Shown piece by piece: positions 1-64,000 of a stretch of DNA of 64,000 nucleotides. Position numbers and translations under genes: made by a program. Each line of letters begins with the position of its first letter. The stretch's first letter is position 1. The notes under the pieces were generated by a model. It was given only the letters and a program-made list of their open reading frames with translations, did not search any database and was not told the DNA's origin. Source of the stretch: Tubulanus polymorphus (taxonomy: Eukaryota; Animalia; Nemertea); contig NC_134029.1 of the NCBI RefSeq assembly GCF_964204645.1, positions 2,294,001-2,358,000 on the forward strand, given 5' to 3'.

Positions 1-148
1 TTATGCAATCAATTTGTGTTTGTCTTGGACGTTGTAGCGGGAAAAGTGAGCGGGAATATTGGATTGCGATGAGTATTGTTCCTGCTGCGGCAATCAAAAC
101 AAAAACACCTACAACCGACGCGACACACACTGAGACACAAACTTCATT
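1..148 (-). CDS. Candidate minus-strand exon encoding a transmembrane-like segment, running off the window edge
   Basis: After ttctctaaatag| the frame reads NEVCVSVCVASVVGVFVLIAAAGTILIAIQYSRSLFPLQRPRQTQIDCI with no stop; about 27 hydrophobic residues followed by basic residues. Confidence 0.3.
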
Positions 149-1408
149 CTATTTAGAGAATTATTATTCGTGTAACTTGTTTCGTTCTATTTGGTTCGAT
201 CTTTTATTGAACGATCTTCCCGGACATCAAAACCGTAGGGGTACGTTTAGAAATTGAAGCTTCAATCTGATTTATCTATCGTCTAAAACTTAGACGAATT
301 TTGATTACGAGTTCAGTGAAGAATTTGTAACAGTTTCCTATGAGTTTGTGGTCGATGTTGTGCGTGAAGTTTATTCGCACAGGTGCCAAAATCCATTACT
401 GATTCAAAAGTTTCAGGACTAGGATTACATTAATAAATTCATGTTGTTTTTTTTTTATTACGAGAGAAAACTCGCAGCACGGATTTATCGTTTGTTTATT
501 TACACGCCCTAATCCTACTCGCGTTACTCTAATATCAACCCGTCTATGATCTATAGAAATATCGGTGTCCATATCGTCAGATTTCAGCAGTCGTTCGCTT
601 TATATGAACACATAAAATATTGACGCGTTTCAATGTACGCAACACCTTTCAACATGGAAATCTCAGCTTACATTCTCTTTGAAAAAAAATCTATAATCCC
701 CGATTGTACGGATAGTTAAATCCTCTTTTATCCAAAGAGGTGTGATGAACGATGGTATGTAAGATTAGTAGAATATAAGGCGCGCCGCCAGTATCATATT
801 GAACTATTATCGATCAAAATGTTAAATCCATTTTGTTCTTACCCGAAGTCATTGGTCAGATTTCAAAGTGCGAGTCGTTATCGGAAACGTTAGGTTGATG
901 TTTTGTTACAATTTCGCATGAAATGAAATAGTTGTTTAAATGGTCGATTCAAGGTCTATAGAATACTGATGAAATCTAGTGTGATTCGCGTGGGATTTGA
1001 AAAAGGAGTCAAATCTGGTCACACCTCGAAGCGTGAATGTGTTTCAATTATTTTGAAAATTACGATTTCTCATTTGCCTTCCAAACTTTCATTTCCAATG
1101 CCAATAGGTGCTAGCTATTTACAGTTCGGTTTTGCCGATCAGGGGCTGACTTTGAGTGTGATATTAAAGTATATTTTAATTACCTCCGGTAGAAAAAATG
1201 ATTATTACAGCAGAATTTCTAATGCGTTTTTATTTCTTAATCGGCTTAAATTCTTTTTCGAAAGTGGATTTCAATATCCATTTTCCAAAGCATTAATGAT
1301 AAGATAAATGAACGATGTCTTTACGAGTATATACACAAACTGCATGTATTTAATGACTTTGAAGCTAATAATTATTTATTGTTTTCTTGTTTTTGCTATT
1401 TTGTGCAG

Positions 1409-1433
1409 CCAACCAGGAACAAGCACAACGCAT
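1409..1433 (+). CDS. Candidate 25-nt micro-exon (xQPGTSTTH if it ends in phase 0)
   Basis: Long T-rich tract with gctaat branch-like motif, tgcag| acceptor and perfect |gtaagt donor; phase-compatible with the exon at 24661. Its assignment to that gene is inference. Confidence 0.45.
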
Positions 1434-2199
1434 GTAAGTGATTTACATTAGACTGTTGTGTATTAGCATTTCCCTCAACCCCGTAATGAAAAAGCATATC
1501 TATATATATATTTCAATATTCGCTTTAAGCATGGCACTTATGTCTTTGAATTTCTGTACTTGCTTCAGTCTAATATATGTCTAATTGTAAAGGTGCTGTC
1601 TGTCAAGTTCATCCCCTGTGGTTCAGATCCGGGGTGCAAAATCAAAATACTTCCTCCATTTCTTTCTATATTCTCATTCTTTTTCAATAATATCAATGCA
1701 TGCGTTTTAATCGTTCAGTAGTGTTTCACCTTCAGTTTGTTTATTCTCTGTTCTTCATCACTTCTTTTGAGACTATAATTGTCACCATTTAATAATTCAG
1801 AGTTTTAGAAAATAATTTACTTCCACGCATTTTGAGATTTAATGAAACTCGTGTAGTTAGATAGACTAGATCTGCTCTAGTATAGACGGTTATCATACAA
1901 GGACATGCGTGATAGACATTTTCCATTGCATTCGAGTTGTTTCAGAGAAGAAACGCGTGTTCTCTGCAGTGCTCTATTTACACCCAATTCGTCGTGAAAA
2001 GCACGGTTCCGGATCAAATTAATAAATTTCTCGAAAAATCCAATTTTCTCCAGCCAAATTTCATCAAAATCTCGCGCTCCATTAGGTTTGCCAATAATGC
2101 CGGTTCGCAAAACACATTCAGGCAGAAATAGAATAGGGATATTCGTATAAAACAGACTGTTATTCACTTGAACAGGCCATTCCCGATAATGCGAGTGGT

Positions 2200-2330
2200 G
2201 AGAATGAGATATGAGAGAGAGTGAGAGTGAGAGACTGAGAGAAAGAAAGAGGGAGAGAAGACGAGAGGAATATAGAGAGGGAGAGAGGGAGAGAGAGAGG
2301 GGGGATGAGAGGGAGGGAAAGGAAGAGGAT
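2200..2330. repeat. Imperfect GA/purine-rich low-complexity tract
   Basis: Almost pure A/G run (gagaga, gagggaga). Confidence 0.9.
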
Positions 2331-4147
2331 AGCCTTGTCAGAATGGGTGTCTCTACCTTTGAAAGAAACAAAACGCGCATTAAAGAGACTCCTAGAATCA
2401 AATTCAAATGCTTTAAGCAATAATCAATATTCCGAAATATCAAAATCATTGACGTGATTAGTTCCAAATCCTGAGGCTGATGTCTACCGCATTTACTGTG
2501 TCTTCTAGCTTCCACTAGCTTCCATTATCTTTCTCCTAGTTTAAGATAAATGTATTTATTCTAGAACCTACTTTAATTGATTTAGATTGAATTGAAATTC
2601 GACCTTGGCCTATCTAGAAGAGAATGTCATTGTCGTAATTATTACTGGCGGAATTTCAGTTCGATTTCAGTACGTTTCAAAACGCGTCGTAAAACGTCAT
2701 TTTATCCGCTGTCGAAACTAATCCGAATCCGAATCGAAATCTGAGAAAAAAAACGAGGCACCGATTTTGAAGTTTTTATCGTTGAAGAAGAACGTGTCGC
2801 TTGATGAATAGTTAAAATTCTTCATCATCGCCGCCAAGAAAACGAGAAACGCGTGACGATGAAGGAATTATATTTTACAGCTCGTAAATCAGCGCTTGTG
2901 AATCCGACGACGAGGTTTCGACGACGGTGAGTTTTCTCTAAGATTTACGACGTATTATCGGCTGCTGCTGCGTCGTCGTCGACGGTCGTTAAAATTTGTA
3001 AATTATGAATGACCGATTTTGCGGCGAGTTGATTCACAGCTATGAGAGTTGAGTTAACCCTCGATATAACGATTAATCAATGTCATCCCCGCTTGAAATT
3101 AAAGGCACAATTTAAGCCTTAATTGCGCCGCTGGTGCCTCGGCTCGCTGCTAATTTAACGAACGCGCAGTTGCCATAAAAGTCATCTCGGATCCCGATAC
3201 GATTCCTGTGGACCACCGTAAATCCCGATACTTAAACACAGAAAAACGAATCGACGATCTTAAACATCGATATAGCGGGATACAGGCCATAATGTCTGGC
3301 TTACGTAATGTCGTTACATTGCGAAAATTCCAATCAACTCTCAGTGATGTTCACCCTATTGGGTTTAGACTTATTTGCGTCTGGTTTTTTTTCTAACGAT
3401 AAGTATATTCCTATAAATAGTTTCAATAAACTTACCGCGTTCAGAGGTTAATAAGTATTCATACATAATTCAATTGTCACTTTGTCAGTGGTTGCCCACT
3501 GGTCGACTTCAACCAATATTCAAGACCGGTTACCTGGGTAGGGTAGCCTCAACCTAACGACCCCCGGATACTTTTGTATATAAGCGCAGATGTGCTGATG
3601 TGTTTAAATTCGATTTGACAATGAAAGTAATTAAAATCGACCTCGGCAGATCGTCGTAGATTGTAACGTCCTAATTGAGAATTTCCTGTTAATCAATTTG
3701 AATTTGTGTTATCCGTATCTCACACTTCCTGTTCGTGCGCCGCTCGTGCTCACGTCTTTTCAGCGTTAAAATTTAATCATCGCGAATTCGGTTTAAGCTG
3801 TCACTAAGTGACAAAAACGAATTATATACCGTTGAATCCGGACCCGTTCGAATTCTACTATTCTTCAATCGTCTCAGCTGCTCTGACTCAACAACGATCG
3901 TTAAATCCCGTGAGCCGAATTAGCGGGTTTTTAGAGTTTTTATGTTTTACACGTCGGTGCACCGTCACCGTGACGCCTAATCTGATAATTATACTCGCAG
4001 CGGGATCGTGAATTTTAAATTTCTCTCCCAATTACGATGCACTGTATTATTCTTCATATTCAGTGTTCACTGAGCTGAATTACAGATTGTAGAATGATGA
4101 AGTGATACTTTATACGTGTAAACGCCACCCCGGGAATACCAGCAGCA

Positions 4148-4236
4148 CTCTCTCCCCATCTCTCCTCTCTCTCCCCATCTCTCCTCTCTCTCCCCACCTC
4201 TCCTCTCTCCCCACCTCTCCTTCTCTCTCTCTCTCT
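4148..4236. repeat. CT/pyrimidine-rich tract with ~17-21 bp ctctccccatctctcct units
   Basis: Directly visible. Confidence 0.9.
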
Positions 4237-4258
4237 GCAGCCATCTCTGCTGTTGATA

Positions 4259-4345
4259 AGCCGCGATCACACGAGCATTCGATCCGTGCCAGCCTGATCC
4301 GTGCCAATTTGGCCGGGGCCGAATCAGCTCCGTGTGATCGCGGCT
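4259..4345. mobile_element. Short MITE-like element with 15-bp perfect terminal inverted repeats (agccgcgatcacacg)
   Basis: agccgcgatcacacg-agc ... gctc-cgtgtgatcgcggct; TA-rich flanks; internal gatccgtgcca duplication. Confidence 0.65.
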
Positions 4346-5729
4346 ATAGTCTCTATAGTCGAAAATAATCCGCAGACTTGTTCATCTCGACCGCCCGAAA
4401 TTAAAGTAAATTACAACAATCCCGAAGAGGCTGATGGGTAATCGCGAGTGCACCGTAAAATTCATCAATTATTGGAATTATTTCTGAATTGTATTTATGC
4501 ACCTGACGTACTGTCCCCTCGCTGAGGTTCGGTCTATAAACCCGCAAGTGTTACGCTCACATCGCTGTGGTCGGCCGTTTATATACGAGGACTAGTAAAT
4601 AATTACTCATACAACGTTGACACAGCAGGAGAACAAGATACGATTCTTAAGCGATGATCTTGATTTTGCTGATTTCTGAAGGTGTTGCTTCCTTTGACCC
4701 TCTCGCTCTCTCTCTATGTATATGATATTTCATTATATCCCGGAACGGACGACAAAATGATGATCAAAATAATCACATTTTGCCCGTCGTGTTTATCGAG
4801 GATTATTGTTTCAGATTGAATATCGACAACAATAACAATCTCCTTTCAACGCCTTCTTCAAACAATATCTACATTCTATCCTTGATTGAAAACGCAGAAA
4901 CCAGATCGTTTTCCTGATGATAACGATTTCTCTCGCGGCTGAAATTTATTAACATTTGTAGAAAGCTTTTAAGAATATTTACTAGAAACCAATTTGTATT
5001 TAATGCGTGACATTTTTATCCGAATAGGACACTAGGTAGAAAAACACATTTGAATATAATACGAAGACTTGTTTTTTTCGAAGGCAACCGAGTTGACTTT
5101 TTAAAAGCGTGATATACAGGTATAAAGTAGTCAGGTGTGGTATGATATGTGCGCGGCGGAAACACGAGTTTCACGCAGAGAGGGTATACTTGTATATATA
5201 ACGTTACCGTTTAAAAGCATCTTATTTCGGCCGGGAATCAGCACCGTCAACTGAGTCCCATTTCAATAAAACAGCCGCTACTTGTGCACATTAGCGACTG
5301 GTGAAACTGACTCATTTGTCACAGAGATGAGGACTTATTTCAATTAATACGTAGCGCGAAAAACTAACAGGCTCTTTCTCTCCTCTCTCCCTGCTCTCCC
5401 TCTCTCAACTCACTCTTTCGTATCGACAGTTCTGACAAAACGCATACCTTACGTCCTCAAAGTTATGGTTATCGGAGGAAACCTTTTTATGTATTATTTA
5501 GAAGGAAAATCTCATTTAGAAACTTCTAAAGTGTTCTTCACGGTGAACCATTTGGCTTTGAATTAATGATTAGGTTTAGCAATTTCTGAACACAGTAAAC
5601 CCACTCGATAGACGCTTAGTTTTTTCCTGGAATTCAGAACGTTGCCTTGTGCGATAGGTTTATATGAAAGTAGATTTATAAGTTTTATCCACGGCATCCT
5701 TGAGAAAATGGAACAATCCCGTATACATG

Positions 5730-5905
<176 letters not shown>

Positions 5906-8900
5906 TAAGTTGTTAGATTGGAATAAATAGAACTAAGTTGGTCGTTGACTGGAGTGAACTGCGCAACCGCAGTTTAGTTTAGTTCCGAAACTAGATGATT
6001 ACGTAATATGTTGAATTACAGGTTGACACCCTCCTAGAGACGATCGATAATCGATAGGTAAAACGTAGTTCGGTTTAGTAAAAAAAAGAAAAATAATTAG
6101 AATGTGCCTGCACACATTGTCATTAGGGCAAGCGGGCGAAGTCGTATTAAATTTCCTCTGGCAGTAATGTCAACCTGGCGCGGTTAAACATGACCCTGTG
6201 ATTGTATATCCGGTACTTAACCAACGATGTGCCATGCAAGAATACTCCACAGGAAATGGATATGTGACATGGTTATTGATGGTGCCAATCAGAGAGTTGC
6301 GTCGAGCCCGCTGCTGCTGCACAGCGGTCGTTTTATCAAAAACTTTTTGATTTTCGCGTTCGAACACGTCATGACAGCCTGACATATCCTGTATACGTGA
6401 ACATATCGGATATGAGTTGGAATATTCCCCGCTAGCGATTTATATGTATTTTGTACATATGTCAGTTATGTTTATACGTCACAGACCTCTGGGCGGGTAC
6501 CTTTAACTCGATGGATTCGATTATAACAGAAACAATTCCAATCGTTCTATATTTTGTATGAAGTAGACTAAATGATATCTTGCCCAGAGCTCAGCGCTTA
6601 CAGCAGATTTCGCAACTTTTTTACGGGCGATTTCTAAGAATATACATCAAACAATTTTGTTGTATCTCTTTCATAGTTTGATATAGTTATACACATGTAT
6701 ATTCATGGCCTTGGATAAGGTACAAAAACAAGTTGGCATTTCAACATTCGGAAGCTTAATAACAACTTTCCTTCTCGTTCCGGAGACATTTTTCTTGACA
6801 TAAGATAAGATAGGATTCCGTGGTTAATTGAAAGAAACTGCGCTTGAACATGAAAACTTAGATTCATTATGAGGCAGCCATTTCTTCATATCAAAGAACC
6901 AAAAAGGGAGCGTTTCACAGGATGTTATTAAAGTGTCATCCTGAAGTGTAAGCAATTCTGTTAAACGGTCCCTTGATCCATGCATGATCTAATGCAATTC
7001 AAATGGTTCTCGGTATTTCATTGCAAAATAGTGTGACATTTTTTTCTTTCTTTTTATTTTGATGTTATTTTCAACATTGAGGTTTTGAAAACATATATAT
7101 ATTTATAGCATTTCTGTAATCATTAATCTACTGATCGCCTTACAGCACGTTAAGCCGACCCGAGGGCGCAGTAAAAGACACTGTCGAGAGATTCGTGCTT
7201 TCTTGCGTATTTTTCATATTTCCATCAAAGAGATTCTTCAAATTGATACATAAATCTATAGAGAACTCTAATCAAATGTTTGACATTCAATTGATTCTTT
7301 TTTTTGAATAATGGATATATGTAACGTGTTACTGTATTTAGTGCCGCGTCAATCGACTTTTGATTTTCGTTGTACAGTTTCGCTCAGTGCGCGCTGTTCA
7401 TCATATCGAGTGTAAAATAACTGCGCGATATAGATTTTCAAGGTTAAAGGATATAGAATATCGTTATAAGGATGAATATAACAAAGCTTACAGCTAGAAG
7501 AAATTATTGATTACGCGTAGATGTATCTTATAAATCGGGGTGGATCTGGTGTAATATTTTACTGTTCAAAGAGTCGTATTTACACTTTAACTTTCTGCAT
7601 TAGATTGTGCATTATTTGCTCGAATGTTCCTTACGTAGATAACGATGTAACACCTCGTATAGAAATAAGAAAAAGTTTAATACTTATTTATGATATATAT
7701 CTACGAAGAATTTTTCAAACTAGCTATATAGTATGCGTCCCTAATAATATATATAGATGTAGTGAATATGATAGGCAAATATTCGAAACAGGTAAAATAA
7801 CACTTCAGAAAATAAAAACCGTAAAAAATTTTACCAAATTTCTATCGTTTTGACGAAATGAACGAAAATCGTTTTAAGCAATCTATCTAGCTCTAGCCAT
7901 GGTCACGAGTATTTCAGTGCGGGCAATAATTGAGGGGTTAACGCAAGCTTCTGCAGTAAGACAGATCATCCTTGGATCGCGCGCACATGATGTTTTTGTA
8001 TTGCTTTAAATGCGGCATCTGATAACTTGAGATGCGAGGCTTATAATCAAACCGTCGCTTCATTCGACATTAATTTTAGTTGCGGCATTCAGAACTCCCC
8101 GCGGAGAGGTTATCTAAGCTATAACTCGTATTCTTATAGGATTTCATAGGCCATTAGTGAGGAAATGGTTTTCAGGAAATGACTGAAGTGAAAATTCATA
8201 AATCACGATACAACGTGGAATTAACTTATCTACGGAGCTAACCGCAGACATGTTTTGGAAGCGTAATAAAAGTGAAAATGCCATAAAAGTGAAATCTTGG
8301 TTGAGTCGGGTTGTTATAGAGGCTGATCGCGAAACAAATCTGCGGGCGCGAAGAGAATATTCTTCAATTGATTTGATTCCATTCACTGCGTGGAACTGGA
8401 ATCAGCTATATCGTACTATTGAATATAGCACAATAATCCACTATATTCAAATCTAGAAAATGAAAAGCTACTCGTATTAAATCAAAGATTGAAATGGTTC
8501 AGACTCTCGATCGTCAGGTAACTTCAAAGAGTCCGAAACGTCGTGTATTTCTTTAATTCTTTGATTTTGAATCTTTTGATGAATTAACTTCGTTTTTAGT
8601 GAATATTTATCTATTTTCTAAAGCTTTTTCATGATAGTTTTTTGGTATTTTTATTTTTACAGGTATAAATATTATTGCATTGCAGCAGTTTGGTGATTTA
8701 TGATTTATTTATATCTTAAACGCACGAATTCGAAAATGATTTCCAATGCGGCATTTTATCCGATTGTTGATTCAATAAAATCCTAAAATTCACTCTTATT
8801 GGAGATTCCCGATGTTTGGTTCCATGCTAGCTTCCAAGAATATCTCAACTTACATTTGTATGTGTAATGTAGAGGGTCCCGTTAAACAGCGTGATAATTA

Positions 8901-10928
8901 TATATTTCATTAAGTTCCAACGGTATTGTGTTATTATGATGAGTGACACTAAGATTGTTCTTTAAAGCACCCCCAGTGCCATTATTTTAGGTTCGAATAT
9001 TCAATGTTCGAATATGAACTAATTTCATCTCTGAATTGAACTTAATTCACGAAAATCGAGACTGCGAGTCATACGTTTGTATAACTCCTTTGAACGTCAC
9101 ACGAGCTACACATTCCTTATCTTAGTTCGTCTAGTTTTCTAATTGACTTCGGTTTTTGTCGCGAACAACTTCAACATCGTTAGGAACGAAGAGTTTGTGA
9201 CATCGTTCACCGAGCTGGAAGACTCCAGACTCGAGATACGAATTTACGAAATGAAAATATGATTGATCAAATCGTAGATCGAAGTCGAACAAATTTGAGT
9301 CAAATTTCTCAAATTGCTCGTCCGTGTTTATCTGAGAAACAATCAATCAAAATTGACACGATTTGACATTTTTGACAAATCTAATTCAAATTCTCAATGA
9401 AATGAGTCTCTACTCACAGTGGTGATGCAATCACAACTGTCCCGTTCTTTATATCACAACGCTCTAAATCAACGCCGACCTCATTACAGCATTTCAATTT
9501 TTTTCTAGCCTTTTAAACGGTAATTTTTTTAAAAAGGATTTTTAAATCTTTTTAACGATTCTTTCCTCATTAAATATATCACTTTTATCTCTTAAGTATA
9601 TTCTTCCACGAACAAGGAAATTTTTCTCATTGTAAAACGTTCAGCCTTAAAAATGTAGAAAACATTTAGCAATTTAATCCAATCTTCTAATGAAGAAGAA
9701 ACAGAATCTTCGTAAAAAGCGATCAAAGCTTTCAATTCTTCAGACGTTATCTAACGAGCTTATTTAGATTGTAAAGAATGAAAAAAATTTGAATGAATTC
9801 AGCAATTTAATGAGGGGATGATTTTCAAAAATTCTAACATCTCGTTCAAAGCGAATTGAAGAGTAATTATGTTGAATTAATTTCTATGTAATCTTCTTTA
9901 TTAAAATGTAAATTACGAATTGGATAGAATGCCGCTGGTAAATCTGAAAGGTGTTTATTTCTTCACCGCGTATCGGTTACTGAATGAATATCTGTATGTG
10001 AGCTTATACCCAGTGACAGTAACTCTAAATCACAAAATACAATCCAATTCAAAAGATAAGTATACACGTGAACGCCTCAAGTCACGAACAATCCCTTTTT
10101 GGATCTTGCTTTGATGTGGATGTCGTTCGTTGTCATAGCCTGCGATTTATTAATTGTTACTCATATAATTTTTGATAGTATTCGCGGATTGAAGTTACCA
10201 CCACTGCGATAAGCTCACACAAGCTTAAAAAGAAAACATGACCATGTTTTAAACTCGATTCACTTTATTCACGATTGTTTGTCGTAGTGGTTTTGTTTGC
10301 CGTGTTGTTTGTTCTGAAGAGATGAGATAATGGTGGTGGTGATGACGTCTCATTCAGTAACATTTACTCCACATTTGTTTCACCCGTCGTTTTATTTGAA
10401 AATATCACGCGTTTCTTTTCAGGATTTTAATTTTGCCTCGTGCAGAGATCAGAAGTTGTTTGAATCAACAGAGCACGAGTAAAACCATACATATACTTTA
10501 AAGTATGGTTGACTTAAACTATTTATTGAGTATTTGGCCCCTGATGCGACCGCTTAGGGATAGCAAGCCTCAACATTCAACCAATGCTTCTACTGATGGT
10601 CGCTATATTATCTGTTACTATATTTGAGACATCGCATTTTAAGCGCACTATTACTTAGATCAGTGGTAAGCGAACACGCGATTCCGCTTGTCAGTTTTGA
10701 AACTTCCATAAAATTGGAAATATGTGTGCAAAAACTTCAATTGGTTATCCTGAAATCCGTCTAATATTTGGGTGTTTACGCCTCGAGTTACTATCGATAA
10801 TTATAAGGGAAATCTTTGAAGAAACTGTTTATATTTTCAATATTTTGATTCGATTAGAATCGTTCAACAGCAGCCGCTGCTAGTCATCAGTTTGCAGGTG
10901 ATATTTTGTTTTTCACTGAAATGTGAAA

Positions 10929-11003
10929 CAGCAGTACCAGCAGTACCAGTATACCAGCAGCACTAGCAGCACCACCAGCACCAGCAGCAGCTGCAGCCTG
11001 CTG
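10929..11003. repeat. Degenerate CAG/CAC trinucleotide repeat
   Basis: cagcagtaccagcag...caccagcagcagctgcagc. Confidence 0.8.
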
Positions 11004-11907
11004 TTGAGAGAATTATCGTCGATTTATTTTCGGCTCTTGAAACGACAGGATTTTTATCTCGGTTCACGCTTCGATTAGTCTTCTGTTTTAATTGCAGGTT
11101 GAAGCTTGAATCCGATAAAACAACAGTATTTAATTATCGGAAATCCATTTCTCGGTAGATCATACAGTGCTATATCCGTCCTAGTTTTCTCGTACATTGT
11201 CTTAGCTGGAAGTAATCTATTATCCATGTGAAAATCTGATATCCAAAAACGGTGGCGTCGGGTGGATTAATTTCTACACTCTCATCACCGTTAGAGCAGT
11301 GGGTGAGATTGGAATATTGTTTGCTACATCTTGTCCGCAATAAATAGCTTAAGTTATTAGATTAAAGCTTCATCGAATACAAAGTTTAGTTATGTTTTTG
11401 TAGACTGACCGCTTTTTTTAAAAACGAAATTGCGAATTGTGAAAAAAGAGAAAATATCTGAAACCGTCATAAATTACACTCAAATTTCAATGTCTCACTG
11501 TTAACGCCTATTCTCTTTATAAGACCGAATGTACTTAGCGAGTTTTAATGCGGTGTCCTTTTATGGATTTGAAGTAGTGATATATTACCGGCGACCCCCC
11601 GCAGTCGAGCAGAAGGTTTTACAGTCGGTATCAGTAAACTAGTGATTATCGTTGATTATCATCGCCCAGGATTTCAGTAGATTTATGGTTGGATATGGTT
11701 TTATTAGACTGTGATACGGAGTTACGAATTGACGAGCTCGCGTTTTACTTTGATCTGTATTTCACCTGCTGACGAGGTTCAAAGTGCTCGTAAAATATAC
11801 GAGTGACAAATTATTTCGCACAGTTTTGTTTTCTCGTGTGGCGATCATTCGACTGATACGGTTTTTATGATTAGGTCTATAAAATGCAGCTGCAAAGAAA
11901 CGATAAC

Positions 11908-12818
11908 TATACCTCGCAGGGGCCAGTGTATATACCTCGCAGGGGCCAGTGTATACCTCGCAGGGGCCAGTGTATACCTCGCAGGGGCCAGTGTATACCT
12001 CGCAGGAGCCAGTGTATACCTCGCAGGAGCCAGTGTATACCTCGCAGGGCCCAGTGTATATACCTCGCAGGGGCCAGTGTATACCTCGCAGGGGCCAGTG
12101 TATATACCTCGCAGGGGCCAGTGTATACCTCGCAGGGGCCAGTGTATACCTCGCAGGGCCCAGTGTATACCTCGCAGGGCCCAGTGTATACCGCGCAGGG
12201 CCCAGTGTATACCTCGCACGGCCCAGTGTATACCTCGCACGGCCCAGTGTATACCTCGCAGGGCCCAGTGTATACCTCGCAGGGCCCAGTGTATACCTCA
12301 CAGGGGCCAGTGTATACCTCGCAGGGCCCAGTGTATACCTCGCAGGGCCCAGTGTATACCTCGCAGGGCCCAGTGTATACCTCGCAGGGCCCAGTGTATA
12401 CCTTGCAGGGGACAGTGTATACCTCGCACGGCCCAGTGTATACCTCGCAGGGCCCAGTGTATACCTCGCACGGCCCAGTGTATACCTCGCAGGGCCCAGT
12501 GTATACCTCGCACGGCCCAGTGTATACCTCGCACGGCCCAGTGTATACCTCGCAAGCCCAGTGTATACCTCGCAGGGACCAGTGTATACCTCGCAGGGGC
12601 CAGTGTATATACCTCGCAGGGGCCAGTGTATACCTCGCACGGCCCAGTGTATACCTCGCAAGCCCAGTGTATACCTCGCAGGGACCAGTGTATACCTCGC
12701 AGGGGCCAGTGTATATACCTCGCAGGGGCCAGTGTATACCTCGCAGGGCCCAGTGTATACCTCGCAAGCCCAGTGTATACCTCGCAGGGACCAGTGTATA
12801 CCTCGCAGGGGCCAGTGT
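11908..12818. repeat. Minisatellite, 21-bp unit ccagtgtatacctcgcagggg (~43 copies, 20-23 bp variants)
   Basis: Head-to-tail units without spacers; accounts for the long overlapping ORFs on both strands. Confidence 0.99.
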
Positions 12819-13446
12819 TGCTCAAACTTGTGTAAATACAATCGCAGTCTTGCGTCTACGAGTGATAACAGCTGATCTAAAAACGTGTATCAGCGCTCGT
12901 CCAGTCAGTCGTACGTACCAAACGAGAACGGACTAACTAACGATAGTGTGAACGCACGGCTTAAGACCGTGATTAGTTCGTAAAAAAGGTCAAATAACTT
13001 CCTGCACGACGAGCCACGCTGCCTTCACGCGCGATCTCAACTATATAGCAATTCAATTTATTGATGAAGTTAATATAGGTAGGAACAGTATGGCGCAAAA
13101 ACGTTTCCCGGGTCGTTTCTTTGTAGCCGAGGTCTACCGGCGGAAATCAAATCGTCAGTTCAGTAATGAAAAATACCTCGCTGTTGATGTGTACGCGTAT
13201 ATATGTCTTGCAGTGTTCGAATTCGATATAAGATAAGTCTTGGCAAAGGGTGATTTTTAGCCGGCCTCATTTCCTTAAAATACAGCTCAGGCTAACTTAA
13301 TCAATTTCTTGGATTATTTCGCGCACAATACCACTTTGAATTCGGCCGAAATATGACCCGGAAAACGCACTGCGACATATTCCTCTGATATTTTTAATTA
13401 GGGTACCATCACAACAAAGTTCAAAGAACGCCGTTAATACTGTGTT

Positions 13447-13502
13447 TATGTGTGCGTGTGTGTTTGCGTGCGTGCGTGCGTGCGTGTGCGTGGTTGGGTG
13501 TG
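13447..13502. repeat. (GT)/(GCGT)n alternating purine-pyrimidine microsatellite
   Basis: gtgtgcgtgtgtgtttgcgtgcgtgcgtgcg. Confidence 0.85.
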
Positions 13503-16500
13503 ATTTCATTCATTAGTTAGGAAGCCGTTGTAGTAATGTTTAATTCATTATTTGTCCACAACTGTTTCTTGCCATGAAACCTTTTATGTTCAATCTCTCG
13601 GTTCGTTGTTTGTTTGGATTAAACAGCGACTGACCACCGTGGCTGCATCCATATCCACAAATTACACTCCCAACGAAAATTACTCGTTCGATTGTTTTTA
13701 TCACGAACTACAAACAGTCGAAATTGCTGTGTACCGAACTTGGAGGTTTTATCGAGTGCTCGCGATCTTATTCTTGAGAGAAAACTAATACAGCTGACGT
13801 AATATTGACTTTGATAGCGATATTGTTTGTGTTCATTAATAGTTTTAAGTGTTCAATTCATGGTCAGATGTTTAACTCGTTTTGACCAACTATTCTGATA
13901 TTTGATTCCACCGCTGACTTTATTTGTGCAAACTGGAAAAATCTGAAAATAGAGAAATTCGAACTTATGATCAATTTCCAAAGGAATATCGAGAGAACGG
14001 ATTACGAGTTTGAATCTCCTGTTCATAGTGAAAATTATTCATCATTTCACAACTAAAGGCGCTTTTTAGTGAATTTTACGGATGCATATTCGTGTATACT
14101 GATAATGTCCAAAAAGCCGCCGCAGCAGCCGCAGCAGCAGCAGCTACTATACTAGCAGTACGGAGAGATGTGATGATAAGGCATAAAACTCATTGCTTAA
14201 TTGGTAGATGATATAATGCGTTTATGTAAATTTGATGCAGGTCACTTTATGAAGCTCGTCGTGTATTTACGTTGACATTTACGAGTAATAGACCAATTCC
14301 CTGATGGAACCGTTTCCAAATTTAGTTAGTCAATATACTACATCAGTTTTGCAACATTTGCGAACGGCACTAACTGACTTAAAAAACACAAAGCTAATGG
14401 CAAACACGACGGCGCGCGGTCCACTGCTCAGATCGGTAGCAAATATTTAACCGGCTTTTACGATATTCAGTCGTGTCTTGCATCATGCGTATTAGGTTCT
14501 TCTATAGATGAAGTAATTTCTAATCCCGGTTTGAATCAGAGATAGAGCGACATAGAGAGAAAGAGAGAGAGAGGAGGAGGGTAGATTATAGAGTGTACTG
14601 ATTGAATGAATGCGTTCATCCCTCAGGATCAAATCCCTACATTGAAAATATGCATTAGAAACATGAAATACGTCGATTCTTTTTTAAAACATAACATCAG
14701 CGTCCCCGCGGTTAAAATCAGCTTCAGTTTATTTTTGAAAATTACGGGTAAAAAGTTCAGTGGAGATTATATTAGTAAATAGATACACTCAGAGTTGTGT
14801 AATTCCTCCGAGATTTCAACTGAAATGTCTTTCATTACTTCAATAAACTTTCTCTAATGGATGTTCTGATCAAACTGTATATTCTATTACTAAACGATGA
14901 TAAAAGTATCGTATTTTTCGATGTTTTTAATGTTTGATGCGAAAAGTTCTCTCGGGCTTCACATTTTAAGTAGACCTTGCCGATTGAAACGATTCTAGAA
15001 TTTAGTAATAGCCTTTTTGTAGCTTTAGCTTTTCAAATAACGATAGAAAATTCTGATTGAAAATACACATCGCTTTTTACCGCTATATGAATTCTTGTTG
15101 GGAAGATTTTTCGATTACCAAGCGGCCATGATCCATAACTCTTTCTAGCTCCTGTATCGGGGCGAGAAATGCGCTGCTGAACTCACCTCGATATGCGGGC
15201 GATTTTTGTCAGTAGCTAAATATCTATCGTATTTGATAGATAAGAGGCCCTGAAACTCAATTCTACTCCAGACATTCTACAATTTCAGGCAAAGCGCGGC
15301 ACCTGTTTATCGAGTCCCGATGTTTTTAGATGAAGAATTCATTATAGATTCATCGCCGAATTCGCAATCAATTTCTATCGTATTGTTAAACGTATCGATA
15401 ATGATACACGACCATAACAGCGATGATAAATGCAATTCACAGACAGTATCCTGATCATTGCTATATTATATTGCGCCATCACGAACAGTGAATATGTGTG
15501 ACAGATTAATTGAAAAGTGGGATTACGCCGTCGATGCCATATTTATGGAAATTCGGAATTTGCTCTCGAATCTTATACACAGTCGTTATCGCGCAGGCGC
15601 CACGAGTTCGAATATCGGTCCGATTTGAACAAATACAGCAGGATCGCAAACGTCATTAACGGCGGGTTTCCACGGATTAATCTTATCCTCTTTCGTTATG
15701 ATGGTAATTTGACCGAAGCCATCATTTTCAGACATACTTTAACATATGTCAGATTGGCACCAGTTAAATCCGAGTCCTCAAACGAATGACGTATATTATT
15801 GTTCTGAGTTTACAATCTTGTCGGAATCGTTTCATGTTATCATTTATAATATGTAATGCCTTTTTGGTGAAAAAGCTGCCCTCATCCTCGCCATTATATG
15901 GTCATATTAGTGAATGGTCATCACACCTATATGTACCTAGATTATATGATCGCCACATTGGCCGAACGAGGCTAACGTTTTAGAAAAGGTCTAACCTTTT
16001 GGTTATTTTTACAGCTAGCTGTCGTGGGGTACCTTTTTGTGGAAATTCCCCGTCTAGAAACAAGAACTATACCCTTGTAGAGTCTGATGTTCAGTCGCAA
16101 GCTGCATTTCTTAGATGGATTACGATCATATGCGTTCGTACTCAGTGTTGTTGATGACAAATTCAAAATTGCCTCTGGGACTGTTCATCTGTTACAGTAA
16201 AGAAATCGATCAGCCTAGTGCCAATAGCTTCTTAAATAGCATCCAATTTTGAGAACTCTCATAACCTCACTAAAATAGATTACCACACGTTTGAGAGTCT
16301 ATCGTGAGAATTAGAGGCAAAATATTGCCTCATAAATACAGTTTTGATTGCAGAGCGTGCTTTAGCATATAACCGGCACTGTATCCTAATACTGTGTTAG
16401 TCAGTTTCAACAAACTGCATGAGATATAGAAAGACCCAGTATTTATTAATTCGTTCAACTTGTCGTTGAAGTTTGTCGTCAACTTTTTCCTTATCTACGT

Positions 16501-19500
16501 GTATCGTTCAATAATTGTTTTTCTCGGTAAGACTTTTTAAACGTAGTTAGAGGAGTTCTTACGTCGATACTATACTAAGTGATATTCCATATGATAAGCT
16601 GTTTGAAATCTGATATATCGTTGAGATCCACGTTATGTAAATGTAGGCAATTAATCGTAAAAAATCCTCCATATTGCGCGTACTAATCATCAATATGAAC
16701 CGAGACACCGGATCATGAATTACCGAGATCCGTTATCAAACGAACTTACTTGGGTTTGTTGCATTCATTGCGCTTGGAAAATACTTTGTGCAACGACAAC
16801 AAAACTCGAATATTCCACGACGTGAATCCGATGATATCGTTGATTAGAAGAAGATATCTGTAAGATTGATTTTCAGAAATCCGACACTGAGGAAAAATTA
16901 CATTTGCTGTTTTTATCTTCTTTTTTTTAATCGTCTGAGATAAAACGTCGTGCGTCAATCTTTGTTCGATGTGAAACCGATATAGAACGAGTTCTTCGTC
17001 AACCTGATTAAAAAGTTTATATATATAGATACAGAACAACATAGCGAAAAAAACCTTTTCATTTTGGGAGTTTCTGGAAAGCAATTTTCAGCTTATCTCG
17101 CCCACTCTTTCATCAACTGGTGCGGTAACATTCGGTCATTCGCGAAAAGTATGACAAAAGATCACGGATAGAGACGCAAAAGCAACTTTAATCTGGTTTT
17201 TGATTTTGCCTTTAGCGGTTTTCTAGTCGACCTACAAAACGATTGCTCGCGAATATCATATCAAAGCGAGCTAATCAATTAGGTGATTAAAGCCAACGCG
17301 CAGATGAGGCGCATGAAACGATAGTTGGTTTAAAAACGATGGTTTTTCATTTTCCGCACGATAGACTTGGTCACAAAGCATGTCGGTTTTATTGGCTGAT
17401 GGCGTATTGATCAAGATCGTACAGCGAATCCCGAGGGTTTGAAACTTTCGATTGTTGTTCTACAGCGGACTAACCACAAACTCGCTCGCCATGTCGGTGT
17501 ATTTGTCTATATATTTAGATGCATAACCATCAATCTACAAAAGTCTTAAGTTCCATCTCAGACCCTACCGTAAATACCAATCGTTTCGTCTGCAAATAGA
17601 GCTAGAATTTCTAAATTTCGTCGGAAATTCCTAATTTCTAATTTCATGGTCAACGCATCATTAGTTTTGGTCGATGTAGAATTTTCGGCGTAAACGATAA
17701 GACGGTGATAATTCAGTACACGCCTGTTTAAAGATCGCCGGGAGACTCGTCACAGCTCCGTGTCAGCTTATGAAACTGTAGTTGAAAACTGTACCCTGGA
17801 CACCGATTGTCATCATTAAACGACGAACAAGGAGGCGAGTGCACAAGACACCGGCATGCAAACTAACCATCTTATTTGTTATTTCTCCAACCTATTTGAC
17901 GTACTGTATCACTGGTAGATCCACCAGGTGTTGGTCGGTGTTCTACGCTTCAATTTCCTTTACATTTCGATCAAAATCCAACCCATATTTCTCGTAAGTT
18001 AATCAGCTTTTTTGTATTTTCAATGGTCCAGTACGAGGTATAATATCGTGGTGGTTTTCGTGCGCTAATGAAACGTTACAGTCATCAGATTGTTGATGGT
18101 GTCCTCGCTAGTTTCCTGCGCAGTCGCGAGTCCATTAAGCCGATAGTCAACGATTTCATTATTAACCATCGCGAGGAAAAAATACGTCATTGTGTTTTCT
18201 GATTCGTGATGCAGGCGGCATAGTAAAGTGATTTTCTGTCAGAGTGCCTATCCTGTCGTATATCTTCAACATTTCCTGCAGCACAGTCGAGACAGACATG
18301 TCTAATCGAGCAGCTCCGCGCGGTTCGTTCCTCCTACAATTTACTGCCTGAAATTTCCTAGTTTGAGTCATTACTCGAAATCACTTCTTATTTCCTTCGT
18401 GTCAGTTATCAAGGGTTTATTGTCGAGAAATATTTTTGAAATCGTATATCGTTCAACGGTCCTTGATACAGAAAAACCTGCATACCTTCCAAACCGGATC
18501 CTTTAAGACCCGTAGGTGAAAATCACTTTTATCAAAAGACTCGAGCCTAACTGACTCTGATATCCTGACTATTATATCCTGATACTCGAATCTACTTTTT
18601 AACCATTTACGTAATAGTGTTTCTTTCCTTCGAGAATGTGATTACCAAAGATGGGATTAGACAGCTAGTAATTATCAGTGACTGTGTGATATGTTATTTG
18701 TAAGAGTTGGTCCAGGTGATTTACTGTGTTGTGATAATGGGGGGTATTTTCTCTGACGTTCAGACGGACGCTATATACTCTATGTAAAGACCAATTAGCC
18801 CTACTCACCGCGGTAAATATATACGACGTATAAGCCAATAATTGAAGCGTCGGTTTTTATCATCATTGTTAATTCAGGTCCCTATATCAACCTGTATATG
18901 TGCGAGGAATGTCAGTTGATACACAATGTCACGGACATTTCATGGTCAATTCTTTTTAATCATCGTTTCGTCGGTAACTCGAAAATATTGTGTTTTATGG
19001 CCATTTCGAGTTATTCAGAGGCCGCAGTTCGTCGAAAATTGGCTTTATCTAAAGATTAAAGAAAAATTCTATGGTCAGTTAGCCACTGATAAGCTGCAAT
19101 CTCCCACGAGTTCAGGTATGATTTGTGTTATCGTTTACCGGTACTTTACAATTGATTCCCTCCGAGTCAATAATTCTTTTTGTTCAATATTTATTTCTCG
19201 CTCATAGAAATCTATTCTTACAAATTCTTTTAATTAGTATCATATGACTGGCTCACAATGCCCGTGTAGGTTTTTTCATCATTCGATACACTGGAATATC
19301 GCAGCAAGAAGTTTGAAATATCAGACACTGGTGAATTCATAAGGACGCACTGTCTGTGCTGTGTGGGTGTGAAGGTGTTATTTCATGCTATTTTACAGCC
19401 AGTTTCTATAGTCATAAATTGCCTGAAATTCGAACCGTTTCTCTCAATCTAAACGCGAATAACGGCTGCAGTTATAACCTTTTCACCGGTTCATGTCGGC

Positions 19501-20256
19501 ATCGAATGACTCAATAAAATTAATGAAAATAAATTTCTATCCTTTCTAATAAATCTGTCTCGCAGTTCACCGCTGGAATGTCCATTTATACAGTCGAGAG
19601 TCTCTAGTCTTCGAATAAAACTGACTTAGTTTATTCGAGGAAATTATTGGTAGAAGATGTTAGAACAGAATAACTTCTTATCTCGTCCAATTAAAGAACT
19701 GATTTAAGTACTCGTTAGTCAGTTTGTTTTTGATTCAAGTAGGAATCTTTAATTGTTTTCTTTGCAGTCTGCTATTGCTGTATAGGGATAATGCTTTATA
19801 GTATGATATATAGTCTAGAGATGCTTCGTTTTGTATGTTTGTAACAATAGAAATGACGATAAAAATACCTTAAAAATCGATGATTTCGATTTGACGACAG
19901 GTGTTGGAGTACGATTTGGATATACAGACATCTTTATGGTCGATACTTGCTCGTGAAATATCCATCTAATGCTAGATGAATATTCATCGCTATATCTGCT
20001 GCTGGCATCATATAGTTATCTTTCTTCAACATCTGCCTTTAAAAAGGATTATTTTTAATCTGATATCAAAGATTTATAACCAGCTGTTGCGACCGGCGGC
20101 TTTTACAGAGCGGTTTGTCGCTCTATCTCGAAGCTTAATCGATTTGTGCCGCTGTCTGCGGGTTTTTGAAATGATGTTTTCGGTTTCATTGCGACGTCGC
20201 GGTTTAGAAAAATGATTCGGCGAATCATAATTAAAGATGACGCTGGGTTGACTGAT

Positions 20257-20419
20257 TCGACATGGCGCTGGGGTGTTCGAGTCGAGATGGCGCTGGGGTG
20301 TTCGAGTCGAGATGGCGCTGGGGTGTTCGAGTCGAGATGGCGCTGGGGTGTTCGAGTCGAGATGGCGCTGGGGTGTTCGAGTCGAGATGGCGCTGGGGTG
20401 TTCGAGTCGACATGGCGCT
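20257..20419. repeat. Minisatellite, 25-bp unit gatggcgctggggtgttcgagtcga x6.4
   Basis: Near-perfect tandem copies. Confidence 0.98.
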
Positions 20420-23400
20420 AGGAGAGATAGCCGAATCGATAGATTGATCGCTATTTCGCAGTCTGCACCGAACTGTGTATTAAACGCATCGGAGCCCAGT
20501 CATCACTGATCAGAAAAACCGTATGCACCGAACATAAATAGTGAAAGGCAATTTTCTTCATTTCTTCGTTCGGTATTTCATTCGACGCATGATTTGATTG
20601 CTATTTATTGTCGTCCCATGACTATAATAGCAACAGCAGCACTAACCGCTGAGTTAAAGAGCTTCGTCCTGATTCGAGTCAGATTGACTCGTGAGACCAA
20701 TCTACACCGTTTATCTTCTGTTTTATCATTGATATTTCAATTCATTTGATGATCCTCGGCGGCTAAAGTAAAACCGATGTCCCGGGTTGGATTTGTCGGC
20801 GATTGTTTGTCGTGCGCTTGAGAGTCTTTTCTATCGAGTTTTAAAGTTATAATTCTTGTTTTTACCGATAAAACACTTTCCATCTACGCGATGACTGACG
20901 AGAGGTTTCCTTTTTTTCTCCGAGTTGAAACTTTGAAACGGAATTGATTTCTCAATAAACATTTCCCTCAGTTTTCGATTCGACCCGAACTATTTCATTT
21001 TGCCATTAGTTGCAAGAAAGGTAAAACGTTAGACAAAAGGACTAAGAACACCGGGACTAATGACGTAAACTAGGAATTGCACTCTTGTAGGCATTCGTTT
21101 CAAGGACTCTCCGACTTTCTGCTTTATCAAATTCCCCATTCCCGAGAAACTGACTAAAATAATGAACGACAGATAAATGATGGGTGACTAAACAGGCCTC
21201 GGATTAAGCCAAAGGTCAAACTGAAATCGCATTCAACGGATGCGTCCGAGTAGAACCACTACGAACGGAGAGTGGCCATAAACAGCGAATAAACTAATCC
21301 ATCAAATATGATATGGCCACTTTATCAGCTTCGTCGCAAAAGTGCATTACGTCGTCTTCATCGTCTGTCATTGAGACATCAGATGGACCGAGCTATAAAA
21401 ATTGGGGATCTATATTTATGACTGGCGACAATATCTTGTCATCGTGGCCAGCAGTCGAATGCGAGCGTCATCATCACGATGGTCGTGTGTGGTTAATGTT
21501 TATAACTAGTGTGATTTAATGAACGCTTTGCTGTTGTGTCCACTGCTTTTATCGGCAATAATTTTCCCCCCGGGTGAGGATTAACGCGCTGCTACACGTA
21601 CCTGTGTCCAGCCATACAGGAAATGAAAAATATGTAAATATCCTCGCATTATGAGGTGCGGCAAATGTTGGTAGAGATTCAGTAATACTCAATCATATCG
21701 ATGGCGGTGGTGCAAGCGGGTTCCAGCCCCGGTATCGTTACAGCTATTCGGGCGGCAATATGGGTGTTAACCGGTATGTTGTTTATGAACGGTGAAACGA
21801 GCGAACAGTTGTGTGATAAGAATAACTAAAGACGTTATGAATATGATGAAATCGTTTCATTCTTGCAAATGATATCTTCTGCTGCTACAAACACCTCTCT
21901 CGCCAACAAACTTCTTCGCAATCGTTTTGATAATAAATACACGCGTGACTTACAGTAAATACTAGTAACATGTGCGGATACATTTCTACTACTTTAGATT
22001 GACATTAGAATCGTGTTCATTCCCGATGTTTTAACCCGGACTTGTTTGAACCCCAAATCTAAACTCACAACTTTAGAACTGATTCCATTGGTCAAGTTTC
22101 GCAAACAAGCCAACTGAAAAAATCTTTGGTTCAGTTGCTATTGAAAAATCTATACTTTCATTATCGGCAACAGTTTAGACTTAATCCGTTTAACTCTAAC
22201 TTTTATTTTAACTTTAACGTTATTTGACAAACTTAATATTGACAATCATGAGCGGCATAACATTACCAGCGAAATGTACAACTCTTTTATGACACCGGGC
22301 TCTGAATTCAATTTCAATCGAGAATGATCGAGTCTTTTTCGCCAAAGAATCTAACCTTAAATCTGAGTCATGTTAATCGCCTTCGTAGTTGATTAAACTT
22401 ATTTTACAGTTGAGTCAAAACCGTTTCTACCGTAACTTTCAGCAGTTTCAGAGTAATTTCAGTGTTTTTCATGCATAGCTCATTGTGGATTCAGGGTGAG
22501 ACTGGCGGTTTATAATTCCCATGGTCCGTCACCGGTCTCTGTGTGCACGCCGTTTATATTTCAAATGTGTTGATGAAGTATCGAAGCTCGGTTCTTCTCA
22601 CTGGAGACATGCTAACTAGCATTCGCACGAATTTAGAAAATTGCTTCTCGCTCATGGCGTATGCGAGGCGGTTTATTCTTTTGCTTCAGACGATTTTTGT
22701 CACGCAATTCGTCCATATAATAAGCTCATTTCGAGCTCGGGTACCTGTAACGACGAAGCAGTAACGTTGTCGTCACGATAAAATTGCAGAAGTACAAACC
22801 GGTTCAGCTGGGATTTAGATGTCAAATAATAACTATGCGCAGAACAGGGCTAGATTTCGCGCAGAAAGTTACAGCGGAGGAAAAGCAAATTGAAAACGGT
22901 TCTGGTGGCGATGAGACTCTCTCTCTCTCTCTCTTACTGGTGTGACACACGCTTTAACAATGTGCCAGCAGAGAAGAAGACAGATGAAGAATATATTTCT
23001 ACGATGTCTTTGGCAATGTTCACACGACAACTCATAATTGATTTTGCTTGTTTCGCGCGCTGATGCAGCGTATTCACTTTTCAATCCCGGCAGAAGTAAC
23101 CGCTGTTCACAGATTCGTATTAGACTCGTCGAATGTTCTCCAGTAAAACCCGCCGTTTAAAAATCGGATTACTTTTATAGCGGTAGAATTTCTGCAATGG
23201 CCGGAATATCATATCTAAAAATGGGCTTTCACTAGTAATCATTTGAAAATGGAAACCAATTTGAATAGTACTGTATTAGGTTATCGATTTTGGAATTTAT
23301 CGGATTCCTTTAACCCGCTTAGCCTGACCTTGACCGAGTTAAACTAGAACTCATCTTTTCATGTTACCGATGATATTTTGCAGATAAGACGCTTACAAGA

Positions 23401-24226
23401 TTTTGAAAGGTTGTTTTATTGTTTTATATCCAGAGATGTCTTTTATACCCAGTTCCACAGTTTCCAAAAAAGTTCACGTCTATTGTTGGGAAAAGTGAAA
23501 AATTAGACGAAGTTTGATTACCACATCCTGGATGGAACTTTCACGAGTGTGCCCCAGTTTCCTCTAGACTACAGGAAGAGTATAATGTTTGATAGGTTAA
23601 ATCGAGCTGTACTGCGCCACGGCAATCAGACAGAAGAGAAAAAACCCTATGACCGCTAGATATCAATTTGATCATCTGCGTGGCGTCGGCGATTGCTGTA
23701 ATCATGAATGTGGCTTCACTAGGACTCGTCGCTGATTGAAATCACATTCATAAGCTAACAATGCAGAAAATTGACCGTAATGGCACCAAGAACTATACCT
23801 AATATGACTGTCATTGACGGTAGAGTTTCAGCGTGGACGATGCGACCTAACTGGAGACCGTATTCGACTACATCAATCATCAGCTTTATTTGCGGTCGAC
23901 AGTGCATGCGCCGCTCAATGATTCGTTATCGCTGATGATTTCAGATATAATACTCTCTCAGCTCTCGCCAAATGTTCCCCATATTTGATTGGATTCCCGA
24001 ATGGATTTAGTCAGCGGGGAATTTTTTTAAACGTCTCAGCGGTCAACTGCAGCGGGATCCTGTACGGGGAGGGAAGGGGGAGAGGGAGGGGGTATTAAGG
24101 GTCGTTTGTTTGCGGTACGATGACTGAGCGTGAACTGGTCATCGCCGGAGTCCACTATTCACAATGAGACCGAATTGAATAATTCGATCAAAAACCGACT
24201 AAGCTCCTAACAATGGCGATATGGTG

Positions 24227-24275
24227 ACTTCCGGGTCCTGTCGTGTAAATCAATGACGTCATATCGATCACGTGA
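24227..24275. promoter_or_regulatory. Promoter-like motif cluster: ETS (ACTTCCGG), CRE (TGACGTCA), USF-type E-box (TCACGTGA)
   Basis: Three perfect 8-mers within 49 bp (24227, 24254, 24268), with a G-tract at 24066-24092 upstream. Confidence 0.5.
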
Positions 24276-24660
24276 CTAAGACACACAGCCACTCGCTCCT
24301 AAAACATCGGGGAACTTTTTAGAGAAAATCAGAATATTAGATTTATTTTTCTAACTGAAAACTTTTGGTTCGCGCCGCTAATGATCATACATCGATTAGT
24401 ATCGAATACATTTTGCGATGTCTCAAATGATAGCGCACTTAATAAGAGGCATAACGCGCGCGCTAATGCGACTTGAAAGTGAAAACTGATTGAGGCTTAA
24501 CAACTAAAAATTGATGCGAAATGAGCCCAATTTAATGATCGGAAAACACTTCCTCGCCACGCATTCATATTCGGACGCGTTCGTTGCGCATTTTTCTGTC
24601 AGTTCTTTGTGTATTTTTTTCGTTCTAATTGACATCATGTGCGTTCGTTATATTTTGCAG

Positions 24661-24762
24661 CGCCGACGCACGTTCAACTTATCGACAAACGGCACTACGG
24701 AAAATCAGTCAACGTATGACAACCAACGTACGGCTATAAAGAACAAACAGTTTGAGATGCAG
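24661..24762 (+). CDS. Internal coding exon (phase 0-0, 34 aa RRRTFNLSTNGTTENQSTYDNQRTAIKNKQFEMQ) of a putative protocadherin-like cytoplasmic tail
   Basis: Acceptor tattttgcag| preceded by a pyrimidine tract and a ctaat branch-like motif; donor CAG|gtaagg; 102 nt open frame that splices in frame to 26888. Confidence 0.7.
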
Positions 24763-26887
24763 GTAAGGTCAACTGGTCACTACAACTGATACTTGTCGTA
24801 TTGACTGTGAACATGTCACAGTAGTATTGTCAGAAAAAAGAGCACTAGTCCACTGGCCCCAGGGGCACCAATTACCAAAACGTTGATTAAACCACCAGAA
24901 CCCAATTTCCACAATTTTGGCTTAGATTTTGACTCTGGCCTTGTTGAAAAATTGGAAATGTACTAATTATAACTCTGATAACTTAACCGACAACCGATGA
25001 TGCAATTTAAATCGTCACTATGTCAACACTATCCACTATAGTGAACTCTGGGCAACTGGCCCTGATTTTCTAAACTCACATTACCTCATCATCCTCATTC
25101 TCCTCACGAATCTATTTTATTCTCTAAACGGAGCTGTTATCATCATTGTGTCGATGATATTGAGATAGTTGGATCTCCGATCTCAATAATTCAAACAGAG
25201 AAACGATCAGGTCACTGTGATAAAAAAGAAAGGCTTTTAGCCTTAAAACTTGCTACAAATCTCTGTCGTGGTCTATTGCACTGGTGCAAAATGGGAAACG
25301 TATTTTTCGATTTCATTAGCTGCATATTTTTGAGTTAAGACCTAACTGGGAGTTAGAGCTAATTTTCACTGCTTAGAGATAACTGAACAAGTTCACATGG
25401 CAAGGTGTGCGCTTTTATGCCGCATCTGTTCCAAGGTTACTGATATAACCACAAGAGCATCTTTAAACTGAAATTCATTAATTTACTACTGCATAATTCA
25501 CATCTATTTTGTCTTTTGATCAATCAAGTCTCAAAGGCAAAACTGCACCGCTGTCTATGTGACTGTCGACTGGTGTCTTTCTCAATTACTCACGATCCGA
25601 CTTCCCGCGTCTCCAGATGATTTTAATGTTTGAAATCGCCGGCGGCGTTTGAGAAATTTAAATGATGAATGTAAATAGCTCGTTCCTTTGAACCTTGCAA
25701 GAAAATTCACCGCCTTCAGCCGGCTTCCACGAACGCGCTACCGAGATGGGCTTAATGAGGATGAATTGTAGACGATCTCTTAATTATCGCATTCGGTGGA
25801 AATTGAGCTGTGAGTGTTGCGAATCTAAGACGATCGCTGATCGAAAATGAAGCCTTATTCAGTCGATTTCACCGACTCAATTCGTCGGATATCCATCGGA
25901 TAATTATCTGATTTTTCACCGGCCGGTCGTTAACTATATCCCGTACTGTCTAAGACCCTGCGGGCAGATAGACGACTGGATCATGACCGGGACACAGTGA
26001 ACACATATATTGCGACGTAGTCAAAATCGCTCTTTTAAGACTGGTCTTAAGTTTCATTTTAAAAATGGTCTTAAGTTGTCAGATTGGCAGTATCACCCTG
26101 GCCTTAAAGTTACTAATGTGCAACTTATAACTGAATTATGTTGCCTTACGCAGTTGCTTAGAATTACGATATATTTCTACAAATATATTCCAGAACACTG
26201 GACTGAATCTAACTCTGTTCGAAAACAGTCAACTGTACAACTGGATCATGTGTCACTCTGTGTTGGGCATTCTTCAGTTATTTCCAAGACATCACAAGAT
26301 ATCCTCCAGTTCTAACTCGCCAGTTCTATGCATCACAATCGTGTACATCGTCATTATCCATCGAGTCGATGCCTGCTTTACCTTCCTATCGATTTCTTCA
26401 TGATCTGGGAATATCATCTCTGAATGGCTTACTAAGCCAATACAACCTAAAAACCTGTATAAATATCTGTGCTGTTTTTAACGTATCCGCGCTGTATTTC
26501 ATGCTGCAACGATATAAAGATCCTGAAATAACAGCAGATCACCTCGACTAATGATAAGAGTAATCTTTGGGAGAGAACCGCACGCACTGGGCAGCCACCA
26601 CGAAAAACCATTTGGTCACAAGTAGTTTGTCCTTCTCAAAACTAAATTTGTGCTCAAGTTTCCGGAGATACTAATATTTTTATAAGCTTTTTAATCTTTT
26701 ATAGATGCTGACTATACAGGATCAGTTGATTGATCTATTCGATGTATTTATACCTGAGTGTATACCGCAGAGATCCTCATATAGAAGGAATCATCTGACC
26801 ACCCTGTTGTATACGGCGATCAGTAAAGCTTTGATCGAGTCCAGCAAAAGCGTGTTTAACCAGTTCGTTTACGTTGTATTCTTACAG

Positions 26888-27068
26888 TTGATCGAGCAGT
26901 TAGAAAACAACAAATTACTGAAGCGTATCTGTGATAGTGAAAGTGAAACATCCACAAACCCGAGTAGTTTAGCTGATAGCGGACAGGGTGGCAGTGTAGA
27001 TGATTGCAGCAGTAAACATGCTGCATACATGCTCAGTGTTGCCCAGCCTCCTTTAACCACATTTAAAG
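26888..27068 (+). CDS. Internal coding exon (phase 0-1) LIEQLENNKLLKRICDSESETSTNPSSLADSGQGGSVDD...TTFK, protocadherin-like cytoplasmic motif
   Basis: Acceptor ttgtattcttacag|, donor AAG|gtaaat; 181 nt. The D-x-E-S-E...DSGQGGS-x-DD motif resembles the DSGRGGS motif I recall from invertebrate protocadherin tails (recalled, not searched). Confidence 0.75.
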
Positions 27069-28002
27069 GTAAATAGTAAATTCCTCTCGTAGCCAAAATG
27101 GAGAGGGAGGAGGGTGACTTGGAGCTTTCGATTTAGGGGGGGGGGGGCGACCGAGGCCTACAAAACAATAAATCTTCTCTGTCTTTGTATACATGTTTAT
27201 TTTCCTAGTATAATCGAGACCACAAGCCACAGATACAACCTAAAAACCTGTATGAATATCCGTGCTACGATATTTAATAAAGATACCATATCAAAATGTT
27301 ACTCGACACTAGTTTACTAAATAGCCCTTTGAGAAAACTCATTCATGATCGGAGTTTGTGGCCTAGTTTGAAACTTATCTTTTACGTATCCCGATATTTG
27401 AAACGTCGAACCGAAGCAACGACAGGCTTCATTAGCCTTGAATGATCGTTACTTTCCAACCGCTAGAAAACATTTGAATTAATCATGAAAACTGAGGAGA
27501 GGAAAGTTTTCTAAATTGATAAATTCACTGGTTTTTGTGTTATAAGTTTTACCGGCAAATTAATCAAGACTTCATCAAACTGATCGACAGGATAACAATA
27601 CGCCCTGGTGATGAGTTATCTAGTTTTCATTCAAATTTTTATCGCTATTTGAGTCATTTCACAAAAACCGTCTCCGCTGTCCCTCGCAATCACAGTCTGC
27701 TAGACCGGTGTTGATTACAGTCGATAATATGAGATGAAAAAATATCATGTCGTATTCCCCACGAGATGAACGGAAAGTTTGTTTTGGAAAAAACCTCGAG
27801 CTTTCGACGGAAAACCTTTTTTTTTCGATTATCAAGTGTGTAATGTACGATACTAGTATACAGAAAAAAACCTCTAAGTGTAGTAGAATAGTGCTATAAT
27901 CCCCGAGATAGAATAACAGCCGCTTTTTGTCCGCTATACAATAAGGTTTTTTTCTCTTCTTGTTACTTAAAACGTTGTATGTTTCTTTCTTCTCGCAAAC
28001 AG

Positions 28003-28403
28003 GAGAATGCGTCAGCGGAACCCAGGTGCCTTGGATGTCATCATCAACTATAGACATTAAAAACGTCAAAAACAGATTTACATCGTCAAAGTTCGACAAA
28101 CTCGAAGAAGCTTCACCAAATTTCGACAAGGAAAATAATAAATGCCTTCGAACTAATCTGCATTCTCAAACTCGTGCTGTTCCGAATAAGCCAACGGTGG
28201 ATACTTATTTTAATATTAATCGTCGATATTGTGAAAACTCATTGTCACAGAAGAATCCGGGGCTCGAACCGTCTCAGTCCGACGGTCGCGCGACCCTGGA
28301 TCGTGTCGTCACAGATTCTTCGTCATCTTCATCGAAACAAGGCTTCGTGGACGCCGAAAAGTTATGCCACGATATTCAGTCTCTGTTTTTTACCGATGTT
28401 TAG
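28003..28403 (+). CDS. Terminal coding exon (G)ECVSG...VDAEKLCHDIQSLFFTDV* of the putative protocadherin-like gene
   Basis: Acceptor gtttctttcttctcgcaaacag|; phase 1 matches the upstream exon (G+GA = Gly); stop TAG at 28401-28403. A Ser-rich run is followed by LCxxIxxLFFxD, and the C-terminal T-D-V fits a class I PDZ ligand. AT-rich UTR-like sequence with AATAAA (28730) follows. Confidence 0.75.
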
Positions 28404-30169
28404 ATATAACACCGAACAATGAGTCGCTTGTGTACGCTTTCACTCCTCCACACACTACACCCAACACATAGAAATCATTGAAGTTGAAAGTTTAGCGAAT
28501 TTTCTACTGGGAAAGAGACTTTCGTATACAACAGATACTCGTGAGAAATTGTGCTCTGGTGAAGAATTCATTTTAATGAAATAGTTCGTGTACAAAAATG
28601 TAAAGATGCCGCCATTGTTTTTATATCTGTTTCATAAGTATGTGAGAATCAGTAATAGTATAATGTAGTCACCGATGAAATAATATTCAAGTGGAGAATA
28701 ACAGTCGAACTCACTTATAGTCGTCGTATAATAAAATTATCCGATGACGGCTTAATCGAGTTTGACCAGTGATTTGAGTGATAGGAATGAACTTACTCTA
28801 AACACACACACACGGGAATATTACAATATTTTTATAGTTGCCCAAATTAGTAATAGAAATAGTCGTAATGATATAATAACGCATTTCGAACGTAAACGAG
28901 AACTAATTTGAATAACCAAAATATAAAATGATCTCTGATTGGCCCTATCATCAAGTATATATCGACCAATCAGATTACAATGTTTAGAATTTCGTACTTA
29001 TTTCATGGTTCCGAAACCAATATATGTATGATGACTCGGTATATCGCTAAAACCGCGAGCTGTTTCGTCAGAGATTTTGTTCATACATTTCGTTGTTATT
29101 ATCCCTTTGTTGTCATTCTTGGCCCGGGGCTTGTATTTTGTTATTTTCAGCCAGAAATGCAGTCCTACGGCAAGCTGAACGAGAGAAAAAATATTGTATA
29201 ATAATTATCCAATATTGACATATATTGATTTCGAAATTATTATCGCTATTCTCTTTAAATTGATAGTGAATTTTCAACTGTGCATTGATTGTCTACATCT
29301 AAATAGTAAAAACATCATCAGTAAAAATAGAGAGAGGGAAATAGATCATTGCCGATATCTGAAAGAAACTTTTCTTATCGAATGACGTTTTCACTTACAT
29401 GTGTGGCTTATTATCATTTCATCTCTCGCGTTGTTAAATCAAACCTGTTTAATCGGCATCGCGGATAAAAAAGACCCGCGCTGAATCAGGTTTGACCTAA
29501 AATGTTAATTGTTTTGTGTTACGATGTATACCATCTGTAGTTGATTCATGACAATGTAGGCACTTGTTTATTAGGTTTAGAGCACCTGTTGGATTAATTC
29601 CAACTATACACCTTTTATTCATCTCACAAAAACCGCCGAAGTCGACAGTAACAGTGTGATATTAGTTTGTACATTTTTAGCCCAAATTCGAACAACGGAA
29701 TTATGGCCATGTTTAATGAACTATATCTATGAACCGCTATTTAATCTTCCTAATCCACTATCATCTGAGCTGTGTATATTATATATATCTAGCAGCGACG
29801 ACGCATGTGACGGGTAAATAAAAATCATACAAATTTGATAACTACTGAATCATAAAGTGATTATATTAAACCCATTTCGAGATTGGTTTATCCAGTCGCA
29901 TGGTTGGAGAATACTCGCTGAACCACACATGAGTTGTGTACGGTATTTGCGGCTTAGTTGACTAACTTGACGACGGCGCGTGAGACCGCGATTTTGCGAC
30001 TGTGGAGTTTGTCAGGCTCACCATGACAACATCATGACTACCTGTCACAGTTTGACAAGGATAGATAACAGACGGACATTCGTATATGAGACTTTAAAAA
30101 AATGTCTTTTTATCAGTGCCGTGGCTTATCTATAGACAACCAGTGGAATAACATTACTCACAGCAGCAG

Positions 30170-30527
30170 CACTCACTCCCAGACCCTAATAGAGTCTCAG
30201 TGACACTCACTCCCAGACCCTGATAGAGTCTCAGTGACACTCACTCCAAGATCCTAATAGAGTCTCAGTGAAACTCACTCCATGACCTTAATAGAGTCAG
30301 TGACACTCACTCCCAGACCCTAGTCTTAGTTACACACTCCCAGACCCTAGTCTCAGTGACACTCCCAGACCCTAGTCTCAGTGTCACACTCCCAGACCCT
30401 AGTCTCAGTGACACACTCCCAGATCCTAGTCTTAGTGACACACTCCCAGACCCTAGTCTTAGTGACACACTCCTAGACCCTAGTCTCAGTGGCACACTCC
30501 CAGACCCTAGTCTCAGTGGCACACTCC
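30170..30527. repeat. Compound minisatellite: ~4 units of 34 bp, then ~8 units of 27 bp (cacactcccagaccctagtctcagtga)
   Basis: Directly visible tandem units. Confidence 0.97.
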
Positions 30528-30782
30528 TATAGAAACATCCTTAAACTGTTTAGATTTGTTGTCATGAATCAACGTACCTATTGAATAATGTTTTCTTTTC
30601 AAGACGAATTTTCGGGATTGTTTTTTGAAGATTAATTTTATAAAGTAAACAAATCACGTGAAATGTGAAAATTCTAAGATTAAAACACCACACAAACACC
30701 GGTCGCTATCTACAACTAACGTATTTTTTATATCGGTTAAAATATTCAAATAAGAACAATTGTGAATAAATGTTGATGAACA

Positions 30783-30819
30783 ATGATATGATATGATATG
30801 ATATGATATGATATGATAT
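30783..30819. repeat. (ATGAT)7 pentanucleotide microsatellite
   Basis: Directly visible. Confidence 0.95.
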
Positions 30820-31530
30820 ATACTTGTCTTGAAAATCAGTGCTCAAGTATGTAATGATATTTGTATATGATATTATAGTATAATATAAACTAGTAAATTG
30901 TACGCGTACAAGTTCTGTTACGGGGAAATGTGCAATGCTTCAGGACCTTACGTTATTTCACAGTTCAGGGTTAGAATATCAGTCATCTAACTCAACACGA
31001 ATAACTGTGGAACTGGGTCCTTGTGATCTTCGATTGTCAGGGCTGTGAAGGCCTGTGATTTGAGAACACGAAGCCTGACACGCCCTGGCATGCGAGGATA
31101 GCTTTATGTATATACGGCCATCGATATCGTGTCAGATGTGTAGCTTTTCGTCTCGCGCAAGACTTTTCAAGGAAGATTCTTTCGTTAGTTTACCAAAGCC
31201 CAGGTTGCTGCAGGCTCAGCCATTTCAGAAATCAGGTTTTTGATTAAATCTCAATTACCAAAAATGGTTTTATAGACCATTTAACTCTGGCTTCGACTAG
31301 ATTACTACATAGTCTCTCACGCCAAATCCTGCAATTTTGCTTGTGGATGAAAAGTAAAATGTGCCTGTAACTATAGTATATAGATTTGTATTTCATAATG
31401 ATAAATCTGCCAGTTGTATCTTGAAATAGTTATAAATAATGTAACATCGTGTACAAAATAGTGATGAACGAAAAATATTCTGTATTTGTTTTATCTAATA
31501 AATCAATTGAATTGAAAGGTTTGTGACGTC

Positions 31531-31647
31531 AGGATCCAGTTCTACAATTTTGATTTGATATTGAGTTTGACTCATAGATTAGAGATCAAATTAATCGAAC
31601 TTCGCTAATTAAAAAAAAAAACAGAGTTAACTGCGGAAGTGGGTCCT
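31531..31647. mobile_element. MITE-like copy of a dispersed family with termini ~GGA(T/C)CCAGTTCCACAGTT
   Basis: aggatccagttctacaatt ... aactgcggaagtgggtcct are imperfect inverted repeats; the same motif recurs at ~23449, 24897-25063, 31003-31021, 47470-47488, 59600 and 61870-61900. Confidence 0.6.
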
Positions 31648-34600
31648 CCTCTGGAAGGTGAATGCCAGTTTAAAGTCGTTTATCTGTGTCTGTTAGTATA
31701 AACCAGGTAAGTTAGTTTCCTATCGGTAGACCTTTGATTTACTGCAACAACTGAAATTCAATGAGCACATTTTTTTTTTAGTTTATGTATATTCAACTCG
31801 CAGTGTTTGTCCGTATTGCATTTATTGTTGAATGATGAATATCATTATTAATTATTAATTAACATAAGTTATTTTCAAAGCCCGTGCGAACTGGGACTAA
31901 AATATATCGGTTTTTTTCTTTTGTAAATAAATGAAAGAGTATGCATAAATATGATATACAACGTGTCTTTTGTTCTTATGTATTCGAAAAACTAATCCTT
32001 TGCGGCGGAAAGGGATCAAACCCGCGGTTAGTCGGTGAAAAATTTAATATTCTTAACAAAAGAAAAAAAAGGAAGAGGATTTTTTTGCGAATAAAAGGAG
32101 GTATCCTCTGTGAGCGGTGAGGTAATGGTATTTTCAACAAGCCCTTGGGATACGAGTTAAAAGTTCTACGCGAAGTGAAGTTATCTGAATGGCTTAAAAT
32201 TCTGATTCATACAAAAATATAAAAGTAACACTTTGCGCATTGGGATTATTTTTCGAGAGATGAAATTTTTTTTGCTCAGTCATAAAATATTATGATGTTC
32301 AAGACGTTTTGTTCAAATCGCTGTAGATGTATCAAAAGAAATCCACAGCCACAAGTTCTCATTACTGCATGTATGTTTGTGGACGCGGGAAGATTGTTGA
32401 AACTGTAAATAAACTCCGCGCTTACCTCGAATCTCGCTGGGCCAATAATGTTTCTTAACCAATGTTTTTGGAAGCTTTTCGTTGTGATAGTATTAATTGA
32501 ATCCCACAAGAACAACCAAAAATGAAGTCCGAAATGTTTCTTTTAGTCACCTTCAGGATAAAGTCGAAACTAGCTCATGGAAAAATTTTGGACTCCATCT
32601 TTTATTCTTAGTACGGGTTTTATACTGCCGTTACAACACAATGTTTCATCAATAGTTTTCATTGCGACCACTATCGGTATTTCTATGAAGACGAGCTGTG
32701 ACCAGCATCGTGAACTTTTATCTCAGGTAATAGAACACAACATTCATATTTCAACGTTCTTCACCCTCTCCATTCGCACTAAGTCAAATGGTTATCTCTA
32801 CTTCACCAGGTAACATTATCAAAGCGCATTGCGGCGATTTATTTCGAATTTTCTTTTTGTTTCCATCCTTTTAACATTTCGATGAATCTGACAGCCGATG
32901 AAATTTCCTCTTCCGCACGTCACAGTGATCGATCACACACGATGACACGACACACTCGCATCAGACGCACAGAGCGTGCCTGGCTTTTTAACCGAGTCTG
33001 CGGCTCTGCGGCTTACAACGGCGCCAAATGAACGCCGGATCTCGGCGACAGAGATTTTTTATTCCAGTTAATAGTTTATCTGCAACTTCTCGACTCGTAG
33101 AGAAATAGGAATTTTTTTGAATGTGCGATAGAGAAACAGAATTAAAGCTTCTTAGGCAGCAGCGTGTGGAAGTTTGAGCACATATTTTTAATACTGTGGT
33201 TAGGTTCAGGAGCTCTCTTCGGTTTCTGCAGCGGAGTAGAATCCCACGCCACCAATGGAGAGGGGAAATTCACTTCTCACTGCATTCAAAATGCAACCAC
33301 CGTTATTGTTTCAGTAATCAGAGTATATGTGTTATTGCGTGGCTAGATCTTTTCTGATATTAATTCTATCTCGAAAGCTCCATTTCGAAACAAACGTGAA
33401 TAATAAGTGATAAAAACAATGGTAATAGTTAATAGAATATAGAGCGACACAATGTAATCTTTGCAAAGAAATATTCGATATCAAGGCGAATATATATTTA
33501 AAGGCCTAAGTGCGCGTTGACCAGCGCTGAAAGTGAATCAGATGAACATAAGTCTGATTGGTGCGAGCAGTGTTTTATGAGTGTAATTCCCGAGTGTGTC
33601 GTTAGACCCCGGCTGATAAATTGTGGGTGAGTGTCACCTGGGGTCGAATGCGCAGACGGTATTTTATTCACTGTCAATATGGTCGCTCATTCGTTCGTTT
33701 ATTCGTAGATAAAATTGATGAGAATTTGATAAGGTGGTTTGCGTAGGTGTCGAATATGCTACAATAGCCCGTGATGTGTCTATCACTACAACGAGTAAGT
33801 CAAAATTCCGAGTTGCTCATGTCCGAGTGAGGAGAGTATAAGGTCAAGTAAGGGCCTAGGTTGGCCCGGGGTGCCACCGATCGACTAGATGATTCTGGAC
33901 AAAAGGAATGCGGAATGTCGTCACAGTTGATACTTTTGCACCCAATATATCTATAAAAAAGTGTCAATGACAAATTTGATAATGATTTTAGTCGAGAATG
34001 TCGGTTAGAGGACTAGACTGGTTGCCTGTCCTATTCCGCGCCACTTGCTGAAGGTAGAGACCGGACACCGGTCTAACTGAGAACGAGCACTGGTGCGTGG
34101 GTTCGAGTCTCTCTAGCTCGTGGTTGGAATATGTCTAAGTTCTACTTTCTTTAATATTAAACGCCCTGATTTATAAGATTGACATTCACGGAGAAGCATT
34201 TCATGCAATGTGCGATGATACATTATAACAAATTTGATCCGATTTTACGTGATTTAATGTTGACAAAATGCTATGATGTAGACCTATATAGACTTTAAAG
34301 GGGCCCGACCAGAGCCTAAAAATCAGTGGACGATATTACCAGTCATTAGATTAATGTAACCAGTAATAAAATGAATAAACTGTTACAGAAGTTAAACTGA
34401 TGAGTACATAAGAGGCTCAAGAGGAGTCCTTTTTGTTGACTTATGAGAAAAGTAATGTGTCCATTTTTCTTTTTCGAGTCCATGTGTTAATAAGTAACAT
34501 GGGATATATGTATGGTATTGCCGGACGTAAAAATCACCGGCACAACCGACATCCGCTCGGGTTTAATCACTATTAAACAGTCGTGTTCAGTCAACACGGA

Positions 34601-36964
34601 ATCTATCTGTTCAAGCACGGATGGTTTAATCGACGAATCTGTTCATCCGTCGTATGAAAACACAAAATCTTTTATCATATGCACGAAATATGATTCCTGA
34701 CTCTTTCGGAGATCGTGGGGTAAATGTAAATAGCTTTGTCGAATTAGCGAAGAATTTCGTGCACCTTCGTGAAAGGTCCAAGGCTATCTACATGTCTGAC
34801 TTTATGCAAATGAGCTGTGTATGTAGGCGACTTGGAAAATCTGATAACGAAGAAACTTCTATAATTATCGCTAAATTTGCATAAAGGAACCGAATTCAAC
34901 CTTGTGTCTTATTATTTGTTTAGCCCAACATCTCACGTGCAGGTTACATTTCATGTATCTATCCAGTGTGATTAGTGCCTTGTTTTTGAGATATATTGTA
35001 AGAGAAGATCTATGCCAGTACTGAAACATTATATATCTCCCCGATGACCTCGGATTCGTGGCAACTTCCTAAAAACTTTTTAAACTTGTTTACACTTGAC
35101 GTATGGCCAACGTTTAATATCAACATTTCAAAGGCGTTGACAGCAGGGGGTAGGGTGTGCGACCCCCCTTCCCCTATTTCCTGCCTATTTTGCGTCCGAG
35201 GGACATTATATGTGAATAGAGCTTGGAAAACGTTTCTGTGGGCTCGCATTTTCTCTGAGGGTCTCCATATTCGATCAGTCCTCGTCCGTTTGACGATCAT
35301 GTTTTCACTGTTGTTTTTGTGTATCATAAATAAATGAGAGATTATTATCGTGGGTATAATTAAATCAGGCGACAGAAGCATGACACACAGCGAACGGTGT
35401 TAACGAAGAGAAACCGCTGCTGTCGCTGCTGAAATGTTTGGTTTCCCCGAGTGTTACCGATTTAATATAAATTCCTACGAGAATTAACGAAGGAAATCCC
35501 TCAATAACCGCTCGAAATGTGCTAATTCTAACCGTAACAAAGTGCACCCTTTAAAAGAAAAAGTGTCTGTAGTGAGAATATTTTAAGGATTTTGTCGCCG
35601 TTTTAATGGATCGCGATGAGTGTTGGTAATTAAGGATTATTCATATCGAGAAGACGTAGATAGTACCATCACTTAAAGAAGGCTGTAAAAAAAAAAACAA
35701 AGCTGCATTAGTTGCATTAGTTAATGGACATCTAATGAACTGTTATTTTAAGACTTTTTGTAGTAGATATAGTTGATACTAGTCTGCGCTGGACTACTTG
35801 TCATCACCCCAATAGTCCGTCTCGCTATGCAACAAATTTCGATGGATTCGAATCCCATTCCCGAAAAAATCTTCAAGTTGCTTAAGTTGTCAAAGGCGCT
35901 TCAAACATTAGCTTAAAAAACAAATTTGACTAGAATTCTGAGCGGATATTTTCTATACAACGCTAAAACTCTGTGGAAAAATTGGATTTTAGCCAAAAGA
36001 GATTAGTTTTTATAATCGATTTATATATTTAGAAGGTGAATTTCTCGTTTATGAATAAATTCTAAACAAACATAGATATCTGGACATCTTTTGACCAGAC
36101 ATCCATCCACCCCCAGAGGTAATACCATCGACGATGCAACTACACGACACACATATATACATTCGTTACCTTTTCAACATATTTTATTCAGCCTAATACG
36201 GGTAATATTTCAACGAGATAGTGTGTGTGTGTGAGTGACGTCACTGATAAAACCCTCGGGAAAATCTTCGGCGAAAAAAACCGAACGCCGGCAGAATTTG
36301 CATTGAAAGGAAGAGGTGGAAATCCCCTCGTGTTCCTGAGCTCTTTGTTTCCTCGACTTCCTTGAGCATCTTATTAATCTATAGAATGAATGGTCACCTG
36401 ACAGCTGCTGTTTTGTGATTTTAATACAGTCACGCGGAACTGCTGCTCCTGCAACTGGTTACAATGCGGCCATTTCTTTTTGTTGTTATGCGCATGTTAA
36501 ATCGATGTAGCGCTGCTGTTGTATGGAACCCTTTCATTTTCATTATATCGAAGCCGCTTATCGTCTATTTACGCGCTCTGTTCCCGATGCGGCGACGCGA
36601 CTTTTGTTCTTTTTTCGTCACTGCATTGGCGTCATATGACATAAATGCATCCTCTATTGCAGCAGGTCTTAAAAGTGTCTTGACACCAAACGTAAGCTGA
36701 AACTGATTGAACGCCTTATAATATAAAACCATATTTGATATGGCAAAATATTTTCAAAATGTCTGAGGCTCTTGAGGAGACAGTAGTACGATTACGGGTT
36801 CTGTGATAATTTGACTCAAGAGGATTGACTTTGAGAAACTCGTAAGACAAACTTCAACCGTTATCTTACGATGTTTGTTTCACTTTCTATTAATTAAGCG
36901 AAAAAGACAACATAGACAATTTTGCACCGCGTAGTTAGACGTCGCGAAGTCATGTGCCAAAATT

Positions 36965-36980
36965 CCACCAGATGGTGCCA
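36965..36980 (+). promoter_or_regulatory. CTCF-like motif CCACCAGATGGTGCCA about 20 bp upstream of tRNA-Glu
   Basis: One mismatch to the CCASYAGRKGGCRS consensus. Confidence 0.5.
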
Positions 36981-36998
36981 CACCTAATGATGTCAACA

Positions 36999-37070
36999 TC
37001 CCGCATGGTCTAGTGGTTAGGATACCTGGCTCTCACCCAGGAGGCCCGGGTTCGATTCCCGGTGCGGGAA
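36999..37070 (+). tRNA. tRNA-Glu (anticodon CTC)
   Basis: 72 nt; acceptor stem TCCCGCA/TGCGGGA; A box TGGTCTAGTGG; anticodon arm CCTGG-CT-CTC-AC-CCAGG; T arm CCGGG-TTCGATT-CCCGG; no encoded CCA, as expected in eukaryotes. Confidence 0.97.
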
Positions 37071-40000
37071 GTTCGTCTTGGAAAAACCAGAAATGTCTAC
37101 TAAACGGCGTGGAATTGTTTTTTGTCTTTGTTGCGGCTTTTTACAAAGTGAAACGAAACATCGTGTTTTTGAGGGCAATTGTTGCCCAAATATGTCCCTG
37201 CTTGAATCTACGTATATATATACATGTACCTGTTTCACGGCGTGTCATAGTATCGCGTACCGTATCACGTGGTTTACTACGAGATGGTGATGGTCGCGTA
37301 TTATAAAATGTCCGGCACTGAACGTCATCAACAAGGTCCAAAAGGCAGCAATACTACGGCTGATTAATTGACTAACGCATGCAACTTGAAGCAATCAGAG
37401 ACCAGTCCGCTGAAGCGAACATGATCTAGCTCGTACTCAGGCGTTGTTTTCTTTAACGTGGACCTGTTTTCTTTTGCTAATCACAAACGCAATCGTCGTC
37501 GTCCAAACGTCCATTCGACTAATGAAAGCTACGCGTATCCATGCGCGCTATCAAAGTTCATCGCAGCGAAAATATTGCCCATCTCTGATGAGAATAATAA
37601 TCATAATTGTCCCCATTTTTCTCGCAGTGTTTCGTCTATTTCACTCGTTTCTCGTGGGCTAGATGAGTAAGCGATGCTGGAGAGACATGTATATTAGATT
37701 GGCGGCATTTTCCGTGTTGTCTTTAGTTGGTAGCGGTCAGCGCAGCCCCTTTACCCACGGCGTGGAAACACAAAGACGACTCATCCGTACTCGAAAAACG
37801 TTTCTGGTCATCTCGCATAGTAATATAACCGAAGGCAAAGACGATGCAATTAATTCTAGCTTTTTAGTCCATCTTGCGACGGGGAAATGGATGGATATGA
37901 AAGGTTAGGTAGATGTTCGGACGGACACCGCAGTAAACGGCATACACGCATCGATGTTCGCTTGATGCCACCGGCGCCAAGAAAGACCACATGCTAACGT
38001 TCACAAAACTTAAAAAAGAGCTGCAGTCTTGTAAAAAATATAACTGTGGCTCACGTGGAGGCATAAGCGCTGAAATCCTTGATTCCCTGGAGATAGTTGA
38101 GATATGTCTGTGGGCTTCTTACACCGGTTACAGATGCATCGATTCATCCGTGTAATGTTTTTCGTATTTTCAAGAAGCACCGGTTTTTCCATGACTGCAG
38201 TTCACTTAACGAAAATGGAAATTTTTCCACCGATCGAAGTCATCTTTAAGATGACGCGGATTCTAAAGTAATCCATATGAGATGAGAAACATGTCAAGAG
38301 GTGATCCCCTTCGCGGATTCAAACCTGGGACCTCCAGCATTCGAGCGCACCTGGACGATGATCTCTAGTGAAAGTTCGAAGCATCGTTGCTGTGTAGTGG
38401 TTTTAACACTTAGTATAGTCAGTCTCGTTGACTATAGCAATATTCTCTTAATTTTTCATTTACAGCTTTGAGAATGTTTTTACGAATATAATCCCAGTTA
38501 CGGATAACGATCTCCACCATATTTGCTTAGGGGTGGGCGTCTAATATTTGCGCTGATTTGTAGATGCAGATATCGGGTGTTATTTTCTTCATCTCAAATC
38601 GCGTGAGAATGTGTATATACACTGCGCGCTGTGTGAAGTACATAGTGCCAGGACTGCACTAAATGAATTAGAATGAATCGAGAATCTGTCAGGTTTTGAT
38701 AAATTGACACGCCGCACACTTCAGAATGTAAAATCAATTTACCAGATTGGCTATTATTTTTTTTTCTCACACAGCAGAATGACTATACTTTTCGACGCCT
38801 TTTGAGGTGTTCGTTGCTAATTAGCGCGACGGCGATAAGAAACCGTCAGCGCAGCCACGACTCGCTGAGAATCGCTTGTGATGCGAGACTTTTTTCACGC
38901 CGATAAGAAATGAGAGTTTTCCCGTCCTTTTCCCGAGTTCCGCCCATCTCTAGTGTGACTCATAAATACAGACGAATGAAATACAAAAGAAATATTAATT
39001 GCCTAATAGTTTTTCCTATTAGTCCCGTGCAGGCAGGAAGCGCATCATCGGCTGAGGTGTCCCCAGTTCAAACATCGATCGACAAAGATATGAATTCTAC
39101 AGCTCACTACCTGCGAGGGTTATAATTGAGATTAATGATAGATCTATTGATAAACATAATTACTAATTACTCCTACAGGACAGGATTGAGTACGTACTGA
39201 AATAAACTCACAGTATTCGCCCGTACAATTTGGACGGACAATGTTCCATATAACTAGGTAGTTTTAAAGACTGTTTATATTATACTAACACGCTGAAATA
39301 AGATAATTCCAGAACATTTTGAGACGTGGTGATTTGATGTTCCTTGAACGACAAGGATCTAGTTTGAGATAGTACCGTTCTCAGTGTGTTCATTTGACCC
39401 CATAGTGAAATGAATTGATCTAGATCATGTTGCCGAACGAACATGATAGTCTCATGATAGGTGATCGAATCGAGTGGATATTGTGCATAGATTCGGAAGC
39501 CTAAAATTCCAGTTCGAACTTCATCCACGATGATCTAATTTTTACAACACGTAAGACTCGTAATGCCATCTGGCGGGATAACCGATCTAGCAGCACCCGA
39601 ATTGTCATTATATCGAGGTACTCGACGTATATAATATCAGTCCGCCGCCGCGTTATAGTTAGATACAGGAAACTTAAAAATGCAGTCCACGCCTGTAAAT
39701 CTAGAAAAGGACAGAAGAAGCATATGCATGATTATTGTAGCGTTTCATCTTCACATAATGAAATTCCGAATTGACAACATCTACCGCATAAACGAAACCA
39801 ACGACACTTTGATGTTATCTTTTCTCATATGATTTGCATTGTATTTTTGTCTCTCGATTCAGTCGTATCCTAATGATATACGAGCCGCTTTTTCTCAAAC
39901 GCATCTCATCATCAACATCATCTAGTGTCTCATATCCTATAGTCCCCACTCGCTATTGATAGGCGGAGTTCATTGTATTTTTAACCAGGTTTCGCGGCAC

Positions 40001-41278
40001 CGAAAGAATAAAAAACTACGCAATTAATAAATAAATAAGAAGGATACGATAGAGATAGCTAGCACAGGATACTTCACTAGCGACTGGCGCTATTGTTTCG
40101 TAGCGCCAGTCTGCCGCCGACTATGGAGATCACCTACTAATGAAATAGTTATCTAGAATCTATATCCACTCAACTGGAAGCGAAAGTTTTCTGCTCGAAT
40201 TCGCATAAAAAATTCATCGAAGACAACGAAGACGACATCCCTGATATGATCATTTTCGAGTTTGTATACATACATGTATATATATACGAAGGAAATATAC
40301 ATTTAATTTCTGTAGGCAGTGCGCATCACATTTCATCAGTATCGTCTTCAAACTAAGGGCGTGGATGAATATCTTCACTCTGCAGTAGAGACTGATATTT
40401 CAAACTATACTTGATCCGATAGATTACTGCCGACTAAGCGCGTTCTGTCGAGGTTTTCAGCCGAAGGTTTCCGAGTCATATTCTATCAGGTCCCTTTCTA
40501 AATGTTCAACGATTCAACCGTGAACGATGTCCACCGTGGCCCTGGGTGCCTTGTACTGCGGGTCAATGGCAGGGGTGGATCATAGGGGTTTCGAGGTTCT
40601 GTAAATGTAAGGTATACGGTGATCTTTCAAATTTATTTCCACACAGGCTCTATAGTGTAGCCCCATAACCCTTTTTATTCGGTTTGATCTTGCTTTCTAA
40701 ATTCTAGACTTCATAGACCGACCTTCGACGTTCGTACGAAGATTTATACCTAAGCGTATGTATAGCAATTGCTTTTTGATAAACAAAAAAAGCTTTTCTA
40801 AAAATTTGTATTCCGAGAGTGTTCCTGACAACCGGGTGGCGAACATTCGACACTGATTAAAAACAGAGCGGGAATGTAAATTGAATGCGTTGTCGGTGAT
40901 CGCGGGTAAAGAAGTCTTCACCTGAAACAACGAATTTCTCATCTCGTGATACAAAATGTTCAGATGTCATAACGTCGCGTATCAATTGAATTAAACGTCA
41001 GTTTCACATGATATCCAATTAGCTAACGGTGAACTGAATATAATAACAATTTTACGATGTTTCAATGCGTCTTTGCATGATTGAACTAAATTATTTCCAT
41101 TGTAGAAAATATAGAGCCGAATATATTATAGCGGCCGCTTATCACGCGACTTGGATTCAGCATGCGAGCCATAAAATTGCGCCAATTAATCAACGCTGTA
41201 TATCGTCGCGTTTCGTTCTTTTTCTCCTCGGCGGTGCAGACATCGGCTACGTCACTTGTCACCAGTAACAGGACGATG

Positions 41279-41412
41279 TCAACGTGGCGCTGAGACGGAT
41301 CTTGGTGGCTTTTTCTCAAATATCAATTCATCATCGTCATCAACGATATTGTCTATGTCGTTGCTTAAGCCGACACCTAGTCGCCCGTGGGCGCCTCGAT
41401 TATCAGCAGATT
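41279..41412 (-). CDS. Candidate terminal exon of an unidentified minus-strand gene (xSADNRGAHGRLGVGLSNDIDNIVDDDDELIFEKKPPRSVSAPR*)
   Basis: Minus-strand acceptor catattttcag|, open phase-1 frame to TGA, protein-like acidic DDDDELIF motif. No upstream exons identified with confidence. Confidence 0.4.
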
Positions 41413-42196
41413 CTGAAAATATGAATTTTCTTATCTCAGTTAATTAATACGTCAAATAAACTCATTAACTGAACCACCACAGCGAAAGCATCATAACTTC
41501 CAAGTATGTCCGTACAAGTAACGTTATATGCCGCTGAGTGGTCAAATCAGTAATTTGCAAGTAATTTGATATCCGATGTCCATCTAAGAGAAGTGGCATA
41601 GATTTAGTCCTGAGAAGAAACATCTGTAGCTTATTATCTGAAATTAGAGTCTGTTCGTGCAATCTGTTTAAGATGTGAAAGAAGATATATTAATCTATAT
41701 ACTGATGTAAATCACGAACGAGAAAATAACTTCTTCATATTTCGGCTGAAAGGAGAAATGTTTAGATCTCTTGCATGTAACGATAGCCCTACTCGATTTC
41801 CTACCGCAGCAATAAATAGCCTTTAGTTCAGTTGCACAGTCGAGAACGTTTGTTAGATGCAGGGCCAGTGTTCCATAACCAATCTAACGCCTTGAGTCTC
41901 GGGATTTAAAACCACTATTTGACCTCGATCATTGACTTACTGAAGATGTTACTTGACACATTGTTGCACGTGTAAGAAGTACCGGTACAAACTCGAGCGT
42001 TTACGTAAGGAGATTTCTATGGCTTAGTTTTGGTACAAGAAGTAGGAACATCGAACTGCGTTAGATTATGACCGTCTGGTGCTGCCCCTATATCAACCGT
42101 TGGCGGCGATCTATACATTACTTCCGATAATACGTATTTCAAAACTACTACAAGATAGTAGATCCGTGGTAGATCAAAGCATCAACTGCGAAATAG

Positions 42197-42340
42197 AGCA
42201 GCCCAGAAATCTATAATAAGTACGTAGCCCACAGCAGCCCAGAAATCTATAATGAGTACGTAGCCCACAGCAGCCCAGAAATCTATAATGAGTACGTAGC
42301 CCACAGCAGCCCAGAAATCTATAATGAGTACGTAGCCCAC
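42197..42340. repeat. Tandem repeat, 36-bp unit agcagcccagaaatctataatgagtacgtagcccac x4
   Basis: Four copies with one substitution in total and no spacers. Confidence 0.98.
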
Positions 42341-45300
42341 AGGCCGACTTTATCTAATAGAACATTTTCACGAATAAATCATAACCGTAAGTTGCTTCAT
42401 CATCATCACACGCGACAAACTCTTTAAGCTTATTAGTCTGAGATTTGGTCAAACTGTAATTAATGACATAGCTGGAAATGTCTCCATATCGATAAAACGA
42501 ATAGAATATGAAGGACAACTCTTCACTTGACATGTAGCAGTTCCTACACAGTGTCCAATCGACGCGTCACGAGGGGAATGCGCGTTGGGAATTCGTTTAA
42601 TTGATTTATAATGAAAAACAATATGTTTCCTAATAGAACGATGCGACCTTCGTGACATTCACTGAAAAGGTATTCAAAATATTGTCACCAAAAACCTCCA
42701 GAGTGAAATATGGATGAACAATATCTGTTATTTTTCTTCATCCTAACCTGTAAGACAAGCAACCTTTAAATTAAGAATCTGAGAATGTTCAGAAGTTAAT
42801 CTGAGAAACTATGACGCATTCTTGTGTAGCGAAAACATACACTCAGTTACAAGTTTTCTAGCCTCTCGAGCATCCCAGTCACTATCATTGCATCTCTCCC
42901 AGGAATCTTACGTTATTGCCAGAATCATTCTAGTTCTTTTCCTTAGACTTCGCACTGTTAATGCTTTTTTGTACGAGCAAGCTTCTCCATATAGATTCAC
43001 TCTACACTTGAACTTGAACTTTTATTTTATTGCTCCGAATATTGACAAATCAAACATAGGAAATGCATGCAATAAAATATTAACAACAATACTGGACTAT
43101 AGGACATATAGAGTTTATAGGAAACCAACGTAAGCGCTATCTTGACGCCGTGATGTTACGTTTTTAAGGCGTTTAATGAAAAGTTTTTTCATTCTTGTAT
43201 CTATTACATTCGCTCGTTGACGATTTGTTTCCTGCTTCAATTTTTCATCCCTCTTCGCGGCGACGATCGCGGTGAAAGACGACATTCATTAGTCGCGCGA
43301 AATCCGTATCAACCGTGGAACCGCGGTGAAAGTGTCGGATATATCTCAGTCTATAATCCCTAAATATACCAGTAATAAATCACTAATCAACTTCCAGTAG
43401 CGGCGGATACAATATTTCAGTATTTCATGTCGGATTCTAGATATTAAATGTAACTAATTTCTATCGTCTGATGTTATGGTGATATTTAATGCTGTAAGAA
43501 ACGTTAATCCTTTGTTAGTTTATATATAGGCATTCCCTAGCATATAAAAAAAACTCGTTGCAACATCATTTGGAGTCCACAAAGATCTTCCTCTGAAAAG
43601 TAGACATGCCTGAAGTATGATATCTTTAAGTTCTTCAGTGTGTTCTTTCAAACGAAGACTCGGCGGTTTTTTTTCGTATGGCCAGCTTGTTTTCGAACGC
43701 ATCAATAACGACGATGTTGGTGGGTTTGGTCGGACAGGGGTTCGTGTATCACGACTAGAGTCTCAGAGGTTCAAAGATAAATATTGATATCAATATTATA
43801 ATGATCTCTGTTAAGAATTACTGGCAGTAAATCCTCAGAGATCGGCAATAATCTAATTGCATAAGGATTATGATATCTGCACGAAATTTAATGTGAATGA
43901 GATTTGGAGGAATTGGGAGCGTATGGGGTTAGCCAGAACCGAACGAGTGTGATAGACCCGCACCGTACACGAGAATGCCCGTTAACGCTCATTCTAAATC
44001 AATGATCGATCATAACATCATTATTATTTTCTATGCTTAATGACAATTTCATCTGAATAGCTGAAAAAATTCAAAACAGCGTCGTCGACATTGGCATGAC
44101 TCATTTGATATTCTTTCGTTTGTTCTATTCGAATTGTAGTAATATTATAATGTATGGTGACTAGGAACGTGTAAACAACATCGTATAATAGTCGTTTGTT
44201 TTCATGGTCGATGAAATCTGCGACCAGGGACTGAATAATTTCATCATTCAACACAGAATGACATTATTAATGTTATAAGTACACATTTATCATTCGGTAA
44301 ATCCCCCGTTAACGATATTTCGATTCTTCATTTTCAACTATAAATTCAGCCGGTTGTGTAAATAAACGCGCTTTCTAGTAAATTAAATCAACTCAATATA
44401 AAATGATGATCGAGTGATGAGGAGTTTGTATAGCGGCGTGCGCTTCGCAGTCGTGACGTCACATCAGTCGAAAATACATAACACGATTCAGAATAAAAAT
44501 GCGAACAGAAAATATCAAAGAGTAATGCTATCAATTCATTTTATCTAGATCAGGAGATCTGTGTAACATCCCCTCCCACCAATCCCACATTTTCAAATAG
44601 TAAAAACTTCGTGCAGAAATGTCAAAGCAATTAGATTATTGTCGATCTCGGGCTCAGATCCAAAGAACGAACGTGAACGATCTCTATGCAAGTTAAACTA
44701 TAACATTCAATATAATTTAATCTGTTTACACCCAAACCCATTACAGGTAAAACTCCGTAGACAGGTACCCCCTCTATCCTCTCCAAGGTTAACTAAATCT
44801 GAACCCCGTCCATGTGTACCCTCACTCATCAGGTAACCCCAACCCTCTTCTCTTATGTAGTTGTCAAATTTCTACTCTTCAAATCGCGAAAGCGTTCTCA
44901 ATTGTGTAATTATCGATGATAACGAATTCATATACGTCGATATATATGAAAAATCCATAACAGATTAAGACCAAAACGGGTTTGCCTGTGAGCAATAGAG
45001 CAATTACAAGACTGATCCTTCCATAGAGAACGATACGTTTCCGTTTCTTATTTTCACATGTATACGAAATTGTCTAATAGTTGTTCATGTTCTTTTAGAC
45101 AAATTGCCCCTCGATGCGACGCGATATACACCCATACATACATATATACCGCCTGTTCAATGGTTGTGACTTCCGTCGAAGCGGCCATTACATCTCTCAC
45201 CCAGTTCATTTCCTGCATCCACTTTTCCTGCTATTAATTCATCCGTGCCCGCGCTAAATGTCGTCTAACATTAGACGCACTGAATCGCTACCGGAATCAC

Positions 45301-46969
45301 TGGTTATCTTCTGCCCGCGGATATATACGTATTTTACGTTGTTCAGTGGCCAGAACGTCCTCGGAGAAAAATCGTTTGATTCGTTTCTGTCGCGTGTGCA
45401 GTTTTGGATTATCAGTTTATCAGGTTATATACGGTATATTCTGTAGCGCGGTATAAGATGTCGTATTTCTATGTGATGGCTCTTATTAAGGTTTAGGTTC
45501 ACGGACGAGGTCGTCGCTTTCAAAACGTTCTTAGATATTAGAAATGCAAGTTTGACAGGAGAATTACCATCTGATAACCATTGATGAAACACTGTCTGTG
45601 TTACGATAATATAGAAATAATCCCTCTATGCAGATGAAAGAAAAATCAGCCTCTTAACTTACCTAAGGCTTCCAAGCAGGGCGCAACTGTGGTCCCGAAA
45701 TTACGGGAAAAGGTTAACAACTTAAGGTCGTAGAAATCGCAGAAAAAGGTGTTTTTAGTTTATGTAAACCTCTGGCTTATGTGTCAGAGGTACAGTTCTG
45801 CAAACAAATGATGTCTGGCACTATGACAAGAAAGATAAGGCTCGTCTACCAGCGCCGAAATAGTTTGAAGCGAAAAGTATATACTTCTCCAGGTAGGTTC
45901 GTTCACAAATCAGCCGAGGGGCGGAAAATTAAAGAAAAAAAAACGGTTTCGGTAGATAAGAGATGGGAGCTCAATAGCGACCTGTAGATTTTGATGGCGA
46001 CTTGTTGAAGCAGGCTGACTACCAGTCGATTCATCGTTAATCGTTACGGATAAAAAAAGGGAAACCAGTTAACGGAATAATTTACCCTCGAAGTTGATTA
46101 ATGAATAAATGGTAATCATATACATCACACATCTGACCTCGGATCCACAGTTTACGGGTTCGTTATGAATCTGAACCTCTTCCAAAGTTGTGTGGGTTTT
46201 AATTGACCCTCGATCCACTTCTGCACAGTTAGTTGTGTGGGTTTTATTTGACCCTGAATTCAGTTCCAGAATTGTGTATGTTAGATACTCAACTCCCGAT
46301 CCCATTTCACAGTGTTGTGTGGGTTCAATTCGAATATTTGTAGTAAAATACAACTTAAAAAAAAGAATGAATACACGTGAGTTAGAAACGTGTCTTTTGC
46401 TTCATTTTCACGTTCAGTTTTCTGTGTATAAAATACTGATCGACTCATTCCTCTCTCCTCACTGAATGACGCAGGAAACTTGCACTACGTGACCGCGTGT
46501 TGATCAACGACTGCAAAAAATGACGGCAATTATCCTGACGACGAAACTCGTCGTAGTTTATACTTCGATTATTTATACCCCGACCGGCAATATCAATTGT
46601 CGCCGCATTAAATCAGAACGACTCAGTTGTAAGGAAATATTTGCGATTAATTCGGACTCGTATTCACACGATAGAATAGTTTAATTTTTGCTGCAATAAA
46701 CCCATTTAAGAGTAATGTACCGGGAATAATATAAAATAAATAGATTTATTGATGACGCTATTGCGTATTGAGTGACTGTACTGAACCGAGTATACCAGCG
46801 TACCAGTTCACCGTGTGCGCATGTGCGACGTATACGTGAGGTGTGCTTCTCCATCGAGTTAATATCTTACAATAAACATTTACCCAATATCTTCGAATTT
46901 CCTTGTTTAACAAACTTCAGTCACCACCGGTTCACTCAGATTTCTAAATTTGCTCCGAGGTAGGTAAGA

Positions 46970-47322
46970 GTGGAACTGAGTTCTGAGTGGAACTGGATCC
47001 TGTACCGTGGAACTGGGTTCTGAACTGTGGAACTGGATCCTGTACCGTGGAACTGGGTTCTGAACCGTGGAACTGGGTTCTGAACTGTGGAACTGGATCC
47101 TGTACCGTGGAACTGGGTTCTGAACTGTGGAACTGGATCCTGTACCGTGGAACTGAGTTCTGAGTGGAACTGGATCCTGTACCGTGGAACTGGGTTCTGA
47201 ACTGCGGAACTGGGTTCTGAACTGTGGAACTGGATCCTGTACCGTGGAACTGGGTTCTGAACTGTGGAACTGGGTTCTGAACTGCGGAACTGGATCCTGT
47301 ACCGTGGAACTGGGTTTTGAAC
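46970..47322. repeat. Minisatellite of two alternating 20-bp units (gtggaactgggttctgaact / gtggaactggatcctgtacc)
   Basis: About 18 units sharing a gtggaactgg core. Confidence 0.97.
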
Positions 47323-50300
47323 GGTGAAACAGGTCAATGATATGTATTCTTCTCTGGGATGTCTCAAGATATCTGGACCTAAAATTGACGCTTAAGTTAA
47401 AATTAGTTCTTTCTAAATGGATTAACTCTCATCGACTGCTTTCAAATCTACGTCAAATCTGAACTCATAACTGATGAACTGGGTCCTGATGAACTTTACT
47501 AAACTAAATGATTATTGTACAACGGGGCCAAGGTCCGACAGAACTATTCATTGCCTCGTCCACACGTATCCAGTGTTACTTCGATCGAATCATGACGTCT
47601 GAGACTGATATAAAACCAATGAATGGATTCCGATGGTTGTATTTATTGTGATCGCGCGGAGTGGTGAATAGTAAGGCTGCTCAGTAATCTGGCCCGGCTT
47701 ATTGTCATCAATCCCATTAGATTGTTACGTACAATGAGCAAAGATGCCTCGATCGTCCGAATCGTATCCAGGGTTCACGTTTATCCATAGAATCCTAATC
47801 CTAATCCTAATCCGGTGCTGCGGGAATTTTGTTTATATCGATCCCGAACCTGTCAGCGAAAAAAAAAACGGGATTTATCGCCGCGCCTGCGCACTCGAGC
47901 GAGTCCGGATGGCTCGCTGTGTTACTAAAACAGGTGTTTTCATTTACTTAACTGTGATAATCCAATGAACTTTAATGGATTTTGATCGTGAAAAATTGCC
48001 GTTTTAAGCATGATAAATGCGCCTAATACCACAGCGAATGGATCGTAAATCACCTATTACGCGATGACAATGTAACGCTACCCGTATCCGTTGCCAATTT
48101 TAATCATCGCGTCTTAACGCCGGGAAATTAATGAACACCGTTGAAAAGAAACGGAGGTTGAATTATGTTTTGCGTGATAGAAATCCATAACTGTCCGCGA
48201 TTAGAGAAATTTAATGAGTTCGCGTACGCGCGCGCTCTCAGAAACAGCGATGAACTATCAGGGGGTCTTATACCACACGGTATTGATACTTCCCTCTTCG
48301 ATGAAAGCGCTATTAAAGTCAAGCGACGAAATTGATTTGCGTTCGGTTGAATTTCGAGTTTATTTTAATGACGATGACGACGTCGTTGATTTTCGATAGT
48401 GATTTACGATTCAGAGTCGCGTCTTGCACCCGATATTCGAGTGTTTGGCAATTTGCATCGATTTGCTATTGATTTGAAAATATCCAACGGATATCGAATC
48501 CGAAGAAGAGATTGGCCTAAAATCCAGAAAATAGGGGGAAAACTATATATAAATGAATGTGTGAATGCCCTAGAAACAGCGAAAGTGATTTTTTGTTGAA
48601 TTACTGAGAAGGATCGAAGTTGTGTAGTGACGTGGTTGTGTAACGATGACGCTAGAATGAGACGAGATGTAGAATAACATCGCTTTCCCATCACTCGCTA
48701 CTTCTACCATTCGACTGTAACAACAAGAATCAGTACGCAACACTAAACAACGACATTCTCGTGTTTTCACGTATTTCTCCATTTAGATAAAGGTTCGGGT
48801 TGAAGCCATCGTTTTACATTTCAGCTGAACTTGTACCCGATGCAGGATAGCAACGGGATGTCAACCGTTAAGTTCTGTGTGCACGGGTTCCCGGTTGAGA
48901 GGATTATTGTGACTTTTTAGTCTTCTAAACTAACTCTAACTGCATTGTTTTAGCATCGTCTCACGAGGACATGAATAATTGAAATGACAAATTCGACTAT
49001 TTGAACTGACAATCAGAACCCTGGCAAATACTCAGTGAAAACGTGGAATGATTTGTCGTTATATGTAGCTGTGTTTGTGTTGATTTGATAAGCTTTGCGC
49101 TTGTTGTACGATCGTAATGAACGATCTATAAGCGAAATGAAAAGAAAACTCGTCGCAAGAGGCAATAATCCTCGAAAAAACAACCGACTAATCTTTAATA
49201 CAAATGTTTGGTCACATCTGATTCCTGTATCATGTCGGCCATATAGACACTAGCAGTGCATCGTCCGAGCAGCATCATCTGTTGGAGAGTCTCATTATAT
49301 TCTCTGTAAAGAGAGTATCAGAGTGCATTCTCGAATTAAGACGAATCCACGCCATTGTCAAACTCATAATGAAATTCTTGATAAAGGGCCTATTTCCATA
49401 GATGCAGAAGTCACCAGACGTAGAATATACAAAATATCCAATGATCGGTTCACTGATTCTTGAAGACGCGTAATATCTCTGATCAGATAATATAAGGCTG
49501 AAGGTTAATTGATCATATCCAAATCCAGCTCATGACGTCGACAAAATGCGATAATCTCTTAATGATCTTCCGGTTTATGAGTTGTCAAGGCCACACACCA
49601 TTTAATCGGCAGAATTTTCTGGCTTAGAATATCCGGGCATTTATTTCCCAGGTTTTAGTGTTTGAATTTAGAAATATCAGTAATAGTTGCATCTGCCCCG
49701 AAAACAAACTTAGTGCGTGATATTAATTCATATAATGGTAGCGGCAAAGCCTCTCGTCAAACAACAGACGTTTCTAGATATATCTCGGTTATTAAATGAC
49801 TTTCAAGAAATGTTTTAAAAGTGCACGATGTTTTTATTTCTATCTGTATGTCAGTATTTAGCCGTATTCCGTACTAATACTTTAACAAAAGAAATATCAA
49901 ATATCTAATCTTATCTGTAGCCGGGCTCGAACAGGAACTGAATGTGTCTGTTTACATCTTGTAATATCTCAACGCTTTTCGACAAAAATATAGATTTATA
50001 TATGCGATTATTAATTCAACGTGAAAGTGTCGTTATTCATATCAGATCTAAATCACCACCATCGGATCTGAGACTGACGATTTCCGTCTTCAGCGCGCCT
50101 CCGCGTGAGGAGCTGTCGTTTTAAAAGAACTAATCCTCTTACCAGAGGAGAACTGTTCCCTGCCGTTATAAAGTGCGGGGTCTAATTATAACCAAGCCAG
50201 GCTCAGGTGTCGGCGAAACCGACCAAGTAGACTTTCGACGCGTTACTAGAAACATTGAGTACGCATTAAAAACTGTCGATTCGATAGCGAGCCCGTAATC

Positions 50301-53300
50301 GAATTGTCTTATTTTTCCTACTTTCCAATAAAACCAAGCGCGTTTCTGATCATTTTGGGTTGTTTTAACGGTAGTTCGTGGCTTGTACTTTGCTTTTAGC
50401 CGTGTGAATTGCCTCTCCAGTGTAAAATCAACCTCGATGTTAACATCTGGGACCCGGTATGAAGTGACTCGACTATCATCGACCAAGTTGATGACTGCAA
50501 TTTTCTCCGTAACAATTTCTCAGTGCTTTAGTGTAATATATACGAATGAAAGTCTTGTGCGGGATTAAGTCTAATTATTTTCTCGCTGCTAAATTGGCTT
50601 GATTTCAGACTATACGAAGTTACAGATGATGAGTATTACTTTCTTTTCTCGTTATTTACTTCAAATCTTTTCATCTCTTTAATGTACATATATTTCTGTG
50701 TCTATATACAGGATTCGACAGCGACTGTTCGCGCCAATGTCTCTCGGCGCGTCGCGATTTCCTGCAATGAAAGTGAAAACCGATTAAAAGACGATTCTAC
50801 TCCGGTTATAAGAAGATTCAATTTTATCCCGGTCGAAAATTCAATTTTTCTCAAAGTAGATTCAGCGATCGGAGTTGATGTTCACCCGGCGTCAATTTAC
50901 ACCTTTACAAAGCGACTGTGATTGATTCTCGTCTGGTGTTTCGTGAAGCGTTCGCTGAAATTAGATTACTCGTTTAAAACGCACCGAAAAAAGGCTTTAA
51001 AAGGATTTGCCCGCGAAAACGGTCGCCAGCAGGTTCTATCACTCCGGATCTCATTCACTCGGTTAATAGAAAGTTCAACCGAGAAATTAAACTTTGAATA
51101 GTTTTCTACTTCTGTCGGATCTTCGATAGTTAAACTCTACAAACTGTCTAATTCTTAAGTTCTGCCAATATAGTTATAGCCAATAGACTGTCTAATTTAG
51201 AAATTCTATCAAACCCATAGAGACAGCTTTTGTCTATTTGTGAAAGTCATGCCTAATATAGATTAGTATCAGCCACTGATTGTCTATTTCTGAAATGATA
51301 ATGTCCATCGAAACCGAGATGATTTCACATGTGATCGTTATGTGTTACTGGGGCAGCCAGTCGCGGTCGTTAAGTTTATAGCAGGCATTCCCTCCTTAGA
51401 ATCGAGCATTTACATTAGCCAGTCGAACATTACCGTTTCCTGTAAGGAAAAACATCATCGCAGTCTATGGCGACTTATCTTGTTCGGTGATCTGTACATT
51501 AGCATCGATAAAGGTTTCCGGAGCCCATCGACTTGGACAGAATGACGAAGAATGTCCTCATCAACATCCTCGATTGCCAGGGCCTCTGTTTATCTCAGTC
51601 TCCCCGGAGGTGCCACTATCTACCTCTCGAGGAGACCCGTTGTTATCTGCATTCTCTCCGTTTCCTCTGTCCTCATATCTCTTTCGTATCTGTCTGCGTT
51701 ATCTTATACAGATAGAACCAGCTGTTTAATGACACCGCTTCACAGGCGTGACCTGTCAACGTTCATCGTCGATTCCAGAAAGAGAGAAGTTTTCTGGTGC
51801 CACGAATTTCAATCGCTATTCCTGTTGAACACACAGTGGGATAGTTTTTACAAACACCATTTTTGCAAAACCATTCCCATAAATACCCCTTAGAATATAA
51901 AGAATTTAGACCAGTTGGGTGCAGGACATAATCATCGATTTCCATCAATAAAATTCAATAAAAGTCATCACATCCAAAAATGAATTTCAGGGGCCAATTC
52001 CATAGTGTTCTTTGTTAAGATTTAACTCTAAGAACAGTGAAATGAATCTAACTTTATAACTCAACAATCATCATGGCACATTTTTTGAATTTACTGACAA
52101 TGCGTTGAGTTCTGTTAAATTGTTTTTATCATGTCGAATTTGTTATTTTTACATTTTGTACTGGTTGATAATGATTTTATAAACCTCTGTTATTATTAGT
52201 AAAATAATTTAACGTTGTATCATGAAATCGATATCGTGCCGAATAGAATGTGATCACATAATTATTATATTCTATATTTCTTATTATGTGCAATTCATTT
52301 TACTTCAATTCTATAATTTTGATAATGTTTTGGGCGTTGTAGAATTTTTCACAACGTTAAATTTGTCATATCTACATGTCACAGTCTTATTTCAAAGAGA
52401 TTCCTTTCTAGTTAGACGAAATATTCATAGATTTTGTAATCCATTGCTTTACAGAAGATAAGACATTTTTCCATACCAAGCGATATACAAAAAACAAATG
52501 TATCATATATACCAGACTTTCGGACGGAATAAATATACATTGATTTAAACCTTATTCAGGTTAAATGTCTTCTAGAATATCGGGTATCACTCAACTACAC
52601 CAGAAACCTTTCAAATTGATTTTTTGTGCATATTGCATAAACACTTTTGGCGCATGAAAAAAGCAATGTGTTTTATTCATTATGACTCTTTGAGTTTGAT
52701 AGAAACTGAACCCTTTCACAGGCTTTTAGAATCGTGTAGGACGAAAAGCATGAGTTTCCCGATGGTTCCTCGGGCTGATGGCGACCGTTGCTCAAAAGAT
52801 TCAAACTTTCTTCACGGTTTCATATAATTTTACACTCTTTAATTATTGACTTTAATGCCCGGAGGATTTCCCATGGAGGGAACGACTTTTATCCCAACTG
52901 TACGCTCGACTGCCGCCTACTGTCTGCTCGGCGTGATGCGGATATGTTTGACGATAGAAAAATATCCGCCCTGGAAAATCATGCGGAATTATCTCTTGAA
53001 ACTGTTAATTCGAGCGTGTTGTAAAAGGTCGGTGTTTCCACACGACGCCAGGGTTGAAAATTTCCTTTTTTAAAGAAAAAAGAAGATCGAAGTCGTAGAA
53101 GCTACGAGGCTAACAACACCCGGCTGCCGCCGCTGTGGAGCTGTATCAATTTATTAACATTCTCAGATCGTACTTGACTCATCGCCTGAAAACACGACTT
53201 CCGAATTGAAGACACGACGTTCCAATAATGAATTAGTGTTTTATTCGCGCTGAGTCGATGTTCAACGGCCGCAGAAAGAAAATAATACGCTCGATAAGAA

Positions 53301-54762
53301 TCCCGGAAGGTCTTCCGGCGTTGTAGTAATTTTGCGGGTTCAGCCGCGGCGTCAACATTGACATAGAAAAAAATAACAAGTTCTGCAGATTTAGAATTTA
53401 ATACGCCGATGACACGAGTCCATTCCGCGTTTCCCCTTCCATTTGCAATAAATTGCTTGGGTTTTTTCACGATATTTGAACCGAAGAAAAAGAGACATTT
53501 GCGGTTCGTAACCTGACAGTCTCAAGGGTCTTGGTCAAATTTGACTCCAGATTCGCCGGTTAGTACTTCCAGCCACCGCGCTTACATGGCAGCACCTGAC
53601 AGTCCCTCTCCTGGTTACCGGCAATACAAACAATTGTTCGTTCTTGCAGATATCTAGCGGGTATTCTCAGGCGATTCTCATGCTGAATGAAATAGCAAAA
53701 CGAATTGCGTATCTTGTTATTAACGTAGAACAAGAGTTTGGTTTTGTCAATCTGATTTAGAAAATAAACAATCGCCAATTGTTGTAAGATATATTTTCGG
53801 GTGTTTATCCACTAACGAATGAGGTGAATTTAACTAGATTTTTAATGAAATGTGAGTCAACTGTTAACCGCGCACCACCGGGGCCGAATGATGAATAAAT
53901 TAATATCTAATATTGTTCCGTTCTAACAAGCACTAGGTGAAGGTACTGTGAATAAATGGAAATCAATATGAGCTCAGTCTACTAACTGCAAGGTGTTGCC
54001 ACCCAACTACAGTACAGCGCTCATGACTACACGTACACGTACAAGTCCCATCTGTGGATGACGGTCGGTCGCCATTTTAACCGATGATAATAACAATGTT
54101 TATGCCATAGCGAAATACATCTTTTCTATCTATTATCGAGGTGGGTAGAACTATTATTATAAGATAAACATTCTAAATTACATAACTAAATCACTCGCTT
54201 ATTAACATCTTGTACAAAGGTTTCATCAATTTCTACAGCGACAATCCTGTGCACTGCCATCAATAATCTTGGCCTTATAGAATAACAATTATAATTTTGG
54301 CATTCAATTTGTTATTCAATATATTTCGTGACTCTTATTTCATTTTTGATAAACTAATTTTCAAATACTTTTTTTGAAAGGATACACGCTACGTGATCGA
54401 TATATCGGGGCTAGGCTGGTTGCTGGTCAATTCAATTCAGTTATGAATATACTCAAATCCATAATAACTAATTATCCTAGATATTACATCATTTATATTA
54501 CCGGTTCATACGATGAGTAATTATGCTTTCGGGCAATATAGACGTATAGAGGTAGTCTGTACGTGTGCAAGATTTTAATCTATTTTTATTATGAACACGC
54601 ATTCCATCAAACGAAACATTTCAGGATATATTCCAGCTGAGATAAACAACCCAAAAAACGTTAGAGGGCGAAGGGATCGTTTCAAGAAACGACTGTATAT
54701 CTAATTCCTTGATTTGAACGTTTTGCAGGGGAAATCTCGGCTTCCTAAATCACGGCTTCGCG

Positions 54763-55467
54763 ATGGAGATGTCTCGAGTTTATCACACGAACTATGTTCG
54801 CAATTCCCGAGCGATCGGGGTCATGTGGGGAATATTCACTGTTTGTTTCGGTATCATAAACATCGTCGTTTTTATTCAGCCTCAATGGATCGGCGATACC
54901 CCGACCAGTCCCGGTACTGGACACTTCGGTCTGTACGAATACTGCGAACTATTTCAAACAGGCGCTGATTTAGTATGTCAAGGAGAACTGGGAAATTTCA
55001 ATTCTATTTTGAGTAATAGTTCCCGAGCGTCGACTGTCCTGGTCGGGTTTTCAGTGGTTATTATAATGTTATGTATTTGTTTGATGGTGTTGTTTTTCTT
55101 TATAAGCACCGCACTGGTGTTCATGGTTTGCGGTTGGCTGCAGATATTCTCCGGATTGTGCATGTTCATGGCTTGCGTCATCTACCCGGCTGGATGGGAC
55201 GTCGTGGTCGTGAAGCGAATATGCGGCTCAGCGGCGAAAGGGTTCGCAATCTCAAACTGCGGGATCAGATGGGCCTATATATTAGCGATTATTGGTATAT
55301 TTGACGCGTTTGTTCTGGCTACGTTAGCGTTCGTGCTCGCTAAAAGACAAGCGAAACTATTACCTGATCACTATGATACCCATAACGGCACAGTTACTAA
55401 ATCATTCGACTATAACCACCACAGAGATTCATACTCGACCAGGAGCTCTGATAAACTCACTTGCTAA
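54763..55467 (+). CDS. LHFPL3: LHFPL tetraspan family protein (LHFPL3/4/5, TMHS-like; claudin/PMP22 superfamily), 234 aa, single-exon CDS
   Basis: N-terminal [42 protein letters not shown] and [13 protein letters not shown] motifs are characteristic of LHFPL3/4/5; four hydrophobic helices; Kozak GCGATGG; AATAAA at 56083. The paralog symbol is approximate (likely co-ortholog of LHFPL3/4/5). Confidence 0.93.
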
Positions 55468-58400
55468 GGAAGTTGGTCATCAATGAACTGGTAAAATCAC
55501 ACAATGGGTTCAATTAGGGCAGCCAAATCTTTGACTTATAGCCGTATGAACAAGTATCCGTTGAAAGAATCCAGTCCAAATTTCCAATGATCTTGATTCA
55601 AATATAATCTTATCACTATTATCGAAATAACTATGTTTTATTTCTTTGTACGATTTAACTATACATGTCCTAGCGATTAGACAACTTTTACAATTGTTTG
55701 TCCCGTCTATGAATTTCAATGTAAATACATGTAATGCGTAATCATATTTCTATAAGTCATGTTATTTCAGAAGATAGTTCCATAATTTTAATACAGAAGC
55801 GACTGTAAAACATTGCGTTGTAGTCCGCAGCAGCAGCAAGCAATTTGTCATCCTCCCTCGGCAGAAAATTCGAACTTCGCGCGCCACGGCAGGAGAGAGC
55901 CAGAGTCGATATCGCGATGCCATCAGGTTCGAATCCCTGCTGAGGTAAGATGACGTTTTGATAGATCAGGTCCATATTAAATATCTTACAATGTTTATGA
56001 ATGAAGTATTTAGGCGGCATGTTTTTCCATCTGCGTATTAGATAATTGTTTCAGTAATGCATGTTCCACCGCTCTTCGAGAGAATAAATAAAGTCAAAAT
56101 ACATTTATATAAAAAAGTCTAGTCGTGACTCCATTCGTTTACGATTTATTTTCGAACTCTAATTATACATGAAAACAAAATCATGATCGAGTTTTCCTTT
56201 AAAGCGTGATATTCACAAATACCGAACGCTAGTAATTTCATATATAACTTCGTTATTCCGGACTCCACGGGCCTCGGATCTGGCGTGGCCAATGCGATTT
56301 CTCTGAACATTGATTCCCTGTTATTTTGATAATATCAGTGTTGCGAAACTTGTGAGTTAGAACACTTTTTAACTAGATCAGTAAGACCCTATTTATCCGC
56401 AGCATTTGCTGTCTTCAGTAATGTTAATTCGATCCGCTCATTTTACGTGAGTTGAGATTAAAACAAACGGAAAGAAACCAGCTCTTACTCAAACTAGAAT
56501 TAGATTCGAGTGTGACAGACAGAAGGACGACAGCTAGCAACGAGTGATTCATCTTCACCAACTCCATAGGAACACGCCGACAACCTCTATTCCGTCTGTG
56601 GCTGTCTTTGAAGGCTAATTTCTTTCATCTATTTGACATTCTTCAATGTCAGTAGATGAGGGAACATTCGGTGAATGCGTGACCGGCGAAGGACCACTTC
56701 AGGAAGTCAGAACTTAGAGGAATTCTCGTAGTCACATCGCGTATACCCGCATCTTATAGCACTGTTCACTGATGAATCTTCAGTCACCACGAACTTTAAG
56801 ATACAAATATACCTATTGCACTATGTCTATGGTGGTATTGAAATTCTGTTTCGCTACACTGGAGGATCTATTATTTTGAATCTATTCATCTTTTTTTATT
56901 GAATCGCAGTCAATATCAATATTTTGCACATGAAAATCATAATTTTTTCTTGTACAAAAAAAACATTCGAGTTTCAATTTCTCGTTTCGTCGAACTCATA
57001 ATTGGAATCGGAGAGACAAATCAATACATTTTTCAATAGATATCAATTCATATTTAGACTATTTTAAGTACTAGGATTCTATTTGAAGTTTTTTGTTATC
57101 CAATTTAGAAAAAAAGTTCTCGAAACCTTTTTGCTCCAAGTTGTATATAATACGAGTATTTACAATTTTTTCAGTACAGATAATAGGTAGCCAGGAAATC
57201 AATTTGCGGCTAAACATTTTAGATTTGGAAAGTATGTTAAAGTTTTTGTTTCCCGCGGGGTGTATTTGAAGTTCTTTTTGCGATGCATTGTAGTTGATGT
57301 TATCACAAAACTTATTTACGAACGAACTGAATATATATACATATATATCTATAGACATATTTATCGGAAAGTCAATTGTACAATTGTGTTAGAAAATGTC
57401 CGTGACCCTCATACAAACATTACATTTAAAAGAATAAACTATTTGCGTAAATATTTTTTTCATTTTCAAAGAGATATAGTGCGATGGATCGATTGAGACT
57501 TTAACGATGACAAAATACCAATAAACTGAGCCGACATGAGTTGATTAAATCAAGATTGAATTGAATTGCTCGAAATGAATATTGAAAATTCGAACTAGGA
57601 ACAAAGTGTACGTGATTTATTCTTACATTGGATTTTACATATTCTAACATGAATAGAAAGCTTTAAAGACATATTGCTACGCTCCGGTTATTTCAAGTGA
57701 AAAACAGCGGATTTTAGACGTCATTATCTTACGCAAAATTAATGCCCGACACGTTTTTGAAATTGACTTTTCTTTGATCGCATCTTGCCCCGATACGACA
57801 GATAATTACCTTCGATCCGTTTGAGATAATTTCACAGTTCGACTAATAACAAAATAATGACATCCTGATAAACTGAAAAAGCCACGTATATATATATATA
57901 TGAAGCCAGTGGCTAGTGAAGTTTACTCTGCCAACTAATTACACAAAAACGCGTAAGAAATTCCGCATCGCTGCGTCGACGAGTTTTATAAAGATTTTAA
58001 TGATGATTCAAGTCAACCCGAGGCATTTCTATTTGATTTACAGCCTTTTGAATTCATTTTCAGTTACTATTAATCTTTTTCTTCCAACAAGTGATAGGTA
58101 TTCCGGAGATGCGCCCGGGGTTTCTAATAGGCATACAAAATATCGAAATTTCTTCGTTCATAACTTTTTTTCAAAGAGTGCAGAAAAATGATCTGCGAAA
58201 TATGCTTATTTCCCAGAGCCAAATTCTGAATGGCGGGTTACCTCGGAACCCTCGGGTCGACTTATTCGATTCCCTATAAGAAACTCTAAAATATTGAAAT
58301 CGTCGTAGATTAATAATTCAAAAAGAAGTCGCGTCGAATTCTCGATTAGTGGCGAGAAATTTCATAATAGGTTCAATATATTCTAATCAGCGGAGACCCG

Positions 58401-61400
58401 ATTTTACCCGAGGCCCAACACTCAATCGGGAAGGAAGAGTTTACGACTCGTAATCGATATCTCTCACACACCCAAAGGATGAAAAGTTTCTGCAAATTGA
58501 AAGTCACACTATTTCGCTATCGTCAATATTCGGTAAAACGTATATTCGTAGAATTGCCGCGAGTGACTTCTCAAAATCAGAATGCATTCTACATTAAAAT
58601 CGTCTGTTCATTCGCTAATAGATCTGCAGGGCATTTAGAAAACCCAATATCTTTTAAATGCCATAAGTTTTCATCTAGTTGATTACGAGATGATATACAC
58701 GCGTTGTATGTATAGAAATTCAATTGTTATAGACAATGTACAGATCCTCCGCTACGTTGAAAAAAAAATGAGTTTTGTAGTTTGTGTATTTTCCCGGTGT
58801 CCCCTTTACAGGAATGAATATCCAATACTCAAACAATGAGGCCACGTCGTGTTGGCTGTTTCCTAGATGTATCATCAGAAGTTTGGAAACGACTGAAAAA
58901 TTGTAGTCGCAATAAACATTCTTAGTCTTCATTCAATATGGTGGCATTTCCAACGAATTATTCCGTTTCAGTAAAATCGCAATTCCTATAGAAGTCACTG
59001 TTTATATTCGGTTTATAGAGATTTTCACTAAACTTTAAAAATGACCCCGTAATGTAATATAATAAATGTGGTATTTAGATGTTGTTTCTATTCCGCGTCC
59101 GTGGAAACCGGTTTTTTATTCTCAAATATTGACAGATGACTCCGGATGAAGTGTTTCGGTTTGTACGGTATTTGTCATCACGCATTAGTGGCTGAAGTGT
59201 CGTAAAAAGGTAATTTATGTCCTCACTCGATGGTTGTTCATTTTTCCTGCTCGCTAAATGTACGTACACTCGTGCCATTCATCGTGGCACCGTTCTCTGT
59301 TTCCTATCGGTTTCGTGTGGCCACGCATTCTGAGTGGAGCACTGCAGCAGCGAGTGGTGCAAACCATCAACGCCGCTGAAAGTAATACCTCACTTTTTGT
59401 TCGTATCAACTCGTATGTCTGGTATTATTTAGACAGCGGTGACAAAACCGTACGAATTGCTGAGTTATTTCCTCGCTATTCTCGCCTATTAATATATAAT
59501 GATGGAACTAGATTGACTCAACTCACTGACGTATAAAACACGTGCAACTCGATTACATTTTCTTAGAAATATGAAAATGAATTGCACAAATAATCAGCAT
59601 CCAGTTCCACAGAAATGGGTTAAACTGGACATAATTGTATTATCAAATCAGAATCGAATTGGTTGCCCGATGGGCATGTTATATCTGACTGACTGATTAC
59701 TGATAAGCGCTAAAAATATATGAGTATATGAATAATTCCTATTTCTAAAAAGAAAAAATCTATATCAAAGATGTGTTTGACATAAAAAGCTATGACTTCA
59801 TACAAGCATTGCCTATGGGTAGATTATCAGAGTAATTGTAGTGTAGCGACAATTCCTAGTTTACTATACGTCTGAAAAATGACTCATATCCCTCCCTGTT
59901 AGAGAGAAAAAAACGTACGTTCGTTACGTATTGACCAAGGGTGAGAATAATGAGAATGTGATAATTGAGAGACAACTGGCGAATTAATTGACCATGTTTA
60001 CCAGCGTGAAGCCTGACAGAATCGACAAGTCATCACGAATCTTCCCTGTAGCGCCTAGTGTCTGCCTTTCAAAAGACGAGCAAAGAAAGCTGATATACAT
60101 CACATACTCGGTATTGAATGCAACAATCCGGTAATAATTAAGACCGTAGAATGAATTTTGTCCACGGAAAGTTTTTTTTCCGCGAGCGAATGCAATGCAA
60201 TAATAGATGATTACGTCATCGGAATTATAGATTTCAATATTACCACGTAGACCGACTGAGGAGAATTTCGTATAGATTTCCGATACGTTCATTAACGGTG
60301 AGATTAAAACCAAGACTTTTTAATCATTTTCTCATTAACGAATGTCGATGTCTTTTGACGCCGTGATTTCAAAGGTGTCAGCGCCAGGTGAACACAGGTG
60401 CAGACGACAGACAATTCGAGAAGTTTTCAATTCGCTCGAATCCCGGATTAGCCGCGGTTGATTATTAGCTTTTGAGACGGATGATAAAGAAAATCGAAAC
60501 CTGGGAAAAAATCCCGAGTCGCCTCGGCGCGCGTCGTGGAGTCAAAATCGATCGACGCGTGCGCTTAATCGAATCGGAGCGATGACCGCACATGTGCTGA
60601 CCCCTAGTGTCAGTTTGATTTGCGAGGAAGATTCTCCGGGGTTCGCGGGTCATTCCTGTTCGCGCATCGGTCTAATTAGATACAACCGCCTCGTTACAAA
60701 CTAGCCGTCCGTGTAAACTGATAAAAACTTCCGGACATAACGTGTCCCTCGCTTACCGCTGCTCGCTTCAGGCTATATTCACCGCTATATTGACGGGATG
60801 CGTTATAAATAAACTTATTGATGATTTCATTCGATTTCATTACGGCTCAGTATTCAGTCAATAAACACCAGCGGTGATCTGTAACTTGGTCAGTAACGAA
60901 CAATAACACGCGACGATATTCAAGACAACAGATCTAAACGACTAAAGCCATCCGGTCCCCTCGTGCGCAGTCGACTTGGACATCGACCAAAAGAAAAGAA
61001 TATGCTTATATACTCATTTTCAGAAAGTTTCAGCGTAAAATAATGATCTCTATTCATTAGGATATTTCCTATAAGCAGTATACAGTGGTGGTCCGTCATT
61101 ATTGCCAGTTATGATATGGGAACAATTTTTTTTCTCCAGAAAATCCTAGAAACATCAAGGTAACACAAATTCAATGAATTTGTCATCTAGATTAAAATTG
61201 CTGCTATCGTCACTTATACTTTATAGAGTCTGAAAATTCTTCTATTTGTCCTGGAATCTACAGGTTACAGCTCGATGACCATCCCCGTATTACTTCTATT
61301 CGACCGCACTATACTTCCGATGCTGTGCTGTATATCATACAAAGATGTTTTCCAGTTCCTTGATTTTTGTCTAGTGGAAACAATTTTTCACGATCCGTTG

Positions 61401-64000
61401 CGCAAAGACTCGTGCGCTGACTTGTGTTCGCCGAGTCATAATTTCATTTAACTATCTGCAGAGTCTGTATGTGTGCAACTAAGGATAAACCGCCGCCTCT
61501 AGCAGTGCGGGTTCCAGCGTAAAAAATAATCTATTTTGAAGACAACGGGAGATCTATCATACTTCAGCGTAATTACTCTCCGAAAAACCAGTTTTTTTCA
61601 AAAGACAATTTTCTAATCGCTAATTGACCAAAAATAAATGTGAAATTGTATAGGAGCGCAAAGTTTCCGAAAAAAAGGATTCGAACCTCGAGAAGATTCA
61701 CCTGATATTCGGGAGTCGAACTAGCAACCAGTGTTTCACTAGTTCCGGTGCCCTTACTACTTCCGTACATAGACTTATAATGTAATCATATCAATGAATA
61801 AATCCAAATGTTGAACTGGTTCTTGGTTGAATTAATTCTTCAAAGAATCCTGACTCAATACTACAGTCGCCAGTTCAAAAAACTGTGCAACCGGGTCCAG
61901 ATGTTTCTGAGATTACGTAATAGATGTTATTCGAACAGACATCAATCTTCATCTAGGAAATCAGTAGATTGTGTGACTGACGGTATTTTCAGTACGACAG
62001 TCAGTTGATGAGGAGGTACGCTTCAATACGTCATGTAATGAACTGAATGTAGTTTGTATTCACATCAAGATTATAAATCATTAGCAATTCGCTGACAGTC
62101 GATTTAATTACACTCTACTAGTCAAATAGAACTCTTTTTTTTCAGCACAAAGTCGACTAAATTGCCTCTGTTACGCGCAGCACTGACCAAGATGTCTCAA
62201 CCAGTGTTTCATTTGACCGCCAATTGACCGGCACTTGAGTGGTTGAACCATGGACTCTGAGTCCATGATATGAGGAGTTCTATAATCTCAGCGAGTGAAT
62301 TATATTTGTGTAAATACCCCCTTCTCCCTCCCTCCCTTCGTTCCTCCCTTCTCATTGTATGCGGGTATAAGCGATATAATAAATCACATCAAACTCGAAC
62401 ACTCTACTGACCGGAACCTGGCACAGACTCTTATGAAATGATGAAAAAAAAACAAAACCACAATCAATTGTAAAGTAGTTTAATGTCTCACCGATATCAA
62501 GTACACTATTGGAATATTTTCTGTATTGATTTTGGAATCTCGTGGGAAGTGAATATCGAGTTCAAAACCCCAGAAACGATTAATGCCGGAACTTTCTGGT
62601 ACTTCCTTGCTCGAAAACATGCATATTCTTTGTTTCCGAGCTTTTTGTGTGTTTTGTTTTAATGTCAAAACTTGCTTCCTCATAATCTAAGAAAGTCTTT
62701 GACATTTCGATGAAATTCGTTTTATCGTCGATTTCTCTCTATTTTATCCTGGATCTTGTTCTAGCGAATCTCGAACAAGTTTCTATGAAAGAAGCTCTAG
62801 ACAAATAGGTCGTTTTCTCATCAAGTGATTTTTCTCTTTCGATGGAAAGAACACGGTTTTGCTCGGTGTATTGAATTTTTTCCTCTCTGTCTTTTTCTCT
62901 TCGTCTACGAAAAAAATTCCCCATCGATCAAAATGCACCGACGGACGACAAATTGTAGCCCTTTCGACTGAAACGATGCGCCGCCAAACCGTTCATTACT
63001 CTCTATTACAAATTCAACGCGGACTGAAGGAGTTTATCGCAGTTTTCCCCGATGGATTTCAACCGTCTCTCACCCGTTTGGCGAAGCGATTCAAATCTAG
63101 CTTTTTACCATTCTTCGTCGTTGACAAAAGAAGTTAGCGAACGAAACGCCGGGCATAAAAACTGCCGTATACGAGGCGGGTGATAGTGTAAATTACGTAT
63201 TAGTATTCCGATCCTGTATTACGGGTATTCATTGATATCGGAATACATAGAAATGGTCACGAACGTCGCATCAGTTTAATGAATTTGTAACTTCTTGATG
63301 GCTGTCATCGCGAATAAACGGACCGAACCAGTAAAGCCTGATGGATAGCTCTAGTTTCCTTATCGCTATTAACCCCTCGTCAACTAGATTTGCGCCGTTT
63401 ACGTTTCGTGATCTATTCAAAGCCGCGCCGGCGCCCGATTTGAAATTTTCTTTTTCAAACGAATGAATATTGAACGATATTGAAACCGATTTTAGATACG
63501 CGCACGGTACGAGATATCACCACCGCCGCCGCCGCCGCCAAATAGACGGTAGTTTAATGTGAAAGGAAAGTGAAAGCCAATTATAGGATTTTGTTTACTG
63601 ATCGAATTGATGAATGATGCTGTGTTTGTTTGATGTCGGCGTGCGGGAACGACTAGATGAGTCTCGGAGACCAACCGTGTCCGGCTGAATGCGCTAATAC
63701 GCTGCTGGGTCTCTGACATTAAAACCGTGTGACTCGCCACTGGAGCGCATTTTTTCCTGCATTCATCATTTTCCAGTTGCTAACTGTTTGTGATGTGCGT
63801 TCAACGGGAAATAGTATTCACAAGTTATTCACGGCTGCAGTAAAGACTGCATGTTTACCGCTGGTTGCGTCGATCGTGAAATGTTGTCGTCACTGTTTAG
63901 AGAAAATGCTAGAAGTCAATGAATGTGAAAGTAAAGACATTCTATATACGGTGCATCAAAATACATCCAACTCCTTGTCTGTGACAAATTTCATTACTGT

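What the first reader, a model, noticed from the sequence alone, without database searches (positions are those of the whole stretch)
24661..28403. Protocadherin-like cytoplasmic exons with no ectodomain nearby: candidate 'constant region' of an invertebrate variable/constant protocadherin locus
Seen: three exons with good splice sites and matching phases give a ~227-aa hydrophilic tail with DSGQGGS, a Ser run, LCHDIQSLFF and C-terminal TDV. No cadherin-repeat or other long non-repetitive ORF exists in the 24.6 kb upstream. Knowledge: vertebrate clustered Pcdh-alpha/gamma loci splice one of many large variable exons (ectodomain plus TM) onto three shared constant exons, and protocadherins expanded independently in some lophotrochozoans. 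The motifs match my recollection of lophotrochozoan Pcdh tails. Inference: this may be the shared tail of a tandem variable-exon array left of the window, i.e. a convergent neuronal identity code.
Basis: partly seen in the sequence, partly recalled or inferred. Interest (0 to 1): 0.8.

Follow-up and report, generated by a model that had tools for sequence, protein, structure and literature searches.

The report
Ordinary ribbon-worm protocadherin tail exons
These three exons encode the inside-the-cell tail of one already annotated ribbon-worm protocadherin (a cell-adhesion protein) whose front part lies outside the window, and because its sister proteins carry tails of their own this is likely an ordinary duplicated gene with a long intron, not a shared constant region like that of the vertebrate neuron barcode genes.

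Summary
The three exons splice in frame to 227 aa that are identical to residues 906-1132 of RefSeq XP_074650256.1, a protocadherin of the nemertean Tubulanus polymorphus with seven cadherin repeats. Its first 905 residues are not in the window, which implies an intron of at least 24.66 kb.

The constant-region reading is not supported. Only 1 of 108 candidates carries exon 3, and no other of 190 fetched proteins shares a 12-mer with the tail. Five Tubulanus protocadherins, on contigs of one length, form a single clade. Two paralogues have complete tails of their own, about 30% identical to this one. A third probably has its own first tail exon. One (XP_074650258.1) stops inside the membrane helix and is the only candidate orphan exon. 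The large-exon/tail boundary and the tail motifs recur across lophotrochozoan protocadherins.

No upstream DNA or RNA was available, so unannotated variable exons are not excluded (about 7%). The scan's index holds no look-alike of this protein.

The parts
1..24660 (+). 3' part (at least 24,660 nt) of the inferred long intron between the ectodomain/TM/juxtamembrane coding region (residues 1-905, outside the window) and tail exon A; no cadherin exon in it
   Evidence: that the upstream part is a single exon is inferred from relatives
24661..24762 (+). Tail exon A, 34 codons, residues 906-939 of XP_074650256.1, phase 0 to phase 0
24763..26887 (+). GT-AG intron, 2125 nt
26888..27068 (+). Tail exon B, 60 codons plus 1 base, phase 0 to phase 1; carries the DSGxGxS motif (residue 969)
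27069..28002 (+). GT-AG intron, 934 nt
28003..28403 (+). Tail exon C, coding part with stop; Ser run, LCxDIxxLFF motif (residue 1120), C-terminal TDV
   Evidence: (100% identity over 132 aa)
28404..28735 (+). Candidate 3' UTR up to the first AATAAA (28730); five more AATAAA/ATTAAA hexamers follow before 31500; true end not shown
   Evidence: no RNA data

Best explanation
The three exons encode the last 227 residues of an annotated seven-repeat protocadherin of the ribbon worm Tubulanus polymorphus, and they likely belong to one self-contained gene whose likely single large ectodomain exon lies over 24.6 kb upstream and which likely arose by whole-gene duplication. Shown: splice sites, frame, identity to XP_074650256.1, signal-like N-terminus, six DxND linkers separating seven repeats, one TM helix at about 801-823, at least five paralogues in one clade, and separate tails in paralogues. 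Inferred mechanism: one promoter drives the large exon, which is spliced across the long intron to exons A, B and C. The protein would act as a calcium-dependent homophilic adhesion molecule through antiparallel EC1-EC4 contacts, as vertebrate protocadherins do, probably in the nervous system. The polar tail is likely disordered and would signal through short motifs: a KEVSF site at residue 868 (upstream exon; likely PP1 docking, by analogy to the delta-1 RRVTF motif), DSGxGxS in exon B, and the C-terminal LCxDIxxLFF segment and TDV end (a possible PDZ ligand; consensus recalled). Diversity would come from a handful of full genes and from alternative tail exons, not from promoter choice among variable exons.
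For: Only 1 of 108 candidates (232-2000 aa) matches exon C, and its 90% cluster has 1 member. A second ectodomain on this tail would be 50-60% different over 900 residues and would form its own cluster with a 100% match; none was found. No other of 190 proteins shares a 12-mer with the tail. Paralogues P0002 (XP_074650219.1) and P0013 (XP_074650417.1) have full tails of 289 and 233 aa, 30% and 31% identical to this one, against 61% and 57% in the head. The tails are homologous (z 8.9 and 11.3; 0 of 300 shuffles). P0014 (XP_074651639.1) continues past the junction with T, not the V of a GT read-through, and its first residues resemble exon A in a junction-anchored test (2-30 of 3000 shuffles against P0001+P0013). 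The five Tubulanus proteins are one clade (SH-aLRT 100, quick tree), sister to the Lineus protocadherin (99). The same boundary is used elsewhere: Lineus isoforms X1 and X2 differ by a 39-aa insert exactly there, and metagenome gene call P0021 reads into V there. 17 of 18 representatives over 1000 aa carry DSGxGxS, including Lingula, Patella, Sinanodonta, Tegillarca and Biomphalaria proteins. A TM/juxtamembrane search returned 6 of 133 candidates, none a tail-less read-through Tubulanus model. Cephalopod protocadherins expanded by full gene duplication, without shared final exons (PMC9068888, passage).
Against: The DNA upstream of the window was not available and no RNA holder was listed, so the case rests on automated RefSeq models that could miss variable exons or rare splices. 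Two of five Tubulanus models lack a complete tail. P0090 (XP_074650258.1, 833 aa) stops inside the TM helix, and its accession is two numbers from ours. P0014 lacks both tail motifs. Its exon-A likeness was not significant in the first, unanchored test (466 and 219 of 2000) and was weaker against all four references (24-165 of 3000); the anchored test was chosen afterwards. The intron of at least 24.66 kb is over ten times longer than the two downstream introns, and no cadherin hit lies in the 35.6 kb downstream, as would be expected at the 3' end of a cluster. The protein searches rely on shared words, and one search listed only 120 of 887 hits.
Confidence: 0.88

Rival explanations
1. The exons are a shared constant region. 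Two or more large ectodomain exons upstream (the annotated one plus P0090's or unannotated ones), each with its own promoter, would splice to 24661, as in vertebrate Pcdh-alpha and -gamma.
For: Three tail exons behind a long cadherin-free intron. Five paralogues on contigs of the same 24,873,478-base length. P0090 has no tail and a neighbouring accession number. In other species, 23 of 25 representatives of 880-1000 aa lack the DSG motif and 19 of these 23 show an E/Q-V pattern consistent with reading into the intron, so annotation often leaves tails off and could hide shared tails.
Against: One protein only carries the tail. Two paralogues have full tails of their own and a third probably has its own exon A. 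P0090 as annotated stops about 90 residues before the junction and could not splice in frame. No Tubulanus read-through model turned up. Only five paralogues were found, 49-61% identical in their first 800 residues, far from a barcode-sized array. The best-studied spiralian expansion uses full genes (PMC9068888).
Confidence: 0.07
2. The exons are real tail exons, but the automated model joined them to the wrong ectodomain across the long gap. They would belong to another, nearer or decayed copy such as P0090's gene, or be driven as a tail-only transcript from the promoter-like motif cluster at 24228-24275.
For: Very long intron relative to the others. ETS, CRE and E-box motifs within 48 bp, about 390 bp before exon A. 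P0090 lacks a tail.
Against: The annotated head ends at the family's conserved junction, at residue 905 against 906-918 in relatives, in phase 0. No cadherin remnant lies in the 24.66 kb. All three exons are intact, and none of the 40 listed variants fall in them (2.7 expected if uniform; weak, as cover in X2 and X3 is patchy).
Confidence: 0.05

Closest known systems
RefSeq XP_074650256.1, protocadherin-11 X-linked-like, Tubulanus polymorphus (P0001)
   Same: The 227-aa spliced product is identical to its residues 906-1132.
   Different: Nothing in the coding exons; it is a computed model and its RNA support could not be seen.
Lophotrochozoan protocadherins: Lineus longissimus XP_064636437.1/XP_064636438.1, Lingula XP_013413109.1, Patella XP_050417189.1, Biomphalaria KAK0064798.1
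   Same: Lineus: six linkers and TM, junction at residue 906, KEVSF, DSGRGGS and LCxEIxxLFF. The others share the DSGxGxS and C-terminal LCx[DE]IxxLF-type motifs.
   Different: The Tubulanus tail is divergent (33% to Lineus). Paralogue P0002 keeps the Lineus-like exon A start (0 of 2000 shuffles). Tubulanus has at least five copies where one Lineus gene was found, which is not a full census.
Coleoid cephalopod protocadherin arrays (Albertin et al. 2022, PMC9068888; passages read)
   Same: Lineage-specific expansion by full gene duplication of multi-exon genes on one chromosome.
   Different: 168-288 genes there, five found here; the Tubulanus clade is a separate branch sister to Lineus (no named cephalopod sequence in the tree); tandem order not known here.
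Vertebrate delta-1 protocadherins (PCDH1, 7, 9, 11X/Y; PMC7339444, PMC3752934, bioRxiv 10.1101/2021.09.21.460794; passages read)
   Same: Seven EC repeats, isoforms that differ in the tail, a basic-V-x-F motif like the PP1-binding RRVTF, and a very long intron (182-kb duplication within PCDH11X intron 2).
   Different: KEVSF is juxtamembrane and in the upstream exon. CM1-CM3 were not aligned here. Orthology is not claimed; the names PCDH11X-like and gamma-A5-like are automatic best-hit labels.
Vertebrate clustered Pcdh-alpha/gamma (PMC7339444, PMC7811963; passages read) and chelicerate sDscam (PMC10084454 passage; PMC4835542 search listing only)
   Same: One large ectodomain/TM exon followed by three small tail exons.
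   Different: Six ECs there, seven here. Many variable exons share the tail there; here one protein carries it and paralogues have their own.

Membership tests
Protocadherin | Six or seven extracellular cadherin repeats | tested here: met
   Pfam PF00028 six stretches plus an N-terminal cadherin-like domain; six DxND linkers and a seventh domain before the TM
Protocadherin | Single TM helix and a tail without the classical cadherin cytoplasmic domain | tested here: met
   Hydropathy peak 3.13 at residues 802-803; no Pfam hit on the tail of the full protein; the three exons give only DUF3460 at E=0.23
Protocadherin | Ectodomain and TM on one large exon | not testable with these tools
   Upstream DNA not held; supported in relatives by single-ORF gene call P0021 and the Lineus isoform boundary
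Protocadherin | Calcium-dependent homophilic binding | not testable with these tools
   Inferred from PMC10084454 passage
Lophotrochozoan protocadherin lineage | KEVSF, DSGxGxS and C-terminal LCx[DE]IxxLF motifs; groups with other lophotrochozoan protocadherins | tested here: met
   (DSG in 33, basic-x-V[ST]F in 51, LCxEI in 12 of 77 sequences, many of them fragments or truncated models)
Clustered variable/constant locus (Pcdh-alpha/gamma type) | Several different ectodomain exons spliced to the same tail exons | tested here: not met
   At the level of public protein models only. RNA-level test not possible
Clustered variable/constant locus (Pcdh-alpha/gamma type) | Paralogous ectodomain exons lack tail exons of their own | tested here: not met
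   2 of 4 paralogues have full own tails, 1 probably has its own exon A, 1 has none
Clustered variable/constant locus (Pcdh-alpha/gamma type) | Tandem array of variable exons, each with a promoter, upstream of the constant exons | not testable with these tools
   None in the 24.66 kb held; the rest is outside the window
Clustered variable/constant locus (Pcdh-alpha/gamma type) | Six EC repeats | tested here: not met
   Seven repeats
Clustered variable/constant locus (Pcdh-alpha/gamma type) | Stochastic promoter choice in single neurons | not testable with these tools
   No expression data
Vertebrate delta-1 protocadherin | Seven EC repeats | tested here: met
   definition in PMC7339444
Vertebrate delta-1 protocadherin | Conserved motifs CM1, CM2, CM3 (RRVTF) | not tested
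   No vertebrate delta sequence was aligned. RRVTF itself is absent: exon A begins RRRTF, and KEVSF is the only match to the recalled RVxF pattern after residue 780. Likeness of DSGxGxS to CM1 is recalled.

The most novel reading that the evidence does not exclude
Within a small Tubulanus protocadherin cluster made mostly of full genes, at least one extra ectodomain exon (the tail-less XP_074650258.1 model, if its stop is an assembly or modelling error, or an unannotated exon) lies upstream of or inside the long intron and splices onto 24661. That would be the first spiralian protocadherin locus with a shared constant region, caught at an early stage, and convergent with vertebrate Pcdh-alpha/gamma.
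Probability: 0.07. Interest if true: 0.75.

Novelty: already known. Interest (0 to 1): 0.12.

Why it matters
As it stands it matters little. It is an annotated gene, and it adds one more small, lineage-specific protocadherin expansion by whole-gene duplication, the mode already reported for cephalopods. I found no paper describing the nemertean set (searches; judged from listings except for the papers named). A true shared constant region would matter, because published work states that cephalopods do not splice variable first exons to shared final exons (PMC9068888), and among invertebrates a promoter-choice layout is described for chelicerate sDscam (PMC10084454).

Tried and rejected
No whole genome is held, so the upstream 50-500 kb could not be scanned. 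No RNA holder was listed. The three runs laid on 22000-32000 gave no joint at the exon boundaries: X1 covers introns and exons without a break as DNA would, and X2 and X3 are patchy; this is no evidence on splicing. A lay on 1-20000 was not made. The metagenome scan gave 1 locus of 266 candidate stretches, a 35% identical partial cadherin ORF (L001), uninformative. A test of whether the last nine residues of P0090 are a frameshifted TM gave a run of 4 compatible positions, reached by 598 of 5000 random peptides: inconclusive. Unanchored local alignment did not show P0014's post-junction residues to be homologous to exon A; only the later anchored test did (one of eight read-through controls, 9 aa long, reached 44 of 1000, the others 184 or more). 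The careful tree did not finish; the quick tree was used, on the first 830 residues of 26 chosen proteins. Shared C-termini among 190 proteins were found only in cadherin-23 records, isoform or near-duplicate pairs and one fish clustered pair, none among different lophotrochozoan genes; that library keeps one protein per 50% cluster, so this is weak. The squid shared-exon idea that I recalled was wrong by PMC9068888. PMC4795812 was not held. Pfam hits at 46910-47428 (Nsp2_AV, Tudor_3) fall on a tandem repeat and were rejected. No structure or complex prediction was run, as it would not bear on the question. No supplements were read; those of PMC9068888 may list spiralian gene counts.

Full report
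Observation. Exons 24661-24762, 26888-27068 and 28003-28403 have AG acceptors, the first two have GT donors, the junction phases are 0, 0 and 1, and the joined frame gives 227 hydrophilic residues with DSGQGGS, a Ser run, LCHDIQSLFF and terminal TDV. A six-frame motif scan found no DxNDNxP cadherin linker anywhere in the window. The 150 longest of 191 upstream stop-free stretches matched no Pfam family.

Identity. Exon C, searched against proteins of 232-2000 aa, matched 1 of 108 candidates, at 100% identity: P0001, 1132 aa, named protocadherin-11 X-linked-like of Tubulanus polymorphus, accession XP_074650256.1, alone in its 90% cluster. Tubulanus is a palaeonemertean ribbon worm. The spliced peptide equals residues 906-1132 exactly. 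tblastn places only those residues in the window, so residues 1-905 lie upstream of base 1 and the intervening intron is at least 24,660 nt. The head has a hydrophobic N-terminus, six DxND linkers and a seventh domain, one TM helix at about 801-823, and KEVSF at 868.

Is the tail shared? At the level of public protein models, no. A second ectodomain on this tail would be a separate cluster with a perfect exon-C match, and none appeared. No other of 190 fetched proteins shares a 12-mer with the tail. Four further Tubulanus protocadherins appeared among the 120 listed of 887 hits, all on a contig of the same 24,873,478 bases; their positions are unknown. P0002 and P0013 have full tails of 289 and 233 aa with their own DSGRGGS and LCxEIxxLFF motifs. 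These are 30-31% identical to this tail while the heads are 57-61% identical, and they are homologous to it (0 of 300 shuffles each). P0014 has 57 residues after the junction and lacks both motifs. They start with T, not the V that a phase-0 GT read-through gives. They resemble exon A in a junction-anchored test (2-30 of 3000 shuffles against P0001+P0013, 24-165 of 3000 against four references) but not in the unanchored test run first (466 and 219 of 2000). P0090 (833 aa) stops inside the TM helix; whether that is a frameshift was inconclusive (598 of 5000). A search with the TM/juxtamembrane region found 6 of 133 candidates, with no tail-less read-through Tubulanus model among them. In a quick tree of 26 chosen ectodomains, the five Tubulanus proteins form one group (SH-aLRT 100), sister (99) to the Lineus protocadherin and a close metagenome relative. 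This is the pattern of whole-gene duplication within the lineage.

The layout is the family default. The junction falls at residue 905-918 in all full-length relatives examined. Lineus isoforms X1 and X2 differ by a 39-aa insert exactly there, and the single-ORF call P0021 runs into V at that point. A profile of TM plus tail found 72 representatives. Of the 69 new ones, 17 of 18 over 1000 aa carry DSGxGxS, while 23 of 25 of 880-1000 aa lack it, and 19 of those 23 show an E/Q-V pattern consistent with reading into the intron. Of ten looked up, six carried species names: Lingula, Patella, Sinanodonta, Tegillarca, Solemya and Biomphalaria. The truncated models cut both ways: they mark the conserved boundary, but they also show that annotation often drops tails and could hide shared ones. 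Papers (passages read): one long exon for ectodomain and TM is a feature of protocadherin genes in general (PMC10084454; PMC7811963). Clustered loci are defined by variable exons with six ECs on three shared constant exons, and delta-1 genes have seven ECs with tail isoforms (PMC7339444). Cephalopods do not splice multiple first exons to shared final exons but duplicated full genes, and other spiralians have only a handful (PMC9068888). PCDH11X intron 2 can hold a 182-kb duplication (PMC3752934). Passages of PMC6339937 and PMC9795677 were also read; the second added nothing.

How it likely works. One promoter would drive a large exon that is spliced over the long intron to exons A-C. The product would be a calcium-dependent homophilic adhesion protein binding through antiparallel EC1-EC4 contacts, as described for clustered and non-clustered vertebrate protocadherins. 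Its polar tail likely signals through short motifs. KEVSF fits the recalled RVxF pattern and parallels the PP1-binding RRVTF of delta-1 proteins. The C-terminal T-D-V fits a recalled class I PDZ ligand. None of these functional steps was tested, and neural expression is assumed from relatives.

What could not be tested. No genome is held, no RNA holder was listed, and the runs laid showed no splice joints. Unannotated variable exons further upstream, or rare splices from P0090's exon, are therefore not excluded. The long intron, the absence of cadherin hits in the 35.6 kb downstream and the neighbouring accession of P0090 keep that reading alive at about 7%.

Prior work. The scan's index has no protocadherin note in this genome and no look-alike of the protein. 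Notes on other genomes describe octopus arrays and other variable-first-exon loci; they were not used as support. Paper searches showed no description of nemertean protocadherin gene structure in their listings.

Verdict. The exons are real and correctly recognised as a protocadherin tail, and they are already annotated. They most likely form an ordinary gene with a long intron in a small paralogue family. Interest 0.12.

Noticed in passing
window 24228-24275: ETS (CTTCCGG), CRE (TGACGTCA) and E-box (TCACGTGA) motifs within 48 bp, about 390 bp before exon A; the window holds only 5, 4 and 2 of these. Possible enhancer or internal promoter; the motifs were chosen by eye from recall.
   Followed up: partly
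window 26705-26887 (+): A pyrimidine-rich AG at 26704 is followed by 61 open codons in frame with exon B and could be an alternative acceptor adding 61 aa. Of 3 variants in another sample, 2 are silent; 6% of upstream positions have as long an open run, so the case is weak. Not in the RefSeq model.
   Followed up: partly
window 54718-55467 (+): One uninterrupted ORF of the LHFPL/TMHS tetraspan family (Pfam PF10242, E=6e-52, whole profile). Recalled: vertebrate LHFPL5 partners the cadherin PCDH15; the neighbourhood here may be chance.
   Followed up: partly
window 36999-37070 (+): tRNA-Glu(CTC) gene.
   Followed up: no
window 11908-12818: 21-bp minisatellite, 43 copies, open in all six frames, inside the long intron; a 25-bp repeat lies at 20235-20419 and 27/34-bp repeats at 30170-30527.
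   Followed up: no
window 26036-26088: Short high-copy interspersed element in the intron after exon A; summed depth 2346 against about 25 in run X1.
   Followed up: no
window 37021-37287 (+) and 52213-52458 (+): Weak Pfam hits: ADD_DNMT3 (E=7e-06, at cut-off, in a stretch that begins inside the tRNA) and Bestrophin (E=0.003); possibly exons of other genes or noise.
   Followed up: no
proteins P0090 and P0014 (outside the window): Two Tubulanus paralogue models are truncated, one inside the TM helix and one 57 residues after the junction; they may be pseudogenes, incomplete models or short isoforms.
   Followed up: partly
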